64,000 bases of DNA from IMG/VR virus record IMGVR_UViG_3300037467_000284, positions 1-64,000 of that record, one strand, 5' to 3'. This document shows positions 1 through 64,000 of this stretch, piece after piece. Position numbers and translations under genes: made by a program. Origin of the DNA: a virus. Every line of letters begins with the position of its first letter. Position 1 is the first letter of the stretch. Below the pieces are notes generated by a model, which had not been told where the DNA came from, searched no databases, and saw nothing but the letters and a program-made list of their open reading frames with translations.

Positions 1-183
1 AGCAACCCGTAATGCTTCGTTTCGGGGACGGAACACCTGCGCCAAGGCTCTGCAACGCTAAGCCTATCGAGATATGGATCAACCTCCTTTCGGAATTTGA
101 AACAGTGGCGACTACTCTAATTCTGCAACTAGCGGTACGAGCTTTCGCTCTTTTCTAGCTGCTTTATCTCTTACGTACTGCGT

Positions 184-212
184 ATTCTACACTACGTAGG
201 CTTACTTGTCAA
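184..212 (-). promoter_or_regulatory. sigma70-type promoter, leftward (transcribes out of the left window edge)
   Basis: Minus strand reads TTGACA (212-207), 17 nt, TAGAAT (189-184). The spacer ends in ACGTAGTG, as in other promoters of this window. Confidence 0.45.
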
Positions 213-222
213 GTTTTGATGC

Positions 223-783
223 TTACGCATCCGTTTTTGCTTCTTCACCGACAATTTTACCAAACCATTCGAGGTTGTCAACGTGGTTATTGGCGGGATT
301 ATCGTCCTTGTGCCGTACGTTGCGATGGCGGTTCGGATTAGGTAGGAACGTTAGAGCGATGAGGCGATGCACCGAGATACCGTTCGAGATGAACAGGTAA
401 CGTTTCTTCGAGTGCGGATTGGTTTTGGACTCCGTAGGCTTCAGCCACTTGTCGTGACTATGCGACCACACTCGTCCATCCCGTGTTACTGACCACTTCC
501 CGCCGTAGCCCTTGACCAAGACAGCTCCGGATGCCTCGTACTCTGCGATGCGGGCTGCTCGTGCTGCTTTCTCGGCCTCGACAGCCTCCACTACGTCCTT
601 TCCTACCTTCTCTATGCGTTTATCACGCTTGAGCGTCTTACGGACTTGGCGAAGCTGCTCTACGATGTCCGTACGCCCGTTTGCGGTGTACGTCTTGATC
701 GCAATGTGAAGAGCTTGGCGAGAGATGCCTTTAGCTCGTTCTACTGCTTCGTCCAAGGTCAAATCTTTCCAGCTCTTAGCCAT
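223..783 (-). CDS. HNH homing endonuclease
   Basis: 186-aa ORF with a GAGGA RBS before the ATG at 783. The C-terminal half carries VHRLIALTFLPNP...VRHKDDNPANNHVDNLEW, the HNH_3-type motif of phage homing endonucleases. Confidence 0.8.
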   Translation of the reverse strand: MAKSWKDLTLDEAVERAKGISRQALHIAIKTYTANGRTDIVEQLRQVRKTLKRDKRIEKVGKDVVEAVEAEKAARAARIAEYEASGAVLVKGYGGKWSVTRDGRVWSHSHDKWLKPTESKTNPHSKKRYLFISNGISVHRLIALTFLPNPNRHRNVRHKDDNPANNHVDNLEWFGKIVGEEAKTDA

Positions 784-951
784 CTATTCGTTCCTCGGTT
801 GTTTTAGTAAATGCCAGCCTAATTTCCTTGTTAGCCAGCTTCAGGCGGTAGGCAGGGCGAAGATCGGCTACTACGCAGCAGCCGCACCTAAGCACCTTGT
901 AACGCTTACCTCTCAATTTTGCTTGTCCTGCTGCCCAGTGCGAGCGCATGG

Positions 952-1284
952 TCACACCGACTGAATCGTGTTCATGTCTAGCCTTGGAGCGCTCGTCGCC
1001 TTCCCAGCGTCGGGGACGAGTGGGCGAGAGGGGCCACTAGCCTTCATCTCTGCGATCTGACGTTTCAGATCGTCGTCGTTGATTGCCTCGCTTACTCCGA
1101 TCTTGTAGTCGATCAGTTTGGCTGCACACTTCAGTCGCTCCTTCAACGGAGCATCCGCATCGTTCATCGTGGTAGCTAGCAGATCAACCGCCTCGGGCGT
1201 AACCTTGTCTAGCTGCTTCAACAGGTCATCGAGTTCGTGCTTTCGCTTCACGAACATCTTCCCCGGCGTTAGCGCTACTGCCAT
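952..1284 (-). CDS. hypothetical helical protein (function not assignable)
   Basis: The ORF track gives 952-1317 with a GTG start. I prefer the ATG at 1284, preceded by AGGAG (1298-1294), because the -10 of promoter 1309-1337 overlaps the longer form. Confidence 0.55.
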   Translation of the reverse strand: MAVALTPGKMFVKRKHELDDLLKQLDKVTPEAVDLLATTMNDADAPLKERLKCAAKLIDYKIGVSEAINDDDLKRQIAEMKASGPSRPLVPDAGKATSAPRLDMNTIQSV

Positions 1285-1308
1285 TCTTGTGTACTCCTGA
1301 AAATTCAT

Positions 1309-1337
1309 AGTGTACACTACGTACCTTCATTTGTCAA
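1309..1337 (-). promoter_or_regulatory. sigma70-type promoter, leftward
   Basis: Minus strand reads TTGACA (1337-1332), 17 nt, TACACT (1314-1309). It is followed by AGGAG and the ATG at 1284. Confidence 0.6.
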
Positions 1338-1421
1338 CTTTACGCAACAGTACATTATATATTTCTTATATAATACTTTACTTATATATTTTATAGTAGT
1401 ACTCTTAATTACTTATTGACT

Positions 1422-1440
1422 CCCCTCCTTACCGGAGGGG
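1422..1440. other. GC-rich hairpin inside an AT-rich control region
   Basis: CCCCTCC-TTACC-GGAGGGG is embedded in TTATATA-rich DNA between divergent promoters. There is no clear U-tract on either strand. Confidence 0.5.
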
Positions 1441-1498
1441 GTCTATAATTTATATATTCTATAGTACTCCCTCACTCGCTAGCGCTCGTTCGGTCGTT

Positions 1499-1527
1499 AT
1501 GTTACACTACGTTCTTTCGTTTGTCAA
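1499..1527 (-). promoter_or_regulatory. sigma70-type promoter, leftward (upstream member of a tandem pair)
   Basis: Minus strand reads TTGACA (1527-1522), 17 nt, TAACAT (1504-1499). The spacer ends in ACGTAGTG. It transcribes the ORF-free AT-rich segment 1490-1340. Confidence 0.5.
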
Positions 1528-1554
1528 CTTTAGAGCGTAAGCAACAAAGAAGTG

Positions 1555-1583
1555 TTGACAGAAGTCTCTTGACCTTGTACAAT
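1555..1583 (+). promoter_or_regulatory. sigma70-type promoter, rightward
   Basis: TTGACA (1555-1560), 17 nt, TACAAT (1578-1583), 30 nt upstream of the ATG at 1613. Confidence 0.65.
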
Positions 1584-1612
1584 GTGTATATTCTAAAGAA
1601 TAGGAGTAGTAA

Positions 1613-1858
1613 ATGAACTTCAGACCTAAGCAGTACTACGTAACTAAGCGGAATGAAGCCGCTGTAGAAGCAGCGGACAATACGCTCAATGTCTACTTTC
1701 GCAAGAACCTCACGGAGCTTGGTCACATCAAGGTAGGCAACTGTGCTTCGCACAAGGAAGCAATCTTGGCCGTCAAGGAGGCTCTGGTAGCCGAAGGCGA
1801 TGGCTTGCACAACAAGGCCGTTCTGGTCGCAATCAAAGGAGGAAAAATTGCAAACTGA
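1613..1858 (+). CDS. hypothetical protein
   Basis: 81 aa with an AGGAG RBS. It is the first gene after promoter 1555-1583. Confidence 0.6.
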   Translation: MNFRPKQYYVTKRNEAAVEAADNTLNVYFRKNLTELGHIKVGNCASHKEAILAVKEALVAEGDGLHNKAVLVAIKGGKIAN

Positions 1859-2138
1859 ATTTTTTGATATCGTGGAACACAATCTTGCTTCTTTCGCAAA
1901 AGAACTGGAGAGCAAGCTGCTCGACGGTTGGCAAATAAGCAAGACCAATCCGGGAGATGTCGTAGGGTTTTACGGTGGCACGTTCACTATCTCCCTCTTC
2001 CGCAATTACGAGACTGTTCAGCGGCTCCGCAGTCGAGTTGAAGGCGTTCAAGAAGCCCCGAAACTCTCCCGTGGAGAGAGCCTTGCGAGGGCACGAGCTG
2101 CAAAAGCTGACAAGAAATCAACGGGAAAAGCTGCTTGA
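1848..2138 (+). CDS. hypothetical protein
   Basis: TTG start 5 nt after AAGGAGG (1836-1842). It overlaps the end of the previous gene. The ORF-track form 1800-2138 has no RBS. Confidence 0.45.
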   Translation: MQTEFFDIVEHNLASFAKELESKLLDGWQISKTNPGDVVGFYGGTFTISLFRNYETVQRLRSRVEGVQEAPKLSRGESLARARAAKADKKSTGKAA

Positions 2139-2267
2139 CTCGCAATTGGTGCGAGGAAACAACACTTTCAGATAATCACGTTCAGTTTTTGTTCGCAAAC
2201 ACGCATAATGCTGATCAGCGGCAACACGCCGCAGAACGAACTGACAATACCAAGGAGAAATTTTCGT

Positions 2268-2648
2268 ATGAGCACCACTGCCCTGTCTATGCTGCGTCAC
2301 CACCTGAAGTCGAACCTGTTCCACATCAACTTCCTGCAAGACGAAATTCGTGCAGCTACGTGGGAAATTACGCAGTTCTACAACGCTAACAATCCGGAGG
2401 GGGCTTACTACGAAGAGCGCGACCGTGCCAAGCTGCGTAAGCAACTTGCCAAGCTGGTAGATATGCAGAAACGTATCAAGGTAGAAATCGCTGCCATCTT
2501 CCGTAACGAGCGTATCCAGCGCAAGTACGTAAAGGTGTTTGGCAAGCTGCCGCAGCAGCAGATCGCTACTTCGCACGAGCAAGAAGCGATGCTCGACCAA
2601 CTGTTGAAAGAAAAGTCGGCTTCGGAAGCTCTCGCAATCAGCGAGTAA
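2268..2648 (+). CDS. hypothetical protein (coiled-coil-like)
   Basis: ATG at 2268 preceded by AAGGAG. The longer track ORF from 2208 lacks an RBS. Confidence 0.55.
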   Translation: MSTTALSMLRHHLKSNLFHINFLQDEIRAATWEITQFYNANNPEGAYYEERDRAKLRKQLAKLVDMQKRIKVEIAAIFRNERIQRKYVKVFGKLPQQQIATSHEQEAMLDQLLKEKSASEALAISE

Positions 2649-2655
2649 AAAGTAC

Positions 2656-2684
2656 TTGACCGTCTGCATTTTGTACGGCACAAT
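2656..2684 (+). promoter_or_regulatory. sigma70-type promoter
   Basis: TTGACC (2656-2661), 17 nt, CACAAT (2679-2684), upstream of the recombinase gene. Confidence 0.5.
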
Positions 2685-2716
2685 CCTCCTATCGAACTCA
2701 TCCGGCAGGAGGCAAT

Positions 2717-3385
2717 GTGAAAAAGATCATCGGCTACACCCGCGTATCGACCAAAGAGCAGGGCAAGACCCGGAACGGTCTTGAAGCGCAGGCGGAAGCT
2801 ATTCGGCTGTTCTGCCAGTACAACGGTTACGAATTGATCGAGATTGCTGAGGAAGTGCAATCCGGTGCTGACGATGATCGTCCTGTCCTCGCTGCCGTGA
2901 CAAAGCGTGCCAAAATGCTTGGAGCATTTGTGGTCGTGAACAAGCTAGATCGTTTGTCGCGTAGTGCCATCTTCATCCTGAACTACGTTCAGCAAAACTC
3001 AAAGTTCATCGTGACGATGCTTGGCGAGGACGTTGACCCGTTCATGCTGCACATATACGCGGGTTTGGCCGAGAAAGAGCGGCTGATGATTTCCGACCGG
3101 ACCCGCGCTGGTCTTCAGGCCAAGAAAGCCCGTGGCGAGGCTCTAGGGGCGTCCAAAGACGTTCTTGCGAGGGCTACGACCAACTCGCACATCACGATCA
3201 AGGCCAACGCTGACGCTTTCGCTGAACGCCTGAAGCCGATGATTAGCCGGATGCTCGCAGCCGGGATGTCGTATCGGGCCATCGCAGAAGAATTAAACAG
3301 CACTGGGACCAAGACAGTCCGGGGCGGCAACTGGCACGCCAGTTCCGTGAGCAATCTCGTTGAACGTTTGGCTACGGAGGCTTAA
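2717..3385 (+). CDS. serine recombinase (resolvase/invertase family)
   Basis: GTG start after GGAGG. The N-terminus MKKIIGYTRVSTKEQ is the catalytic-serine motif of resolvases. The C-terminus has an HTH-like segment, GMSYRAIAEELN. Confidence 0.8.
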   Translation: MKKIIGYTRVSTKEQGKTRNGLEAQAEAIRLFCQYNGYELIEIAEEVQSGADDDRPVLAAVTKRAKMLGAFVVVNKLDRLSRSAIFILNYVQQNSKFIVTMLGEDVDPFMLHIYAGLAEKERLMISDRTRAGLQAKKARGEALGASKDVLARATTNSHITIKANADAFAERLKPMISRMLAAGMSYRAIAEELNSTGTKTVRGGNWHASSVSNLVERLATEA

Positions 3386-3616
3386 ATGTGGTTTGGAACA
3401 TATTGCCTTGACCTATACTGCGACAATAGCGGTCCCGCAAGGGATGGGGCGACAATGGAGAACTATGACGGCATCCATGCCTTCCAAGAGTTCCCAAAGC
3501 AATACACGGGGGAGCACGGGTCTGCTTGCCGTGCTCAGGCCCGTAAGGACGGGTGGATCATACGTGGCGACGGTTCGGCTATCTGTCCTAAGTGCAGCGG
3601 CAAAACACGGAAGTAA
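3386..3616 (+). CDS. hypothetical protein with C-terminal zinc-ribbon-like motif
   Basis: 76 aa with its ATG directly after the recombinase stop. The protein ends in ...CPKCSGKTRK. Confidence 0.5.
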   Translation: MWFGTYCLDLYCDNSGPARDGATMENYDGIHAFQEFPKQYTGEHGSACRAQARKDGWIIRGDGSAICPKCSGKTRK

Positions 3617-3662
3617 AGTTCGCCGGGAGTGTCCCGGCTCTTTAACCAAAAGGAGAAGAAAA

Positions 3663-4214
3663 ATGAGTGAAATTGACATGATCATCATCGCAGGCGCGGC
3701 AGGTTTCGCGTTGGCTGCACACGCGGGCCAGAAACGCAAATATACTGGCGAGGACTATTACCATCACCCGAAGCGTGTGTGCGAGACTCTTGAGGCTCAC
3801 GGTCACAAAGATGTCGAAACTCTGGTTGCGGGCCTCCTACACGATGTCGTAGAGGACACGCACGTTACGCAAGAACAGATAATCGAGTATTTCGGCAACG
3901 ATGTTGCGGTTCTCGTGGGCTGGTTGACGAAGACTGGATGGGACGCACCGGCTCCTGCTCGTGCAGAGCGCAAAGCGTTCGAAGTGGCACGCCTGAAGGA
4001 TGCACCGTCCAAGGTAAAGACGATCAAGCTGGCGGATCGGTTGGATAACCTGCCGTCCGTGATCGAGCACGATCCGAAATTCGCTCCCGTCATCGTTGCG
4101 GAGACGCGTGAGCTGCTGGACGGAGCCCTCGTCGGCGGTTGCCCGAAGCTCTGGGCGAAGGTAGACGCGATTGTACGCGAATTTCAATCGAAACAGCTTG
4201 ACAAGGTAGCGTAA
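3663..4214 (+). CDS. RelA/SpoT-type HD-domain small alarmone hydrolase ((p)ppGpp/(p)ppApp hydrolase-like)
   Basis: ATG at 3663 after AAGGAG. HAGQKRKYTGEDYYHHP...AGLLHDVVEDT matches the SpoT/Mesh1 hydrolase HD signature. The 183-aa single-domain protein has no synthetase part. Confidence 0.75.
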   Translation: MSEIDMIIIAGAAGFALAAHAGQKRKYTGEDYYHHPKRVCETLEAHGHKDVETLVAGLLHDVVEDTHVTQEQIIEYFGNDVAVLVGWLTKTGWDAPAPARAERKAFEVARLKDAPSKVKTIKLADRLDNLPSVIEHDPKFAPVIVAETRELLDGALVGGCPKLWAKVDAIVREFQSKQLDKVA

Positions 4215-4227
4215 GTAGTACTACAAT
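4198..4227 (+). promoter_or_regulatory. sigma70-type promoter
   Basis: TTGACA (4198-4203), 18 nt, TACAAT (4222-4227), inside the 3' end of the HD gene and 30 nt before the rtcB start. Confidence 0.6.
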
Positions 4228-4256
4228 CCTACCTGTCAACTAACTAAGGAGAACAT

Positions 4257-5504
4257 ATGCAAGAACGTACCACTGCGAAGATGGTTATCCCTTCGGAAAA
4301 CGGCTCCCGTCCCATCAAGGTTTGGACGACCGATGTCGAAGACGAAGCCATGACGCAACTCAAGAACCTCTCCCGCCTGCCCTTCATTGCGAAGGAAGGT
4401 GTAGCCTGTATGCCGGATGTCCACGCGGGCAAGGGTAGCACCGTAGGAACCGTTATCGCCACGGATAAGGCGATCATCCCGGCTGCGGTAGGTGTGGACA
4501 TTGGTTGCGGCATGGTGGCTACCCGCCTGTCGCTGAAGGCGCACCAGTTGCCGGATTCCCTAGCACGGATTCGTTCGGAAATCGAACGTGTCGTACCGAT
4601 GGGTACTGGCGGCAACCACACTGCCAAGACCGGCCTGATGAACGAGAACGGCTCTCGTATGGGTCCGTACGGATGGCTGGTCCACTCGCTGCGTAACAAC
4701 GATGCGGTGTCGAAAGTCTTCGGTGGGGACGCTGGTAAAGCTGGCGAAAAGGCGTGGAGCCAAGTCGGTACTCTGGGATCGGGGAACCACTTCATCGAAA
4801 TCTGTATCGACCAGAACGACGATGTGTGGGTAATGCTGCACTCCGGTTCCCGTGGCATCGGCAACATGATCGGTCAGTACTACATCGACAAGGGTAAGGA
4901 ACTGATGGAGCAGTTTCACATTACGCTACCTGATGGCGACCTCGCCTACCTGCCGCAAGGGACCGACCTGTTCGAAGACTACGTAGCTGCCGTCCAGTGG
5001 GCGCAGGACTACGCGATGGAAAATCGCAAGTGGATGCTGAAAGCAGTGCTCGATGTGCTTCGCCGTGAGATTCCGGTAACGTTCGGTATCACGGAAGAGG
5101 CAATCAACTGCCACCACAACTACGTAGTACAGGAGAACCATTTTGGAAAGAACCTGTGGATCACTCGCAAAGGCGCTATCCGTGCCCGTGAAGGCGATCT
5201 GGGCATCATTCCGGGCTCGATGGGAGCAAAGAGCTACATCGTACGCGGGAAAGGCAACAAAGAGTCCTACTGCTCGTGCTCGCACGGGGCGGGGCGTAAG
5301 ATGTCACGGTCGAAGGCCCGTCAGATGTTCACTGTCGCTGACCTGAAGGCACAAACGCAGGGCGTAGAGTGCCGTAAGGACGATGCAGTACTTGACGAGA
5401 TTCCGGGCTCGTACAAAGACATTGACGTAGTGATGGAAAACCAGAAGTCTTTGGTTGAAGTTGTACATACGCTACGCGCTGTTCTTTGCTGCAAGGGTGC
5501 GTGA
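4257..5504 (+). CDS. rtcB: RtcB-family RNA 3'-phosphate ligase
   Basis: 415 aa with an AAGGAG RBS. GSGNHFIE, HSGSRGIGN, CHHNY and CSHGAGR motifs are characteristic of RtcB. Confidence 0.9.
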   Translation: MQERTTAKMVIPSENGSRPIKVWTTDVEDEAMTQLKNLSRLPFIAKEGVACMPDVHAGKGSTVGTVIATDKAIIPAAVGVDIGCGMVATRLSLKAHQLPDSLARIRSEIERVVPMGTGGNHTAKTGLMNENGSRMGPYGWLVHSLRNNDAVSKVFGGDAGKAGEKAWSQVGTLGSGNHFIEICIDQNDDVWVMLHSGSRGIGNMIGQYYIDKGKELMEQFHITLPDGDLAYLPQGTDLFEDYVAAVQWAQDYAMENRKWMLKAVLDVLRREIPVTFGITEEAINCHHNYVVQENHFGKNLWITRKGAIRAREGDLGIIPGSMGAKSYIVRGKGNKESYCSCSHGAGRKMSRSKARQMFTVADLKAQTQGVECRKDDAVLDEIPGSYKDIDVVMENQKSLVEVVHTLRAVLCCKGA

Positions 5505-5740
5505 TGAAAGCCGCCACCATAATAGCGTGGGCTGCGATCATTGGTCTCTTCGCCGGGGTCATCTACGGCCTTAACATGAACGCTGTCCGGGCTGCGGAGC
5601 AGAAGGAGAGGATTCAGGCATTCTCTGCTAAGTTCCACTGCCAGCCGGAAGGCTACGTAGCAACGCGGAACGAGCCAGTCCGTACCTACCGCTGCGACAA
5701 CGGTTTGTTTGTCGCTAACGACATGAAGGACACCAAATGA
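5504..5740 (+). CDS. small membrane protein
   Basis: ATG overlaps the rtcB stop (TGATG). It has an N-terminal hydrophobic helix. Confidence 0.55.
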   Translation: MKAATIIAWAAIIGLFAGVIYGLNMNAVRAAEQKERIQAFSAKFHCQPEGYVATRNEPVRTYRCDNGLFVANDMKDTK

Positions 5741-5946
5741 TGATTGCCCCAGTAGCAGCGGTGATTGTTGCGAACAACGCAGCTACCCGCAGGTACGGTT
5801 ACGGACGCGTTGCTGCTGGCAAGGCCAACATGGTCGGTGGAGCTGGGACCGACCCAGACAACATCGGCTGGTCGATTGTCTTTGGCCTGCTTGCTGGCTT
5901 CGCTATTGTAGCGGTAATCTTCGTAGCAGCAGCTTTGACGAAATAA
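5737..5946 (+). CDS. small membrane protein
   Basis: 69 aa with an ATGA overlap with the upstream gene. It has two hydrophobic segments. Confidence 0.55.
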   Translation: MMIAPVAAVIVANNAATRRYGYGRVAAGKANMVGGAGTDPDNIGWSIVFGLLAGFAIVAVIFVAAALTK

Positions 5947-5957
5947 GGAGGGGAGGT

Positions 5958-6215
5958 ATGGTGTCAATCGAGTACAAAGGAACGTTCGCTGCTAAGGGTA
6001 GCGAACTGTACAAAGCCATTACGGAGAAACGCCCAGACGATGCTAAACGCATCTATGCGGAGACGACATCTCGTATGTACGCTCTGCTGAATAAGCTGGC
6101 TGTCCCTCGTGCCATCTTCGAGCTAGACAAGGAAGGGAAGGCTACGGGCAAATGGCATATCGAGTCGGCTGACGCCTCCTACGACAACAACGGACGCTTC
6201 AAGGAGAAGAAATGA
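5958..6215 (+). CDS. hypothetical protein
   Basis: 85 aa with a GGAGGGGAGG RBS. Confidence 0.6.
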   Translation: MVSIEYKGTFAAKGSELYKAITEKRPDDAKRIYAETTSRMYALLNKLAVPRAIFELDKEGKATGKWHIESADASYDNNGRFKEKK

Positions 6216-6535
6216 AATACGAGCTAGGACAAAAGCTGGAAATCCATAGCCTACCTAATATTGCCGAGCTTCCTAGCTTGAATGGTAGCATTGTCTTCGT
6301 AAAGTCCCTTCCGGGAACCCATGCCGTCTTCACCGGGGCTTACGGAGTGCTTACGAAGGAAGGCAAGATCGAGTGGGTTGCAGAACGCTACCTTCGTCCT
6401 TACCCCCCAGAACTACCGAATGGACGCGGAGACACCGACAATAAGAGTACGTGGGAAGAGTTTCGTAAGGCTACCAACCTGTCTACGGAACAGATGGACC
6501 GTATTCGTGGCTTGAACTCCAACCCGGACTACTGA
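6212..6535 (+). CDS. hypothetical protein
   Basis: 107 aa with an ATGA overlap with the previous gene. Confidence 0.6.
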   Translation: MKYELGQKLEIHSLPNIAELPSLNGSIVFVKSLPGTHAVFTGAYGVLTKEGKIEWVAERYLRPYPPELPNGRGDTDNKSTWEEFRKATNLSTEQMDRIRGLNSNPDY

Positions 6536-6536
6536 C

Positions 6537-6737
6537 ATGGTAGAACGAGAGGAATACAACTACGAAGCACACAATTTCAGCCTTCGTATTGGAGGAAAGC
6601 AATACTGCGTCAAGTGTGGCCTGTTCGGCCTGAACAATGCGTTCTCCGACTGGGCTGTGCGGATGGGATGTAATCACCGGGATCATCCCTCCTACGCTAA
6701 CAAGCGTTACGACACTACCAAACTGCCCGGATTTTAA
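6537..6737 (+). CDS. hypothetical Cys-containing small protein
   Basis: 66 aa starting 1 nt after the previous stop. It contains CVKC...C..H. Confidence 0.5.
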   Translation: MVEREEYNYEAHNFSLRIGGKQYCVKCGLFGLNNAFSDWAVRMGCNHRDHPSYANKRYDTTKLPGF

Positions 6738-6753
6738 CCAAGGAGGGAAACAA

Positions 6754-7083
6754 GTGAAGATCAAATGGGATACTAGCAGCAGTATTTACGAAGTAATGAA
6801 GGGAAGCAGAGGGGATTTCGTGTCCCTGCTCGTGCTGGATCGTGGAGACTCTGGGGTAAAAGAGGCGGGATACGTCTACAAAGACTACTGCGGGAAAGCC
6901 GATCTTGATGCATGGATTGACTCCGGGAGTGTCATTGTTCTGGACGTTCTGGACGAACAGAAGAATGAATCTGCTCCCGAATTCCTCAAAGTGGGCGTGG
7001 ACAGCTCTGAACTGGAGAAAGCCCTTACTATGGCGAAGGAACTGGAAGCAACGTTGCTCCGAATCAAGAGCATGTTCGCATGA
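6754..7083 (+). CDS. hypothetical protein
   Basis: GTG at 6754 preceded by AAGGAGGG. The track ORF from 6637 overlaps the previous gene and has no RBS. Confidence 0.5.
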   Translation: MKIKWDTSSSIYEVMKGSRGDFVSLLVLDRGDSGVKEAGYVYKDYCGKADLDAWIDSGSVIVLDVLDEQKNESAPEFLKVGVDSSELEKALTMAKELEATLLRIKSMFA

Positions 7084-7177
7084 CATAGCTCAATGACAAC
7101 TTATGTTGTCGATGTACTATGTGTTCATGGCATCCCGTTCATTGCGTCCGGGAGCCAAGAAAGGAGGCCGTCAACCT

Positions 7178-7264
7178 GTGAGCCGTATAATCGCTGTTGG
7201 CAGTGCAATCTCGCTTCTCCTGCTGCTTGGCGTGCTGGCTGCTGCAATCCGGTACGCTTCGTAG
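7178..7264 (+). CDS. possible 28-aa hydrophobic peptide
   Basis: GTG start 8 nt after AAGGAGG. Product MSRIIAVGSAISLLLLLGVLAAAIRYAS. Below the ORF-track cutoff and found manually. Confidence 0.3.
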   Translation: MSRIIAVGSAISLLLLLGVLAAAIRYAS

Positions 7265-7312
7265 GACGCTAGCTGTCGCTGTCTCGCAAACACCTCATCT
7301 CGCGTCAACACA

Positions 7313-7340
7313 AGCCCCGCTTCGGCGGGGCTTTCCTTCC
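7313..7340 (+). terminator. rho-independent terminator
   Basis: AGCCCCGC-TTCG-GCGGGGCT followed by TTTCCTTCC. It closes the rightward 1613-7264 cassette. Confidence 0.7.
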
Positions 7341-7359
7341 TTCCCTGTTGAGGCCCATC

Positions 7360-7509
7360 ATGCGCTGGCTATTTGAATTCCTCTGCATTTTCATCCGGGC
7401 CTGCTTGTACACCGCCATCGTTCTGACAGCGGTGGTATTGATATTCTCCCTCATCTTCGCAGTGCTTTGCCCTCACTTCAACATTCTGGACCCCCATTCC
7501 TGCCGCTAG
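7360..7509 (+). CDS. possible 49-aa membrane protein
   Basis: ATG 6 nt after GAGG. The product is hydrophobic. Its stop overlaps the stop of the convergent gene 7506-7778. Found manually. Confidence 0.4.
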   Translation: MRWLFEFLCIFIRACLYTAIVLTAVVLIFSLIFAVLCPHFNILDPHSCR

Positions 7510-7778
7510 GCATTATCGTTCACGCTCTCTACAGTGACAGGCGGAGGCCACGGGGACTCCCTCACTAGCCACATACCTCTTTCCGGATCGAGGTGATACG
7601 CACGGCAAAGCGCTGCCTTGGCGTCTCGTTCGTTACGTCCCCACAGCCTCCCCATCCACCGGGCATTCAGGAAAATATCGTAATGCTTGCCCGGATAGCT
7701 CGTCATTCCTATCCCTCTCGCCATGTCTCCGGCCGCTAGACGGAGCCAGCGGGAGAAATCATCCTCTTGCGTTTCCAT
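7506..7778 (-). CDS. hypothetical protein
   Basis: 90 aa with an AGGGG RBS-like element 6 nt upstream. Confidence 0.5.
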   Translation of the reverse strand: METQEDDFSRWLRLAAGDMARGIGMTSYPGKHYDIFLNARWMGRLWGRNERDAKAALCRAYHLDPERGMWLVRESPWPPPVTVESVNDNA

Positions 7779-7963
7779 TTCAGCCCCTATAAATCAAGAT
7801 AACCCCTTGATTTTAAAAATAAAATTTAAAATTTGCCTATGGCAGCACATTATATCGCCAATGGCGAAATATATCTTGCACCAAAACAGCAGAGTTTGAA
7901 CCGAATTGTCTATGAGAAAGGGCATCCAGGAATGCTCATCTTGAGCAAGAGCGAGGGGTGACT

Positions 7964-8125
7964 TTAACTCCGGAGAATTGCCGCCTTAGCTGCGGTTTCA
8001 AGAGCCACTTTAAGCTCTTTAAGGTCAATAGGATCAGCGTTAAGGAACTCTTCAACGTAAGCCTTGAGAACCTCGACGGAATCTAGATGATCTTCGACAT
8101 TAAAGGGGAGCGTTTCGCCTGCCAT
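7964..8125 (-). CDS. small protein resembling the N-terminal part of COG3636/HigA-like antidote proteins (no HTH part)
   Basis: ATG at 8125 preceded by AGGAGG. FNVEDHLDSVEVLKAYVEEFLNADP...ALETAAKA resembles the F..a.yLDs.E.i.aYL motif of that family. Only 53 aa. The similarity is from memory. Confidence 0.45.
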   Translation of the reverse strand: MAGETLPFNVEDHLDSVEVLKAYVEEFLNADPIDLKELKVALETAAKAAILRS

Positions 8126-8569
8126 GTTGCCTCCTAAAATAAAAATTTTGAGAATGGGCAGCATACCACATTTCCTCGGGTAGCGAGAGGGTTGCTTAAC
8201 GGCCCTTACCTGCCTGAAACATGCCTCTCTGGCTTGCCAGAAATATCCATAGGGCCATTTCTCAGGAGAGATGAGGGAACATACCGGGACAGGCCCAGTG
8301 GGCTCAGAAGGCCGCTATTCGGCTCCTATAGCCTGTGTACAAATTGCTGACGTTCGTTACCATTGTGTACAGCGTCTATACCAGTGTGGATAACATAAGC
8401 TAGACCATAGGCCGAGAAAGCCTCTAGGACCGCATAGGAGAGGCTACAAGGCCCGAACATTGACCTGTCTATGGTTTGACTAGGCCATAGGCCAGAATGA
8501 TCCTGTAGAGCCTCTGGCTCTGGCTGAGCTAGGACACGGACAAATGTCCGTACAGTGCAACAAATGTTT

Positions 8570-8601
8570 GTTTCACGTGAAACACAAGCGCCACAGGCGC
8601 A
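8570..8601 (+). repeat. 32-bp perfect direct repeat, copy 1
   Basis: GTTTCACGTGAAACACAAGCGCCACAGGCGCA. It contains the 14-bp palindrome GTTTCACGTGAAAC and the hairpin GCGCC-ACA-GGCGC. Confidence 0.9.
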
Positions 8602-8689
8602 GAATTCCTGCTAAGAAAGAAGAGTTAAAGAACGTTCGACGGCTTAACCAGCCGCCCCCGATCTGTTTGTAGACACATAACTTTTGAAC

Positions 8690-8721
8690 GTTTCACGTGA
8701 AACACAAGCGCCACAGGCGCA
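8690..8721 (+). repeat. 32-bp perfect direct repeat, copy 2
   Basis: Identical to 8570-8601 and exactly 120 bp downstream. Confidence 0.9.
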
Positions 8722-8954
8722 TTAACATCAAGGGCCATAGGCCCATAACAATCCGCCCGCCTCTGTTATCAGACATAGGGATATGACCATACTGAGCCAT
8801 TGGCTCAGGTGATCAGGTGATATAACGCCATAGGCGATGCCATATAACGTGCCATAGGCACAAAGCCGTTTCAGCCGTTGGCTATATAGCCTTATTCTTT
8901 GCCATAGGCAACTAACATTGTCAATTTTAGAATGTTTCCTCTAGTGCAAAATGG

Positions 8955-8983
8955 TTGACTTTTGGCAAGGTGTATGCTACCCT
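8955..8983 (+). promoter_or_regulatory. candidate sigma70-type promoter inside the hairpin tract
   Basis: TTGACT (8955-8960), 17 nt, TACCCT (8978-8983), the same -10 as promoter 32390-32418. It would transcribe hairpins 8993-9195 toward the hairpin at 9500-9517. Confidence 0.35.
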
Positions 8984-9490
8984 AACCCACGAGTGCCATA
9001 GCACGAGTGGTAATAGAAAGCAAGTACTATTTAGTTATATAGTGCCGTAGGCACAAAACATATGTTATGAGCCTATGGCTCTATACGTATGGTCCCGTAG
9101 GGACAGAGGAACGACTCCCGTATAGGGGAGTCGATAGGGGGAGAGGGATTTGATAGGCCATAGGCCAAGTAGATAGTGTTATGTGCCTATGGCACTAGAG
9201 GGACTGGAGAGACGTTCCACCGGGCAGGATGGCGGGACAATCCTAAAGGGATAATCATGCATTCAGTATGCACGTTTGAATAGAGGCGTTTAGAGCCGTT
9301 TATTTTGATGAGTTGGTATGAGGGTAGCCTAGCACTTGCGTTCGTGCCTTTGTAGCGCCTCTGGTGCGGTCTGAGAGGCATTGGCACATATTCCGCTAGC
9401 CCTGCTATCCAAGGGTATGCCAAAGGACAGGCTATTCCCTGTGTTACTTGAGGACTACTTTAGTAATACTTGAGTTGTCAAGTATTGCAT

Positions 9491-9520
9491 AAATAAAAAG
9501 GCCCGAATTAACGGGCCTTT
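9491..9520 (-). terminator. rho-independent terminator ending the AT-rich leftward operon
   Basis: GGCCCG-AATTAA-CGGGCC (9500-9517). On the minus strand it is followed by TTTTTATTTAT. It lies just after the stop of gene 9523-9756. Confidence 0.75.
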
Positions 9521-9522
9521 GC

Positions 9523-9756
9523 CTATCCACCTTTCGACCATCTGCCGCGTGATTTGTCGTCATACGCTGCTATCAATTCCCTCATTTCCCATATTCCCCA
9601 TGCTTGAGGGAATTCTATCAATTCGACAATTGCGCCTGTAGGGCTGAAAGAGGCGAATTGATAAACTGGCGTGTCCCTGTTGTCGATAGCGTAAATCTGT
9701 GCGCTCACAGCTCCGCTACCACTGTAATTCATCAGCCGTTGCACCAAGCGAGACAT
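9523..9756 (-). CDS. hypothetical protein
   Basis: 77 aa with an AGGAA RBS. It is the last gene of the leftward operon. Confidence 0.6.
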   Translation of the reverse strand: MSRLVQRLMNYSGSGAVSAQIYAIDNRDTPVYQFASFSPTGAIVELIEFPQAWGIWEMRELIAAYDDKSRGRWSKGG

Positions 9757-9771
9757 TTCATTTTCCTTTCG

Positions 9772-9927
9772 CTATGCATCAGGGTGTTTTGAATTCAGAA
9801 CGTCAAGAGCCAGCCGCATAAACCGCGCAGCATGTTCTACTGTCATGCCATTATGCTCTGCCCATTTCTCGATGGTGAGGTAGTTATTGACGTAATCGAG
9901 ATACGCCTTAATCAGAATGTCGCGCAT
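9772..9927 (-). CDS. hypothetical protein (51 aa)
   Basis: Found manually in the gap between track ORFs. Product MRDILIKAYLDYVNNYLTIEKWAEHNGMTVEHAARFMRLALDVLNSKHPDA. Tightly spaced with its neighbours. Confidence 0.45.
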   Translation of the reverse strand: MRDILIKAYLDYVNNYLTIEKWAEHNGMTVEHAARFMRLALDVLNSKHPDA

Positions 9928-9932
9928 GATGT

Positions 9933-10175
9933 TTAATCCTCTAACTCGTATTCATAAAGTGAAAACGGCAATGCTTCGCCATTGTCAGCCCGTTTCAAAT
10001 CGTACAGAGGCATATTGCCCATAGTTTCATCGTAGCCGGGATGAAAACCGTTCGGCTTACCTTTGGCGAAGAATTCAGCCGCTGGCATGTATTTGGTGGC
10101 TTTGGACGTTACGATTAATTCGACATCACGCCACTGTTCGCCGTAGTTTTGTATTGCGTCTTCTGTCATTTTCAT
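9933..10175 (-). CDS. hypothetical protein
   Basis: 80 aa. Its start overlaps the stop of the upstream gene (ATGA). Confidence 0.6.
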   Translation of the reverse strand: MKMTEDAIQNYGEQWRDVELIVTSKATKYMPAAEFFAKGKPNGFHPGYDETMGNMPLYDLKRADNGEALPFSLYEYELED

Positions 10176-10375
10176 TACTTGCCCCTTTCGGCTAGTTTAT
10201 TTGCGATGGTTTGTAATGCAATATGGTCCGTGTCGTTTTGATTCCCGTTCCTGTAGCGCCTCAAACAAGCTTTGTCATCGATTGACAGGGACGCCAGCTT
10301 TTCAGCATCGAGAATGGCACTCATATAAAACGCTTTGCCGAGTGCGATGTTTTCGAGTTTCTTTGAGAGTTTCAT
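10175..10375 (-). CDS. hypothetical protein
   Basis: 66 aa with a GGGGCAATAATG-type RBS context. Confidence 0.55.
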   Translation of the reverse strand: MKLSKKLENIALGKAFYMSAILDAEKLASLSIDDKACLRRYRNGNQNDTDHIALQTIANKLAERGK

Positions 10376-10390
10376 TATTGCCCCAGTCTT

Positions 10391-10561
10391 TTAGCGGCTG
10401 GCCGGAATTCCGGCTTTACGTGCTTTAGTAATTGCGATCTGTGCGGCACGGTAGGATTTAAAGCGCTTGCCGTGGAAATGCCCGGTGTCGTCCGTTACAT
10501 AGCATTCCGACTTGTTGCAATAGCCGTTGATATACATGCCGTTATAGTAATGCGTGAACAT
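10391..10561 (-). CDS. hypothetical protein (56 aa)
   Basis: Found manually. AAGGAA RBS. Product MFTHYYNGMYINGYCNKSECYVTDDTGHFHGKRFKSYRAAQIAITKARKAGIPASR. Confidence 0.45.
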   Translation of the reverse strand: MFTHYYNGMYINGYCNKSECYVTDDTGHFHGKRFKSYRAAQIAITKARKAGIPASR

Positions 10562-10597
10562 AGTTTGTTCCTTTGGTCAGTGGTTAGAACATCTGTT

Positions 10598-10620
10598 AAT
10601 GCCCTACTTGGTAAGGCATT
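10598..10620 (-). repeat. intercistronic stem-loop family, copy 1
   Basis: Plus strand AATGCC-11 nt-GGCATT followed by GGCTG. It lies between the stop at 10631 and the start at 10561. Confidence 0.7.
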
Positions 10621-10630
10621 GGCTGAGGCT

Positions 10631-10969
10631 CTATTTACGCGGGTACAGGTCGAATGATCCTAGCAATTTATCCTCTCGTCCAAGCTTTGCGATTTCTTCG
10701 CATTGCTCGAATGAATACAGGGCGGATTCGTCGCCGTTTGGCGATATAACGCGGAAGTGCTGGCCGACTTCGATAATCTTGTAATCGTCATGGTTGGCGA
10801 ACAAATCCCTGCCAGCATTGATTGCCGCATTGCCTTGATTGCGGTTTTTCAAGTTGAGCATTGCCGTTATGTTGCCGTCGCCATACTCGCCACTTGCATA
10901 AAGCCGGAATGCCTCCCGGCATACGGATTCGCCATACTTGGCAATTGCCCGTTTCGTGTTTTGGTTCAT
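10631..10969 (-). CDS. hypothetical protein
   Basis: 112 aa with an RBS present. Confidence 0.6.
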   Translation of the reverse strand: MNQNTKRAIAKYGESVCREAFRLYASGEYGDGNITAMLNLKNRNQGNAAINAGRDLFANHDDYKIIEVGQHFRVISPNGDESALYSFEQCEEIAKLGREDKLLGSFDLYPRK

Positions 10970-10972
10970 TTC

Positions 10973-11302
10973 TTATTTCCTTTTCTTTTCAAGTAGCATC
11001 GTTGCCCCGAATTTAATTACCGTATCTTCAGGGTTCCATTCGTAATGCGGTTTGCTGATGACACCATTAATCGAGCGCGATTGCGAATAGTAAAGTTGAT
11101 CCGTCTCGGCGTCCAACACTTCCGCATATGTTGCCCCGTATTTGTTGATTTGCAGATTGCGCATGACGTTTAAGCCAGCTTCGAACAAATCACTTCCGTG
11201 ATTCGTTTTGACAATCTCACCGTTAAACACGTAACGAGTTTTAAGCTTGACTGGTGCATCTTTGGACCGACCAGAGTTCATTACGATTTTCTTGACTTGC
11301 AT
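10973..11302 (-). CDS. hypothetical protein
   Basis: 109 aa with an AAGGGGAAA RBS. Confidence 0.6.
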   Translation of the reverse strand: MQVKKIVMNSGRSKDAPVKLKTRYVFNGEIVKTNHGSDLFEAGLNVMRNLQINKYGATYAEVLDAETDQLYYSQSRSINGVISKPHYEWNPEDTVIKFGATMLLEKKRK

Positions 11303-11346
11303 CTATATTTCCCCTTGGATGATTTGAATAACTCGGCTAAGCCGTC

Positions 11347-11374
11347 AATGAGCACTCGTTATTGAATGCTCATT
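11347..11374 (-). repeat. intercistronic stem-loop family, copy 2
   Basis: Plus strand AATGAGCA-12 nt-TGCTCATT followed by AGCTG. It lies between the stop at 11381 and the start at 11302. Confidence 0.7.
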
Positions 11375-11380
11375 AGCTGG

Positions 11381-11758
11381 TTAGCGTTCCCGCGTTTCCC
11401 ACGCATTACGGGCCAATGGCTCGATATTATTGGCTTTGCAGTTTGCGGAATATGTTGCATATTCCAAGTCAACGAAATCGCCAATTGACCGCGTGAATAC
11501 ATTTGTTCGCAGTGCGTGCAAATACGCTGGCAACAACTCTTGTTCAGTTGCCGTGAGAGTCCAAAGCAGTGATAAGGGCGTTGAACCGTTGTGTTTGAAG
11601 AATTGCCACGCAACGTATCCACGCCTAGCGCATTCGTCATAAGCCGTTTCCAAATGCGCTGCATTGTCGGCATTAGGGTTTAGTTCGAGCTGGGCACGTT
11701 CCCCGGTGGCTGCGGTATATTCGCCTTTTGATGAGCGATTGAAGAATTGAGCATACAT
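11381..11758 (-). CDS. hypothetical protein
   Basis: 125 aa with an RBS present. Confidence 0.6.
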   Translation of the reverse strand: MYAQFFNRSSKGEYTAATGERAQLELNPNADNAAHLETAYDECARRGYVAWQFFKHNGSTPLSLLWTLTATEQELLPAYLHALRTNVFTRSIGDFVDLEYATYSANCKANNIEPLARNAWETRER

Positions 11759-11773
11759 TTTGATTTTTCCTTT

Positions 11774-11980
11774 TCAGAGTGGTACATAACGCTTTGCTGC
11801 CCTACGTGCGCCACTATAGCTTTTCCACGTCCTTACGTCGCCTCCTGTGGTGCGCAAATAGCCGTATTGCGTGCCGATGACGATATATTCATATTCATCA
11901 GCTTTAACGCGAAACTTAGCCACAGTGGGCGACTTAGGCTCTCGGCAACGTGAGTCAATACCATTCTCAAAGACAATCAT
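11774..11980 (-). CDS. hypothetical protein
   Basis: 68 aa with a GGAGGAACAA RBS. Confidence 0.55.
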   Translation of the reverse strand: MIVFENGIDSRCREPKSPTVAKFRVKADEYEYIVIGTQYGYLRTTGGDVRTWKSYSGARRAAKRYVPL

Positions 11981-12009
11981 TTGTTCCTCCGTTTAAAAGT
12001 TAATCCGTT

Positions 12010-12035
12010 AATGCCCACCTTTAATAATGGGCATT
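12010..12035 (-). repeat. intercistronic stem-loop family, copy 3
   Basis: Plus strand AATGCCCA-10 nt-TGGGCATT followed by GGCTG. It lies between the stop at 12048 and the start at 11980. Confidence 0.7.
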
Positions 12036-12047
12036 GGCTGATTAGCT

Positions 12048-12542
12048 TCAATTGTTATAGAAGTAATGCCCATTCGATTCGAAAAACGAATGGCTCAAAT
12101 CCCCGTTCCAATAGTGCTCCCAATCGATATAAGCAAACATTGGGTGACTTTCCTCAATCAAGCCAGTCTCTATTGCCCACTCTTCCGCAAAGTCTTTGCC
12201 GGAGTCGTATTTGCCTCTGTAATTGTCGCGTGCTGTTGCGAAATCACATTCACCGCAATTGGCAATATACGCTGCCCACATTTCCCGGTCATCTTCCTCC
12301 AATGCGGCAAGCTCAAAAGCTTTTTCGTTAATCGATGATTCGCTGATCAGAGCGTCCGGAATGTCTTCCCAATCTTGGAACATGAATTCAGGGTCAGATT
12401 CGTCCGCGTGAATTTCACGGCATTTTTCGTAGAATTCGTCTTTATCGTTGAAGTCTTCCAAATCAAGCCACTCACCTTTCAAGCTGCCTGAATTGTATTT
12501 GGCATAAGTGCCAACATAAACACGCATAGTGTCATTCGCCAT
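12048..12542 (-). CDS. ardA: ArdA-family anti-restriction protein
   Basis: 164 aa and very acidic. RVYVGTYAKYNSGSLKGEWLDLEDF... and the C-terminal ...AYIDWEHYWNGDLSHSFFESNGHYF match the ArdA (type I R-M inhibitor, DNA mimic) pattern. Confidence 0.8.
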   Translation of the reverse strand: MANDTMRVYVGTYAKYNSGSLKGEWLDLEDFNDKDEFYEKCREIHADESDPEFMFQDWEDIPDALISESSINEKAFELAALEEDDREMWAAYIANCGECDFATARDNYRGKYDSGKDFAEEWAIETGLIEESHPMFAYIDWEHYWNGDLSHSFFESNGHYFYNN

Positions 12543-12556
12543 TTTAAATCCCCTTG

Positions 12557-12862
12557 TTAGCTGAAGTATTGCCCGATGATGACGGAATCAAACGAGTCAT
12601 CAGCCCATTTCAACAAGATGCCGGAAAATGCGGAATCACTGTAATAGCCGTTCCACCCTTTGAACCATTCCGTTTCTGGACATTGCATAAATTCCCCGAT
12701 GTCGTAAAGCTGGCCCTTGAAACGGAAGAACTGCCGGTTATCGTTTCCGGAATCGATTGCCTGCCAGTTGATGTAATCGAATTCCTTACGTTCTTTTTCG
12801 GTTAGCTGGTATGCGTCAATAACTAGGCGCGGCACATTATTAGTGCGGACAGTGATAGCCAT
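12557..12862 (-). CDS. hypothetical protein
   Basis: 101 aa. Its start overlaps the upstream stop (ATGA-type). Confidence 0.6.
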   Translation of the reverse strand: MAITVRTNNVPRLVIDAYQLTEKERKEFDYINWQAIDSGNDNRQFFRFKGQLYDIGEFMQCPETEWFKGWNGYYSDSAFSGILLKWADDSFDSVIIGQYFS

Positions 12863-13185
12863 TATTGCCCCTTAGTGAATTTAAATTCGTGTTTGATTAC
12901 CTGTTTTATTTCGATGCCGTAATGCGTCAAAAACGCCCCGTATGCACTAGCTAGCTTTTGCCATGCATCCGCATCATCCGGGATACCAAGCAACTCTAAA
13001 CGCTTGTCTATCGCCTTCTCGTAACATCGGGGCATATCTTCAGGATTCGCACCAATATCTGTTTGTTCGCCATTACCAGTGACACGGATAATGTACGAAT
13101 TGGCGTTTTGAGCGTGTTTCTTGAAGTAGATGCCATATGGCGCACCACTGGCACGCAAAAGCTTAACCTGAGTTGTTTTAGTCAT
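12862..13185 (-). CDS. hypothetical protein
   Basis: ATG at 13185 preceded by AAGGA. The longer track ORF to 13290 runs through the intercistronic hairpin. Confidence 0.55.
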   Translation of the reverse strand: MTKTTQVKLLRASGAPYGIYFKKHAQNANSYIIRVTGNGEQTDIGANPEDMPRCYEKAIDKRLELLGIPDDADAWQKLASAYGAFLTHYGIEIKQVIKHEFKFTKGQ

Positions 13186-13214
13186 ACCTGTGCATCCTTC
13201 TAAGTAAATCCGAC

Positions 13215-13237
13215 AATGCCTAGACCAGCTAGGCATT
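13215..13237 (-). repeat. intercistronic stem-loop family, copy 4
   Basis: Plus strand AATGCCTAG-5 nt-CTAGGCATT followed by AGCTG. It lies between the stop at 13244 and the start at 13185. Confidence 0.7.
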
Positions 13238-13243
13238 AGCTGA

Positions 13244-13573
13244 TTAACTCTCAGCGTAGCTCTTAACAGCCCATTCGATATACGGGGCAACCCCTAAGCC
13301 GTGCAAGCCGTATCCGATGGCATCGCCAATGTATGCGATGCATTCGCTTTCGGCGTGACCAAGCCACTTTGAGATGACCACGCCGGTAACGGCTACTATG
13401 GTTCCAGTGGCGAGCCTGTAATAAAGCGGATGATCGTGACCGAACATCAGATTGCACAACGGATGCATGATATTCAGCCTGATCAGGACACGCTTGATAA
13501 CGCCCGGCTTTTTGGCATGGATAGTTGCCAGCTTGTTTTTGCCTTTCAATGGTGCGTTCGTGTGGCGAAACAT
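13244..13573 (-). CDS. hypothetical membrane protein
   Basis: 109 aa with hydrophobic central segments and an RBS present. Confidence 0.55.
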   Translation of the reverse strand: MFRHTNAPLKGKNKLATIHAKKPGVIKRVLIRLNIMHPLCNLMFGHDHPLYYRLATGTIVAVTGVVISKWLGHAESECIAYIGDAIGYGLHGLGVAPYIEWAVKSYAES

Positions 13574-13608
13574 TTTTATTATTCCCCTTGGTAATTTTGG
13601 TTTAGGTT

Positions 13609-14022
13609 TTATACAAAAACTTCGATTGCGGGCACAACATCCTCATGTGCAACAGCTCCGGCCAGAATTGCATCACGTTCGCGTTTCGCAATGAACGCTT
13701 TGCGAGTGATGCCGAGACTTACAGGCACGCTATCAGGACCATATACGGCGATGTTTGCTGGCGCATCCCATTCAAAGCCAACCGTTGCGATATACGGTGC
13801 ATCCGGGTCAACATCGGCTTTTGCGGCAGCGTAGCTATCGTACAAGTCGCCGGGATGGGCATTCAGCGTTCCCGGCTTGCCGGTGCGATGATAATAGCCC
13901 TGCTCGTAAATGTTCATGTAGCTAATGCGCTTTGCTTTAGCTGGAGTGCCAAACACGCGAACGGCAGCGAAGAGGCGCGCGAACAGATTACGGATGATGA
14001 TTGCTTTGATAAAGTTTTTCAT
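13609..14022 (-). CDS. hypothetical protein with N-terminal signal/anchor-like segment
   Basis: 137 aa. The N-terminus MKNFIKAIIIRNLFARLFAAVRVFG is hydrophobic. Confidence 0.55.
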   Translation of the reverse strand: MKNFIKAIIIRNLFARLFAAVRVFGTPAKAKRISYMNIYEQGYYHRTGKPGTLNAHPGDLYDSYAAAKADVDPDAPYIATVGFEWDAPANIAVYGPDSVPVSLGITRKAFIAKRERDAILAGAVAHEDVVPAIEVFV

Positions 14023-14047
14023 TTTTATTCCTCTTGGTATTAGTTAT

Positions 14048-14497
14048 TTATTGGATGAAGGTGTCAATACTGAATTTGCCGCTACCTGAAAAAACGCTAA
14101 CGAATAGCAATGCCATCAAAAGAATCTCAGGCAAGAAAAGCCAATTCGTTGCCCGGTCAAGCGTGTTGAAATTGCTTCGGGCATTTACCTTACGCGGGCC
14201 AGTCGTCACTGTGGCGACTATACAAACGATTATCAGCACGGCAGCGTGGAACGCAGTGAGAAAACCAATTGCATAGGCTAATCCACCGAAGCATTCCCAA
14301 AAAGCTACCCACCAGCAAAAGAAACTCACGAACGGAATTTGACATCCCGTTAAGCTGGCTATCAGGTTTTTATGTCCCTGATTTGTGAACAGCTTATTGA
14401 ATCCGGACATTGCGAAAAATACGCCAACAATAAAACGCGGGATGAAAAGCGCAATGTCATTTGCCGGAATCCCTTGCGTGACAAGCAAAAGCAACAT
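14048..14497 (-). CDS. DoxX-like integral membrane protein
   Basis: ATG at 14497 after GGAGG. It has four hydrophobic helices. IPRFIVGVFFAMSGFNKLF resembles the DoxX N-terminal motif. The family call is from memory. Confidence 0.5.
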   Translation of the reverse strand: MLLLLVTQGIPANDIALFIPRFIVGVFFAMSGFNKLFTNQGHKNLIASLTGCQIPFVSFFCWWVAFWECFGGLAYAIGFLTAFHAAVLIIVCIVATVTTGPRKVNARSNFNTLDRATNWLFLPEILLMALLFVSVFSGSGKFSIDTFIQ

Positions 14498-14501
14498 TTG
14501 T

Positions 14502-15053
14502 CTATGCCTCCATAGGCTCACGGATGAGGCGCAGAACGGCGAATTGCGTCTCAGTGTCGAAACGGGCAATGTATGCCGGTAATTGGGAAACAACCCACTC
14601 CAATTGATTTTCCGGGAATTGCCCGTTATTGCCTTTTGCATACAGGCTTTGCCCAATGGTGTCGGCGTACATGAGCAATGCTTCAAGCGATGTTTGCCCG
14701 AAAAATTCTTGCACTTCCCGCACGTGGATTGCACCAATGGCGATTTCCTCAGCCGTGCTAAACCCTTTGTTCAGGACGCAGTGCAAAACATCGTGCCAGA
14801 AACGAAATGCCCAGTTTGCACCAGCATTCGTGTAAATCGTGTTTTCACTTGCACCACGCCACACAGGCAGCGCGTGCCCGGTGGATTTGGACGCGTTCCA
14901 AGCCGTTTTAAGCTCGTTGAAATCATCCGGAGCTGCCGCTACATCAATGTAGCCAAAGCCGATTTTCTTTGCGATTTCGTCAGCTTTGCGGATGGCGAAT
15001 TGAGACAGGTTAATGCGTGCGGCTTCGATGTTTCGGATATGGGCAAAAGTCAT
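14502..15053 (-). CDS. hypothetical protein
   Basis: 183 aa with an RBS present. Confidence 0.6.
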   Translation of the reverse strand: MTFAHIRNIEAARINLSQFAIRKADEIAKKIGFGYIDVAAAPDDFNELKTAWNASKSTGHALPVWRGASENTIYTNAGANWAFRFWHDVLHCVLNKGFSTAEEIAIGAIHVREVQEFFGQTSLEALLMYADTIGQSLYAKGNNGQFPENQLEWVVSQLPAYIARFDTETQFAVLRLIREPMEA

Positions 15054-15112
15054 TTTTATTGTTCCAATCTTGTTTAGGTTTTAGTCTCATCAGCGCACGC
15101 ATTACGTGCGGA

Positions 15113-15134
15113 CAAAAGACCGGCTAGGCCGGTC
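15113..15134 (-). terminator. internal terminator/attenuator hairpin in the leftward operon
   Basis: GACCGGC-TAG-GCCGGTC. On the minus strand it is followed by TTTTG. A second hairpin, CGCACG-CATTA-CGTGCG, lies just downstream. Confidence 0.5.
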
Positions 15135-15149
15135 CATTGTTTCGACTTG

Positions 15150-15404
15150 TTACGGATTGCGGAAACCCTCATGGTTTTCCTTTTCCATTTCTTCCAGCGT
15201 TTGAATCTTTGGCGCGAATTCCACTTTTTCACCGCACAATGAATAATGCGTCACGCTGATTTCGAATCCTTCAGACTTTGGAAACCGTTTAACGAAGTCT
15301 TCATAAACGGTTTTCATTGCATCACGCGTGGCTTGATTGAAACTACGCTCATGCGTGGCAAAGTAGTGTTTTCCGTGTTTTGAGACGTTGATTTCGTAGT
15401 ACAT
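15150..15404 (-). CDS. hypothetical protein
   Basis: ATG at 15404 preceded by AAGGGGAAA. The longer track form has no RBS. Confidence 0.55.
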   Translation of the reverse strand: MYYEINVSKHGKHYFATHERSFNQATRDAMKTVYEDFVKRFPKSEGFEISVTHYSLCGEKVEFAPKIQTLEEMEKENHEGFRNP

Positions 15405-15478
15405 GATTATTTCCCCTTGCGAATGATTTTGGAAAGAGCGGCACGGAAAGCGGCACGCTGTTGTTTTACAGACATTTA

Positions 15479-15673
15479 TTAATCCCCTTTTTGATATAAA
15501 ACCCAAATGCCAAACATTACCATCAGCAAAAAGATAATGTCAGTTGCGGCGCAGATGTACAGCAAATCACTTTGCACTTTGCCGTAGAAACCTATGCCGA
15601 TTGCCCCGTTAAAAACAATTCCAACAATCGAAAACAAAATCGTCAGAATTGCCAAGAAATTTTTTACTTTCAT
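15479..15673 (-). CDS. small membrane protein
   Basis: 64 aa with two hydrophobic helices. Confidence 0.55.
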   Translation of the reverse strand: MKVKNFLAILTILFSIVGIVFNGAIGIGFYGKVQSDLLYICAATDIIFLLMVMFGIWVLYQKGD

Positions 15674-15785
15674 TTAGTCCCCTTAGAAATAGGCTTTGAT
15701 CATCACGTAGATATCGATTCCAGCAAAAAGAACCGCAATGCCGAGCATGTAATACCCGGCTTTGCGCTCTTCCCTGTCCCTGATT

Positions 15786-16490
15786 TCACGCTTGAGATAT
15801 TCGCTTTGCATTTGCGGCTTCATAGATAAGATGAATATCGGAATTAAAATCTACGAAAGCATCAGTGTTGAACCGGGAACCGAATTTTCCGTCAAGCATA
15901 GAGATAATGCCGGTGTCGCCATCGTCATCGTACCTTGGATATGGCGTATCTAACACTTCAGCCGAGAAATCAGAAATCTTGCGAAAGATAATCGGGTTTC
16001 CGATGAATTGAAAAACGCGGTCAACAGCCAGCAAGCCGAAAACAGTTCGCTTAGGGCCAATGCACTGTTCAGCATTCGGCAAAGCTACATCAGTAAGCCA
16101 CGAACTATAGGCCGCCTGAGCAACACGGTTATTGTCATAGTCCGTGATGAAATAGCCGTCAATGTCCGCTTGAATCATCAGTTCATTATTGATGATGTAA
16201 TAGTCGAGAAATTCCGCATTCATCTTTTCGATGATGGCATACAAAGCTTCGTCGCACAGGCCCAATACCTTGATTACAGCATCGGTAGTGGGCATGATGC
16301 CCGCTGGAAGGGGCACGACATCGTAAACATCAGCTGTTGCCTTGTGATATTTACGGCACGAATCGTTACACTGTTTGGCCGATTCCATTGCTTCAGCCAT
16401 CGTCGCGTAAGAGTCATAGCAAGTGCCTCCTTCAACTTCGCATAGTTCGCCAGTTTCGATTACGCGAACGGCATAGAAAGTATGTTTCAT
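15786..16490 (-). CDS. hypothetical protein
   Basis: 234 aa, the largest gene of the AT-rich operon. RBS present. Confidence 0.65.
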   Translation of the reverse strand: MKHTFYAVRVIETGELCEVEGGTCYDSYATMAEAMESAKQCNDSCRKYHKATADVYDVVPLPAGIMPTTDAVIKVLGLCDEALYAIIEKMNAEFLDYYIINNELMIQADIDGYFITDYDNNRVAQAAYSSWLTDVALPNAEQCIGPKRTVFGLLAVDRVFQFIGNPIIFRKISDFSAEVLDTPYPRYDDDGDTGIISMLDGKFGSRFNTDAFVDFNSDIHLIYEAANAKRISQA

Positions 16491-16532
16491 TATTATTTCC
16501 CTTGTTAGGTGAATTAAAACATCGCATGTAAT

Positions 16533-16556
16533 AGCGCATTACCGAAGCAATACGCT
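16533..16556 (-). repeat. intercistronic stem-loop family, copy 5 (divergent)
   Basis: AGCGCATT-8 nt-AATACGCT. The single C/A mismatch on the plus strand is a G.U pair on the coding (minus) strand. Confidence 0.5.
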
Positions 16557-16572
16557 ATAGCCTGAAATGTCT

Positions 16573-16839
16573 TTATTGCGGATCGTACTCTTCCAACATT
16601 TGTGGTTCCCCGTGCGCAGTTGGAAACGCGATTTGCCCGAACTCATTGACATAAGAGTCTTTGTGTACGGCATATAAGCGCCACGGACCGGAGATTTTGC
16701 CACCAGCGTTTTTAACTTGCCGTTTTGCCTCTTGCACCGTTGCCCCCTTGCCCCAGTGATTCGGAACAGTGATTAAGAAAATAAAATCAGGTGTCAGAAT
16801 GTTGTGCTTATTGTTCGGAATCGTTTTTGGTTTAATCAT
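16573..16839 (-). CDS. hypothetical protein (first gene of the AT-rich leftward operon)
   Basis: 88 aa with a GGAGGGTAACAAAATG RBS. Confidence 0.6.
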   Translation of the reverse strand: MIKPKTIPNNKHNILTPDFIFLITVPNHWGKGATVQEAKRQVKNAGGKISGPWRLYAVHKDSYVNEFGQIAFPTAHGEPQMLEEYDPQ

Positions 16840-17326
16840 TTTGTTACCCTCCTAAGAAATCACTAAAGTGAACACAAAATCATGCCTCCTGAACATGCCT
16901 AGATATATGTTCGGTTTAGCTCAGTCGGCATTGTTTTGCGCCTTATGGGCACATTCTTTTTTCCGTCATTCTTGACGTTTAATCACTCCCCGTCTCGCGT
17001 ACCATCCCGGTAGGCTATCGGATCAAAGCTTTCTTACTCGTATGCCGTGCCAAGAGGATTTAGGACCGAAGTCATGTCTACACTTGAACACTCAACTTAT
17101 CCGCTACACGCTGCCATCCCGGCAGTGCCACACTACTAAACTACTAAAACATACAACAGACCACAGAATACCAAACGGCTTAGGTATGTGCAATACCTAA
17201 ATCAAAATATTTCCACACGAATCGCAAAGCTGTTGCCTAACGACAAATTGCGCACGCGTAACACGCGAATAGCACGGGCCATGTAGCCGAGTCAAGCAAT
17301 TTCGGACGTAGTGTTGCTTTCCTATC

Positions 17327-18110
17327 TTATCCACAGGTTAGCAGCGTATCTAGCACTACTTATCCACATGCTCTAAAACGCGTTAAACGGGCCTGTAAGG
17401 CGTCCGGGAAGTCGGATGAACCCGTTTTCATCCGGTGTCCTGCGTGCCGTGGCAGTGCCTCAAAACGCGTTTAAACGGCATTGTCGAAAAGCAATTTTCT
17501 GTGGATAAGCTGTGGATTACACGTTTTTAACACTTTCAACATGAGTTTTTACATGGCATTTCGTCAGTCATCAAGCCGAACTCTGCCCGGACGGTAGGAC
17601 GCCACAACGGAAAACATCAGTAAAATCAATCACTTGAGTCTTATATAAGAGTTGGAAAATTCATCTATATGAATCGGTGGCACTCTTATATAAGACCTAA
17701 GACCACTCTTATATAAGACTAGGGAAAATGTAAAACACGGATTCATATAGATGACTAGATGAGTTAGTGGTATGGCTTTTGCCTTAGCAAGTAGCGTGCC
17801 AGCTACCACTACTTTGCCTGCTAGCTAGCCTGTCTTTGCTTTGTAGGTATGGTTCATAACCTTTTGTCATACCTTGTTTCCTGCTACGCTGGAACATCTG
17901 GGAATTTATACAGGATGGAACGAACGAAACATTAGGTTCTTACAAGCAATGTAATCACGGCTAGCTATTGCTATGCGATAGCTTATAAGCCGTGCTTATG
18001 CCTAGCTTTAGCTTGTGGATAACATGCATTGCTAGCAACTTTCCTAAAGGTTGTCCACAGGGACAGGGCTGTTTGCGCCTTTTGGCAGGGTTTTCCACAG
18101 CTTGTTCACA
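17327..18110. promoter_or_regulatory. DnaA-box cluster (oriC-like or DnaA-titrating region)
   Basis: Perfect TTATCCACA at 17327-17335 and 17360-17368. Perfect TGTGGATAA at 17500-17508 and 18014-18022. One-mismatch boxes at 17511-17519, 18051-18059 and 18091-18099. A two-mismatch box at 18102-18110. Confidence 0.7.
17638..17754. repeat. iteron-like 15-bp repeats plus a flanking 15-bp inverted repeat, AT-rich
   Basis: ACTCTTATATAAGAC at 17682-17696 and 17705-17719, with an inverted copy at 17638-17652. TTCATCTATATGAATC (17660-17675) pairs with GATTCATATAGATGA (17740-17754). Confidence 0.8.
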
Positions 18111-18270
18111 GATTTGCTGCTTTCAAGCAACGCCTTGCAATATTGGCAAGGAGTGGGCAGGATGTTAGCGCTAGCAGGAAAAGCAGCTCAGGGAAGGCTA
18201 GCAGCTAGAGACGCTTGGAAGGCTCCTAAACCTTCTGACTAAGATGGGGCGAGATAGGCTGGAACCACGC

Positions 18271-18341
18271 TAAGAAAGAAGTAGAAAATTCCCCACTCCC
18301 TGTCGAAATTCTGACTTCTGATTTCCAGATAGGATTTCGAG
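18271..18341 (+). repeat. long direct repeat, copy 1
   Basis: 18271-18309 is identical to 23629-23667 (39 of 39). The next 32 nt match 19 of 32 without gaps by manual alignment. Confidence 0.9.
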
Positions 18342-18349
18342 ACAAGCCC

Positions 18350-18379
18350 AAAAAGAAAAGCCCCGCACGAAGGCGGGGC
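18350..18379 (-). terminator. rho-independent terminator of the 22924-18407 leftward block
   Basis: GCCCCGC-ACGAAG-GCGGGGC. On the minus strand it is followed by TTTTCTTTTT. It lies 28 nt after the stop of gene 18407-18784. Confidence 0.75.
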
Positions 18380-18406
18380 CGGGACGCGTTTGGAAATTTT
18401 TACGTT

Positions 18407-18784
18407 TCAAAATCCTTTCCACTGGAAGTGAATGGTATTAACGTACTGCCATTCAATCGCCCCAGTAAGCCCAATTAGCACAATCTGCGCAATGGCCCAG
18501 CCGGTCGAGACATCTTTGAATAGGTAGTACAGCATGCTACCGGATGCCACTACCAGCAGCAGGCAGTAGAAGGCGATAAGAATCCACGGGACGTTCTGCG
18601 TAGCAACCTCAGCGGAAAGTACGAGCACTACAGCGGATGGGACAAACAGCACGGTTGCGAACGTCGAACCCAAGATGCGGAGGACTGATTCGATGGCGAA
18701 AGCCTTGGTTTTCTCATAGCACATGAGAGCCCCAAGGCCAGCGACAACAAGCCATAAGATCAAACTGTCAGTGGCGGTTGGCAT
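18407..18784 (-). CDS. integral membrane protein
   Basis: 125 aa with about four hydrophobic helices. Confidence 0.6.
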   Translation of the reverse strand: MPTATDSLILWLVVAGLGALMCYEKTKAFAIESVLRILGSTFATVLFVPSAVVLVLSAEVATQNVPWILIAFYCLLLVVASGSMLYYLFKDVSTGWAIAQIVLIGLTGAIEWQYVNTIHFQWKGF

Positions 18785-18794
18785 GGTAGGCTCC

Positions 18795-19406
18795 TTAGAC
18801 GTACTTCTCAGCGTTAAAGGCTTCCATGAACGCGTTAAAGCCGTCCGGGTCGCCTACGGTGTAGTTCCAGTCCGCTACCACTTCGCTGCCATCGTCCGCG
18901 TTGCCGAACACGAAGCGAATGTAGTGTTGGCCGAAACCTTCTTTAAAGACGTACAAGGTGCAGTCGTCTAGATTGAACATGACTTCCATTGCCTGCTTCG
19001 TGAAGTCGCCCTTGTTCAGTAGGATTTGGGTCAATTCTTCGCCGTCATCGATGTCCACCAACTTGAATCCGGCTTGCTGAAGCTCGGTAAGCAGGGCGTA
19101 GACAACTTTACGCTCGTTCTTGGCCCGGATGTGCATCGGCTCGTTCTTCCAGAGCACCTTATCGATGTCCAGAGCCGGGAAGCCGTTCTCTGCTACGCTG
19201 GTGTCAACACCTCTGCATTCAAGCAGGTAGCGTACGAAGGCAGCTTCTAGCTTAGCTGCCCTGTCGTCCATCTGGAGCGTGATGTTCGATTGCTTGGCCC
19301 GGAATTGCATGTCTTCGAAGGCATGGTCGATGATTGCCTGTTCTTCCTGCGTCAGAACAGTGGAACGCTTGTTGAGGAAATCGCGGTCTGCGGCTGATAG
19401 GGTCAT
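18795..19406 (-). CDS. hypothetical protein
   Basis: ATG at 19406 after AAGGAG. It abuts the stop of the upstream gene at 19408. The longer track ORF overlaps that gene. Confidence 0.6.
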   Translation of the reverse strand: MTLSAADRDFLNKRSTVLTQEEQAIIDHAFEDMQFRAKQSNITLQMDDRAAKLEAAFVRYLLECRGVDTSVAENGFPALDIDKVLWKNEPMHIRAKNERKVVYALLTELQQAGFKLVDIDDGEELTQILLNKGDFTKQAMEVMFNLDDCTLYVFKEGFGQHYIRFVFGNADDGSEVVADWNYTVGDPDGFNAFMEAFNAEKYV

Positions 19407-19407
19407 T

Positions 19408-19674
19408 TCACTTCTCCTTTGGTTGCTTGGTTGCTTGGTTGATTGCTGCTTTGATTTCATCGTGCATTCGATGAGCCTTGGACGGGGCAATAGCGTACTT
19501 GCGGACGGTGGATTCCAGATACAGCAAGTCACTGCCCGGATAGGTTGTTGCGAAGTAGGACGCCCCTTTCGTCTTACGACCGTCCGGGTACTTTACAAGC
19601 CATACTGTTCGGTCGGATAACTTGGAATGCAGGGTGACAGTGGGGACAGGCCGTGGCTGAGTTGCGTAAGTCAT
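19408..19674 (-). CDS. hypothetical protein
   Basis: 88 aa. Its start overlaps the upstream stop (ATGA). Confidence 0.55.
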   Translation of the reverse strand: MTYATQPRPVPTVTLHSKLSDRTVWLVKYPDGRKTKGASYFATTYPGSDLLYLESTVRKYAIAPSKAHRMHDEIKAAINQATKQPKEK

Positions 19675-19940
19675 GACTGCGCCTTCCTGATCACGAGCTT
19701 GTCGATCTTCACGCTGGAACCATCTTCAGCGAATACGATGTCTTTGAAGTAGGCACTAGCTTTCTTGAACCACTCCTTGTCATTCTCGTACTTCACTTCT
19801 AGCCGCACAGAAGTAGCCTGCATCTTGACGCGGAGTGTTCCACCAGCGAATTCCCGTTGGAAGTGTCCCCAACGATCTTGCTTGTAGCCAGCCAACGGGA
19901 GGAAATCATGGAGGCGTTGCTCATTGGATATCTTGCCCAT
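19671..19940 (-). CDS. hypothetical protein
   Basis: ATG at 19940 after GGAGG. It abuts the stop at 19942. Confidence 0.55.
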   Translation of the reverse strand: MGKISNEQRLHDFLPLAGYKQDRWGHFQREFAGGTLRVKMQATSVRLEVKYENDKEWFKKASAYFKDIVFAEDGSSVKIDKLVIRKAQS

Positions 19941-19941
19941 G

Positions 19942-20124
19942 TCATGACCTCCGCAGTACGGTAGTGTACACGGTGACGGTTTGCCCACTGTAGGTCTGGG
20001 CAAGGTTGGCTTTAGCAGTGTTATACTCCTGCTCGTTATCGAACGTCACAACCTGCGAGGTCAGTGAGGAAGCGTTGCTCTCGCTGTACGGGTGCTCGTG
20101 GACAGTGATAAGGACAGTCAGCAT
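19942..20124 (-). CDS. hypothetical protein
   Basis: 60 aa with an AAGGAGC RBS. Confidence 0.5.
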   Translation of the reverse strand: MLTVLITVHEHPYSESNASSLTSQVVTFDNEQEYNTAKANLAQTYSGQTVTVYTTVLRRS

Positions 20125-20170
20125 TTCAAGCTCCTTTTGGTTGATGGAGAGTGCTACAACATCAGCCTAT

Positions 20171-20202
20171 CACAAACGACAACGCCCCGCAAGAGCGAGG
20201 CG
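20171..20202 (-). terminator. possible internal terminator
   Basis: The minus strand folds CGCCTCGC-TCTT-GCGGGGCG (one G.U pair), followed by TTGTCGTTTGTG. Confidence 0.4.
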
Positions 20203-20225
20203 CATAGTGTGGTAAGAACGTAGCA

Positions 20226-20630
20226 CTACTTACGGATAGGCTCACGAACAGTGGGCTTCTCTTCGGCCTCCACTCGCTGTATGCTGTCTCTTTCCCAACT
20301 CGGGCCGGAAAACACAGGACGAGACTTAAACTCAACAGCCGTGATTTGCCAATTGTGGGCCAACAAAGATGCAATGTGCTGGCGGCGCTTAGGGAACAGA
20401 ACAAGCAGTTCAGCAAAGGCAGCTTGCTTAGCCTCCCGTACTTGTTCAGCTACTTCCGTGGCAGATGCCATAGCCTCATTGCCTGACCAGTACTCTCCCA
20501 GTCCTCCATCATCGGTCTGCCAAGCACCGGGGCCGTCCGGGGCGTCCTCGATCAACTTAACCGCGTGAGTGTAGTGGCGTCCATTGGCGTTGATGCCAAT
20601 GATTGCGTAAGCGTTAGGTTGAGTTTTCAT
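20226..20630 (-). CDS. hypothetical protein
   Basis: 134 aa. Its start overlaps the upstream stop. Confidence 0.6.
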   Translation of the reverse strand: MKTQPNAYAIIGINANGRHYTHAVKLIEDAPDGPGAWQTDDGGLGEYWSGNEAMASATEVAEQVREAKQAAFAELLVLFPKRRQHIASLLAHNWQITAVEFKSRPVFSGPSWERDSIQRVEAEEKPTVREPIRK

Positions 20631-21031
20631 TATTCTTCCTCGTCCGGGATTGCTTCAACGGCAGCACGGGCCTTAGCTACCATTTCCTCGTACTTCTGCA
20701 CATGCGCCAGTAGCTCTTGCTTAGTGGCGTACCGGGAGACCGGAAGAAGGGACGGCTCGTTCAGGGCACGGACTTGAACCAGTGCGTCACGCTCGGCGTT
20801 ATGACGGCGAGCAGCGGCGACATCGAATTCCAGCCATCCACCGTGACCGAAGCCATTCCCGTTAGCGGCGAAGCGTTTCTCAGTGCCAGCATCGGTAGTC
20901 ACCGTTATCTGCCCAGATGGGCTTACCTTAGTGATTTTTCCGAAGACGTAGTACCCGAACGTGCGGCTGTTGATTGCCACTTCATTACCTATCGGCTCGC
21001 CGTGTTTCAGCCTATACTCATGGATGTTCAT
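20630..21031 (-). CDS. hypothetical protein
   Basis: ATG at 21031 (MNIHEYRLKHGE...) after AAGGGG. The longer track ORF overlaps two upstream genes. Confidence 0.55.
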   Translation of the reverse strand: MNIHEYRLKHGEPIGNEVAINSRTFGYYVFGKITKVSPSGQITVTTDAGTEKRFAANGNGFGHGGWLEFDVAAARRHNAERDALVQVRALNEPSLLPVSRYATKQELLAHVQKYEEMVAKARAAVEAIPDEEE

Positions 21032-21044
21032 CGCTACATACCCC

Positions 21045-21203
21045 TTATTGGAAGTTATCCCACTGGCGTTTGGTGTCCATGCGTTCCCACTGCTTGCCAC
21101 GCTTCGCCTGCTGGACAGGCTCTTGCTGTTCCCCACGCGGAGGGCGTGCGTTGCGTTCCTTGCGTGCAGTGCTCTTGCTCTCAAAATTGCTATTGCCTTG
21201 CAT
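21045..21203 (-). CDS. small basic protein (52 aa)
   Basis: Found manually. GGGAGA RBS. It fills the gap between 21243 and 21031 exactly. Confidence 0.4.
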   Translation of the reverse strand: MQGNSNFESKSTARKERNARPPRGEQQEPVQQAKRGKQWERMDTKRQWDNFQ

Positions 21204-21242
21204 GATGCGATATTCTCCCTAGTTGTTGGTGTTTGTTGCTGC

Positions 21243-21788
21243 TTATACTGCGAAAGCCTTGTCACGCAGCTTTTCGGCTTTGCGTTGCTTCCGGGTGACG
21301 GCCACGCGGGTGTTCGACCACACTTTGTTGCTGTAGCCTTTGACACGGATAGCCTTGCCATCTTCACGCCCGGTGAAACGGCCTTCCAGCTTGTTACGGC
21401 TCTCGTAGAGCTTCACATGCACACCGAAGGGCCAGTTGGTAGCCGGATGCGAGTAGCTAGCAGGCTGGGATTCTGCTGCGAAATCTTCGGCTGCGATTCC
21501 AGCACTATCCGCCAACGATTCTTCTTTCGAGTCGAACAGGAGAGGCACGCTTGCCTTGTCGGTGTCGTCGCTGGTTGCTGCTTTCGGGGCGGGAATGGAG
21601 CCGTTAATAGGCTCTTTCCCGGTGGCCTGCAAGTGCTTGGTGATTGCGCCCTTGGCGTTGCCCAGCGTTGCGTAGCCGTCAATGTTAAACTTCGTGTCAT
21701 TCTCGGTGCTCTGCACGAAGAAGCGGTCGGACGAGTTGGCGATGCCGCACAGGATGGTGAAGCCTTTGTATTCAACGGTTTTCTGCAT
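21243..21788 (-). CDS. hypothetical protein
   Basis: 181 aa with a GGAGAG RBS. Confidence 0.6.
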   Translation of the reverse strand: MQKTVEYKGFTILCGIANSSDRFFVQSTENDTKFNIDGYATLGNAKGAITKHLQATGKEPINGSIPAPKAATSDDTDKASVPLLFDSKEESLADSAGIAAEDFAAESQPASYSHPATNWPFGVHVKLYESRNKLEGRFTGREDGKAIRVKGYSNKVWSNTRVAVTRKQRKAEKLRDKAFAV

Positions 21789-22069
21789 TTCAGCTCTCCA
21801 GAGAGGAAGTTGGTTTCGGTTTATTTCTGCTACGTAAGTAGCTAGCTAGTGCTACGTATTATGCCGAGCAAATTATGAACGTGCAAGCACATTTTGAACG
21901 TCATGGGAAGTGTTGCGAGGACGCCACACGCGAAGACCAAGCGTTGCGTTGAGGCGGTAGTAGGCGGGGAGGACGTAGAGGACGAAGCTAGTCATAATGC
22001 TGTCGGGACAGGGTGAGTTGATAGAGTGGACATCCTACCATATTTCCCCTGTCCCGCAGCGCGGGAAGC

Positions 22070-22924
22070 TTATTTAGTCGGTGCTGGAGCCTTTTGGAAG
22101 CGTCCCCCAGTTCCGCGCTGCTTGCCTCCGGTGGGAGCCTTCGCGGCTGGCTGCTGTTGTGCCGGTGCTATGGGCTGTGCCCCGGCTTGTTCCAGATGTT
22201 GCGCAAACTGCGCCACGGGGTCAGCGCTGGCTTTCACTGCTTGCAGCATCGCCTTACTCTTTGCAACTGCGTCTGCTGCCTCTTGCTTGATGGCTTTTTC
22301 GAACTCAACCGTCAGTTCAGCGATGGCTTTCTGCGCCGCGTCACGATCTGTGGTAGCCTTCTGAACTTCCGCGTCGAGCAGCGCGATGTGCTGCTGTTGT
22401 GCCATGATGAACTTGTTGAGAGTTTCGATGCGACGGAACAAGCCAACACTGGGCAGTTCGCCAGCTACATCGGCAGGCAGCTCAGGCTTTACAGGAGCCT
22501 GCGGAATCGGGGCCAGCGTCTCGCCCGGTTGCGGCAAGTTGCCTTGTGCAGCGGGAGGGGCTGGCTGATGCTCGATAGCCTTGGCTGCGCTCTTGCGGGG
22601 CGTTGCCGGGGCAGGAGCGGACACCAGTGCGCCCGGAGCGGAAGACGCCAAGATATTCGGCAAGTGACGGGGCGTGCGCGGGAGACGCTGACGGATACGC
22701 AACACTTGATCGTTCCTGTTAGTCGCCTGCTTGAAGCGTTCCATCAGTACCTTCTCGTCTGCTGCGGACAGAGGGGCGGTCATGTGGTAGTAGTCCAGCG
22801 GCACGTATTTCGGATTGCCGTGGCCGTCCCATGCCTGAATCTGGTTCCCGTTGATTGTGTCAGACAGGAAGACAACAGCAGCATTTTTGGCGCGGTCGAA
22901 GCGGCAGAGGATGTCAGTAGCCAT
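22070..22924 (-). CDS. hypothetical protein with Pro/Ala-rich linker and C-terminal coiled coil
   Basis: 284 aa with an AAGGAG RBS. It is the first gene of the leftward block. Confidence 0.65.
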   Translation of the reverse strand: MATDILCRFDRAKNAAVVFLSDTINGNQIQAWDGHGNPKYVPLDYYHMTAPLSAADEKVLMERFKQATNRNDQVLRIRQRLPRTPRHLPNILASSAPGALVSAPAPATPRKSAAKAIEHQPAPPAAQGNLPQPGETLAPIPQAPVKPELPADVAGELPSVGLFRRIETLNKFIMAQQQHIALLDAEVQKATTDRDAAQKAIAELTVEFEKAIKQEAADAVAKSKAMLQAVKASADPVAQFAQHLEQAGAQPIAPAQQQPAAKAPTGGKQRGTGGRFQKAPAPTK

Positions 22925-23628
22925 TTTGATACTCCTTAGTAGAGGGAAGATTTAAGTCGGTGCTTGCGTTGCTTTCGTCCTTTGGTTCGTATGCATCGCG
23001 GACAATTCCAATGGTAGCGAAATCTGCGGACAGTTCAAGCAGAAATTCAATCGTGCGCAGAGTGTTTTGAGATGTTTTGAGATTACGCAAGGATTTTCGT
23101 GGTGAATAAACAACATAACCGGAAAAATTTTCTTACAGGCTTTGTAAGTTGCCAGTGCTGCGTTCTGTTTGCTTTTCGGAAAGTCAGAATTCTCTTACAA
23201 AACAGGGAGTTACGTAGGAAAGAACGAAGCAATACATAGCTATCTACCGCGATGCAGCAATAGGTTAGAAGCTATTTAACTGTAAGTCTGTCCAGTATTT
23301 TCCTTGTCGTACGCCCAATTTTCAGGTAAAATGAGAAGTGGGTGGGAGATTGCCCGTTATTCAGGATCGCTGTTTTCTGCCTAAAATTTACTCAAATTTG
23401 AAGGAGCCGTAAGCCTTCTGGGCCGCTGCATTGTCCAGAGCGAACAGGAACGTACCAACGTAGCGAGAAGACAACAGACAGGGTAGAAAGTGCTCCCTAG
23501 CAACCTTCGAGGGGCTGTGGCAACTTTCAGCCCTAGCGAAGAAAGTAGGGTTGCGTTACATGCCAAGGTAAGACGCGGAGAACGTTTTGCTGTTCCTTGC
23601 TGTGCAGGAGAACAACTGACCCTTCACA

Positions 23629-23699
23629 TAAGAAAGAAGTAGAAAATTCCCCACTCCCTGTCGAAATCTCAGCACATGATTTCTAAGTAGGATTCCGGG
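23629..23699 (+). repeat. long direct repeat, copy 2
   Basis: See 18271-18341. It lies 5358 bp from copy 1 in the same orientation. Confidence 0.9.
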
Positions 23700-23732
23700 A
23701 AAATGTTTTTGTAAGAACGTAGCACTACCTGC

Positions 23733-23761
23733 TTGACAAACGAAATTTCTGCGTGCAGAAT
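23733..23761 (+). promoter_or_regulatory. sigma70-type promoter, start of the long rightward module
   Basis: TTGACA (23733-23738), 17 nt, CAGAAT (23756-23761). Confidence 0.6.
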
Positions 23762-23798
23762 GCGTACCACTACCAACCACTCAACCAAGGAGAAAACA

Positions 23799-24509
23799 AT
23801 GAACACTACCATCCCGGCATCGAACATCACGGCAGTGGGAGTTTTGAACGAAGCTCTCCACGTTCTTTGGGACGGCATCGACCAGAATGAATACTTTGAC
23901 GACACGAAAGAGAAGTTCGGTTGCCACACTATCACCCGTGGCTTCCTAAAGCTATCCGGTGAAGTGTACAACGCACATTCGGCAGTCTTCTGGAAGAAGT
24001 TCAATGCCGCAGAGCGGGAGCCTATCGTGCAAGAGTTGCATAAGGAAATCAGCAAGTACATTGGCTTCTTCGCACTGGCATCTACTTTCTTGGAACGCCA
24101 GCTTGGTAGATATCCATCCGACGAGGAAGCGCAAACTTTCCGTAAGAAGATGCTGGAGGATATTCTCGCTAAGTATGAAGCGAAGGCCACGGATACTACG
24201 GCTGTAGCGCTACTGAAGTCCGCACTTGAAAACCATCTCGCAGAGGATACGGATCACGAAGGCAAGACGGTGTACGCTTGCCATGCCGTTGCATGGGCTG
24301 CATGCGATCTGCTCGGAATCCGATTGTTTGAATTGCATCCCACCGTTCAGGTACTCAAGGACGACATCAAGCAGTACATCAAAGGCTATAAGAGCGTTGA
24401 AGACTACTTCGCAGCGGAGGGCATCAAAGAGGATACGTACGAGTTCCGTCAGCGTATGTTGAAAGAGCTTATTGAACGCTACCAAGCAAAGCTGGAGAGA
24501 GCCAACTAG
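23799..24509 (+). CDS. hypothetical protein with internal duplication
   Basis: ATG at 23799 after AAGGAG. The two halves both end in a ...TFRKKMLEDILAKYEAK / ...EFRQRMLKELIERYQAK motif. Confidence 0.6.
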   Translation: MNTTIPASNITAVGVLNEALHVLWDGIDQNEYFDDTKEKFGCHTITRGFLKLSGEVYNAHSAVFWKKFNAAEREPIVQELHKEISKYIGFFALASTFLERQLGRYPSDEEAQTFRKKMLEDILAKYEAKATDTTAVALLKSALENHLAEDTDHEGKTVYACHAVAWAACDLLGIRLFELHPTVQVLKDDIKQYIKGYKSVEDYFAAEGIKEDTYEFRQRMLKELIERYQAKLERAN

Positions 24510-24526
24510 GCACTAAGGAGAGAACA

Positions 24527-24820
24527 ATGGGTAAAAAGAACAATCCGGAACTGATTGAGGAAATTGAGCGCATCAAACGCCGGGTGGAAGCAGCAGGGAC
24601 GCGCTGGAACGAGTTCGTGTGCGTTGCTGCTGGGCGAGGTAAGTACGGCGACATGATCCGTAGAATGGTTCGTCGCCACATCGGCCAGCACAGTTCGATG
24701 GGCTGCTTCCTCAATGAACAGAGCGTGCGCGACCCGTGGAGCGCTCGTGTCAGCAACAAGTACCGTCTACTGATGCTGGATAATATGATCGACTGGGTAC
24801 GAAAGGGGAACTACCAGTGA
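24527..24820 (+). CDS. hypothetical protein
   Basis: 97 aa with an AAGGAG RBS. Confidence 0.6.
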   Translation: MGKKNNPELIEEIERIKRRVEAAGTRWNEFVCVAAGRGKYGDMIRRMVRRHIGQHSSMGCFLNEQSVRDPWSARVSNKYRLLMLDNMIDWVRKGNYQ

Positions 24821-26181
24821 ACAACCTGTACGAAATCATCAAGAGCCTGCAAGCGGCTCCGGGCAGCATTGCCAAGCAAGCCATTTTGGACGCCAACAAG
24901 GACAACGAGCTGTTCAAGGCGTACATGAAGGCTGTGTATGATGTCGGTATCAACTACTACCAAAAGAAGCTGCCGAAGGGCTGCGATGCTTTCGGCAGCA
25001 CGAAAGAGTTCGAACAACTCGACATCGACATGATGATGGAACTGGCTGAACGCAAGTACACAGGACACGAAGCCCTCGCACGACTGCATGGCCATGCGTC
25101 CGCAGTGAGCGGCGAGACGCGGGAACTACTTCAGTACATGCTGGACCGCAAGATCGGTGCGTCCGTGGGCGATACGATGGTGCTGAAGACATGGCCTGAC
25201 TTGTACTTTATACCACCGTACCAAAGGTGTAGTTTGCTGGACAAGAAGGCCCGTGAGCGCTTTGGCAAGCTGAAACGGTTCTATGTCCAAACCAAGGCAG
25301 ACGGCTCGTTTGCGTACGTTGTGAAGCGTCTGGATGGCACGGTCGATGTCATCACTCGACAGGGTAGCAAGTATCCGCAATGGTTTGCTGAATACATGGC
25401 CGAAGGTATGGAACCCGGCACGGTGCTTGTTGGCGAACTACTTGTGTCGGAGGCTGACGGCCAATGGAAACTGAAGGATTTGGAACGTAAAACTGCCAAT
25501 GGGCTTCTGAACAGCGCTTTGAAAGATGGAGACAAGTTTGATCTGAAGCGGTACACCGTTCGCATGGAAGCATGGGATTTGCTGACGCAGAAAGAGTTTG
25601 AAGCTGGTAAGTCCTCACGCAAGTACGAAGATCGTTTGGGATGGCTACAAAGCTACACTGCATCCAGCAATCGGCCTCGCGTGTACATGATCTATACGCG
25701 GGAAGTCGGCTCATTGGAACAGGCATTTGCTGTCTACCAAGAGCACTTGCAACGTGGATTGGAAGGCTGCATCATCAAAGACCCGGCCGCGCTGTGGAAG
25801 GATGGTACGTCCCGTGATATGGTTAAACTCAAAATCAAGTTCGAAGTGGAGATGCTTTGTACTGGTATATACGAAGGGACCGGAAAGTACGCTGGCATGA
25901 TGGGAGGGGGCTACTTCACTAGCAAGGACGGAGGCATCAAGAACGAAGCAGGCTCAGGGTTCACTGACAAGCAGCGAGAGGACTTCTGGAAAAACCCGGA
26001 ACTGATTGTTGACCAAGTGTGCGCTCTGGAAGCCAACGACATCACTCAATCGAAGGTGGAAGGTAGTATTCCGTCCCTATCGTTGCCAATCTTCTGTGAG
26101 GTACGGTACGATAAGAAAAGTAAAGGGGCAGACACAACTGAGCACATCTATGCACAGTTGGAAGCTGCGAAGGGAGGCTGA
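24817..26181 (+). CDS. ATP-dependent DNA ligase
   Basis: GTG start overlapping the upstream stop. It has the nucleotidyl-transferase KxDG motif (VQTKADGSFAYV). Size and position resemble a T7-like ligase. Confidence 0.8.
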   Translation: MNNLYEIIKSLQAAPGSIAKQAILDANKDNELFKAYMKAVYDVGINYYQKKLPKGCDAFGSTKEFEQLDIDMMMELAERKYTGHEALARLHGHASAVSGETRELLQYMLDRKIGASVGDTMVLKTWPDLYFIPPYQRCSLLDKKARERFGKLKRFYVQTKADGSFAYVVKRLDGTVDVITRQGSKYPQWFAEYMAEGMEPGTVLVGELLVSEADGQWKLKDLERKTANGLLNSALKDGDKFDLKRYTVRMEAWDLLTQKEFEAGKSSRKYEDRLGWLQSYTASSNRPRVYMIYTREVGSLEQAFAVYQEHLQRGLEGCIIKDPAALWKDGTSRDMVKLKIKFEVEMLCTGIYEGTGKYAGMMGGGYFTSKDGGIKNEAGSGFTDKQREDFWKNPELIVDQVCALEANDITQSKVEGSIPSLSLPIFCEVRYDKKSKGADTTEHIYAQLEAAKGG

Positions 26182-26759
26182 TGATAGTCGAAGATTTTAA
26201 GCACATCGGAAGGTGGGTTAAGTACAAGGGAACCTACCCTGACAAGGTTCAAACCCGTGCTGCGTCAACTTGGTACGGGATGAAGAAGCGGGTAAGGGAC
26301 GCTAAAAAGCGACCTACTTACGAGGGATGTACAATCTCTGCTGACTTCCTAGATTTTCAGATTTTCGCTGAGTGGTGTCAACACCAAGTAGGCTACGGTA
26401 ATGCGGGGTGGGAGTTAGACAAGGACTTGCTAGTACGAGGGAACAAGATGTACTCCCCTGCAACTTGCGTGTTCGTGCCGCCGGAGATTAACGTAGCTCT
26501 AACTAAGGCTGACAAGTCTCGCGGGAGTAGCCCTATCGGAGTGTCGTACAAAAAGTCTCACAGCAAGTACGTTGCACAAGTCGGTATCGGGGCGGTCCAG
26601 AAACATTTAGGGCTATTCGACACAGAGGATGAAGCATTCGCTGCGTACAAGGTAGCGAAAGAGCAATTCCTTCAAGAGCTTGCAGAGCAATATAAAGGGC
26701 AAATTGACGACCGTGCGTACTTAGCACTACTGCGTTACGAAGTCAGCCGTGAAGACTAA
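26181..26759 (+). CDS. AP2-domain DNA-binding protein, homing-endonuclease-like
   Basis: ATG overlaps the ligase stop. IGVSYKKSHSKYVAQV...HLGLFDTEDEAFAAYKVAKE is an AP2 domain. No HNH catalytic motif was recognised. Confidence 0.6.
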   Translation: MIVEDFKHIGRWVKYKGTYPDKVQTRAASTWYGMKKRVRDAKKRPTYEGCTISADFLDFQIFAEWCQHQVGYGNAGWELDKDLLVRGNKMYSPATCVFVPPEINVALTKADKSRGSSPIGVSYKKSHSKYVAQVGIGAVQKHLGLFDTEDEAFAAYKVAKEQFLQELAEQYKGQIDDRAYLALLRYEVSRED

Positions 26760-26762
26760 CGC

Positions 26763-26791
26763 TTGACAAACCAAGAAGTAGGGAGTAAGAT
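26763..26791 (+). promoter_or_regulatory. sigma70-type promoter
   Basis: TTGACA, 17 nt, TAAGAT. Confidence 0.6.
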
Positions 26792-26830
26792 ACTGCTTCC
26801 TACTAAATAACCAACAAGGAGAAGAACAAT

Positions 26831-27997
26831 ATGAGCAATCGCAAACTGGCATCGATTCGTCGCATCAAGCAACTGCTGCCCATCTCCGGGGCCGATAAAA
26901 TCGAACTGGCCTTGGTCGATGGCTGGCAAGTCGTCGTGAAGAAGGGTGAGTTCAAAGAAAATGAACTCGCTGTGTACTTCGAAATCGACAGCTTTATCCC
27001 GAACAGCATCGCTCCGTTCCTAACGAAAGAAGGTTATCCACCGAAGGAATTCAACGGTGTGAAGGGTGAGCGTCTGAAGACCGTCAAGCTGCGCAAAACA
27101 CTGTCGCAAGGTCTGCTGCTACCTGTGTCGAACTTCCCGTTCATGGCAGGAGAAATTGAAGATGGCGTAGTCTGCGAGGGCTACGACTTGACCGACGAAC
27201 TGCGCGTCCAGAAATGGGAAGCCCCGGAAGAGAAGGCTACCAACAACGGCCCAATGGCTTCCAAGACCCGTTCGTTCCCGTACTTCATCCGCAAGACGGA
27301 TCAGGAGCGAGCGCAGAACTATGGCAAGTTGATCGAACAGAACCTCGACACGGAATTCGAAGTGACCGTGAAAAAGGATGGTAGCTCGATCACTGTGTTC
27401 CGTGTGAACCCGGACAGCGAGTACTACGAGGATGCGAAACGTATGGTGCATGGTAAGCCGTCCCTGTGGCAGCGTATCAAGGCGTTCTTCCAGCGGAAGT
27501 ATGACGAGCCTGTGTACGGCATCTGCTCCCGTAACGTCCTGCTGCCATTCGAAGGCGAAAGCAACTTCCATAAGGCTGCTGCTAAGCTTCTGCCGCACAT
27601 GAAGGTGTACAACGAAGGCTCAGTTGCTATCCAAGCCGAACTGGTAGCCCCTGATATTCAGGGCAACTACGAGAAAGTAGATGGCGTTGAAGTACACATT
27701 TTCGATGTGTTCAACATCGATAAGCAGGAATACATGGTCCCGCGTGACCGTATCAACTTCCTTGGCGTGATGTTCTCGCCCGACAAGGTTCCGCACGCTA
27801 CCATAGTAGACCGTGGTACGCTGCGTAACATCCTTCAACTGAAGGACGGCGAAGATGCCGTAGCGAAGCTGCTAACGTACGCTTCGGGTGAGGGTGACAA
27901 TCCGGGCGTCATGCGTGAAGGTGTTGTCTTCAAGGCAATGGACAAGGACTTCTCGTTCAAGGTGGTATCGAACGAGTACTTGCTAAAGAAGGGCTGA
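26831..27997 (+). CDS. ATP-dependent RNA ligase (DRB0094/Rnl5-like family)
   Basis: N-terminal OB-like segment LASIRRIKQLLPISGADKIELALVDGWQVVVKKGEF and the KxDG motif (VTVKKDGSSITVF). The family assignment is from memory. Confidence 0.7.
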   Translation: MSNRKLASIRRIKQLLPISGADKIELALVDGWQVVVKKGEFKENELAVYFEIDSFIPNSIAPFLTKEGYPPKEFNGVKGERLKTVKLRKTLSQGLLLPVSNFPFMAGEIEDGVVCEGYDLTDELRVQKWEAPEEKATNNGPMASKTRSFPYFIRKTDQERAQNYGKLIEQNLDTEFEVTVKKDGSSITVFRVNPDSEYYEDAKRMVHGKPSLWQRIKAFFQRKYDEPVYGICSRNVLLPFEGESNFHKAAAKLLPHMKVYNEGSVAIQAELVAPDIQGNYEKVDGVEVHIFDVFNIDKQEYMVPRDRINFLGVMFSPDKVPHATIVDRGTLRNILQLKDGEDAVAKLLTYASGEGDNPGVMREGVVFKAMDKDFSFKVVSNEYLLKKG

Positions 27998-28461
27998 TGC
28001 TGCGCGTACTGCTCGCTATCTTGCTAGCTATCGTATGCTCGCCTCTTGCAAGTCCGCAGAAGGTGAGGTACACTTCTGATCCTAAACCGAAAGCATATCA
28101 GTGTTTAGCTTGGGTGGTGCATGACGAAAGCCGGGGAGAGCCGCTGAGGGGTAGCAGGGCAGTGTTGGATGCTGTCCTAAAGCGTATGAAGGACTCTGGG
28201 AAGGCTGCATGTGAGGTTATTGCAGAACCTTCTCAGTTTTCTGGGTTCTACCCGGAAGCTCCGTACGATGTTAGTAAGGAAGCGTTACAACGATTCGTAG
28301 CTGTTGCCAAGATGAAGCCAGTTACGGTAGAATGCAAATACTTCCATGCTGTGTACGTTCATCCGGCATGGGCAAACAAAATGACCAAGTGCTTTCAAGT
28401 TGGGAAGCACATCTTTTACAAGGAGAAGAAACATGCAAGCAGAAAACCTCGTCGCAGGTAA
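27997..28461 (+). CDS. SleB-like cell-wall hydrolase with signal peptide
   Basis: N-terminal hydrophobic leader. ...AWVVHDESRGEPLRGSRAVLDAVLKRM...PSQFSGF resembles the Hydrolase_2/SleB family. Confidence 0.6.
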   Translation: MLRVLLAILLAIVCSPLASPQKVRYTSDPKPKAYQCLAWVVHDESRGEPLRGSRAVLDAVLKRMKDSGKAACEVIAEPSQFSGFYPEAPYDVSKEALQRFVAVAKMKPVTVECKYFHAVYVHPAWANKMTKCFQVGKHIFYKEKKHASRKPRRR

Positions 28462-28789
28462 GCAGTACTGGTACGATGGCAAAGAAACCGATGGCATGGA
28501 CTGGCTATTGCCGAACTCCGTCGTCACTGTCCTCAGTCTGGACGGTTCGCAGACACCGCCTGCACGTGGTATCGCCCATCACGCGGGTGTCGGCGGGACT
28601 CGCTGTGCAGAAGGCGCAGTGATTGATGGCTTTGTGCGCGCGAAATGCCTGCATGAACTGCCGGTGGAAGCCCCGGCAGCGCCCGTTGATTACCACGTAA
28701 GCGTCAATCCGAACAGCACTACCATCGTCATCCAGAAGCGCCTGTCGATTGAGGAAGTGCAGGCTGTAATCAAGGCAGCGGGGGCTTGA
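28433..28789 (+). CDS. hypothetical protein
   Basis: ATG at 28433 after AAGGAG. It overlaps the 3' end of the previous gene. Confidence 0.55.
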   Translation: MQAENLVAGKQYWYDGKETDGMDWLLPNSVVTVLSLDGSQTPPARGIAHHAGVGGTRCAEGAVIDGFVRAKCLHELPVEAPAAPVDYHVSVNPNSTTIVIQKRLSIEEVQAVIKAAGA

Positions 28790-29112
28790 TGGGGCTCTCC
28801 GACAAGCTCCAAGGGATTCACTTCTTCCAGTTCTCAGAAGGTAGCTACTCTGACTACCAAGTAGGGGGAGCCTATGCCTGTGACCACGAAGTAAAGCAGG
28901 AAGAATGGGCTGCGCACTACGGAGCATTTGTGGCTACTCGTCAAGCCAAGCAGGAAGAGATGGTAACTGCCCGCTACGAGAATCTGGAGGTTTACCGTAT
29001 CCAGTGGAAGAAGTTTCGGGAGTGGTGCGAGGCTCAACCAAACCCGGAAACAACTTTTGTAGAGAAACATAACATGGTAGCTATCGAAGTTACCGAATGT
29101 TGGAGGGATTGA
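28786..29112 (+). CDS. hypothetical protein
   Basis: 108 aa with an ATGA overlap. Confidence 0.6.
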   Translation: MMGLSDKLQGIHFFQFSEGSYSDYQVGGAYACDHEVKQEEWAAHYGAFVATRQAKQEEMVTARYENLEVYRIQWKKFREWCEAQPNPETTFVEKHNMVAIEVTECWRD

Positions 29113-29114
29113 AA

Positions 29115-30221
29115 ATGGTAACAATCGAAGGTAAGTGCGGCATCAAGGCTACCATCCTCGCTGACAGCATCAGCAAAGCTGGCGTTCGGTTCCTTACGTA
29201 CGAAATTGAGTATCCTCGGCTGATTCTGGCCGAGCTAAATACTCACAAGATGCTGTCGAAGAACAGCTTCAGCAGCCGTGCCGTACCATTCGACAAGATG
29301 GTGCAGCAACTTTATGGCAAGCCTGTCCGCTTCGGCGCGAACCAAGGCGGTATGCAGGACAAGGGCGAAGACTACGACGCGAAGGTGCTCATTCCGGGCT
29401 ACCTGTACGTAGCGTTCTCTGAATACCTGTACCAGTACCATCCGGGGCCATCCATCGAAGATTTGATGGATGAAGGTAAGCTTGTCGTTGAAGCATCTAC
29501 TGCATGGGAGTTCCACAAATTCCTGAGCATTGGGCTCGCTGGTGCTATCAACGATGCGAAGTACCACAAGCAAGTGTACAACCGGCTGACGGAAGCACAC
29601 CAGATAATGAAGACGGTGCTGAGTGGTACGGAGGTAGAAAACTTCTTCTGGTTGCGTGACCACAAAGCTGCTGATCCTACGCTGGCCGAACTGGCTCGTG
29701 TAATGAACGAGGCACGTAAGGCTTCTACGCCTCAACTGTTGCAAGCCGGTGAGTGGCATTTGCCGTACGTGGACTGGATTCGTGATGTCAACGGGAAGCA
29801 GCAGTTCTACATCCGAGCCGAGGAACCGGCAACGATGGAAGGAATGGGCCTTGCTACGCCACTGACAATTGAGCAAGCAATCAAGGTTTCGTGTGCTCGC
29901 TGCGCTGCTGTCTCCTACCGTAACGAAGGCTACGGACTGGAAAAGAGCATCGAAGTGTACGACCGTCTGGTAGGGGACGACAGGAAGCACGCAAGCGCAT
30001 TCGAACATCAGGCTACGCCTGTCCGCGAGTGGGGCTACTATCCGCACTCCAACCCGGAATACAACAATAAGGTGCAGTACAACCATCCGTGGATTCCGTA
30101 CACTTGGGAAGAGGGCATCACCCACGTTGACCGTAAGGGCAAGCTGTGGAGCGGGAACCTTCGGGGCTGGAAGCAATACAGGAAACTCATTCCGGGGGAG
30201 AACTATACAGGTGAAAACTGA
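29115..30221 (+). CDS. ThyX-like flavin-dependent thymidylate synthase family protein (non-canonical motif)
   Basis: ATG at 29115 after GGAGGG. It has the ThyX-type layout, but the signature reads THK-x7-S (ELNTHKMLSKNSFSS) instead of RHR-x7-S. Confidence 0.6.
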   Translation: MVTIEGKCGIKATILADSISKAGVRFLTYEIEYPRLILAELNTHKMLSKNSFSSRAVPFDKMVQQLYGKPVRFGANQGGMQDKGEDYDAKVLIPGYLYVAFSEYLYQYHPGPSIEDLMDEGKLVVEASTAWEFHKFLSIGLAGAINDAKYHKQVYNRLTEAHQIMKTVLSGTEVENFFWLRDHKAADPTLAELARVMNEARKASTPQLLQAGEWHLPYVDWIRDVNGKQQFYIRAEEPATMEGMGLATPLTIEQAIKVSCARCAAVSYRNEGYGLEKSIEVYDRLVGDDRKHASAFEHQATPVREWGYYPHSNPEYNNKVQYNHPWIPYTWEEGITHVDRKGKLWSGNLRGWKQYRKLIPGENYTGEN

Positions 30222-30648
30222 TAACGAACTGGTAGCGATGGCGTTGGAGATGGCAGCAGAAGACAAGAACGCAATAATCATGTTCGTGTTGCCTACCTAC
30301 GCTGAAGCAAGGCACTTCTTGTCTCTGGCAAAGCAGAGTCCCGCTATAGGTGAAGGAGTGGTACAGCTACAATGTCTACAAGTGGATTTTCCTAGCGGTG
30401 GCCGTGTCTTGTTCCGAAGCCTATCGTTTGACAGTCGGAACGCTTGGGGAGGCTATCAGTATAGCCATGCGTTCGTGCCAAGACGTATCGGCAGCGAGTG
30501 CGAGGATGTAGTTAGATCGAAGTTGAGATACAGATACCCGGTATCCCGTGCTCCAATTGTGCCGAGCGGAATTTATCGGCCTTGGTACGTTGAGAGGAAT
30601 CACTACTACGGACAAGAAGGGAAGCATGGAAAACAAGTGGGATATTGA
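30211..30648 (+). CDS. hypothetical protein
   Basis: GTG at 30211 after GGGGGAG, or the ATG at 30238. It overlaps the ThyX-like stop and the primase start. Confidence 0.45.
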   Translation: MKTDNELVAMALEMAAEDKNAIIMFVLPTYAEARHFLSLAKQSPAIGEGVVQLQCLQVDFPSGGRVLFRSLSFDSRNAWGGYQYSHAFVPRRIGSECEDVVRSKLRYRYPVSRAPIVPSGIYRPWYVERNHYYGQEGKHGKQVGY

Positions 30649-32386
30649 CCTGAGCTACCCACACAACTGCCAGTGTCCTCGCTGTGCCCGTAACGGGAAA
30701 GACACGGCGAAGGACAACTTGCAAGTGTATGGGGAGGGTAAAGGTGCGTATTGCCACGCGTGCGAGTTCACTATCCTATCGGACGAAGAGAAGGAAGCGC
30801 GAGGCATTACGGACGACGACGAAGAGGAAGAAGTGAGCACAAAAGAACCTATCACAACTGAAGAAAATGAACAAATTAAGAGCTATACTGGTACAAAATC
30901 GAAGGGCTGGCGGGGAATCAAGGACGAGACTAATCGTGCCTACGGGGTTCGTTATTCCTACGACGAAGAAACCGGAGAACCGGACAAACAGTACGTACCA
31001 ACTACCCTCGGCTATGAACTGGTGGGATACAAAACCCGTGGATTCCCCAAGGATTTCTCCGAGCCTATCGGTGTAGTCGGAAAGGACTGCGATCTAATCG
31101 GCCAGTTCCGCTACAAGAATGGTGGGCGTGTTGTGCTCATCGTCGGCGGGGAAGTGGATATGCTCTCGGCTGAGCAGATGCTAGGAGAGTACCAAGAGTC
31201 GAAAGGCTACGACCGTGTTGCCGTTGTCACCCCATCGACAGGTGAGGGCGGTAGCGTCAAGCAGATTCAAGCCCAGTACGAATGGTTCAATAAGTTTGAC
31301 CGGATCATTATCGGACTGGACAACGATGATGCTGGCGAGAAGGCGATGCACAAGTATGCCAAGGTGCTACCTAAAGGGAAGGTGTACGTAGCCAAGTGGT
31401 CGAAGAAAGACCCGAATTTGATGCTGACTTCTGGCATGGAGAAGCAGTTTATCAACGACTACTTCAAGGCCAAGCCGTACACGCCTGACGGTATCGTGGG
31501 CTCCGGGTCGCTGGCTGACAAGATCAGGCAAGCTGCTGCTATGCTGAAGATTCCGCTGCCTCTGTTCATGCACAGGTTGCAGGATATGATGGCTGGCGGT
31601 ATTCCGCTGAAGGTCATTATCAATCTCGGCTCCGCATCCGGGACAGGTAAATCTACGATTGTCGATGAGTGTACGTACTTCTGGATTTTCAACAGTCCGT
31701 ACAAACCGGGTATCGTGACGCTGGAGAGCGATTCAGGGCAGTATGGTACGAAGCTACTGAGCAGGCACGTTGGGCGTAAGATCGACCTGATCCCTGCGGT
31801 GGAAGAGAAGTTGGCGTATCTTGATTCGGACTACGTACGGCAGAAGGAACACGAACTGTACTTCAAGGAAGACGGTACGGAACGCTTCTATCTTATCGAG
31901 GACCGCGACGGTGGCCTTGAGTCGATGAAGGCCAAGATCGAGGAACTGATCATCTCGTGCGGATGTCAACTCATCATTCTGGACCCGTTGCAGGACATTC
32001 TGGACGGCATGACGAACGAAGAGCAGGCAGTGTTCCTTAAATGGATGAAGGGCATGATCAAGTCGCACGACGTCACCTTCATCAACGTCAACCACGTTCG
32101 TAAGAGCGGTGGAGGTCAGAAGGCTAATAGTACAGGTGCAGACCTCTTCGAAGAGGATATGCAGGGCAGTTCGTCTATCTTCAAGTCCGGCGCATGTAAC
32201 CTGCTGTTTACTCGTAACAAGGAAGCTGAAGACGAAATCGAGCGCAACACGACTCGAATGAAGGCCAGTAAGATTCGTTGGACAGGTAAGACCGGCGTAG
32301 CAGGCGAGTACTACTACGATAACCCGACTCACACCATGTACGACAAGGAAGACTGGATGAGTAAAAATGGCGTCAAGGACTTTTGA
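30626..32386 (+). CDS. bifunctional primase-helicase (T7 gp4-like)
   Basis: Zn finger CQCPRC...CHAC, TOPRIM (LIVGGEVDMLS...IGLDNDDAGEKA) and a DnaB-like Walker A (GSASGTGKST). ATG at 30626. Confidence 0.85.
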   Translation: MENKWDIDLSYPHNCQCPRCARNGKDTAKDNLQVYGEGKGAYCHACEFTILSDEEKEARGITDDDEEEEVSTKEPITTEENEQIKSYTGTKSKGWRGIKDETNRAYGVRYSYDEETGEPDKQYVPTTLGYELVGYKTRGFPKDFSEPIGVVGKDCDLIGQFRYKNGGRVVLIVGGEVDMLSAEQMLGEYQESKGYDRVAVVTPSTGEGGSVKQIQAQYEWFNKFDRIIIGLDNDDAGEKAMHKYAKVLPKGKVYVAKWSKKDPNLMLTSGMEKQFINDYFKAKPYTPDGIVGSGSLADKIRQAAAMLKIPLPLFMHRLQDMMAGGIPLKVIINLGSASGTGKSTIVDECTYFWIFNSPYKPGIVTLESDSGQYGTKLLSRHVGRKIDLIPAVEEKLAYLDSDYVRQKEHELYFKEDGTERFYLIEDRDGGLESMKAKIEELIISCGCQLIILDPLQDILDGMTNEEQAVFLKWMKGMIKSHDVTFINVNHVRKSGGGQKANSTGADLFEEDMQGSSSIFKSGACNLLFTRNKEAEDEIERNTTRMKASKIRWTGKTGVAGEYYYDNPTHTMYDKEDWMSKNGVKDF

Positions 32387-32389
32387 CGC

Positions 32390-32418
32390 TTGACATTGGA
32401 ACGTACGTAGCTTACCCT
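32390..32418 (+). promoter_or_regulatory. sigma70-type promoter
   Basis: TTGACA, 17 nt, TACCCT. Confidence 0.55.
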
Positions 32419-32450
32419 ACGTACTTCCTAACCAACTAAAGGAGAAAACA

Positions 32451-32783
32451 ATGAGGAAATCTATGATCGTAGCAACCGCAGCACTGGCAGCAGCTATTGC
32501 AGCAACCGACGCTTCGGCTATCGCTGTCGCTGCACATGCCGTGGCTGTATCGGCTCATCCGGTGTCGGTAGCCCACGTAGCGCCTGCTGCTCATGTGGCA
32601 GCTCCCGCTGCGCATGTCACTATCGTTGAACCTGTCCGCGTTGCCCCTGCCCCTGTGGCAGTAAAGCCTGCTGTGGCTCCTGTACGACCTGTGATCGTCG
32701 CTCCTGTGCGTCCTGTCGTCGCAACGCCAGCCAGCAAGGTCTACTGCGAAAATCGCCCATACCGTTCGGACTGCAACAAATAA
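32451..32783 (+). CDS. secreted Ala/Val/Pro-rich low-complexity protein
   Basis: Signal-peptide-like N-terminus (MRKSMIVATAALAAAIAATDASA). The body is AHV/PVR-type repeats and the end is Cys-containing. AAGGAG RBS. Confidence 0.55.
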   Translation: MRKSMIVATAALAAAIAATDASAIAVAAHAVAVSAHPVSVAHVAPAAHVAAPAAHVTIVEPVRVAPAPVAVKPAVAPVRPVIVAPVRPVVATPASKVYCENRPYRSDCNK

Positions 32784-32792
32784 GGAGAAAAC

Positions 32793-33929
32793 ATGAGCAA
32801 AGCAACTAGCGAGATTACCCGCCGATTCGTGAATGTGTGGGTTCGCACGCAAGGAACTGACACTGCGGAACTAGAGAAGGCGTTCTTCGTTATGGGATTC
32901 CGCTGGCAGGGGAGCAAGAGGGGGGAGCCCCGCGAGCTTCGCACTCAAGAAAGGCCATCTTACATTCGCACTGAAGACAATTATAGCCTGTACTGGGCGA
33001 GTTGCCCCGGTGCTCGTCCGGAAGACTACGGCTACGATGCAAAGGAAGTGTCTCGTGACGAGGTGCTTGCAGCTGCTGAAGAAGTACGCAAGATCAAGCG
33101 TGCAGAAAGCAAGGCTTCCAAGAAGCGTCGTGCGCAGCGTAGATGGGATGCTACGGCTACCAAGCGTACTACGGAAGTGTGCCCGGTGCGTGAAAACGTT
33201 GTGATCGCTGTGAAACTCAATAACGGCACCGTTGTCACGAAACGTTCAGGCTGGTTCGATTGGGCTACGCGGCATTTAGACCAGAGAGGCAGCAACATCG
33301 CCAGCTACAAAGTGCTGGTTCCGAACAAGCACAAGCCGGAGCCCGTTGAATCAAGTGTAGTGCCACTGGAGTCGATGGTGCAAGCTGTTGCTTGGGATTT
33401 GGGCAAGGGTGTCGCCACTCCGGTACACGACGCTGTTCTCGATACGGACGGCAGCGTGGTAGCGACAGGCGAGTTCGTGAAGCCAGCACTCGACACGACC
33501 GGGCCGCTCGGCACGAATCCGAAGAAACAATATGGTGTGCAGTCGATCCCGTTGAGCTGCTGGAGTAGCTTGGCATCAGCCTACGGCTCTCTGGCCTTCT
33601 ACAACGGAGCGCTGAAGTATGGTAAGGCTAACTACGCAAACACCCCAGTGGAAGCCTCTATCTACATCGATGGAGCTATGCGCCATCTTGCTGCATGGGC
33701 TGCTGGCGAAGAGTTCGATCCGGCGGACGGTGTGCCGAATCTTGGTGGTGTACTAGCGAACATTGCTATCCTACTGGAAGCACGAGCCGCTAATATGCTG
33801 ATTGACGACCGTGCAAAACAGTCAGGCTACCTGAAGGAGCGCGACGAACTGAAAAAGATCGTGAAGCACCTGAACGAACTGCACGCTGGCAAGAATCCGA
33901 AGCACTATACGTTAGAGAAGAAGGAGTAA
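32793..33929 (+). CDS. protein with C-terminal DUF5664-type dATP/dGTP diphosphohydrolase-like domain
   Basis: The C-terminal ...YGVQSIPLSCWSSLASAYGSLAFYNGALKYGKANY...AMRHLAAWAAGEEFDPADGVPNLGG matches my recollection of that domain. The N-terminal roughly 230 aa are unassigned. Confidence 0.55.
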   Translation: MSKATSEITRRFVNVWVRTQGTDTAELEKAFFVMGFRWQGSKRGEPRELRTQERPSYIRTEDNYSLYWASCPGARPEDYGYDAKEVSRDEVLAAAEEVRKIKRAESKASKKRRAQRRWDATATKRTTEVCPVRENVVIAVKLNNGTVVTKRSGWFDWATRHLDQRGSNIASYKVLVPNKHKPEPVESSVVPLESMVQAVAWDLGKGVATPVHDAVLDTDGSVVATGEFVKPALDTTGPLGTNPKKQYGVQSIPLSCWSSLASAYGSLAFYNGALKYGKANYANTPVEASIYIDGAMRHLAAWAAGEEFDPADGVPNLGGVLANIAILLEARAANMLIDDRAKQSGYLKERDELKKIVKHLNELHAGKNPKHYTLEKKE

Positions 33930-33932
33930 GCG

Positions 33933-34187
33933 ATGCTCTACCTGCTTGCTTTCCTCACAAGCTTCTTGAATATCGGGCTCCGGTCGTTTCAGCAACTCAA
34001 TGTGATGTACCGTAAGTACTGGTGGATTCTTCCTACCAGCATGTGCATGGCAGCGTGTGAAGCGCTGATCCTGTTGTCGTATGTGCATAGCGGCTGGGGG
34101 TGGATCGTAGCAGCTATCGGCTTGGGTGGAGGGCTTGGTAGCATCACCAGTACGTATCTCCACGGAAAACTTACCAAGAAAGGGTAA
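33933..34187 (+). CDS. small membrane protein
   Basis: 84 aa with three hydrophobic helices. Confidence 0.55.
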   Translation: MLYLLAFLTSFLNIGLRSFQQLNVMYRKYWWILPTSMCMAACEALILLSYVHSGWGWIVAAIGLGGGLGSITSTYLHGKLTKKG

Positions 34188-34189
34188 CT

Positions 34190-34297
34190 ATGATCTTATT
34201 CATGCTGCTGATTATTGCTCTGGCGTTGATTGATTCCGAACTGGCAGGGCTCGCACTGTTCCTCGGTGTAATTTGGCTGCTCTTCGGCTACTGCTGA
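34190..34297 (+). CDS. possible 35-aa membrane peptide
   Basis: Found manually. Product MILFMLLIIALALIDSELAGLALFLGVIWLLFGYC. It ends just before terminator 34301. Confidence 0.35.
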   Translation: MILFMLLIIALALIDSELAGLALFLGVIWLLFGYC

Positions 34298-34300
34298 TTG

Positions 34301-34332
34301 AAAAGCCGCCCTTCGGGGCGGCTTTTTCTTTT
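34301..34332 (+). terminator. rho-independent terminator
   Basis: AAAAGCCGCCC-TTCG-GGGCGGCTTTT followed by TCTTTT. Confidence 0.8.
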
Positions 34333-34342
34333 AGTGAGAGCG

Positions 34343-34371
34343 TTGACTTAGCTACGAAGGTAGTGTAAGAT
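34343..34371 (+). promoter_or_regulatory. sigma70-type promoter
   Basis: TTGACT, 17 nt, TAAGAT. Confidence 0.6.
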
Positions 34372-34398
34372 ACGTTCATTACTAACCAAGGAGAACAA

Positions 34399-36126
34399 AT
34401 GACCCCAACCGAACAACAACTGACCTGCATCGCGGCAGCAGTGCAATACGCTGTCCTCAAGATCGAGGCTGGTGCAGGCTCAGGTAAGACCAGCACGCTG
34501 AAGCTAGTTGCTGAAGCTGTCCCTGAGCCGTCGCTGTACGTAGCATTCAATAAAGTAACTGCCACTGAGGCAGCAGAGAAGTTCCCGGCGCACGTTACCT
34601 GCAAGACCACTCACAGCATTGCCTACTCCAAGTTTGGCCGTAGCTTGCAAGACAAGCTGACCCGCCCGAAAGGTGGCTACGTCAATGTGGCCTTCACCGG
34701 CACGGAGATTGCCCGGTATTACAAGGTCGGGGCTATCATGGACATGGAACTCGGCACGCTGGCAACCACGGAGAATGCAGTTGGCCTGTTCGTACGTCAA
34801 ACGGTGGAACGTTTCGAGCAATCGGCAGACGCGGAAATCAACGAGTTCCACTTGCCCCGGTTCGACATGCAGAAGACTCTGCAAGCTGACCCTTCCGCTG
34901 CTGCTTATGTCCTTCGCCTTGCGAAGAAGCTTTGGCAAGATCGCATCGACCCGAAGAGCCCTGTACTGGCAAGCCACGACACCTACTTGAAGCTGTTCCA
35001 ACTCAGCAAGCCGAATCTTGGCTTCAAGGTGGTGTATCTGGACGAGGCACAAGACAGCACTCCTTGCGTGCTGGACATCGTGATGTCGCAAGCCAATCAC
35101 GGAGCCAAGATCGTCCTTGTCGGGGATCGTCGCCAAGCTATCTACGGCTGGCGTGGTGCTATCAACGCAATGCAGCGTGTCGAAGGCCACAGCACTATCC
35201 TCTCGAAGAGCTTCCGCTTCGGCCAAGGCGTTGCTGACGTAGCGACTGCTGTCCTGCAAGGGACGATGAAGCTGACGGGCCGGGAAGACATGCCATCCGT
35301 GATTGGCCGTGGGGTGGTGGACCGTACGAAGCCGTATATGTACTTGTTCCGTACTAACTCTGGGCTCCTGTATTCGGCTGTAGCAGCTATTTCGAAAGGC
35401 GAGAACATCCGTCTTGAAATCGATGTGAAAGACTTCCTGCGTCTGCTGGAGTCGGCATGGGCTTTGTCGAAGAACGACATGCGCAACGTGAAGCACGAGA
35501 ACATCCTTCCGTATCCAACTTGGCGAGAGTACAAGGAAGAAGCGGAGAAGATGGCAGGTGAGATGAAGCGCATTGTCAGCATCATCGATGGAGGGGACTA
35601 TTTCCGCTTCGTACGTACGTTGGAGGGCTTTAGCAACCCGACTAACGCACCTATCGTGTACACCACAGCGCACAAAGCGAAGGGTCGTGAGCATGACCAA
35701 GTGCTTCTGGCAGACGACTTCCCAAGCCACTATGACGGCGGGGAGTGGGTGGGCTTGAACGAGATGGAACAGAACCTTCTGTACGTCGCTGTAACCCGTG
35801 CTATGCGTGTATTAGAGACGAACGACTCTGTGCAGGAAGCGCTCGATTATTACCACAACAAGGAGGCTGATCCGCTTGAGGCGGAACACGCAGCTTACGC
35901 TGGGAGGTACGAAGATTTCGACCACGAAGAAGACATCGCCCGGCTGGAGCACTACCAGCTTAACGGGAATGCTCCTATGCTGATGCCATCACTCGGAGCT
36001 GTCGGTAAGTTGAATGGAGAGATGGCTGTCGAAGCCCTTCACCGTGGCATGGAAGAGGACGAATGGCGTCGAACACGGAGAGATGAGGGTTATAGCGAAG
36101 TAGAGATTGATAACCTACCGTTTTAA
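34399..36126 (+). CDS. UvrD/PcrA-like SF1 DNA helicase
   Basis: Walker A (AGAGSGKTS), Walker B (VYLDEAQD) and C-terminal TAHKAKGREHD...LYVAVTRA motifs. Confidence 0.8.
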   Translation: MTPTEQQLTCIAAAVQYAVLKIEAGAGSGKTSTLKLVAEAVPEPSLYVAFNKVTATEAAEKFPAHVTCKTTHSIAYSKFGRSLQDKLTRPKGGYVNVAFTGTEIARYYKVGAIMDMELGTLATTENAVGLFVRQTVERFEQSADAEINEFHLPRFDMQKTLQADPSAAAYVLRLAKKLWQDRIDPKSPVLASHDTYLKLFQLSKPNLGFKVVYLDEAQDSTPCVLDIVMSQANHGAKIVLVGDRRQAIYGWRGAINAMQRVEGHSTILSKSFRFGQGVADVATAVLQGTMKLTGREDMPSVIGRGVVDRTKPYMYLFRTNSGLLYSAVAAISKGENIRLEIDVKDFLRLLESAWALSKNDMRNVKHENILPYPTWREYKEEAEKMAGEMKRIVSIIDGGDYFRFVRTLEGFSNPTNAPIVYTTAHKAKGREHDQVLLADDFPSHYDGGEWVGLNEMEQNLLYVAVTRAMRVLETNDSVQEALDYYHNKEADPLEAEHAAYAGRYEDFDHEEDIARLEHYQLNGNAPMLMPSLGAVGKLNGEMAVEALHRGMEEDEWRRTRRDEGYSEVEIDNLPF

Positions 36127-36135
36127 AGGACAGAG

Positions 36136-36366
36136 ATGACTGATGCAGAACTAGCAGCGCACTACAAAGCGCAACGTGACAAACTTCTGGCGTTCGCCCA
36201 GAACGCACCTGTAGCCTCTGGCGTATGCTGCTGCGGGGATGATATGGGGGAGCACAGTAGTGCCTACGATTATGGGCACAGCCCAGTCGATCAGTGGGAC
36301 TGGAGCCTTCAGTGCTGGGAGAAGGAGTTTGATGAATTTGATAAGCAAGTAGGAAAGGAGACGTAG
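36136..36366 (+). CDS. hypothetical protein
   Basis: 76 aa with an AAAGGA RBS. Confidence 0.55.
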   Translation: MTDAELAAHYKAQRDKLLAFAQNAPVASGVCCCGDDMGEHSSAYDYGHSPVDQWDWSLQCWEKEFDEFDKQVGKET

Positions 36367-38883
36367 ATGGAACTAAGTGTTGTCTGGGACTCGGAGGCGA
36401 AGAACCTGCTGAATTCCGAGTCCATTGATTACACAGCCTCTCCGTATTGCCTTAAAGACCCAGAGTTCGTACACTGCGTTGGTTTCGTTGATGTGAACTC
36501 AGACGACGAATGGTTGTTCACTCCTGAGCAAGTAAGACGGGGTGAGCACATCGACTTCATCATGGAGCACGTTGTAGAAATGATCGGCCATAACACGATC
36601 AACTACGACCATCTCCTGATGAAGTTGAGTGCTGGCCTGCATTACGAAATCGGTATCAAGAGCCTCGGCACTGTAGATACCATTACGTACAAGGGACGGA
36701 CCAAGGAAGTCAAGATCACTGATACACTCGTGATGTCCAAGACGCTCAACCCTGACCGTCCGCAGCATAGCATTGAGTACTTCGGTAGCATTTTGGGTCT
36801 TGAAAAGATCAACTGGCGAGCGAAGGCTGTGGAGCTTGGGCTGATTGAAGCTGACGCTCCAAAAGGGTCAGAATTCAGGAAATGGCACCCAGAGATGGGC
36901 GTCTACATGATGCGGGACTGCCACGTTAATAAGCGTGTGTACCGTTGGCTGAAGAAGGAATGGGGAGACTGGGACTGGGATGATGCTTACGAACTAGAGA
37001 AGGCTGTAGCGGAAATCATCACGCGACAGGAGCACAGGGGATTCGCATTCAACTCGGCCAAGGCTGTAGAGAACGTTCGGTTCCTTGATGCCAAGATGGA
37101 AGAACTGCGGCAGAAGGTCGAGCCGCTGATTCCTCCTAAACCGTTGACGAAGACGCGTCTTGCCGACATGACGCCTACTGCCAAGCAATTTAAGAAGAAT
37201 GGGGAGCCCACAACGCACATCCTGAACTTCGCTAAGAAGCACGGCGGAGAGTTTGTAGAGGTAGATGGTGTATGGACTGCGGACCTATACGGTAAGACGC
37301 ATACGCTTCCGATGGAGCCTGAACCAATTGTCACGGAGGAACCGGCAAAGCTGGACGATACACTGCACATCAAGCAGTGGCTTGTCTCGATGGGCTGGAA
37401 TCCAACCCAGTACAAGGAACGTGATCTGACGGTAGACAGCAAGAAGAAGAAGCTTAGCTTGGACAAGTTCAACGAAGCTGTTAGGAAGTGGGTAGACCAG
37501 ACCTTCGATAGCCCGTTCAAAGCGGACAGGCTTGAAGAGTTGGAGTACTCTCCACGGGTTAGCAAGCAGTATGTGCTGCACAAGATGCTCGCTACAGACC
37601 ACATGAAACGTCCGTTGAAGGTTTATACGAACCCCACGCTGACAATCGGCATGGAGAAGGAGATTGACCCGGAGTTGGAGAAGCTGTCCGAGAAGTTCCC
37701 CTATGCAAAGGAGATTTCGCACTACCTGACGTACAAGCATCGACGTAACAGTATCTTGGGCGGAGGGATCGACCCGGACGACGAGGACGACATTCAGAAG
37801 GGCTGGATGTCCGTGGATAGGCTTAGTGTGGACGGACGTATTCCTACGCCTGCGGATACGTGTGGAGCAGCTACGAGCCGTTTCAAGCACCGATTGGTGG
37901 CTAACATTCCGCGTGTCACTTCGATGTATGGTGTGGAGATGCGGGAGTTGTTCGGAGTAGACGAGTACTTCTACCAGATGGGCTATGACTTCGACTCACT
38001 AGAGGCGAAAGTTGAGGCCCATTACACCTACCGCTATCCCGGTGGACCGGAGTATGGTGTCAGCCTCACCGCTGAGAAGCCGAATGACTGCCACTCTGTA
38101 CTGGCGCTGAAGATTACGGACATTCTTGGCCGTGAGTTTCCTCGCTCGACAGCTAAGAACGTGAAGTACGGTTGCTCGTACAATGCGCAGATTCCCCGTA
38201 TCGCTAAGACCGTGGGCTGTAGCATCGAAGAGGCAACCATTATCTTCAATGCGTTCTGGGAGCAGGCTTTCCCGCTGAAGGCTCTGAAGGAAAAGATGCA
38301 AGCGTACTGGGAGACGACAGGGCAGAAGAAGTTCTTGCAAGGTATCGATGGACGTAAGCTGCCAATCCGGGCGAAAGGTAACGTGATCAACACTGCGTTC
38401 CAAAGCTGCGGTGTTATCTGTGCCAAGCGTGCGATGGTGCTGCATGACCGCTACCTGAAGGAAGAGGGACTGTCTGTTGACTTCTTCTCGGATGACTGGA
38501 AGGCTAAGTTGGAAGCGAAGGAGCAGTTTGCACAGCAACTCATCGCCTACCACGACGAAGCCCAGTGCGAAGTGACGAAGAGCAGCGTTACCTTCAAGCT
38601 CTTCAAATTCGAAGGCCCGTACGAGGTTAAGAATGCGAAAGGTAAGATGGAACTGTCTGAGAACGCGGAGGCTGCTAAACGGGCTGCAAAGGCGTTTAAA
38701 GACGCGCAGACGGACAAGGTATGGTCTGATATCGGCCACACAGACAAATGCTTCTACGTGGCTTATAACCGTGCTGGAGAGCTTGCTACGAAGGCTGTCA
38801 CTGAAGCTGGTAAGTACTACAAGCTGAAAGTGGAACTGACTGCTGGCTACATGATCGGTACGAACTGGGCTACGTGTCACTAA
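36367..38883 (+). CDS. family A DNA polymerase (T7 gp5-like)
   Basis: 838 aa. Motif A GYDFDSLEAKV, motif B RSTAKNVKYGCSYNAQ and motif C AYHDEAQCEV. The N-terminal region is 3'-5' exo-like. Confidence 0.85.
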   Translation: MELSVVWDSEAKNLLNSESIDYTASPYCLKDPEFVHCVGFVDVNSDDEWLFTPEQVRRGEHIDFIMEHVVEMIGHNTINYDHLLMKLSAGLHYEIGIKSLGTVDTITYKGRTKEVKITDTLVMSKTLNPDRPQHSIEYFGSILGLEKINWRAKAVELGLIEADAPKGSEFRKWHPEMGVYMMRDCHVNKRVYRWLKKEWGDWDWDDAYELEKAVAEIITRQEHRGFAFNSAKAVENVRFLDAKMEELRQKVEPLIPPKPLTKTRLADMTPTAKQFKKNGEPTTHILNFAKKHGGEFVEVDGVWTADLYGKTHTLPMEPEPIVTEEPAKLDDTLHIKQWLVSMGWNPTQYKERDLTVDSKKKKLSLDKFNEAVRKWVDQTFDSPFKADRLEELEYSPRVSKQYVLHKMLATDHMKRPLKVYTNPTLTIGMEKEIDPELEKLSEKFPYAKEISHYLTYKHRRNSILGGGIDPDDEDDIQKGWMSVDRLSVDGRIPTPADTCGAATSRFKHRLVANIPRVTSMYGVEMRELFGVDEYFYQMGYDFDSLEAKVEAHYTYRYPGGPEYGVSLTAEKPNDCHSVLALKITDILGREFPRSTAKNVKYGCSYNAQIPRIAKTVGCSIEEATIIFNAFWEQAFPLKALKEKMQAYWETTGQKKFLQGIDGRKLPIRAKGNVINTAFQSCGVICAKRAMVLHDRYLKEEGLSVDFFSDDWKAKLEAKEQFAQQLIAYHDEAQCEVTKSSVTFKLFKFEGPYEVKNAKGKMELSENAEAAKRAAKAFKDAQTDKVWSDIGHTDKCFYVAYNRAGELATKAVTEAGKYYKLKVELTAGYMIGTNWATCH

Positions 38884-39038
38884 TGGACAGCCATGTACAG
38901 GAGCAGATTGAAGTTCTTAGACGAATAGCCGAACGAGGACTCAATCTGGCTCATAAAATCGACACAAGGTTCGTAGACATTTTCCAGCACATGCTGGACG
39001 AGATTGAACGGACAAAGAAGGAGGAAGTATGTTTGTAA
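38883..39038 (+). CDS. hypothetical protein (51 aa)
   Basis: Found manually. Its ATG overlaps the polymerase stop (TAATG). Confidence 0.4.
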   Translation: MDSHVQEQIEVLRRIAERGLNLAHKIDTRFVDIFQHMLDEIERTKKEEVCL

Positions 39039-39175
39039 ATGAAGAGTACTACGAGGGCAAGCGTGCCTATCGAGAGGGCTACGGCCACGACGAGAACCCG
39101 TATCAAGAGGGTACACCAGAGCACAACGATTGGACTGATGGATGGGAAGACGCTGAAGGCGAAGCATCGATGTAA
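39029..39175 (+). CDS. Rmf/CrpP-like small protein
   Basis: Found manually. AAGGAGGAAG RBS. KRAYREGYGHDENPYQEGTPEHNDWTDGWEDA fits the AY..GY....NPY.......W..GW pattern of the Rmf/CrpP family. Confidence 0.5.
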   Translation: MFVNEEYYEGKRAYREGYGHDENPYQEGTPEHNDWTDGWEDAEGEASM

Positions 39176-39182
39176 ATAACTG

Positions 39183-39211
39183 TTGACAAGCAGGTAGGAA
39201 GCTAATACTAT
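39183..39211 (+). promoter_or_regulatory. sigma70-type promoter
   Basis: TTGACA, 17 nt, TACTAT. Confidence 0.6.
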
Positions 39212-39244
39212 CTGTCTTGTCGTAACCTACAAAGGAGGAATCAA

Positions 39245-39421
39245 ATGTTTGGAATGCTTGAAAAGCTGGCTAAGGCCACGGTAGCAGCCGTTGTCGAAAC
39301 CCCTATCGCTCTCGTCGCAGACACGCTGACGTTGGGTGGCGCTCTCACCGACACGAAGGAGCCGTACACTGTTACCGCTCTGGACAAGGTGGTGAAGAAC
39401 GTACAGGAGGCTACGGAATAA
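39245..39421 (+). CDS. hypothetical protein (58 aa)
   Basis: Found manually. AAAGGAGGAA RBS. Its stop overlaps the next start (TAATG). Confidence 0.5.
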   Translation: MFGMLEKLAKATVAAVVETPIALVADTLTLGGALTDTKEPYTVTALDKVVKNVQEATE

Positions 39422-39672
39422 TGGGTCAAGCTAAACAAAGGGGCACCCTCGAACAACGTATCGAGCAATCCCGCCAGAAGTGGGACGCAGGCATCGAAGC
39501 CCAGAAGAAGGAGATTGCCGATCTGGATGCACTGGAAAAGCGTCAACTGGAAGCAATGGGCCGCTTCGTTGATACCCAAGTGATGCCCCGTCTGCGTACG
39601 AGTCCGCTCGTTCGTATCGACTATTCGGGTATCGAACTGAAGACGCTGGCTAACGGGCTAAATAAAGCTTGA
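39421..39672 (+). CDS. hypothetical protein
   Basis: 83 aa and coiled-coil-like. Confidence 0.55.
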   Translation: MGQAKQRGTLEQRIEQSRQKWDAGIEAQKKEIADLDALEKRQLEAMGRFVDTQVMPRLRTSPLVRIDYSGIELKTLANGLNKA

Positions 39673-39698
39673 CAATCTAAGAAGGTAGGTATTATTAT
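39669..39698 (+). promoter_or_regulatory. sigma70-type promoter
   Basis: TTGACA, 18 nt, TATTAT. Confidence 0.55.
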
Positions 39699-39727
39699 GT
39701 GCCTATCTACTCAACCAAGGAGAACGA

Positions 39728-39895
39728 ATGCGGATACTGATCTGTGGAATCGTCTTGCTAGCTGTCGGATTGGCTTTGAGCCCCTTTAATCCGAAGCTGG
39801 GCCAAGACGATTCAGAAGGATTCCTACCTTTGAGTGTAATACTCACTGGGGCTGGATTGTTCCTGACCTTAACTGCTCTAGCACCAACCATTTAA
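39728..39895 (+). CDS. small two-helix membrane protein (55 aa)
   Basis: Found manually with an AAGGAG RBS. Confidence 0.5.
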   Translation: MRILICGIVLLAVGLALSPFNPKLGQDDSEGFLPLSVILTGAGLFLTLTALAPTI

Positions 39896-39911
39896 CCAAA
39901 GGAGAATACAT

Positions 39912-40946
39912 ATGAAGAAACTGTTTGCAACCATCCTGCTGTCACTGGCTGCTGTGACAGCAATGGCATCACCCCGTCCCTCGGACATCGAAGATGCTTT
40001 GGCAGCACGGGACTACCAATCGGCCAAGTCGATGACGCAGGAAGTGCTGCGTGAGCATCCGGACAGCGCGAAAGCTCACCTGTTCAACGCTTACGTGCTG
40101 CTGAAGGCTGACAACGACCGCTCCGGGGCCGCTGCTGAACTGAAAACTGCCCGGATGCTGGACAAGAACCACAAGGTACAGAACTCGGCCCTGTTCGGTC
40201 GCACCACGGCGGAGTTGGAACGTAGCACTCCTGTCACTCCAGTGCAGCGTGTGGCACCGAAGCCGTACGTAGCCCCGGCTCCTGTCGTGTACAGCCAGCC
40301 GTATGTGCAGGAACAACCGGGTAGCTCGTTTCTGGTGAAGCTGTTGAAGTTCCTGTTCTGGACTTCGCTCATCGGCATCATCGTCTACTTCGTGTACAAG
40401 CTGTTTTTCAAGCGTAAAGAAGTGGTGGTTAGCTGCACTGGTCACACGTACACTGCGCCGCAACGTGCAACGATGGACGACGCCCTGTACACCAGCGTTT
40501 CCCGGCCAGCTTACGAAACTGCTGAACAACGCAGCTATCCGGCTACCCCGCATCCGGTGTACCGTGATACGGTGTACCGTGCCCCGGCTGTGCAGCCTGT
40601 CGTTCAAGCAGTTCCGAGCACTACTGTGGTGCATACGGACAACGGCATGAACAACATGATGACTGGCATGATGCTGAACGAGATGATGCACCACAGCCAC
40701 GAGCACGGTCACAGTTCTCACCGGGACACCTACGTAGAGCGTGATACGTATGTCGAACGTGCTCCCGCTTACGAGCCTCAACGTTACGAAGCACCATCCC
40801 GTAGTAGCACTGACTATGAAACATCGCGTGCTTCGTACTCGTCGGGCAGCGGTAACAACTGGGGCACGAAATCGAATGACAGTGGCTGGGACGACAGCGA
40901 TAGCGACACATCGACTGACACGCCGAGTGGAGGCTGGGACGACTGA
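39912..40946 (+). CDS. exported TPR-like protein with a membrane anchor and a Tyr/Thr/Asp-rich tail
   Basis: Signal peptide MKKLFATILLSLAAVTAMA, a central TM segment (FLFWTSLIGIIVYFVYKLFF) and a duplicated DTYVER unit. Confidence 0.6.
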   Translation: MKKLFATILLSLAAVTAMASPRPSDIEDALAARDYQSAKSMTQEVLREHPDSAKAHLFNAYVLLKADNDRSGAAAELKTARMLDKNHKVQNSALFGRTTAELERSTPVTPVQRVAPKPYVAPAPVVYSQPYVQEQPGSSFLVKLLKFLFWTSLIGIIVYFVYKLFFKRKEVVVSCTGHTYTAPQRATMDDALYTSVSRPAYETAEQRSYPATPHPVYRDTVYRAPAVQPVVQAVPSTTVVHTDNGMNNMMTGMMLNEMMHHSHEHGHSSHRDTYVERDTYVERAPAYEPQRYEAPSRSSTDYETSRASYSSGSGNNWGTKSNDSGWDDSDSDTSTDTPSGGWDD

Positions 40947-41323
40947 TGCGCAATAAGCCTACCAAGGCAATGCGCAAAGCTACCAAACCAGCAAAGGCCA
41001 AGGACTATCAAAAGATGGTCTTGGCAGCTAGTGAGGTAGTGATGCGTACGAGGAATGGTAGCTATGAGAATAGAAACCATTCTGGACTACCAGAATACGT
41101 TGTGATAGAATTCCCATACTTCGTGAAGTTCCAAAAGGGCTTCCCGAAGGGGATGCTGATCGAGAAGAAAGCTACTAGCAACGTACACCAGATTAACGCG
41201 GTAAAGTTGCTTGACTGGCTCTACGAGAACGGACACAGTAAGTACAGTGCTAAACAGCTAGTGCAACGTACTAAAGACTACGAACGATTGGAAGCTTCCA
41301 TTGCTCGTATGTTTGAAGACTAA
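40946..41323 (+). CDS. hypothetical basic protein
   Basis: 125 aa with an ATGA-type overlap. Confidence 0.55.
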   Translation: MRNKPTKAMRKATKPAKAKDYQKMVLAASEVVMRTRNGSYENRNHSGLPEYVVIEFPYFVKFQKGFPKGMLIEKKATSNVHQINAVKLLDWLYENGHSKYSAKQLVQRTKDYERLEASIARMFED

Positions 41324-41338
41324 TCAAAAGGAGAAAAC

Positions 41339-41605
41339 ATGAGTCTGAGTAAATTTTCTAGCCATGCTGAGTACATGGCATCCATCACTCCCGGCAAACC
41401 GGCTGCTACTGCCGATAAGCCTGTCGTGAAGTACAAGGCTACGCCAGTCACGAACCCCGAGGTCGGTAACTCCACTGCGGTCATCCCACTGGATCACCCG
41501 GCTGAGTACCTGAACGGTCGTGTGGCTACCACTTCCTACATCGTCGCTGTCGGCCAGAATGGCAGCTTCGAGACCCGTAACACCCGCTACGAACTGGCAG
41601 AGTAA
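41339..41605 (+). CDS. hypothetical protein
   Basis: 88 aa with an AAGGAG RBS. Confidence 0.6.
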   Translation: MSLSKFSSHAEYMASITPGKPAATADKPVVKYKATPVTNPEVGNSTAVIPLDHPAEYLNGRVATTSYIVAVGQNGSFETRNTRYELAE

Positions 41606-41611
41606 AAACAC

Positions 41612-41640
41612 TTGACAAGTAGTGCTACGTAGTGTAAGAT
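41612..41640 (+). promoter_or_regulatory. sigma70-type promoter
   Basis: TTGACA, 17 nt, TAAGAT. Confidence 0.6.
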
Positions 41641-41693
41641 AGCGGTTCTGGAGCAATTCAGACCGCAACCAATCAAACCTTGAAGGAGGGAAA

Positions 41694-41789
41694 ATGAGTC
41701 ACTGGTACTGCAACCCTTTCTTTTGGGGCGGGGTGGTGCAACAAGTAATATGGTGGGTGTGGATAATCTCTACCATTCGACGTAAGTAG
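41694..41789 (+). CDS. possible 31-aa Trp-rich hydrophobic peptide
   Basis: Found manually with a GAAGGAGGG RBS. Confidence 0.35.
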   Translation: MSHWYCNPFFWGGVVQQVIWWVWIISTIRRK

Positions 41790-41815
41790 TAATCAACCAA
41801 GTAAAGGAGAAAACA

Positions 41816-41974
41816 ATGCAACGTAAGGAATTCATGACCCCGGCTCAAACCCGTGCCATCGGCAATGCCCCTCGTACCCACGAGAACTGTATTCGTCTAC
41901 TGAAGGAAGCCAAGCTGGCTCCTGTGGCTCGTCCGGGTAAGACTGCCAAAGACGCCTACAACAAAGGGCGGTAA
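41816..41974 (+). CDS. hypothetical protein (52 aa)
   Basis: Found manually with an AAAGGAG RBS. Confidence 0.45.
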   Translation: MQRKEFMTPAQTRAIGNAPRTHENCIRLLKEAKLAPVARPGKTAKDAYNKGR

Positions 41975-41984
41975 TAAAACAAAC

Positions 41985-42061
41985 GGGTCGTTAGCTCAGT
42001 GGACAGAGCATCGGTGTTCTAGGCCGATTGGTCGAGGGTTCGAATCCTTCACGACTCACCA
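41985..42061 (+). tRNA. tRNA-Arg (anticodon UCU), CCA encoded
   Basis: Manual cloverleaf:
- acceptor GGGTCGT/ACGACTC;
- D arm GCTC-AGTGGACA-GAGC;
- anticodon stem TCGGT/GCCGA with loop GTTCTAG;
- T arm GAGGG-TTCGAAT-CCTTC;
- discriminator A followed by CCA. Confidence 0.8.
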
Positions 42062-42078
42062 ACAATAGGAGAAACTGT

Positions 42079-42360
42079 ATGTTCGTTGTAAATTTGACTT
42101 TGGGCATCCTGTGTACAATCTTCAAAGGTTTCGTACTGGCTGCGCTGTTCAACTGGTTCGTCGCCCCTGAACTCGGCTTCGCAATCAACACTGGTGTCGG
42201 TATCATCCTGATGATCCTAGCCAATCTGGCAACCTTCGATCCTCGCGTGGTAGTGGAGAAGGCAGGAAACCAATACGAACGCTTCGGTGAGACTGTTGCA
42301 ACCGCTGTCGTTTTCGGACTAGCCTTCGTCCTCGGCTGGCTCCTGCATCTGGTAGCGTAA
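42079..42360 (+). CDS. membrane protein
   Basis: ATG at 42079 after AGGAG. The track ORF from 42028 would start inside the tRNA. It has three hydrophobic helices. Confidence 0.55.
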   Translation: MFVVNLTLGILCTIFKGFVLAALFNWFVAPELGFAINTGVGIILMILANLATFDPRVVVEKAGNQYERFGETVATAVVFGLAFVLGWLLHLVA

Positions 42361-42369
42361 GGGGGAACA

Positions 42370-42588
42370 ATGTCACTGACACGTAAAGAAGCAATCGCTG
42401 CTGCTAAAAAGGCAGCAGAAAACTTCCCTGAGCAGTACACGAAGGTGGACGGTTTTGAACCGCACGAGTGGGTTATTCAAGCCGTCATCGAAGCTTCTAC
42501 GGATGCCCGCAAGGAGGGGTACGACGAGGGGTACAACGAAGGCTACGACGAGGGCTACGAAGACGGCTCCTACGAGGGCGGAGTGTAA
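42370..42588 (+). CDS. hypothetical protein with (EGYD)n tail
   Basis: 72 aa. The C-terminus KEGYDEGYNEGYDEGYEDGSYEGG is a tandem tetrapeptide repeat. Confidence 0.55.
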   Translation: MSLTRKEAIAAAKKAAENFPEQYTKVDGFEPHEWVIQAVIEASTDARKEGYDEGYNEGYDEGYEDGSYEGGV

Positions 42589-42724
42589 GGCTCTAGGAGA
42601 CGAAATGCCGTAAGTGTCTCGCTATGCGCTCACCCCGGTGGGCGTCTCTAAACAAAACGGCTATTGCGTAAGACCGAAAGGCTACGGGGCAACATAGGTT
42701 GCTATTAACTAAGGAGTATTACAA

Positions 42725-43681
42725 TTGGGTCTGAAACCAAAATCGAGCGGTAAAGGTGGTAATGGCGGTAACTACGAACAGCGTAACTTCCCGGTTCCGA
42801 AAGCTGGTGCTCGCCGTGCTCGCGTCTCGCTGATCGCTGACCTCGGCACGCAAGAGCGTGAGCCGAGCTACATTGGACCGGACGGCAAACTGTGTAAGCC
42901 GGATGCGGAAGGTGCTGTCCGTAAGGATAACAAGCCAGCACATCAGATCGCCATTTTCGCTGACCTCGTGAACGATGTCGTAGACTATGGCGGTGAAATC
43001 GGTAAAGCGCAGTACCGCCTGCTGCTGAACAAGAGCTTCAAAGGTGACGTTCAGGGTATCAACTTCTACCCTACCCCGCCAGTGGACAACAAGGGCAACA
43101 TTATCGAAGGTAAGAAGTGGGCGTACCATCCTCAGTCGATGCTGACAAAGCTTGGTGACGCTATCGGTCTGGAGAACTTCGGTGTACAGGACGAGACGGA
43201 CGATGTGGAACTCCTACTGAATGGGCAGTTCATCGCTGAAGTGGATGTGAAGGAAACCAACTCCGGTAAGCAGGACAAGGACGGTAACGACATCATCTAC
43301 AAGAACGTCAACTTCAAGAAGCCAGCCAAGGTTCCGCCTGAGATGAAGGAAGATGCGGACGGCAACGAAGTCGAAGTGGTCCCTACCTTCGCCAAACTGC
43401 AACAAACTCCGATGATTATCGGCTTCGACAACGTGGACGAAGACAACGTTAAGTTCCTGCGTGCTGATATTCGCAAGAAGATCAAGGCGTCGGCTGAGTA
43501 CCACAAAGAAGAAGGTGCTCGGATGAAGGCAGCAATCGAAGCGTACGAAGCGAAACTCGGTATCAAGGATGATAGCGCTGACGAAAAACCGGCTAAACCG
43601 GCCACTCCGAGGCCATCGAAACCTGCCAAACCGAAGGCTCCGGTGCAGCAAGACGACATGGACGACGATATTCCATTTTGA
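42725..43681 (+). CDS. single-stranded DNA-binding protein (phage type)
   Basis: TTG start 8 nt after AAGGAG. The acidic C-terminal tail ends in DDMDDDIPF, the SSB protein-interaction tip. The gene sits in the replication module. Confidence 0.6.
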   Translation: MGLKPKSSGKGGNGGNYEQRNFPVPKAGARRARVSLIADLGTQEREPSYIGPDGKLCKPDAEGAVRKDNKPAHQIAIFADLVNDVVDYGGEIGKAQYRLLLNKSFKGDVQGINFYPTPPVDNKGNIIEGKKWAYHPQSMLTKLGDAIGLENFGVQDETDDVELLLNGQFIAEVDVKETNSGKQDKDGNDIIYKNVNFKKPAKVPPEMKEDADGNEVEVVPTFAKLQQTPMIIGFDNVDEDNVKFLRADIRKKIKASAEYHKEEGARMKAAIEAYEAKLGIKDDSADEKPAKPATPRPSKPAKPKAPVQQDDMDDDIPF

Positions 43682-43706
43682 CGGAATAGGTAGTTAGCAC
43701 TATATG
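43678..43706 (+). promoter_or_regulatory. candidate promoter overlapping the 5' arm of a terminator
   Basis: TTGACG (43678-43683), 17 nt, TATATG (43701-43706). The spacer contains the AGGTAGT motif. Confidence 0.35.
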
Positions 43707-43743
43707 ACCCGTAATCCGAAAGGGTTGCGGGTCTTTTCTTTTG
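43706..43743 (+). terminator. rho-independent terminator after the SSB gene
   Basis: GACCCGTAA-10 nt-TTGCGGGTC (one G.U pair) followed by TTTTCTTTT. Confidence 0.7.
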
Positions 43744-43754
43744 GGGAGGATTAA

Positions 43755-44753
43755 ATGAGCATGGAACCAAAAAGGCCTGATCTTGTGGTCATCGATGGCG
43801 ATATAATTGCCTACCGTGCTTCAGCAGCGAACGAGAAACGCTTTGTAAGATGCGTACACAAAGAGACAGCGGAGGAAGTAGAATTCGATACGCTGACCAA
43901 GTTTCGGGAATGGGCAGGGGATACCAAGGACGACTACGAAGTGACGCCGGGGCAAAAATCCGGGCCACTGGAAAATGCTTTTCACATCCTGAACCACATG
44001 ATCCAAAACATCACAAAGGCATGTGGAACGGAGAGCTACCACATCGTAGTAAGCGGAGACGATAACTTCAGGCTTCAGCTACCACTGCCTACGCAGTACA
44101 AGGATAGCCGGAAAGAGAGCATGAGGCCGCTTCAACTTAAGGACTGCAAGAAGTATTTGATCAACAGTCACAATGCAGAAGTGAGCGTAGGCGTTGAAGC
44201 GGACGATGTACTGGTTGCGTATGCTACAGCCGGGAACATCCAAGCTTCCATCGATAAGGACGCCAATCATGGCCCGTTCTGGCTGTACAATTGGGACACC
44301 ATGACGGAGCCTGAGTACATCGGAGGCTTCGGAGAGCTTATCGAGATTGTGAAGGAGACAGCTCGTAAAACGGCTGCTGGCAAGCCGGTCTACACCCGCG
44401 ACATCAAGGGCAAGGGACGTATCTGGTTGTACTACCAAATGCTGTTCGGTGATCCTGTTGATGCGTACAAGCCTTGTGAGCTGGCAAAAGTGAAGTTTGG
44501 TGAGATTGGTGCGTATGAACTGCTACATCGATGCAAGACCGACAAGGAAGCATTGGAGGCAGTAGCTAAGCAGTACCAAATCTGGTATCCGGAGCCGATC
44601 ACGTATCGTGCTTGGGATGGCTCGCTACAGGAAAACAAGTCATGGCTGGACATCTGGCAAATGTATGCCGATTGCGCATTCATGAAACGCTTCGAAGGGG
44701 ACCGATTTGACGTACGTAAGGTGCTGAAGAAGCAGGGGATTATCGATGCGTAA
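43755..44753 (+). CDS. 5'-3' exonuclease (T7 gp6-like, PIN/FEN fold)
   Basis: N-terminal DLVVIDGDIIAYRA and later VVSGDDNFR...GVEADDVL acidic clusters. It sits next to the SSB and polymerase genes. Confidence 0.6.
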   Translation: MSMEPKRPDLVVIDGDIIAYRASAANEKRFVRCVHKETAEEVEFDTLTKFREWAGDTKDDYEVTPGQKSGPLENAFHILNHMIQNITKACGTESYHIVVSGDDNFRLQLPLPTQYKDSRKESMRPLQLKDCKKYLINSHNAEVSVGVEADDVLVAYATAGNIQASIDKDANHGPFWLYNWDTMTEPEYIGGFGELIEIVKETARKTAAGKPVYTRDIKGKGRIWLYYQMLFGDPVDAYKPCELAKVKFGEIGAYELLHRCKTDKEALEAVAKQYQIWYPEPITYRAWDGSLQENKSWLDIWQMYADCAFMKRFEGDRFDVRKVLKKQGIIDA

Positions 44754-44851
44754 GCGTAAGGCAAAGCTGTATGCCAGCAAGTACTACCGACCTTTCGATG
44801 TCTGGCTTAGAAGCCTTACGCGTGGCATCAATGCTTACGTAAGGAGTCTGC

Positions 44852-45394
44852 ATGGCTAAGAAGGAAGCCCCTAAGACCCGCTGTGGCGGGACGATGACGG
44901 AATCCCAGTACCTAGCGTGGATTCGTTCTGCTCTTCGTTCTAAGTGGCTTCGATGGCAACCCCGTAACGACTGCCTAGCAGCCGCTAGACGGCCTTACAA
45001 GGGTCCGAACGCACGGCAGAAGTGGGAGTACCAGTGTGCGATTTGCAAGGAGTGGTTCGTATCGAAAGAGATGGAGGTTGACCATTATCCGCACGATGCT
45101 GGCTCCATCCTGTCAGTTGAGGACATCGGCCCCTTCGTGGGACGCCTGTACTGCGAGACTGACAATCTCCGGGCAGTGTGCAAGCCTTGCCACAAGATAC
45201 ACACGTACGCCAAGAGCGAAGGGTTGACGTTCGAAGAGGCGAAGCTAGTTAAGAAGGTACTGGAGCTTACCAAGCAACCTACGAAAAAAGTTCTTGAGTT
45301 CCTTGCACAGCATGGGTACAATGGTGACTCTGTAAGTAACGCGACTAAGCGTAAGGAGTTGGTCACGAAAATTTTGAAGGAGAGACATGAGTAA
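44852..45394 (+). CDS. HNH endonuclease
   Basis: CAIC...VDHYPHD...NLRAVCKPCHKIH is an HNH/zinc-finger motif. Confidence 0.75.
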   Translation: MAKKEAPKTRCGGTMTESQYLAWIRSALRSKWLRWQPRNDCLAAARRPYKGPNARQKWEYQCAICKEWFVSKEMEVDHYPHDAGSILSVEDIGPFVGRLYCETDNLRAVCKPCHKIHTYAKSEGLTFEEAKLVKKVLELTKQPTKKVLEFLAQHGYNGDSVSNATKRKELVTKILKERHE

Positions 45395-46223
45395 TGTTGA
45401 ATGGACAACCCTAGCTGTCAAGCTGGATGAAACGGGGATGAGTTGGCGAGACATCGCGGACATGCTGAAAAAACCGAAGAGCACTGTCAGCGACTATCTT
45501 CGTGGCTACCATAAGGAGCTGTCGAAGGCTGGAGGGGACGATATGTTCGATACTGAGCGTGTCCTGTTCATCTCGGACCTGCACATCCCGTACCATCACG
45601 AAAAGGCTTTCATCTTCTTGGAAGGGCTGAAGAAGCGCTACGACCCTACGCTTGTTGTGAACGTAGGTGATGAGCTGGACAAGCACGCGATGAGCTATCA
45701 CGACCATGACCCGGACCTTCCGAGTGCCGGGGATGAGTTGGAGCGTTCGCTGCCGCATGTGAGGGAGCTTGAGAGCATCTTCCCGGACATGGAGTTGGTG
45801 GAATCAAATCACGGCAGTCTCCATCTCCGTAAAGCGAAGACGCACGGGTTCTCGAAGCGCTACATTCGCAGCTATAACGAGATTCTAGAAGTGGGCTCGG
45901 GATGGAGGTGGCACAACGATCTGACGTTGGACATGAGCAAGTGGGGAGTTCCGGATGTGTATGTGCATCATGGAAAGACCAAGCGGGCAATCATGACCAG
46001 CAAGGCTTATTCGATGTCTCACGTATGCGGGCACTACCATGAATCGTTCGGTATCGAATACTGGGCGAATCCGAAGGGGCTGTATTTCGGGATGAACATT
46101 GGTTGCCTTATCGATGATAAGAAGCTAGCATTCGCTTACAATAAGATCAATCCGCACCGTCCGATCATCGGGACCGGGCTGATTATCGAAGGCGTCCCGG
46201 TCTTGGAAGCAATGCCACTGTAA
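45387..46223 (+). CDS. calcineurin-like metallophosphoesterase with N-terminal HTH
   Basis: The HTH is MSWRDIADMLKKPKSTVSDYL. Phosphoesterase motifs: ISDLHIPYHH, NVGDELD and ESNHG. Confidence 0.7.
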   Translation: MSNVEWTTLAVKLDETGMSWRDIADMLKKPKSTVSDYLRGYHKELSKAGGDDMFDTERVLFISDLHIPYHHEKAFIFLEGLKKRYDPTLVVNVGDELDKHAMSYHDHDPDLPSAGDELERSLPHVRELESIFPDMELVESNHGSLHLRKAKTHGFSKRYIRSYNEILEVGSGWRWHNDLTLDMSKWGVPDVYVHHGKTKRAIMTSKAYSMSHVCGHYHESFGIEYWANPKGLYFGMNIGCLIDDKKLAFAYNKINPHRPIIGTGLIIEGVPVLEAMPL

Positions 46224-46249
46224 AATAACACAACCAAAGGAGAATAAAC

Positions 46250-46483
46250 ATGAGCATTTTTGACGTACGCACTGACACTGCCCCGAATATCACTCAGTTG
46301 AAGTTTGGGGATTTCAACAGCAAAACGGCTACCGCACAATACATCGAGCGGTACAAAGGGGCAGTGGGCGGGATCAAGGTCGTTGACGACTACGACGAGT
46401 TCGTTGTTGTCAGTGACAAAGCCCACGCGGAAAATCTCATCAAAGCCCTTGAGACAGCTATCGAACTGGGTTGGGTGGAATGA
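46250..46483 (+). CDS. hypothetical protein
   Basis: 77 aa with an AAAGGAG RBS. Confidence 0.6.
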   Translation: MSIFDVRTDTAPNITQLKFGDFNSKTATAQYIERYKGAVGGIKVVDDYDEFVVVSDKAHAENLIKALETAIELGWVE

Positions 46484-46797
46484 CAAATCTGACCTTCAAT
46501 GAGGTCTTTCTGGAACAGCTAGGTATCGATCTTGGCATTATGCTCGTCCTTGTATCGGATGGTCGTATCATGTTCGAACGTACCATTACGTTCGTTCCTA
46601 CGTATGACTATTCGAAGGATGGTGTGACGGCCAGTTTCGATGCCGACAGCTTCGGCCTGAAAGAACCTGACGGCGACTTCCAACCGTTCAATTACGGAGT
46701 GGCCTATCAGTATAAAGAGATTCCAACACTGAAAAAGTGGCTGGTGCAACAAAACATGCAATTCAACGTAATCAAGGAGCACACAAATGAGTATTAA
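46480..46797 (+). CDS. hypothetical protein
   Basis: ATG at 46480 overlapping the upstream stop (ATGA). The track lists a TTG at 46471. Confidence 0.55.
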   Translation: MTNLTFNEVFLEQLGIDLGIMLVLVSDGRIMFERTITFVPTYDYSKDGVTASFDADSFGLKEPDGDFQPFNYGVAYQYKEIPTLKKWLVQQNMQFNVIKEHTNEY

Positions 46798-47161
46798 GCA
46801 CGACATCAACGCAGCCGTAGACGCATGCCACAAAGCCTCGACGAACGCTGGGTGGTGGACTGACAAAGAAGGCAACCATCTTACGCTCAATCCGTTCGCC
46901 TTTTCCAACAAGATCGCACTGGTTCACAGCGAACTGTCGGAGGCTCTGGAAGCAGACCGTAAAGACATGATGGACGACAAGCTGCCACAGTTTCACGGGC
47001 GTGCTACGGAGCTAGCAGACGCATGTATCCGTATCTTCGATCTGGCTGGAGCCTACAACATTCCTCTCGGGGATGCAATCGAAGCGAAGATGGCGTTCAA
47101 CGCTGTCCGACCGGATCACAAGAAAGAAGCTCGGGAAGCAGTAGGCGGTAAGTCGTACTAA
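46787..47161 (+). CDS. MazG-like all-alpha nucleoside triphosphate pyrophosphohydrolase
   Basis: 124 aa. ...ALVHSELSEALEADRK...ELADACIRIFDLAG is the EExxE/D-type MazG motif pattern. Confidence 0.65.
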   Translation: MSIKHDINAAVDACHKASTNAGWWTDKEGNHLTLNPFAFSNKIALVHSELSEALEADRKDMMDDKLPQFHGRATELADACIRIFDLAGAYNIPLGDAIEAKMAFNAVRPDHKKEAREAVGGKSY

Positions 47162-47173
47162 GAAGGAGGTAGC

Positions 47174-47725
47174 ATGAAAACAATTAGCACCACTGATCTT
47201 CAACTCATTCCTGAGTTGTCGCATCTTCGAATGATCGATTTCATTCATCCACGTAACGATGCACTGATTGCCCCGTATCTGAAGGTGCTAGGGTACGATC
47301 TTGACTACCCAATCGAGTACGTCGCTTCCCAGCATCGAAACCTTCAAGGGAAGGTGGTAATCGCGTATCAGATTGTTGGTGAGGTTGATATCAATTCCAA
47401 CTTCCTTAATAGCTCGTTTGCTACTTCGGAAGACCGCATCATCGCTGCTGGCTACAAAGACCTTAGCTTGGCTAACCAAATGTCACGCTCCCTGTCCACA
47501 AACCGGGAGTACGATAGCGGGGTAGTGGAAGGCTTCCCGGCAGAGCTGACAAATCCGGACGAGGCAGATATTCTGGAGCAAATTGGAGTGCTTGAACACC
47601 TTCTGCAACAAGTGAGGCCGAACATGCGTCACGAGGATGGCAGTCTTAAAACTCTGGCAGAGTACCACGCCCCTCCGGTGGAGCCTGTCAAGAAGGAACG
47701 GCGTCGTAAGAAGCTTGCAAGCTAA
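47174..47725 (+). CDS. hypothetical protein
   Basis: 183 aa with an AAGGAGG RBS. Confidence 0.6.
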   Translation: MKTISTTDLQLIPELSHLRMIDFIHPRNDALIAPYLKVLGYDLDYPIEYVASQHRNLQGKVVIAYQIVGEVDINSNFLNSSFATSEDRIIAAGYKDLSLANQMSRSLSTNREYDSGVVEGFPAELTNPDEADILEQIGVLEHLLQQVRPNMRHEDGSLKTLAEYHAPPVEPVKKERRRKKLAS

Positions 47726-47743
47726 CGCTTCGTATGGTATAAT
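47715..47743 (+). promoter_or_regulatory. near-consensus extended -10 promoter
   Basis: TTGCAA (47715-47720), 17 nt, TATAAT (47738-47743), with TGg immediately upstream of the -10. Confidence 0.5.
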
Positions 47744-47754
47744 ATCCGTCCGCA

Positions 47755-47780
47755 AGGGGCTTCGTGCCCCTTTTTGTTTT
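47755..47780 (+). terminator. rho-independent terminator
   Basis: AGGGGC-TTCG(T)-GCCCCT followed by TTTTGTTTT. Confidence 0.7.
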
Positions 47781-47807
47781 ACAGAATAACCCGACAGTAA
47801 TAAGGAA

Positions 47808-49676
47808 TTGAAATTGGACATCTCGCAACAAATCCTCAGTGACGTAGTAGTGTTTAACAAGTATAGTAAATACATCCCGAAGCTTGAGCGCCGGGAAACA
47901 TGGGAAGAAATCTGTGATCGCAATATGGCGATGCACATTGCCAAGTATCCGGCTCTGGCTGACGAAATCGAAAACGTTTTCAATACGTACGTGAAAACTA
48001 AGAAAGTGCTCCCTTCGATGCGTTCGATGCAATTCGGTGGGCGTCCTATCGAAATCAACAACACACGTATGTTCAACTGCTGCTGCCTGCCTATCGACAG
48101 CTACATCTCGTTCAGTGAAACGATGTTCCTGTTGCTTGGTGGCTCAGGCGTTGGCTATAGCGTCCAGAAACACCATGTCGAGCAGCTTCCGGCAGTCGTA
48201 GGCCCGAAGGCTAAGAAGCGACGCTACCTTGTAGGAGATAGCATCGAGGGCTGGGCAGATGCAGTGAAGGTGCTGTTCCGTGCCTACTTCGAGAACAAGG
48301 CTGATCCGGATTTTGACTACCGGGACATCCGTGAAAAAGGAGCATTGCTTGTCACTGCTGGTGGTAAGGCTCCGGGACCGGACCCGTTGCGTATCTGCCT
48401 TGAGCATGTCCGTGTCATCCTAAACAACGCTCGTGGACGTAAGCTTACCCCGCTGGAGTGCCATGACATCCAGTGCCACATTGCGGATGCTGTCCTATCT
48501 GGCGGCATTCGTCGTGCTGCTATGATTGCATTCTTCAGTCCAGATGACATCGACATGATTACGTGCAAGAGCGGTGCATGGTGGGAACTGAACCCGCAAC
48601 GTGGCCGAGCTAACAACAGCGTTGTACTGGTACGTGGCACGATTGACGAAGCAACGTTCAAGGCAATCTGGAAGCGTGTCGAAGAATCGAATGCCGGGGA
48701 ACCGGGAGTGTACTGGACGAATGACCGGAACATCCTGAGCAACCCGTGTGTGGAAGCAACGTTGCTTATGTACTCGTTCTGTAACCTCACCACGGTTAAC
48801 GGTGACGATGTTGACACTCAGGAGGAACTGAACGCTCGTGCTCGTGCTGCTACGTTTATTGGAACGTTGCAAGCTGGCTACACCAACTTCCACTACCTGC
48901 GTGAAGTGTGGAAGGAAGTGACGGAAGATGACGCCCTAATCGGCGTGTCGATCACTGGCATTGGTTCTGGTAAGATTCTCAAGCTGAACCTTGAGCAAGC
49001 TGCTTTCGAAGTGGTGCGTGAGAACGCCCGTGTTGCTGGCATCATCGGCATCAAGACGGCTGCTCGTACGTCGCTGAACAAGCCAGAAGGTACTGCGTCC
49101 ATCGTTGTCGGTTCGGCTTCCGGTATTCATGCTTGGCATGCTCCGTACTACCTGCGTCGTATGCGTGTCGGTAAGAACGAAGCACTATACCACTACATGA
49201 TCAAGAAGTTCCCTCTGCTAGTTGAAGATTGCCACTTCAAGCCTCACTTGGAAGCGGTGATGACCTTCCCGCAGAAAGCTCCAGAGGGTTCGATCCTGCG
49301 TACGGAGAGCTTCATGGATTTGTTGGAGCGTGTACGTCGCTTCAACCAAGAATGGATCGCACCGGGCCACAACCGTGGCGTACAGAAGCATAACGTAAGC
49401 TGCACCATCAGCCTGAAAGCTGACGAGTGGGAAGCTTGCGGACAGTGGATGTGGGACCACAGGGACGAATACAACGGTATCAGCGTTCTCCCGTACGATG
49501 GTGGCACTTACGTTCAGGCACCATTCCAAGATTGCACCAAAGAAGAGTACGAAGGGCTGATGGCATACATCGAAGCACAGGGCTCGTTCGATCTTCGACA
49601 AGTGAACGAGGAAGAGGATTCTACTAACCATACTGGCGAGTTGGCCTGTGCTGGCGGAGCCTGTGAGGTAAGGTAA
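47808..49676 (+). CDS. ribonucleotide reductase, single large subunit (probably class II, B12-dependent)
   Basis: TTG start (47808 or 47814) after AAGGAA. It has the catalytic SNPCVEA motif and a C-terminal Cys pair (CAGGAC). No beta subunit is present in the window. The class is inferred. Confidence 0.7.
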   Translation: MKLDISQQILSDVVVFNKYSKYIPKLERRETWEEICDRNMAMHIAKYPALADEIENVFNTYVKTKKVLPSMRSMQFGGRPIEINNTRMFNCCCLPIDSYISFSETMFLLLGGSGVGYSVQKHHVEQLPAVVGPKAKKRRYLVGDSIEGWADAVKVLFRAYFENKADPDFDYRDIREKGALLVTAGGKAPGPDPLRICLEHVRVILNNARGRKLTPLECHDIQCHIADAVLSGGIRRAAMIAFFSPDDIDMITCKSGAWWELNPQRGRANNSVVLVRGTIDEATFKAIWKRVEESNAGEPGVYWTNDRNILSNPCVEATLLMYSFCNLTTVNGDDVDTQEELNARARAATFIGTLQAGYTNFHYLREVWKEVTEDDALIGVSITGIGSGKILKLNLEQAAFEVVRENARVAGIIGIKTAARTSLNKPEGTASIVVGSASGIHAWHAPYYLRRMRVGKNEALYHYMIKKFPLLVEDCHFKPHLEAVMTFPQKAPEGSILRTESFMDLLERVRRFNQEWIAPGHNRGVQKHNVSCTISLKADEWEACGQWMWDHRDEYNGISVLPYDGGTYVQAPFQDCTKEEYEGLMAYIEAQGSFDLRQVNEEEDSTNHTGELACAGGACEVR

Positions 49677-49852
49677 TGGCAAGAGAGACGGTGGACTTGA
49701 GTTGGAATGACCAGTTCCCGCCTCTCAACCTATACAACCATCCTAGCTACGGCGTGGTGGATGTGTGGGCGGAGGCCGTGAAACTGGGAACCATCCCTGT
49801 GCCTGACCACATCCGGCAGGCTATTCTTTTTGGAAAGGACAACAATGAGTAA
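49676..49852 (+). CDS. hypothetical protein (58 aa)
   Basis: Found manually. Its ATG overlaps the RNR stop (TAATG). Confidence 0.45.
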   Translation: MARETVDLSWNDQFPPLNLYNHPSYGVVDVWAEAVKLGTIPVPDHIRQAILFGKDNNE

Positions 49853-50102
49853 TTTGGTAGTGTACTCTACAAACAACTGCCCCGGTTGTAAGGCAGTAGT
49901 GCAGGAGTTGGAACGCCGGAACATCCGGCATGAAGTGGTGAAGATTGACGAGGACGCGGAGGCGATGACTTGGTTTAAGTTCCAAGGCCATCGTACGGTT
50001 CCCAAGGTCTACACCCGCGACGGTACGTGCCTTGCTGGCAGTCTGATGGAACTGCTGAAGCTTCCGCCTGCTGTTCTGGAGCCGTTTAAAAATAACGCTT
50101 GA
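49845..50102 (+). CDS. glutaredoxin/NrdH-like redoxin
   Basis: ATG at 49845. It has a CPGC active site (YSTNNCPGCKAV) and a TVPKVY motif. It is adjacent to the RNR gene. Confidence 0.75.
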   Translation: MSNLVVYSTNNCPGCKAVVQELERRNIRHEVVKIDEDAEAMTWFKFQGHRTVPKVYTRDGTCLAGSLMELLKLPPAVLEPFKNNA

Positions 50103-50127
50103 CAGCTACCAAGCACTAGCTTACTAT
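50099..50127 (+). promoter_or_regulatory. sigma70-type promoter
   Basis: TTGACA, 17 nt, TACTAT. Confidence 0.6.
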
Positions 50128-50158
50128 GTAGCCATACCAACCAACAAGGAGAACAAAC

Positions 50159-50593
50159 ATGAGCAATACCAAGCAAGCAAGAACTGGCGACATCATCCGT
50201 GCCGTGAGCGGCAACTTCGACATCACTCAAGGCAAGCTGTACTACGCCTACGATGTTCAACGGGAGCCAAAAGTTCATGTCAAATTCTACGACGACAAAG
50301 GCAACAAGCGTGCGTTCTGGCATGTGTCTGAGTACGAAATCGTTGGGAACCTTAACGATGTCGCCATCACTCCGAAACCGGGCCTGAAGGACATCAAGGG
50401 CAACGTAGTGCAGGAGGGCGACACCGTTGCTTACGCATTTACCAACGGGCACAACTCGGCAGAACTCGAACTGTTCGAAGTGCAGAAGATCGTCAACGAT
50501 GGCATCGCGGTAGGCCGTAGCCTCAAATCGGACATCGCGTACAATCTCGGCGTGTTCGAGCAGCGTGCGATCAAGGTAGCTAACGCTGCATAA
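50159..50593 (+). CDS. hypothetical protein
   Basis: 144 aa with an AAGGAG RBS. Confidence 0.6.
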   Translation: MSNTKQARTGDIIRAVSGNFDITQGKLYYAYDVQREPKVHVKFYDDKGNKRAFWHVSEYEIVGNLNDVAITPKPGLKDIKGNVVQEGDTVAYAFTNGHNSAELELFEVQKIVNDGIAVGRSLKSDIAYNLGVFEQRAIKVANAA

Positions 50594-50600
50594 ATACTAA

Positions 50601-50638
50601 GGCTGGAGTAGCTACGGCTGCTCTGGCCTTTTTCTTTT
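50601..50638 (+). terminator. rho-independent terminator
   Basis: GGCTGGAGTAGC-TACG-GCTGCTCTGGCC (with G.U pairs) followed by TTTTTCTTTT. Confidence 0.7.
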
Positions 50639-50644
50639 GGAGAT

Positions 50645-50836
50645 ATGATGAACCAGTGCGACGGATGCAGGGCGGGGCACGAAGTTATTAACAAATACGG
50701 GGCGAGAGCGCACGTAGATGCTACAGGCTACATGTACATGGCCTGCCAGTCACATCGCTACTTGCCACAAGAAGAGACACCAGAACAACGTGCTAAGCGA
50801 GAGCTTGGCTTTCCAATTGAAGGGATCGAACCATGA
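50645..50836 (+). CDS. hypothetical Cys-rich small protein
   Basis: 63 aa containing CDGC...C. Confidence 0.5.
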   Translation: MMNQCDGCRAGHEVINKYGARAHVDATGYMYMACQSHRYLPQEETPEQRAKRELGFPIEGIEP

Positions 50837-51123
50837 ACGCTTACCAACGTCGCAAACAACGTCGCTCTCGTGCTGTCCTCGTCTTCGACACTGAGGCATG
50901 GTGGAACAATCTTCGCAAGAAGGTTATGAGGTCGGTGCGTCCAAGCCTATCTGTTACGGGACGTAGCGAAGGTAGCGTTCTCTACCCGTTCGACTACCCT
51001 TACAGCAGGCGTATCAATGTGCTGAAAGCTCGACCTCTGTGCGATAACAGCACGTTGGTGTTCTCTCCTGACGGACTGGAAGATTTCTCTGGCTTGGAAA
51101 AGCGAATCGCGCTCAACTTGTAA
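50833..51123 (+). CDS. hypothetical protein
   Basis: 96 aa with an ATGA overlap. Confidence 0.55.
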   Translation: MNAYQRRKQRRSRAVLVFDTEAWWNNLRKKVMRSVRPSLSVTGRSEGSVLYPFDYPYSRRINVLKARPLCDNSTLVFSPDGLEDFSGLEKRIALNL

Positions 51124-51134
51124 AGGACTAACGA

Positions 51135-51626
51135 ATGAAACTCATCATCGCTGGAAGTAGATCGATCAAGGACTACAACGTTACACGGCAGGCTATCATC
51201 GAAAGTGGCCTGTGGCATACATACGGCAAGAAGATCGTGGTGGTATCTGGGGAAGCTGAAGGCCCGGACAAGCACGGACTGATATTCTCAGAGAAGGCCG
51301 GATTGAAGAAGCCTATCAAGAAGCCTGCTAAGTGGGACGACATTAAGGCTCCGGGAGCAGTGGTACGCTACCGCAGAGATGGAAAGCCATACAATGTGCT
51401 CGCTGGCTACTGGCGTAACGAAGAGATGGCTCAGATTGCGGATGCGGCCCTGATTGTATGGGACGGGCGTAGCACTGGAAGCTTGGACATGCTGCACCGG
51501 ATGGTAGCGCATGGGAAGAGCGACAGCACTTACTTGTTTCCGCTCCGTATCGATGCTGATGCGCTCGACCGCCTGCAAGATAAGTGCCACATTATTTTTC
51601 CAAACAGCTTGACACAGGATAAGTAG
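51135..51626 (+). CDS. DUF2493 / YpsA-related SLOG-family protein
   Basis: MKLIIAGSRS...VVVSGEAEGPDKHG...WRNEEMAQIADAALIVWDGRSTGSLDML follows the SLOG (Rossmannoid nucleotide-binding) layout. The family call is from memory. Confidence 0.6.
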   Translation: MKLIIAGSRSIKDYNVTRQAIIESGLWHTYGKKIVVVSGEAEGPDKHGLIFSEKAGLKKPIKKPAKWDDIKAPGAVVRYRRDGKPYNVLAGYWRNEEMAQIADAALIVWDGRSTGSLDMLHRMVAHGKSDSTYLFPLRIDADALDRLQDKCHIIFPNSLTQDK

Positions 51627-51637
51627 TACTAGATAAT
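51609..51637 (+). promoter_or_regulatory. sigma70-type promoter
   Basis: TTGACA, 17 nt, GATAAT. Confidence 0.6.
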
Positions 51638-51669
51638 AACTCCATCGCAACCAACCGGAAAACTTAAAT

Positions 51670-52083
51670 ATGCAAACCTTCTACCGTATCGAGCACAAAG
51701 AGACTGGGGCAGGGATGTACCACCAAGGTAACAACGGCACCCCTAACTTCTACGACATACTGCGGGAAACCGAGTCGAACCTGTTCGATGACCACCATCC
51801 ATCGCCATACAACGACTCCAAACTTCTTGATAGTTTCGAAGCAAAGGGCGTAGCTGCTGACGAGGTAGTGTACGTAGGATCGAAGTACTCGTACGGCTTC
51901 TGTTCGGTGGAGCAATTGCGTTCGTGGGTGTACAACGACGAATGGCTTCGTAAGCTGGACGAATCTGAATACGTGCTTGCCGTCGTTGAGTCGGACGACT
52001 ACTTTGAGGGCAACACTCAGGGGATATTCGTCAAGCCGGAAGAGTACAAGAAGGTAAGCATCAAAGAATTTTTCAACCTGTAA
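51670..52083 (+). CDS. hypothetical protein
   Basis: 137 aa. Confidence 0.55.
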   Translation: MQTFYRIEHKETGAGMYHQGNNGTPNFYDILRETESNLFDDHHPSPYNDSKLLDSFEAKGVAADEVVYVGSKYSYGFCSVEQLRSWVYNDEWLRKLDESEYVLAVVESDDYFEGNTQGIFVKPEEYKKVSIKEFFNL

Positions 52084-52105
52084 CAAGAAAACAAGGAGAA
52101 ACGAA

Positions 52106-52459
52106 ATGGAACAATTCAATCTAGCTGCAAACCTGCGTGCTGCTAAAGCCCTGATCGACACCCCGGCCAAGTGGACTCAAAGCGTTCTGGCCCGTGACAG
52201 CATGGCTCGCCAAGTGGGCATCGAAGACCGCAACGCTACCTGCTTCTGTTCGATGGGGGCGCTCTTGCGCCATTGCCGTGACAAGGAGCTTCCCGGTGAG
52301 GCTAGAAAAACCATCTCAGAGGCTCTGGACAATGTAGCGGAACTCACGGCGGGGGATGATAGCACAAATATTGTGATTTACAACGATGAGCACACCCACG
52401 CCGAGGTTATGGCCGTATGGGATAAGGCAATCGAACTGGCAGAGAAAGAAAGTGCTTGA
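52106..52459 (+). CDS. hypothetical protein
   Basis: 117 aa with an AAGGAG RBS. Confidence 0.6.
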   Translation: MEQFNLAANLRAAKALIDTPAKWTQSVLARDSMARQVGIEDRNATCFCSMGALLRHCRDKELPGEARKTISEALDNVAELTAGDDSTNIVIYNDEHTHAEVMAVWDKAIELAEKESA

Positions 52460-52826
52460 TCCGGACGTAGTGGCAGAGCTACGTTCTGAAGTACAAAGCA
52501 ATAAACGTAGCACTCGCTGCCAATGTGATGTAGAATGGGGCAAGTGCCCCGGACCTCAAGCGTGTCCGTTTTCTGGATACGGTGAAACCTGCCCGTACTC
52601 GGGCTTTGAACAAGGAGAAAAAGAAATGCTGAAAATCGAAGATTTGACAGTAGGTACTAAAGTAGTGGACTCAATGTTTCCGTTGGATGTCGGCTCCGTC
52701 ATCGCCAACGATGGCACCGAAGTTGTGGTTAAATTCGAGGACCATCAGCACCACTACAGCCACAACGTCCAAGGTGACGAACGTATCAAGGGAGCGGACA
52801 ACCTTCGCCACTTGGAACTAGCCTGA
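52452..52826 (+). CDS. hypothetical Cys-rich protein
   Basis: GTG at 52452 overlapping the upstream stop. An alternative strong-RBS ATG lies at 52626 in the same frame. Confidence 0.45.
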   Translation: MLDPDVVAELRSEVQSNKRSTRCQCDVEWGKCPGPQACPFSGYGETCPYSGFEQGEKEMLKIEDLTVGTKVVDSMFPLDVGSVIANDGTEVVVKFEDHQHHYSHNVQGDERIKGADNLRHLELA

Positions 52827-52840
52827 AAAAAGGAGACGAC

Positions 52841-53065
52841 ATGAAAGCTGTCATTAAGAGCCGTAACCAACGTGAAGGTAAATTTGTTCCGGGCTGGTGC
52901 TACAACCCGGCATTCAAGAGGACAGACGCTGGGAAGGTGTTTCCGAAGAAGCGTGCTGGTGCTCACTACGAGCTTCGGAAAGTGATTGGCTATACCGACA
53001 TCGTTGGAAATTTCATTCCCGGCCTCACTTACTTCCGTACCTACCGCGAAGGAGCATTCGAATGA
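52841..53065 (+). CDS. hypothetical protein
   Basis: 74 aa with an AAGGAG RBS. Confidence 0.55.
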   Translation: MKAVIKSRNQREGKFVPGWCYNPAFKRTDAGKVFPKKRAGAHYELRKVIGYTDIVGNFIPGLTYFRTYREGAFE

Positions 53066-53901
53066 GCTTGCGCATCGATGACAAGGAACTGTCGTTCACC
53101 AAGACGACCTTCCCCGGTGGCGAGTCGTGCATCCGTGTGGAAGTGGCAGGGGATGAACTCCCGAAGGGCATCGCAATTCAACTGGACTTCGAATCGAACT
53201 CTGACTTGTTTGATCTGGCCCTGCTGGTTGATGCCATTCGTCGCGTGTACGATGAGCGTATCACTCCGCGTGCTCCGATCATGCTGTTCCTTCCGTATGC
53301 ACCGTACGCTCGTCAGGACCGTGTGTGCAACGAAGGCGAAAGCCTGAGTATCAAGGTTGTGGCTGATTTCATCAACGCCCTGAACTTCGAAAGCGTGTGC
53401 ATCGTTGACCCTCACTCGGACGTTACCTCAGCGTTGTTTAATAACGTAGTGGTTATTCCGCAGGAAACGTTCGCTTCTTGCATGTTCCAAGGGTTGAAAC
53501 GTTCGAACACTATCATCGTTGCTCCGGATGCTGGTGCATCGAAGAAGGCTCGGAAGTTTGCACAAGCTGGCGGGTTCGCTGGCCTACTCCAAGCTGAGAA
53601 GGTGCGCGATCTATCAACGGGTAAGATTCTGAAGACGAAGATCAACGTCGATGAACTCGGACCTCCAGACGTTGACTACCTAATCGTAGATGACATCTGC
53701 GACGGTGGGCGTACTTTCACGGAACTGGCTAAGGTGCTGCGTCCGACTACTATCGGAAAGATCATGCTGTTCGTAACGCACGGTATCTTCTCGGCAGGCA
53801 CAGAAGTGTTTGACAACCTTATCGATGAAGTGTACACTGCTAATCCTGTCGGGGCCACTGGCAAGGCAGCAGTGGAATCTGGTAAGGTGAAACGTATCTA
53901 A
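53062..53901 (+). CDS. ribose-phosphate pyrophosphokinase (Prs) homologue; candidate ADPR-pyrophosphate synthetase (Adps-type)
   Basis: ATG at 53062 (ATGA overlap). FPGGES, YAPYARQDR and VDDICDGGRTF motifs match the Prs family. 279 aa. Confidence 0.75.
   Translation: MSLRIDDKELSFTKTTFPGGESCIRVEVAGDELPKGIAIQLDFESNSDLFDLALLVDAIRRVYDERITPRAPIMLFLPYAPYARQDRVCNEGESLSIKVVADFINALNFESVCIVDPHSDVTSALFNNVVVIPQETFASCMFQGLKRSNTIIVAPDAGASKKARKFAQAGGFAGLLQAEKVRDLSTGKILKTKINVDELGPPDVDYLIVDDICDGGRTFTELAKVLRPTTIGKIMLFVTHGIFSAGTEVFDNLIDEVYTANPVGATGKAAVESGKVKRI
53810..53838 (+). promoter_or_regulatory. candidate internal sigma70-type promoter
   Basis: TTGACA, 17 nt, TACACT, inside the 3' end of the Prs-like gene. 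Confidence 0.4.
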
Positions 53902-53941
53902 CGCTATGTAAGTAGCACTCATTAACTAAGGAGAAAAGAAA

Positions 53942-54157
53942 ATGGCAGCACATAAAATCGGAACCAAAGTCGTGTTCAGTAACGGAGAAGCCCTTCACGA
54001 TGTCACCAACGGCAAGGAATACACCATCGCTGGTATTGATTGGGATGGCGATGAGTACTTCATCGATGATGCTGGTGAGCGCAACTACGCGGCTGCATCT
54101 GGCGACTCTCGTTTGGGTGAAGGCGATGGAGTCTACACTATCGTAACCGAGCAATAA
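53942..54157 (+). CDS. hypothetical protein
   Basis: 71 aa with an AAGGAG RBS. Confidence 0.55.
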   Translation: MAAHKIGTKVVFSNGEALHDVTNGKEYTIAGIDWDGDEYFIDDAGERNYAAASGDSRLGEGDGVYTIVTEQ

Positions 54158-54168
54158 GGAGAATGAAA

Positions 54169-54426
54169 ATGCAAGTTCAAGTTTTTGACCAACCGGCGCA
54201 AGATGTCCTACGTGTTAAGCTTGTTCCGAACGACAACAGGGGGGATGTCAAAGGTGGCGTAACTGTTGTAGCCGTGGACGCGGACGGTACGGAAATCCTC
54301 GCCGGGAAAATCGTAACGATCAACGAAAACGGCGTGTACATCTGGCCTTATCTTGCTAAAAGTGTTGACCTCCCACGAGACGACAACAAGCAGGCCGTCA
54401 AACTGATTCGCACCGCCAACTACTAA
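54169..54426 (+). CDS. hypothetical protein
   Basis: The second ATG (54169) has a 7-nt spacing from AAGGAG. The track start at 54163 is only 1 nt from the RBS. Confidence 0.55.
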   Translation: MQVQVFDQPAQDVLRVKLVPNDNRGDVKGGVTVVAVDADGTEILAGKIVTINENGVYIWPYLAKSVDLPRDDNKQAVKLIRTANY

Positions 54427-54435
54427 GGAGAGCAT

Positions 54436-56061
54436 ATGCAAATCAAACCGCATCTGATTCTGGACTCGTACAAACTGGGCCACATCGATCAATACCCGGA
54501 AGGCACTGAGTACGTGTACTCCAACCTTACCGCTCGTTCCGCTGCTCACGCCAAGATGGGCAAGCTGTATGACAACAAGGTGGTGTTCGTCGGCCTGCAA
54601 GGCTTCGTGAAAGAGTTCCTGATCGAAGCGTGGAACGAGTACTTCTTCAAGCGCCCGAAGGACGAAGTGGTGGCTGAGTACAAACGTCGCTGCGACAATT
54701 TCTTAGGGCCGGATGCAGTGAGGACGGATCACATCGCAGCTCTGCACGATCTTGGCTACCTGCCTATCGTCATCAAGGCTCTGCCTGAAGGATCGCGTGT
54801 GGACATCAAGGTTCCATTCTTGACCATCAAGAACACGCTTCCGCAGTTCTACTGGCTGACGAACTATCTGGAAACCGTCCTGTCGGATGAGCTGTGGCAG
54901 CAGATCACGATTGCTACCATTACGTACGAGTACCGTCGCATCCTGAACAAATACGTGGAACTCACGGGAAGCTCGCCAGAGTTTGCCGACTGGCAGATTC
55001 ACGATTTCTCGATGCGTGGCATGGTGGGCTGGCATGGTGCTGCTAAGGGCGGGGCTGCTCACCTGTTCGTGTCCCGTGGCACTGATACGCTGCCTGCTAT
55101 CGACTATCTGGAACAGTACTACGGTGCTGACGTTACGAAGGAACTGGTTGCTGGCTCCGTTCCTGCTACGGAACACTCCGTCATGTGCATGGGGGGTAAA
55201 GCCGACGAGATTGGCACGTTCCGTCGCTTGATCAAGGATGTGTACCCGTCCGGTATCGTGTCCATCGTCTCGGATACGTGGGACTTCTGGCTAGTGATTA
55301 CCCAGTACACCCGTGTTCTGAAGGACGACATCCTTAACCGTACGCCGAATGCTCTGGGACAGGCGAAGGTAGTTTTCCGCCCTGACTCCGGCGATCCGGT
55401 GAAGATCATCACTGGCCTCCGTGCTATCGACTTCGATCTGCTGGACGAAGACAATTACTACAACTACGATGTGGTTATCAAGGACGGCAAGTACTACGAG
55501 TTCGAACAGGAACGTTGTGGCGATGTCTGCAATTGCATGTTGGATACGCAGCTTGGCCGGGAAGTGCCGGAGCACGAGGTCAAAGGTGCTGTGGAATGCC
55601 TCTGGGACATCTTCGGTGGCGACGTAACGGCGAAGGGCTACAAGACCCTGAACCAACGTGTCGGCCTGATCTACGGTGACAGCATTACGCTGCAACGTGC
55701 AGAAGACATCCTGCAACGCCTGATGGACAAGGGCTTCAGTGCTGGCAACATCGTGTTCGGCGTCGGCTCGTACACCTACCAGTACATCACCCGTGATACC
55801 TTCGGTATGGCCGTAAAAGCGACCTACGGCGTTGTGAACGGTGAAGCTCGTAACATCCAGAAAGACCCGAAGACCGGTGACGGCATGAAGAAGTCTGCTA
55901 CTGGCTTGCTTCGTGTCGAGAAGGAGGGCGACAAGTTTGTACTGTACGATCAGCAGACCGAAGACGAAGCAGACCAAGGCGAACTTCAGATTGTGTTCTC
56001 GAACGGTGTTCTTGTTCGTAACACTACCTTCGCTGAAATCGTGGAACGCCTTAAGCAATAA
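54436..56061 (+). CDS. nicotinamide phosphoribosyltransferase (NAMPT) homologue; candidate nicotinamide ADPR-transferase (Namat-type)
   Basis: 541 aa. The N-terminus ILDSYKLGH, the FRPDSGDP motif and the overall length match the NAMPT/NadV family. Confidence 0.8.
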   Translation: MQIKPHLILDSYKLGHIDQYPEGTEYVYSNLTARSAAHAKMGKLYDNKVVFVGLQGFVKEFLIEAWNEYFFKRPKDEVVAEYKRRCDNFLGPDAVRTDHIAALHDLGYLPIVIKALPEGSRVDIKVPFLTIKNTLPQFYWLTNYLETVLSDELWQQITIATITYEYRRILNKYVELTGSSPEFADWQIHDFSMRGMVGWHGAAKGGAAHLFVSRGTDTLPAIDYLEQYYGADVTKELVAGSVPATEHSVMCMGGKADEIGTFRRLIKDVYPSGIVSIVSDTWDFWLVITQYTRVLKDDILNRTPNALGQAKVVFRPDSGDPVKIITGLRAIDFDLLDEDNYYNYDVVIKDGKYYEFEQERCGDVCNCMLDTQLGREVPEHEVKGAVECLWDIFGGDVTAKGYKTLNQRVGLIYGDSITLQRAEDILQRLMDKGFSAGNIVFGVGSYTYQYITRDTFGMAVKATYGVVNGEARNIQKDPKTGDGMKKSATGLLRVEKEGDKFVLYDQQTEDEADQGELQIVFSNGVLVRNTTFAEIVERLKQ

Positions 56062-56089
56062 GCCGCTACGCAGCTAAGAAAGGAGTGCT

Positions 56090-56374
56090 ATGACGCTTGA
56101 TAGATTCGGTGAGGAAGTGCATACTGGCGATGTTGTCGTGTATGCGGACACCAACGTAAGCGGCAATAGCATCTCACTGGATGTGTACCTCGTGACTCAA
56201 CTGATCGATGTCCATACCTGCAAAGGTCAGTTGATGAACGGGGAGTGGGCAGGAGAAGAGTTCTACCTAGAGAACACAACCAGTAGATGTGCGTTTCTGT
56301 ACGAATCAAGTCCAGAGATGGACGAAGATGAAGAAGAGGAAGACAGCCTTCCTGAACAACCAACCCTCAATTAA
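56090..56374 (+). CDS. hypothetical acidic protein
   Basis: 94 aa with the C-terminal tail DEDEEEEDS. Confidence 0.55.
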   Translation: MTLDRFGEEVHTGDVVVYADTNVSGNSISLDVYLVTQLIDVHTCKGQLMNGEWAGEEFYLENTTSRCAFLYESSPEMDEDEEEEDSLPEQPTLN

Positions 56375-56383
56375 GGAGAAAGT

Positions 56384-57811
56384 ATGAATCATCAAAAGAA
56401 TTATGTCGGCTTTGCAAACGATCACTCGTCCTCGATGTACGATATCGCATCGGCTGCGATCCGTGACTACAACAACAACATCGCTGCGATTACTGGTGCT
56501 GCATCCCGTGAAACGCTGGATACCATCGTAACGGTTGTTGGCTTCGGCACTACCGTGGAACGCCAGCTTGTCAACTCCAATCCGCACGTTCTGAAACCTG
56601 TCGCCAACTGGAAAGCCGCAGGCTGGACTGCGCTGTACGATGGCATCGGCGAAGTCATTGAACTGTTCAAGACCATGCCGGACTACGACAACCCGAACGT
56701 CTCGTTCCTTGTGCTTGCTACCACGGACGGGGAAGAGAATGTGTCGAAGCGTTGGAGTGCTGCTTCGCTGGCTGCTGAAATTCGCAAGCTGCAAGCAACT
56801 GGCCGCTGGACGTTCGTTCTGCGTGTACCGGAAGGGACTGCCCACCGTGTAGCTAACCTCGGAATCCCGGCTGGCAACGTGCAAGAATGGGATACCACGG
56901 CTGCTGGCATGGAGAAATCCACCGTGGCTACTACCCAAGCGTTCGACCAGTTCTACGCTGCTCGTGCTGCCGGTGTGCGTTCGTCCAACGTGTTCTACAC
57001 TAGCACTGCTGCTGTTGACACTTCGAAGCTGGCTGACATCAGCAAAGAGACTTCGCTGTACCAAGTCGGGGCTGACCAGAACGGTATCCAGATCAAAGAC
57101 TTCATCTTGACGAAGCGTATGGAGTACTTGATTGGTGGCGCGTTCTACCAACTCACCAAGACGGAGCCGCGTGTGTCGCCTACCAAGCTGATCCTGATCC
57201 GTGAGAAGGCTACCGGCAAGGTGTACGCAGGTAAGGACGCACGTACGATGCTTGGACTCGATACGGTGAACAACGCTCGCGTGCATCCGAATCACGGTGG
57301 CGGTGGCTATGACATCTTCATCCAATCGGAGTCGGTGAATCGTAAGCTGGTGGCTAACACTGGCGTGCTGTATTGGCCTGCTGCCGGTCGTAAGCTGACC
57401 CAAGCCGATCTGGACAAATACTCAAGCCAGAAGAATGCCCCGGCTGTGCCTGTCCTGCCTGATGCTCCTGCTACTGGCCGTCCGACTCCGAACCCGGCTT
57501 CGGTGACGACCCAGAAGGCAGTGGCTCCGGGCCAAGCGAAGGTAGGTACGCCGCTTACGTACAACCCGAACACGCACGATCTGAAGGTTACTCCGAACGG
57601 CCAACTTGCAGCGATGCCGAAGGGTGGCAAGCCGCAGCCGATCCTGCCGAAAGACGGCGGTCGTGTCCGCTTCCACGCTGCTCCGGGGAACGCAGTGTTC
57701 TACAAGACGCGTGAACTGGCTCGTGCTCAGGCTCTCGTACAAGGCAAGAAGTCGTACGATGCTGGCCCGACTGCCCCGAAAGGCTTACGCTTCTACGTAG
57801 CAGCAGCGTGA
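56384..57811 (+). CDS. von Willebrand factor A (vWA) domain protein
   Basis: MIDAS-type DxSxS motif (ANDHSSSM) and ATTDGEEN in the N-terminal roughly 200 aa. The C-terminal roughly 270 aa are unassigned and Pro-rich. Confidence 0.65.
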   Translation: MNHQKNYVGFANDHSSSMYDIASAAIRDYNNNIAAITGAASRETLDTIVTVVGFGTTVERQLVNSNPHVLKPVANWKAAGWTALYDGIGEVIELFKTMPDYDNPNVSFLVLATTDGEENVSKRWSAASLAAEIRKLQATGRWTFVLRVPEGTAHRVANLGIPAGNVQEWDTTAAGMEKSTVATTQAFDQFYAARAAGVRSSNVFYTSTAAVDTSKLADISKETSLYQVGADQNGIQIKDFILTKRMEYLIGGAFYQLTKTEPRVSPTKLILIREKATGKVYAGKDARTMLGLDTVNNARVHPNHGGGGYDIFIQSESVNRKLVANTGVLYWPAAGRKLTQADLDKYSSQKNAPAVPVLPDAPATGRPTPNPASVTTQKAVAPGQAKVGTPLTYNPNTHDLKVTPNGQLAAMPKGGKPQPILPKDGGRVRFHAAPGNAVFYKTRELARAQALVQGKKSYDAGPTAPKGLRFYVAAA

Positions 57812-57818
57812 TTAACGC

Positions 57819-57848
57819 TTGACGCAAGCAGATAGGTAGTGCTACAAT
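57819..57848 (+). promoter_or_regulatory. sigma70-type promoter
   Basis: TTGACG, 18 nt, TACAAT. Confidence 0.55.
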
Positions 57849-57889
57849 GCTGCCTATCTGCTAACAACCAACAAGGAAGGTAATAAGGA

Positions 57890-58366
57890 ATGGCTCTGAA
57901 GATTGAATCCGGGGATGTGTTCAACGAACTGGCAGCAATGCAAGAAAAGCGGAAGGGTGTGATCTTCGTACACGGCTGCAACGCTCAAGGCGTGATGGGA
58001 AGTGGCATCGCATCATTGGTGAAGAAATTGTACCCTCATGCGTACGAAGCGTACAAAGCGGAGCATCGTGACTTCGGGCTTGTTTTGGGGGATGTTGTTT
58101 GGGCGAAACCTAACGGCGGATACGTTTACGTAGGTAACGCTATTACCCAGAAGAATTATGGGCGGGATGGCAAACTGTATGTGGACTACAACGCAGTGGT
58201 GGTCGCACTTGAGCACGTAGCTGCTGAGGCACGTAGCGCTAAATTGCCGGTCTTCCTGCCGATGATTGGTGGCGGACTTGGTGGAGGTGACAAGAAGCGT
58301 CTGACTGCTATCTTCCAAGCTGTATTCCATGATGTCGATGCAACGCTGTTCTTGAAGGAGGAATGA
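57890..58366 (+). CDS. macrodomain (ADP-ribose binding/hydrolase) protein
   Basis: IFVHGCNAQGVMGSGIASLV...LPMIGGGLGGGD is the macrodomain glycine-rich ADPR-binding pattern. 158 aa. Confidence 0.75.
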   Translation: MALKIESGDVFNELAAMQEKRKGVIFVHGCNAQGVMGSGIASLVKKLYPHAYEAYKAEHRDFGLVLGDVVWAKPNGGYVYVGNAITQKNYGRDGKLYVDYNAVVVALEHVAAEARSAKLPVFLPMIGGGLGGGDKKRLTAIFQAVFHDVDATLFLKEE

Positions 58367-58881
58367 TGTTTGGAATGAAATTACTGAGCAAGTTGTTTCT
58401 CGAAGACAAGCCTCATCCAAAAGGCGATGAACTGTATGGCTGCTACGAAGGACTTCTGGTAGCGGAGGAAGCTTCAGATTCAGAGCCTCCGAAAAAGGAC
58501 ATCGGTGAGCCAGTGTTATCACTTGCGAAATCGATTCTGGAGACAGAAGACTGGGAGTTGAGACACGACTTAACGCCCTACCCTGGAATGAACTGGTTTT
58601 CACTTGTAAAAGGAAACTTAACTGTGGCATTTAAAACGTCGGGGGAGGTAAAGTTTACAGATCGTGTGGTAGGAGTCGTGCGTACGACTATTACAACTTG
58701 CCTAGCTAGTTGGATGACGCAAGACGAACAGGTGTACATGGCCGAAGTCTTCCGCGAATGGCAGCGGCTGGAAGAGAAGAGGGCAGAGGAACGTAGAATC
58801 TCTGCAAATGTTGCAACAAGGGAGCGCTTCATGCGTGAATTGGTTGATCATCGTGGTCAACTTGAATTGGAACTTAACTGA
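58363..58881 (+). CDS. hypothetical protein
   Basis: 172 aa with an ATGA overlap. Confidence 0.6.
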   Translation: MMFGMKLLSKLFLEDKPHPKGDELYGCYEGLLVAEEASDSEPPKKDIGEPVLSLAKSILETEDWELRHDLTPYPGMNWFSLVKGNLTVAFKTSGEVKFTDRVVGVVRTTITTCLASWMTQDEQVYMAEVFREWQRLEEKRAEERRISANVATRERFMRELVDHRGQLELELN

Positions 58882-58896
58882 AAGGAGAGAATTAAA

Positions 58897-59073
58897 ATGG
58901 CATACGTACTTACAATGATTGCACTTTGGGTCGTAGTAGCTGCTAGCTGGATCGCCAACATCGTTAAGCTCGTGTCGATGCTCGGTGGGGACATTACGCT
59001 GCTAGCTGTCCTGCGCATTATCGGCATCTTTGCTCCACCGCTGGGCTGCGTACTCGGCTTCGTTTCAAACTGA
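58897..59073 (+). CDS. small two-helix membrane protein (58 aa)
   Basis: Found manually with an AAAGGAGAG RBS. Confidence 0.5.
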   Translation: MAYVLTMIALWVVVAASWIANIVKLVSMLGGDITLLAVLRIIGIFAPPLGCVLGFVSN

Positions 59074-59106
59074 TGTACATCTACAACTAACTTAAAGGAG
59101 AAACAA

Positions 59107-59382
59107 ATGAACACTATCGAGAAAAAAGAACCGTCCTTCTTCGGCTCCATCGGTAGCTTCTTCGGCAAAGCCGAGCAGGCTGTTGTCCTGAAGGTCGATC
59201 ATGTGATGCAGACCTTCCACAACACCATCGCCAGCTTGGAACTGGTAGCAGAGACGCACGTACTGGAAGCTGCTGAACATGCCCGTGTTATCGAGCAACG
59301 TGCTGCTGCTAAGCTAGCTGCTGAAGCCGAAGCGTTGCGTGCAACCGGCATCGCCCAGAAGATGAAGGAGCTGATCAAATGA
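59107..59382 (+). CDS. hypothetical protein
   Basis: 91 aa with an AAAGGAG RBS. Confidence 0.6.
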   Translation: MNTIEKKEPSFFGSIGSFFGKAEQAVVLKVDHVMQTFHNTIASLELVAETHVLEAAEHARVIEQRAAAKLAAEAEALRATGIAQKMKELIK

Positions 59383-59621
59383 AGGTTGCATCGGAGCCGA
59401 TCAAGTTTCAGCCGGTTACGCTTACCTTGGAGTCCGAAGGAGAACTTCGGTTCCTCCGCGACGTTCTTGGGGGCGCAACCGGCACTCTCGAAGAGGCTTA
59501 CGGAATTACTTCGCCGCAAACGTTGTACTACGCCTACCTCGCTGCTGACAGGCTGTGTAAGGAGCGTGGCCTGACGAACAAGGAAGTAGCGAACATCAAT
59601 TTAGTAGTGAAGGAGCAATAA
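59379..59621 (+). CDS. hypothetical protein
   Basis: 80 aa with an ATGA overlap. Confidence 0.55.
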   Translation: MKVASEPIKFQPVTLTLESEGELRFLRDVLGGATGTLEEAYGITSPQTLYYAYLAADRLCKERGLTNKEVANINLVVKEQ

Positions 59622-60022
59622 TGGCAGCACTCGTAGAATACAGCCGAGAAATCGGTCCTCTGGTTCGCCAGATCGAAACCAAGAAGCAAATCCTGAAAGA
59701 CTTCAAGACCACTGACGAGAAGGCTATCGAGTTGGCCCAGAATGTCGCTGATGGACAGGCCGAACTGAAGAAGTACGTTGCTGAGCAGAACAAGGAACTG
59801 CTCGATGAAATCAAGGCACTGGAAGGCGAGCTAAAGCAAGCAGTACAAGCTGCGGCCCGTTCTACCAAGGACACCGACCGTCCGTTCACTGTCGGAGAAC
59901 TGAAGCCCTACTTCAAGGCTCGTAATAAGCCTCACGAAATGGGCAAGCCGTCTCCTGTCAAGAAGGTCATCGTGAAGGGTGATACGTTCGAAGAACTGGA
60001 AACCAAAATCGGGAAGGACTAA
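59621..60022 (+). CDS. hypothetical coiled-coil protein
   Basis: 133 aa with a GAAGGAG RBS. Confidence 0.6.
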   Translation: MAALVEYSREIGPLVRQIETKKQILKDFKTTDEKAIELAQNVADGQAELKKYVAEQNKELLDEIKALEGELKQAVQAAARSTKDTDRPFTVGELKPYFKARNKPHEMGKPSPVKKVIVKGDTFEELETKIGKD

Positions 60023-60023
60023 T

Positions 60024-60185
60024 ATGTTCTGGATTATCCCTCTAATCATTACCATCGTTGCTTTAGTTTGGTCGGTAATCGAAGCTAGCGATACATACGG
60101 GCTTGCCATCTGGATTATCGGTATCCCGGCTACTCTGCTTAGCTGGCTGATCTATTTCGCCTTGAGGGCTTGGGGCGTAATGTGA
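60024..60185 (+). CDS. small two-helix membrane protein
   Basis: ATG at 60024 (MFWIIPLIITIVALVW...). Confidence 0.5.
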   Translation: MFWIIPLIITIVALVWSVIEASDTYGLAIWIIGIPATLLSWLIYFALRAWGVM

Positions 60186-60436
60186 AGTGGCTCCGTGTTG
60201 TTGAACGGGGTAATCGTCAAATCCTGCTGACGACAGAAAAGGAATCTGAAACGGGCGGCTACCTAGTCATCATCGAAACACACTTTCAAGGTGATCAGTT
60301 CGTATCGCTAGCGATTGAAGGTTTCGAATCCCGACCTTCAGCCTACGCCGGTATGATGGGCCTATCTGACGATGAGATAATGGCGAACATTACCAACGTC
60401 CTAGACGCTCTTTCTGACACTGGAGATAGCGAGTAA
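60182..60436 (+). CDS. hypothetical protein
   Basis: GTG at 60182 overlapping the upstream stop. The track lists a TTG at 60170. Confidence 0.45.
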   Translation: MKWLRVVERGNRQILLTTEKESETGGYLVIIETHFQGDQFVSLAIEGFESRPSAYAGMMGLSDDEIMANITNVLDALSDTGDSE

Positions 60437-60474
60437 TAAAAAAGGAGGGAGGACCGCAATAGTCCTTCCCTCCC
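60437..60474. terminator. hairpin terminator at the convergence point of the rightward and leftward modules
   Basis: AAAAAA-GGAGGGAGGAC-7 nt-GTCCTTCCCTCC. The U-tract is present on the minus-strand transcript only. Confidence 0.7.
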
Positions 60475-60496
60475 AACGCCCTACCACAGAGCAACC

Positions 60497-61057
60497 TTAC
60501 TTTTTCACAACATCAGCTGGGACAGACTGAGCCAGTAGCTTCGTCTTCTCAGCGCTCCCTGAAGTGCTACCAAAGTAGTATGTCACCGTAGCAATCCATG
60601 CTGTACCCAACGATCCCAACATAATGTTGAGGATATCCCTACTCTCGGCTGGCACTCTCGCTAGCATCAGGAACACTAGAACTCCGAAAAACCCTGCTGT
60701 GATTGAGTATGCAAGGTTACGGGGAGTCTTGTCCTTCACTTCCATTTCTCGCTTACGAGCTGAGTCCCGGTCACTAGTAGCTAGTGCTTCCAGCTTTTCG
60801 ATGCTGTCAAACCCCAGCTTTGCCATATTCTCAGCATGCTCTGCATCAGCCTTCTTCAAGGCCAGCAGTTGATCCGCATTAGCCCCGCTTAGAGCCGCTG
60901 TAAGGGCCGTTTGCCTGTCACTGGTACTTCCATCCCCACTCAGGCCGAAAACGCTTTCTAGGGCCGTTATAGCCGTTGAGGCAAGGGGTCCACCAATGGT
61001 GGCTGCGATTGTAGGGGCCAACGTAGTCAGCATTCCCTTTACACTATTCCAATCCAT
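60497..61057 (-). CDS. holin (3TM, DUF3154/GTA-holin-like)
   Basis: 186 aa. It has an N-terminal Gly/Ala-rich hydrophobic region, a central charged helix and C-terminal TM helices. It lies directly downstream of the endolysin. The family call is from memory. Confidence 0.55.
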   Translation of the reverse strand: MDWNSVKGMLTTLAPTIAATIGGPLASTAITALESVFGLSGDGSTSDRQTALTAALSGANADQLLALKKADAEHAENMAKLGFDSIEKLEALATSDRDSARKREMEVKDKTPRNLAYSITAGFFGVLVFLMLARVPAESRDILNIMLGSLGTAWIATVTYYFGSTSGSAEKTKLLAQSVPADVVKK

Positions 61058-61058
61058 A

Positions 61059-61616
61059 TCAATCTCCCTTTACTTTCACCCGGTTTAGGAACCATCCGAA
61101 CAAGAAGGCTTCTTGAGACGGCTTAGCCTTAGCCAGTTCGATGTACCGGCTACCTTGCATCACATTGAGCATACGGAGCAACACAAGCTCTCCGTCCTTG
61201 CCCCGTTTGAGCATGTAGGCTCCTAGCGCATTCAACGTAGCTGGGCCAATCGCCTTATCTTCCGGGATATCTTTGTAGTCCACTTCCTGTCGATTCAGAA
61301 GATTCAGACAGGATTGTAGGATGCCTTCAGCGAAGGACACTCCGCAGTTCACTCCTGTGTCAGTCAATTCCGCAGCCACTTCCGGGGACAGCATTGCTAC
61401 CTTGTCGAACTTCGGTTCGAAGTAGTAGCGGTTCATATAAACTTGACGGGCGAAGCTTTCAGGCATGTCTTTCATCGCTCCATTGTAGCCGTTCTTTCGT
61501 GCTACAACTTCAGTGATGCCATACTTGGTAGCTCCGCCTGCGTCATTTTCGTCATTTACGTATCCACCCTCTGCTTTGAGGATGTCGTCAATGATCTTAT
61601 CAACGACATTATCCAT
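61059..61616 (-). CDS. endolysin, GH108 N-acetylmuramidase with PG-binding domain
   Basis: ILKAEGGYVNDENDAGGATKYGIT is the GH108 signature. The C-terminal half resembles PG_binding_3. Confidence 0.8.
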   Translation of the reverse strand: MDNVVDKIIDDILKAEGGYVNDENDAGGATKYGITEVVARKNGYNGAMKDMPESFARQVYMNRYYFEPKFDKVAMLSPEVAAELTDTGVNCGVSFAEGILQSCLNLLNRQEVDYKDIPEDKAIGPATLNALGAYMLKRGKDGELVLLRMLNVMQGSRYIELAKAKPSQEAFLFGWFLNRVKVKGD

Positions 61617-61619
61617 GTC

Positions 61620-61964
61620 TTACTCCTTACGCAACGCTTCAAACATGATCCTGATTTGTGTCAGGATGTTGGTTTCAGTGGTACGGATTTGCTCGCCAAG
61701 TCGTTCAGCCATTTGCTGCATCTCCCTGTCGTGCCTTGACTCAAGCTTATTAATCATCTTTTCGCCGTCCTCTTTCACAGCATTCAACTCCTGTGCCCAA
61801 CGGGCTTCGGCCTCTTGTAGCCTGTCATTGTCAGCTTTTCCTCTGATTTGTTCTGCCTGTTCCTTAGCTTCATTTCGTACCATGCTCCAAATAATGCCGC
61901 TAAGCGATGCAATAATCGTCACTGCACCCGTCAGTACCCATACCAATGTTTCTACATTCGGCAT
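61620..61964 (-). CDS. membrane-anchored coiled-coil protein (possible lysis accessory or i-spanin-like)
   Basis: One N-terminal TM helix, then a charged coiled coil. It sits in the lysis cluster. No lipoprotein partner was found. Confidence 0.45.
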   Translation of the reverse strand: MPNVETLVWVLTGAVTIIASLSGIIWSMVRNEAKEQAEQIRGKADNDRLQEAEARWAQELNAVKEDGEKMINKLESRHDREMQQMAERLGEQIRTTETNILTQIRIMFEALRKE

Positions 61965-61991
61965 TTTTATTTACCCTTCTCTCTAGTGGTG

Positions 61992-62480
61992 TTACGGCTT
62001 CAATGCCATCAGCATCGTTCCGGTGATGTGTCCTGCGTCTTCGCGGAAGGCATCTCTACCAGCTTTGGCTAGCGCAGCAGCAGCCAGTTCAAAACAGAAC
62101 CATTTATCCGGTTCCATCCATTCCCTGTCTGGAGCTAGTGATAGGCCCAAAGCCCCCCACCAGTCGTAAGGTAGTCCAACTTGAGTACGAGCCCAAGCCA
62201 GTCCTGCTTCTGCGTCTGGTACGTAGAAATCAATCTCTTCGACAACAGTTAGCCCTTTAAGAGCTACGTCCTTGTGAGCACGACGAACGCCATGCTCCAT
62301 TGATGCTTCGATAAAATAGTCACCGTCCTTAATAAGACAGTGCGATACGGATGCTACGTGGAAGCGAGTCTTAGGTAGCCCCCATCGGATCAAATACGAT
62401 CCGGGGTTCCATTCGCGCTTCGTGAATACTACGGTAATCGAATCGGCACTGTTAGCCTTATCGACGGTGATCTTATCCAT
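61992..62480 (-). CDS. permuted papain-fold (NlpC/P60 or YiiX-like) peptidase
   Basis: His-containing SVSHCLI motif upstream of the WFCFELAAAAL Cys motif, a permuted order. Confidence 0.5.
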   Translation of the reverse strand: MDKITVDKANSADSITVVFTKREWNPGSYLIRWGLPKTRFHVASVSHCLIKDGDYFIEASMEHGVRRAHKDVALKGLTVVEEIDFYVPDAEAGLAWARTQVGLPYDWWGALGLSLAPDREWMEPDKWFCFELAAAALAKAGRDAFREDAGHITGTMLMALKP

Positions 62481-62554
62481 GCTATATTTCCCTACTTATT
62501 ATTTAGCTTTAGCTTATTGTTGGCTTAGAGGGTTTACCCTAAAGGGGTTTCCCT

Positions 62555-62953
62555 TTAAAGGGTAGCAGCTAGGATGAATAGGTTGTCCACTTCGCTTTCT
62601 GTCATTCCGAGAGCGGAGCCCATCATTTTAGTAATGGGACGATCCCTTTCTACAGCGCTTGAGTAGTCCCATTCAATTTGGGCTTCCTCTTTTTGTGGGC
62701 TTGGCATAGAAGCAATCGCTGCATCTACGCTTCCCAGTTTCCCGGCTTGTAATAGTGCTAGGCGAGCTTGTCGCATGGTCACTGAGCTAGGTACTGCTGG
62801 GACAGGGGCAGGGTCATCTACCACCTCTTCCTCTACTCCCATAGCAGCCCGGTTATCTGCATCATAAAACCAACCCACCGGATACTGAACATCGCCAATA
62901 ATATGAGTGCGGTTGATATCGAACGGCTCTCCGTTAAGTGTGTATTGAATCAT
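62555..62953 (-). CDS. DUF4376-like tail-fibre-associated protein
   Basis: The C-terminus ...MRQARLALLQAGKLGSVDAAIASMPSPQKEEAQIEWDYSSAVERDRP... matches the pattern seen in tail fibre assembly and accessory proteins. Confidence 0.55.
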   Translation of the reverse strand: MIQYTLNGEPFDINRTHIIGDVQYPVGWFYDADNRAAMGVEEEVVDDPAPVPAVPSSVTMRQARLALLQAGKLGSVDAAIASMPSPQKEEAQIEWDYSSAVERDRPITKMMGSALGMTESEVDNLFILAATL

Positions 62954-62962
62954 TTTGCTCCT

Positions 62963-63997
62963 TTAAAAGAACGCAGCGAAGTTTGGCAGCGCCTTGAAGA
63001 ATGTGATGTTGCTATTGTTACCAAGGTCGGTAGAAGCGCGAGCAATGAACGTGCTAGCTGGCGAGCCGTTGATGTCTTTAATCGAGCAGTAATCCATGTA
63101 TGCCGCCCCGCCACCAGTCTTGGTCAGCGTAGTTTTAAAACCGGCACTAGCTGACTTAACCGTGATGCCGTTTCCGAAAACCCCGTTAAACGCGAAGGAA
63201 CCAGCGGTGAACCCGCCAGAGCCGGGGAAACTCACCACACTGCCTGCGGCGACAGTCAGGCTAGAGTAAGAGCCACCGGCGAGGAAGACGCCTCCAGTGC
63301 CTGTGCCTGTAATTTGAAGCGATGTGTTCCCTGCCGTGCCGGAGGCATAAGAATCAAGTGTCTTACTTGTAGCACTGGTGTCTGTAACTTGTACAGTGCA
63401 GCCCGGTGAACTGCTGGTTGTGAAAGACGTACCATCATAAAGAGTTCCCGTCCCTGTAAACGTCCATGTACCAGTTCCCATCAAAACACGGACTGTTGCA
63501 TTACTGCCTGCTGCCCAAGGGTTAGTCAGTTTACCCAGCGTTACATTCTTGTTGTTGCAATTGAGGTCAAATGGCGCGTTAGTCACACCATCCGAATAGT
63601 ACACATCCTGCAATACGACACTCCCAGTCACCACAATGTCCGACGCAAGAGATACGGTATTCCCAACATTCAACTGACCAATAGAGACACCTGAAGCAGT
63701 GAGTGTGGTAATGGTCGGATCAATGCTAGACGACTTAGCCAGCGTGAGCGTGGCAACACTAGCCGTCCCCGTAAGGTTGCAAGCATTGTTTGCCAATGCT
63801 GTTACAGACAGTGTGCTTGTGAACGTCATCGCTGCTGCGCCGGTCGTGTTGATCGAACTGCACGGGCCTGCTACGATAGAGCGGGCCGCTCCAGAGTTAG
63901 CGTCAAAAATAACGTCAGAGCCTACGACCGGATAGTTGCCGTTAGACGGCCCACCAGATGTATTAGACCATCCCCCAACTGTATTCCAGTTTGTCAT
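62963..63997 (-). CDS. tail fibre / tailspike-like protein
   Basis: 344 aa. It is Ser/Thr/Gly/Asn-rich with repetitive beta-strand-like segments (TGTGTWTFTGTGT). It sits in the tail and lysis module. Confidence 0.6.
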   Translation of the reverse strand: MTNWNTVGGWSNTSGGPSNGNYPVVGSDVIFDANSGAARSIVAGPCSSINTTGAAAMTFTSTLSVTALANNACNLTGTASVATLTLAKSSSIDPTITTLTASGVSIGQLNVGNTVSLASDIVVTGSVVLQDVYYSDGVTNAPFDLNCNNKNVTLGKLTNPWAAGSNATVRVLMGTGTWTFTGTGTLYDGTSFTTSSSPGCTVQVTDTSATSKTLDSYASGTAGNTSLQITGTGTGGVFLAGGSYSSLTVAAGSVVSFPGSGGFTAGSFAFNGVFGNGITVKSASAGFKTTLTKTGGGAAYMDYCSIKDINGSPASTFIARASTDLGNNSNITFFKALPNFAAFF

Positions 63998-64000
63998 GGA

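Follow-up and report, generated by a model that had tools for sequence, protein, structure and literature searches.

NARP1, a system formed by the two enzymes Adps and Namat, restores NAD+ from the products of its cleavage by bacterial NAD+-depleting immunity and is known from Bas63, SPbetaL1, Fado, and ICP1 (Osterman et al. 2024, bioRxiv 10.1101/2024.02.11.579819), and the structures of its enzymes are available (PMC12774641, PMC13586617). According to the literature, NARP1 is present in 4.3% of sequenced phages, and 97% of the Adps-clade genes adjoin namat. Bacterial NARP1-like loci also exist, such as pfAdps/pfNamat in Paenibacillus foliorum (PMC12774641). The related NARP1-AP system of Vibrio phage Gary combines Adps, Adpp, and Namat (Osterman et al. 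2026, bioRxiv 10.64898/2026.01.28.702374). The NARP2 system of Vibrio phage KVP40 and its relatives comprises Nampt/NadV and the bifunctional Nmnat-Nudix protein NatV.

Here we report the analysis of a Prs-like and NAMPT-like gene pair in the 64,000-nucleotide stretch covering positions 1 to 64,000 of the IMG/VR record IMGVR_UViG_3300037467_000284 (hereafter, the window). The source is a tailed phage with a genome of roughly 90 kb, and the pair is very probably its NARP1 module, which makes it a clear further example of the system described in 2024 and not a new kind.

RESULTS AND DISCUSSION

Organization of the adps-namat operon

The pair and the small ORFs between its members are arranged as follows:

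53062..53901, + strand: adps, predicted Prs-like ADP-ribose pyrophosphokinase, 279 aa (Adps-type residues, profile scores, tree)
53942..54157, + strand: small ORF, 71 aa (AAGGAG site; called on the JGI contig)
54163..54426, + strand: small ORF, 87 aa (AAGGAG site; called on the JGI contig)
54436..56061, + strand: namat, predicted NAMPT-like nicotinamide ADP-ribose transferase, 541 aa (PDB ranking, SCH signature, tree)

Both ORFs lie where the preliminary description had placed them, with two small ORFs between, and the four motifs that it had listed (FPGGES, YARQDR, VDDICDGGRTF, and FRPDSGDP) were all located in the translations. The genes form a single operon, as had been proposed: they share one strand, are tightly spaced, and are each preceded by a strong AAGGAG ribosome-binding site, and no strong terminator was found between the genes of the pair. 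Gene calls of 279, 71, 87, and 541 aa are also present on an identical 4.7-kb JGI metagenome contig. The mechanically predicted Prs-like ORF begins with GTG at 52897; its true start is ATG 53062, which is preceded by AAGGAG and overlaps, as ATGA, with the stop of a conserved 74-aa upstream gene.

The adps-namat pairing is kept wherever relatives cover both genes. The presence of two non-conserved ORFs within the interval distinguishes the window from the described NARP1 loci. The 71-aa ORF matches phrog_15694 weakly (E 7e-06) and has a homologue in only one of 11 relatives (L007), and the 87-aa ORF, with no match in Pfam, PHROG, or PADLOC, has homologues (38% identity) in only three of the 11 (L010, L011, and L012). 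Both are variable cargo that is not conserved across relatives.

Adps-type features of the Prs-like protein

Three motifs of the Prs-like protein were considered:

53110-53127, + strand: FPGGES, aa 17-22
YARQDR, aa 82-87, + strand
53686..53718, + strand: Adps PP-loop (donor-ATP site) signature VDDICDGGRTF, aa 209-219

The validated Bas63 Adps has exactly the same PP loop, DDICDGGRTF, which aligns with residues D212 to F221 of the ICP1 Adps, whereas six cellular Prs proteins have DDMIDTGGTL, DDIIDTAGTI, or similar sequences at this position. By the sequence rules of PMC13586617, the protein also contains an Adps-type hairpin, EKVRDLSTGKIL, whose K180 corresponds to ICP1 K185, as well as DPHSDV, THGIFS, and a short C-terminus; PP loop, hairpin lysine, and C-terminal truncation are all shared with NARP1. 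Equivalents of ICP1 K185, H121, D161, D212, D213, C215, D216, R87, and F18 were all found. ICP1 F92 and F223 are replaced by Cys and Glu, at positions that are variable also in the validated SPbetaL1 and Bas63 Adps. With cellular Prs (class I ribose-phosphate pyrophosphokinase) and cellular Nampt/NadV (human, Xanthomonas), the pair has in common the folds and many catalytic residues, among them FxxGE, YARQDR, and RPDSGD as well as the Lys and His of the active sites; however, the DxxDTGGT loop for R5P, the KRRPR hairpin, DLHA, and the C-terminal alpha11-alpha12 of cellular Prs are replaced or lost in the window protein.

The homology of both proteins to their families is well beyond chance. 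For the Prs-like protein, profile searches gave Pfam scores of 1.4e-07 (Pribosyl_synth) and 2.6e-07 (Pribosyltran_N) and an NCBIfam score of 2.6e-36 (TIGR01251). Every NCBIfam Prs equivalog cut-off was missed (e.g., 105.9 versus 296), and the NCBIfam score profile resembles those of the Bas63 and SPbetaL1 Adps. In neighbor-joining trees of about 20-26 sequences, 100% of 300 bootstraps separated the protein from six cellular Prs; it branched within the clade delimited by the Adps of Bas63, SPbetaL1, and ICP1, all of them validated, and is 34-40% identical to these enzymes. The raw scores are 157 and 141 bits for the ICP1 and Bas63 Adps; the margin is small between the SPbetaL1 Adps (92 bits) and E. 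coli Prs (82 bits), and the placement is based on the motifs, the tree, and the ICP1 and Bas63 scores.

Namat-type features of the NAMPT-like protein

The regions of the NAMPT-like protein that bear on its assignment are the following:

54535..54576, + strand: selectivity-clamp loop (SCL) equivalent RSAAHAKMGKLYDN, located by alignment
55375-55398, + strand: FRPDSGDP, aa 314-321
55417..55581, + strand: 55-aa insertion at a hypervariable surface site, aa 328-382
55765..55797, + strand: selectivity-clamp helix (SCH) GSYTYQYITRD with adenine-stacking aromatics, aa 444-454, matching the published consensus

The protein matches the Pfam profiles NAPRTase (9.9e-35) and NAMPT_N (1.5e-08). Its top PDB match is the SPbetaL1 Namat (9w5x; 512 bits, E 1.9e-152), followed at lower ranks by human NAMPT (210 bits) and then the Xcc protein (192 bits). 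It is 49% and 39% identical to the SPbetaL1 and Bas63 Namats, respectively, and 28-29% identical to NMNAT-linked phage Nampts. A tblastn search over 2047 phage records returned two groups by identity, one at 38-55%, to which SPbetaL1, ICP1, and Bas63-like phages belong, and one at 25-31%, formed by T4-like and phiM7 Nampts. In neighbor-joining, the separation of the window protein from phage Nampts linked to NMNAT had 100% bootstrap support, and the protein branched within the clade delimited by the SPbetaL1 and Bas63 Namats, both of them validated.

The catalytic core, including equivalents of SPbetaL1 Y15, F189, R192, D215, R306, and D308 and the catalytic His (H247), is retained, as is the SCH signature, both in agreement with NARP1. 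The SCH fits the consensus GS-X-phi-X-phi-X-phi-TRD (PMC12774641), with both adenine-stacking aromatic positions retained, and is similar to those of the validated SPbetaL1 (GSFTYQYNTRD) and Bas63 (GSYTYQYMTRD) Namats. This signature is absent from all four Nampts compared, which have GSGGGLLQKLTRD (human) and GMGGALLQKVDRD (Xcc) in the proteins characterized by biochemistry or structure, and GGGLLQEVTRD (Kpn35c1) and GGQLLQAPMRD (phiM7) in the phage proteins. The GxGGxLLQ helix of cellular Nampts is replaced by GSYTYQY in the window protein. NARP2 likewise restores NAD+ in infected cells from nicotinamide by means of a NAMPT-fold enzyme, but its Nampts have a GGGLLQ-type helix without the aromatic clamp, and the KVP40 Nampt uses PRPP in preference to ADPR-PP.

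In two regions the window protein departs from described Namats. R, K, or Y usually occupies the third SCL position, and where this is not so, the fourth residue stacks on adenine (Namat structure paper); here, the loop reads S-A-A-H, in which Ala stands in place of Arg, Lys, or Tyr and the next residue is an invariant His, and the pattern S-A-[AGS]-H is found in all seven aligned relatives (L006, L007, L009, L010, and L013-L015). The 55-aa insertion is absent in the SPbetaL1, ICP1, Acinetobacter, and mycobacteriophage proteins and larger in the validated Bas63 Namat, with about 77 aa at this site, whose length varies even between close relatives.

Absence of NMNAT and Nudix genes

The preliminary description had reported that NMNAT and Nudix genes are missing, and this holds for the window: Pfam analysis of 147 ORFs of at least 100 aa in six frames found no CTP_transf_like or NUDIX domain, motif searches by regular expressions yielded no convincing candidate for a Nudix box or an NMNAT motif, and tblastn with a phage NMNAT-Nudix protein gave no match. 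The single loose Nudix-like match, near nt 49554, lies inside a ribonucleotide-reductase-like ORF and was judged to be due to chance. The preliminary description had also called for a search beyond the window. Genes for NMNAT, Nudix, NadR, and PnuC were found neither in the window nor in the 28.6 kb that complete the genome of a collinear relative, from which the absence outside the window is extrapolated (its Namat is 82% identical; it is not this exact phage). The NARP1 loci of phages similarly consist of a same-strand pair without a phage NMNAT, whereas an Nmnat accompanies the NARP2 Nampts, for example in phiM7; the window and its relatives lack one.

Assignment to NARP1 and alternative explanations

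The preliminary description favored NARP1-type counter-defense, and the residue signatures and clades of both proteins point to the same reading, with further support from the missing NMNAT and from a downstream gene for a macro-domain homologue of Adpp. It considered, however, that the two chemistries cannot be separated from sequence alone, a view now out of date, since the 2026 structure papers supply the separating rules and both window proteins conform to them. Its proposed comparison by phylogeny and structure places both proteins in validated clades, with the SPbetaL1 Namat as the top PDB match.

An improbable alternative is classical salvage, in which the Prs-like enzyme would supply PRPP for the NAMPT-like enzyme to form NMN from nicotinamide and host NadD, NadR, or NadM would complete NAD+, either in a NARP2-like or in a plain metabolic role without a phage NMNAT. 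Database names and profiles do label the proteins as Prs and NAMPT/NAPRTase, and PHROG families 619 and 448 fail to separate the two chemistries, with E. coli Prs matching phrog_619 at 193 bits and NARP2-type Nampts matching phrog_448 at 514-554 bits. The adenine-clamp helix, however, has no role in PRPP chemistry, and the DTGGT loop that binds the R5P phosphate in Prs is changed to CDGGRT exactly as in validated Adps; both proteins are separated from Prs and Nampt with 100% bootstrap support. In Bas63, which has the same PP loop, protection is reported to be independent of host PncC or NadR, and no Nmnat was found here, whereas 94% of phages with a true Nampt carry one according to the literature. 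Some classical activity is possible because Namats keep PRPP-dependent NMN synthesis in vitro (PMC12774641), and the atypical SCL residue also leans toward salvage. So does the nearest homologue with an annotation in the phage collection (55% identity), a chromosomal prs-nadV locus of Acinetobacter that is usually interpreted as salvage; it has the same Namat and Adps signatures, but is chromosomal and followed by an NrtR-type Nudix-wHTH regulator, unlike the window, a phage sequence without such a regulator.

Even less probable is decay or repurposing of the pair into a remnant in which, for example, one partner is inactive or the ribosyl donor or acceptor is a different one (nicotinate or some other derivative of ADPR, for instance). 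The variable small ORFs that split the pair, the insertion that interrupts Namat, and an SCL that differs from the described types are in line with this explanation, and decay is known in nature from a nonsense codon in the Namat of one ICP1 isolate. On the other hand, both ORFs are intact, full-length, and behind strong Shine-Dalgarno sites, every catalytic residue checked is conserved, and the validated Bas63 Namat has a still larger insertion at the same site. Both genes are conserved in at least 11 related genomes, with identities of 72-88% for Namat and 54-69% for Adps.

For the probable NARP1 module, whose predicted enzymes are only 39-49% (Namat) and 34-40% (Adps) identical to validated ones, we infer both reactions and the counter-defense role from characterized homologues. 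Host TIR, SIR2, SEFIR, or similar effectors would split NAD+ into ADP-ribose (ADPR) and nicotinamide. Adps would then move the beta,gamma-pyrophosphate of ATP onto the 1'' hydroxyl of ADPR (predicted reaction, ADPR + ATP -> ADPR-PP + AMP), and Namat would replace the pyrophosphate of ADPR-PP by nicotinamide to give NAD+ directly (predicted reaction, ADPR-PP + nicotinamide -> NAD+ + PPi), a route that would not require an NMN adenylyltransferase.

A conserved macro-domain gene downstream of namat

The preliminary description mentioned ADP-ribose-related neighbors, and one such gene is present downstream of the operon:

56090..57811, + strand: two genes in the namat-macro interval, their order kept in nearly all relatives
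56090-56374, + strand: conserved 94-aa gene
56384-57811, + strand: conserved 475-aa gene, matching phrog_26613 (labeled function unknown)
57890..58366, + strand: macro-domain protein, 158 aa, third gene downstream of namat (Adpp homology, motifs)

The 475-aa protein has a putative vWA-like N-terminus and no PDB relative was found for it; its homologues in other phages do not adjoin NARP1. The macro protein aligns end to end, at 30% identity (E 4e-09), with the Adpp validated in Vibrio phage Gary (KNV71_gp137), with which it shares the motifs HxCN, MGxGxA, and LPxIGxG..GGD. It matches phrog_335 'phosphatase' (127 bits), a family that also includes the Adpp orthologue of phage Skimmer, whose DNA is 95.5% identical to the Gary operon. 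The protein resembles TARG1, SCO6735, and DarG-type hydrolases as well, and is probably an Adpp-type ADPR-1''-phosphate phosphatase, a role less certain than those of the pair.

As in NARP1-AP, a same-strand Adpp homologue lies near the NARP1 genes throughout the clade, but here it is outside the operon, about 1.8 kb downstream of namat, and falls outside the published two-gene detection rule because two conserved genes separate it from namat. Since the macro gene is kept in all 11 relatives (51-74% identity), a dispersed NARP1-AP layout is suggested, in which the macro protein would probably act as Adpp and convert ADPR-1''-phosphate, the product of aRES-type defense, to ADPR, thus feeding the Adps/Namat route.

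NARP1-type genes in an uncultivated phage lineage

By their sequence signatures, the Prs-like and NAMPT-like genes of the window are an Adps-Namat pair, that is NARP1, an already known pathway found here in an uncultivated lineage. The preliminary description had proposed this reading and held that the sequence could not separate it from classical salvage. The proposal is supported by the clamp helix of the NAMPT-like protein, the PP loop of the Prs-like protein, the trees and the missing NMNAT; the reservation is outdated, as residue rules published in 2026 separate the two chemistries. Judged from characterized homologues, from which we infer the individual steps, host NADases would cleave NAD+ and free ADPR and nicotinamide, Adps would use ATP to pyrophosphorylate ADPR at the 1'' position, and Namat would join nicotinamide to ADPR-PP to give NAD+, its aromatic clamp picking the adenine-bearing donor. 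A macro-domain protein encoded downstream may act first, by dephosphorylating ADPR-1''-phosphate from aRES-type defenses.

Genes of the interval 53062-56061 (ORF calls, each with its own AAGGAG-type RBS)
53062-53901, + strand: Prs-like gene (adps), 279 aa
53942-54157, + strand: small ORF, 71 aa
54163-54426, + strand: small ORF, 87 aa
54436-56061, + strand: NAMPT-like gene (namat), 541 aa

These four plus-strand genes fill the interval 53062-56061, with namat starting 535 nt 3' of adps on the same strand, and the same four gene calls are found on an identical 4.7-kb JGI metagenome contig. For adps, the ATG at 53062 is favored over a longer ORF beginning at GTG-52897 because of its RBS and the ATGA overlap between its start and the stop of a conserved 74-aa gene upstream. 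No strong terminator was found between the four genes, and the sole convincing terminator nearby (50599-50630) lies upstream of the set; promoter-like matches numbered 7 against 7.1 expected by chance, and hence gave no promoter signal above chance. In Pfam, the NAMPT-like protein matches NAPRTase (9.9e-35) as well as NAMPT_N, and the Prs-like protein matches Pribosyl_synth and Pribosyltran_N (both about 1e-07). The motifs FPGGES, YARQDR, VDDICDGGRTF and FRPDSGDP, quoted in the preliminary description, all occur at the expected places.

The window represents the replication and nucleotide-metabolism part of the phage, encoding members of the Pfam families RtcB, RNA ligase, DNA ligase, primase-helicase, Pol A, UvrD-like helicase, class II RNR, GH108 lysin, ArdA and serine recombinase. 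A 91.8-kb contig encodes an identical copy of the NAMPT-like protein, and 11 related IMG/VR genomes, mostly contigs of 89-92 kb, encode NAMPT-like proteins with 72-88% identity. Since the protein at the right end of the window has no relative in IMG/VR, the genome part outside the window was reached by walking through relatives. The 28.6 kb beyond it, as read in a collinear relative, form a structural module with terminase, Mu-type portal, S49 protease, decoration protein, major capsid protein E, tail terminator, tape measure and fiber genes, plus homing endonucleases. No close relative was found among GenBank phages, where megablast with the 3-kb locus as query gave nothing beyond a 59-nt match in 50,697 phage records. 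To the 859 phages in which NARP1 has been reported (4.3% of those analyzed), the present assignment would add an uncultivated lineage of tailed phages of about 90 kb, with at least 12 related genomes in metagenomes.

Several other genes in the window were recorded. A single tRNA-Arg gene (anticodon TCT; 41985-42061, + strand) lies inside the replication module. Genes for RtcB, an RNA ligase, the ArdA anti-restriction protein, an HD-domain protein (HD_4), a DoxX-like protein and a serine recombinase/resolvase lie in the region of about 1-24000; together, RtcB and the RNA ligase suggest that RNA (tRNA) is repaired against host anticodon nucleases, which would be another counter-defense function. 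An ORF within 32000-64000 matches Pfam dGTP_diPhyd_N, the N-terminal domain of dATP/dGTP diphosphohydrolase (E 9.3e-17), which may hint at a metabolism of modified nucleotides in the phage.

The NAMPT-like protein carries the Namat clamp helix

The structure of the SPbetaL1 Namat defines a "selectivity clamp" whose helix has the consensus GS-X-phi-X-phi-X-phi-TRD (PMC12774641). This helix is found in the window protein, and all four Nampts compared lack the aromatic residues at that position; phiM7 and Slopekvirus Kpn35c1 served as the NARP2-type references in the comparisons, and an NMNAT-Nudix gene adjoins the phiM7 Nampt gene.

Residues at the clamp-helix position
Window protein (aa 444-454): GSYTYQYITRD
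SPbetaL1 Namat (validated): GSFTYQYNTRD
Bas63 Namat (validated): GSYTYQYMTRD
Human NAMPT: GSGGGLLQKLTRD
Xanthomonas Nampt: GMGGALLQKVDRD
Slopekvirus Kpn35c1 Nampt: GGGLLQEVTRD
phiM7 Nampt: GGQLLQAPMRD

Overall similarity points in the same direction. Against solved structures, the window protein scores 512 bits with SPbetaL1 Namat, 210 with human NAMPT and 192 with Xanthomonas Nampt, and its homologues in 2047 phage records fall into two identity groups: SPbetaL1, ICP1 and the Bas63-like Felixounaviruses belong to the one at 38-55%, T4-like and phiM7-type Nampts to the one at 25-31%. In a neighbor-joining tree it falls within the clade that Bas63, SPbetaL1 and ICP1 delimit, and this clade is split from the NMNAT-linked Nampts (phiM7, Kpn35c1) in 100% of 300 bootstraps. 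Identity to the validated NARP1 enzymes is 39-49% for this protein and 34-40% for the Prs-like one; for Namat, the 49% refers to the SPbetaL1 enzyme, whose crystal structure is available. The catalytic core aligned to SPbetaL1 D13, Y15, F189, R192, D215, R306, D308 and the catalytic His is fully kept, R306 corresponding to R315 (within FRPDSGDP) and the catalytic His to H247 (within PATEHSVM).

The clamp loop is variable among Namats, in which the third residue is Arg, Lys or Tyr, or else the fourth residue stacks, and single clamp-loop mutations lower activity just 1.3-1.7-fold (PMC12774641). In the window protein the loop reads S-A-A-H, with Ala third and His fourth; this His is invariant in the clade and may serve as the stacking residue. 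A 55-aa insertion (aa 328-382) falls at a hypervariable site of the family, and the validated Bas63 enzyme has a longer insertion there. The clamp helix, the similarity scores, the tree and the catalytic core support the identification of the NAMPT-like protein as Namat, for which a preference for ADPR-PP over PRPP and direct formation of NAD+ are predicted from the homologues.

Some annotation resources were of no use for this distinction. NCBIfam NF006629 fails to separate Namat from Nampt, and PHROG families were likewise rejected as discriminators, as E. coli Prs matches phrog_619 at 193 bits and the NARP2 Nampts match phrog_448; PADLOC returned nothing relevant to classifying the pair. 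The PDB entries 9ke8/9keo, a 495-aa "nicotinamide phosphoribosyltransferase", score 405 bits against the window protein, far nearer than human NAMPT, and the clamp helix of 9ke8 (GAQTYQRNTRD) has one aromatic residue only.

The Prs-like protein has Adps-type features

The 2026 structures of ICP1 Adps differ from Prs in a remodeled donor-ATP PP loop, the catalytic hairpin lysine K185 and the loss of the C-terminal alpha11-alpha12, a regulatory and filament module of Prs, and conservation of the PP loop (C215-S220 in ICP1; DDICDG..(S/T)F, where Prs has DDxxDTGGT) has been proposed as an annotation rule for Adps (PMC13586617). The window protein was compared with the validated Adps and with six cellular Prs (E. 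coli, B. subtilis, Rhodococcus, Nostoc, Sphingomonas and a Rhizobium plasmid copy).

Diagnostic features of the Prs-like protein
PP loop: window, VDDICDGGRTF; validated Adps, Bas63 core identical, ICP1 DDICDGAASF; six cellular Prs, DD(M/I)(I/V)D(T/S)(A/G)GT(L/I) type
Hairpin: window, EKVRDLSTGKIL; validated Adps, same type; six cellular Prs, KRRP-R... type
His motif: window, DPHSDV; validated Adps, same type; six cellular Prs, DLHA
Length: window, 279 aa; validated Adps, 272-293 aa; six cellular Prs, 310-330 aa

The PP loops of the cellular enzymes include DDMIDTGGTL and DDIIDTAGTI, and the R5P-phosphate loop of canonical Prs, DTGGT, reads CDGGRT in the window protein. Its Adps-type hairpin, K-V-R-D-x-x-T-G-K-I, exceeds the KRRP-R of Prs by one residue, and its alignment stops about 25-30 residues short of the C-terminus of E. 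coli Prs, which corresponds to the lost alpha11-alpha12 module. The ICP1 residues R87, H121, D161, K185, D212 and D213 are all kept (as R84, H118, D156, K180, D210 and D211), as are the equivalents of C215 and D216. Among the ICP1 aromatics, of which F18 and F92 contact the adenine and F221 and F223 belong to the ATP lid, the equivalents of F18 and F221 are Phe, and those of F92 and F223 are Cys and Glu, at positions that are variable in the validated Bas63 and SPbetaL1 Adps too.

All eight NCBIfam Prs equivalog models reject the window protein, the best being NF002095 with 105.9 bits against a cut-off of 296; only the broad subfamily model TIGR01251 accepts it (125 against 113), as it does the Bas63 Adps, and the overall score profile is that of the Bas63 and SPbetaL1 enzymes. 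Pairwise scores of 157 bits with ICP1, 141 with Bas63, 92 with SPbetaL1 and 82 with E. coli Prs are less clear-cut, so the assignment rests on signatures and topology, not on score alone. In the tree, the split between the six cellular Prs and all Adps-like sequences has 100% bootstrap support, and the window protein lies among the validated enzymes. The phylogeny suggested in the preliminary description has placed both proteins among validated Adps and Namat, with 100% bootstrap splits from Prs and Nampt, respectively. A namat gene is in the immediate vicinity of 97% of Adps-clade members, and the adps-namat pairing is retained in the relatives. This evidence supports the Prs-like protein as Adps, which would form ADPR-PP from ADPR and ATP as its homologues do.

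Classical salvage and other NAD+ reconstitution pathways

Under the alternative reading, in which a PRPP synthetase and an NMN synthase would feed classical salvage, an NMNAT is needed, and the preliminary description had found no NMNAT or Nudix candidate in the window. This was borne out by Pfam, motif and tblastn searches: Pfam, applied to the 147 six-frame ORFs of the window with 100 aa or more, detected no cytidylyltransferase-like (CTP_transf_like), NUDIX, NadR or PnuC family (the family lists for the window, 22 + 20 families, are complete), and motif regexes found no NMNAT motif or credible Nudix box in the window, a single loose match to the Nudix pattern (about nt 49554, within a ribonucleotide-reductase-like ORF) being judged a chance match. 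A tblastn search with the phiM7 NMNAT-Nudix protein and the NrtR Nudix protein gave no match in 510 kb of window and relatives. The proposed search of the rest of the genome was equally negative, as the 64 ORFs covering the other 28.6 kb of the collinear relative include no CTP_transf_like, NUDIX, NadR or PnuC member.

Because 94% of Nampt-bearing phages encode Nmnat, the missing NMNAT fits NARP1 and not NARP2; lacking both Nmnat and a Nampt-type helix, the window pair is not NARP2. NARP3 consists of a PnuC-like transporter and a NadR-like kinase/adenylyltransferase (PMC13464706), and with neither PnuC nor NadR the window does not belong to that type. In annotation, the labels PRPP synthetase and NMN synthase should be avoided for the pair, and the case shows that the sequence alone is enough to re-annotate "Prs/NadV" pairs by the 2026 residue rules for the clamp helix of Namat and the PP loop of Adps.

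A macro-domain gene and other conserved neighbors

Conserved genes flanking the adps-namat pair
51135-51626, + strand: 163-aa SLOG-like protein
56090-57811, + strand: 94-aa and 475-aa proteins
57890-58366, + strand: macro-domain protein, 158 aa

The gene order from the SLOG-like gene through adps, variable small ORFs, namat and the 94-aa and 475-aa genes to the macro-domain gene is conserved in all relatives. The ADP-ribose-related neighbors mentioned in the preliminary description can be traced to the macro-domain gene, whose product is homologous to the Adpp of Vibrio phage Gary, KNV71_gp137, at 30% identity over the whole length (E 4e-09). Experiments have validated this Adpp as the ADPR-1''-phosphate phosphatase of NARP1-AP (bioRxiv 10.64898/2026.01.28.702374). 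The two proteins share the motifs HxCN, MGxGxA and LPxIGxG..GGD and one PHROG (335), and their PDB neighbors are near-identical (SCO6735, BT1257 and 5m3i in both; Poa1p weak). It is plausible from these similarities that the macro-domain protein acts as Adpp, the alternative being a de-ADP-ribosylase like DarG or TARG1.

If the macro-domain protein does act as Adpp, its gene still differs from those of described NARP1-AP loci: Adpp homology is present and the position within two genes is absent. NARP1-AP is detected by an Adpp-type gene within two genes of adps or namat (bioRxiv 10.64898/2026.01.28.702374), and the macro-domain gene, being the third gene 3' of namat, goes uncounted. Since Adpp-like macro genes are not confined to the operon, the share of NARP1-AP may exceed the reported 15% of NARP1 phages. 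An improbable extension of this reading is a dispersed NARP1 locus in which the macro phosphatase is coupled to Adps and Namat from three genes away, the 94-aa and 475-aa genes and the small ORFs are counter-defense parts or cargo, and His takes the place of Arg, Lys, Tyr or Trp as the stacking residue of the clamp loop; were it true, the published neighborhood rule would miss such loci and NARP1-AP would be under-counted. The leads offered by the locus are the dispersed Adpp-like gene, an adps-namat slot taking variable small genes, and a clamp-loop residue pattern not described before.

A macro-domain "putative phosphatase" is also encoded by Bas63 (MZ501086.1, 18279-19064), the phage in which NARP1 was discovered. 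This protein, bas63_0095, matches phrog_335 at 378 bits, is 37% identical to the window macro-domain protein and is encoded about 8 kb downstream of the Bas63 adps-namat pair; given this distance, Adpp-like genes outside the operon may be common.

Neither of the two small ORFs in the adps-namat interval is conserved in the relatives or has informative homologues in Pfam, PHROG or PADLOC, and the intergenic slot looks like a site that gains and loses small cargo genes. The 94-aa and 475-aa genes always lie between namat and the macro-domain gene in the clade. The 475-aa protein belongs to phrog_26613 and has a Pro-rich low-complexity middle; its DHSSSM sequence is possibly a MIDAS-like motif, and its N-terminus may be vWA-like. 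Its few GenBank phage homologues (in Caulobacter Cr30, Myrna/Phabba and Streptomyces phages) do not adjoin NARP1, and neither it nor the SLOG-like protein has PDB relatives. The latter, the 163-aa protein, is encoded upstream of adps in all relatives covering the region (57-80% identity) and matches phrog_289 ("GTP-binding domain") with no Pfam or PDB match; we read its N-terminus (GSR...GxxGxD) as SLOG/DUF2493-like, and it could be a nucleotide-ligand-binding protein tied to the same counter-defense region.

Related pairs in other genomes

The best phage match, "Acinetobacter phage MD-2021a" (CAKLQF020000015.1), is actually a bacterial chromosomal contig, on which the pair has ABC transporter, AraC regulator and efflux genes as neighbors. 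An apparent NMNAT adjoining this pair, annotated as a bifunctional NMNAT/ADPR pyrophosphatase, was rejected, being an NrtR regulator with NUDIX and NrtR winged-helix domains. NrtR regulators respond to ADP-ribose. As the prs2-nadV pair at 7099-10316 has the PP loop of Adps (DDICDGGATF) and the helix motif of Namat (GSFTYNYLTRD), it looks like a bacterial NARP1-like pair beside an NrtR regulator.

In the ICP1 isolate 2017_Dha_A (MW794152.1, about 3030-4461), the Namat gene is interrupted by an in-frame stop close to the 5' end (...EVTHV*SNFTSR...) and is annotated from a downstream GTG as encoding a 439-aa protein, whose clamp helix has TCD in place of TRD; the gene is possibly decaying. Vibrio phage D69 (OZ195729.1, 2805-5707) encodes a divergent trio of a Prs-like protein, a small ORF and a NAMPT-like protein of 604 aa, the last 29% identical to the window protein and carrying a degenerate clamp helix, GSFASLENSTRD. 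Its Prs-like partner retains the Adps PP loop (DDICDGGMTF), and the trio may represent an intermediate or variant NARP1 type.
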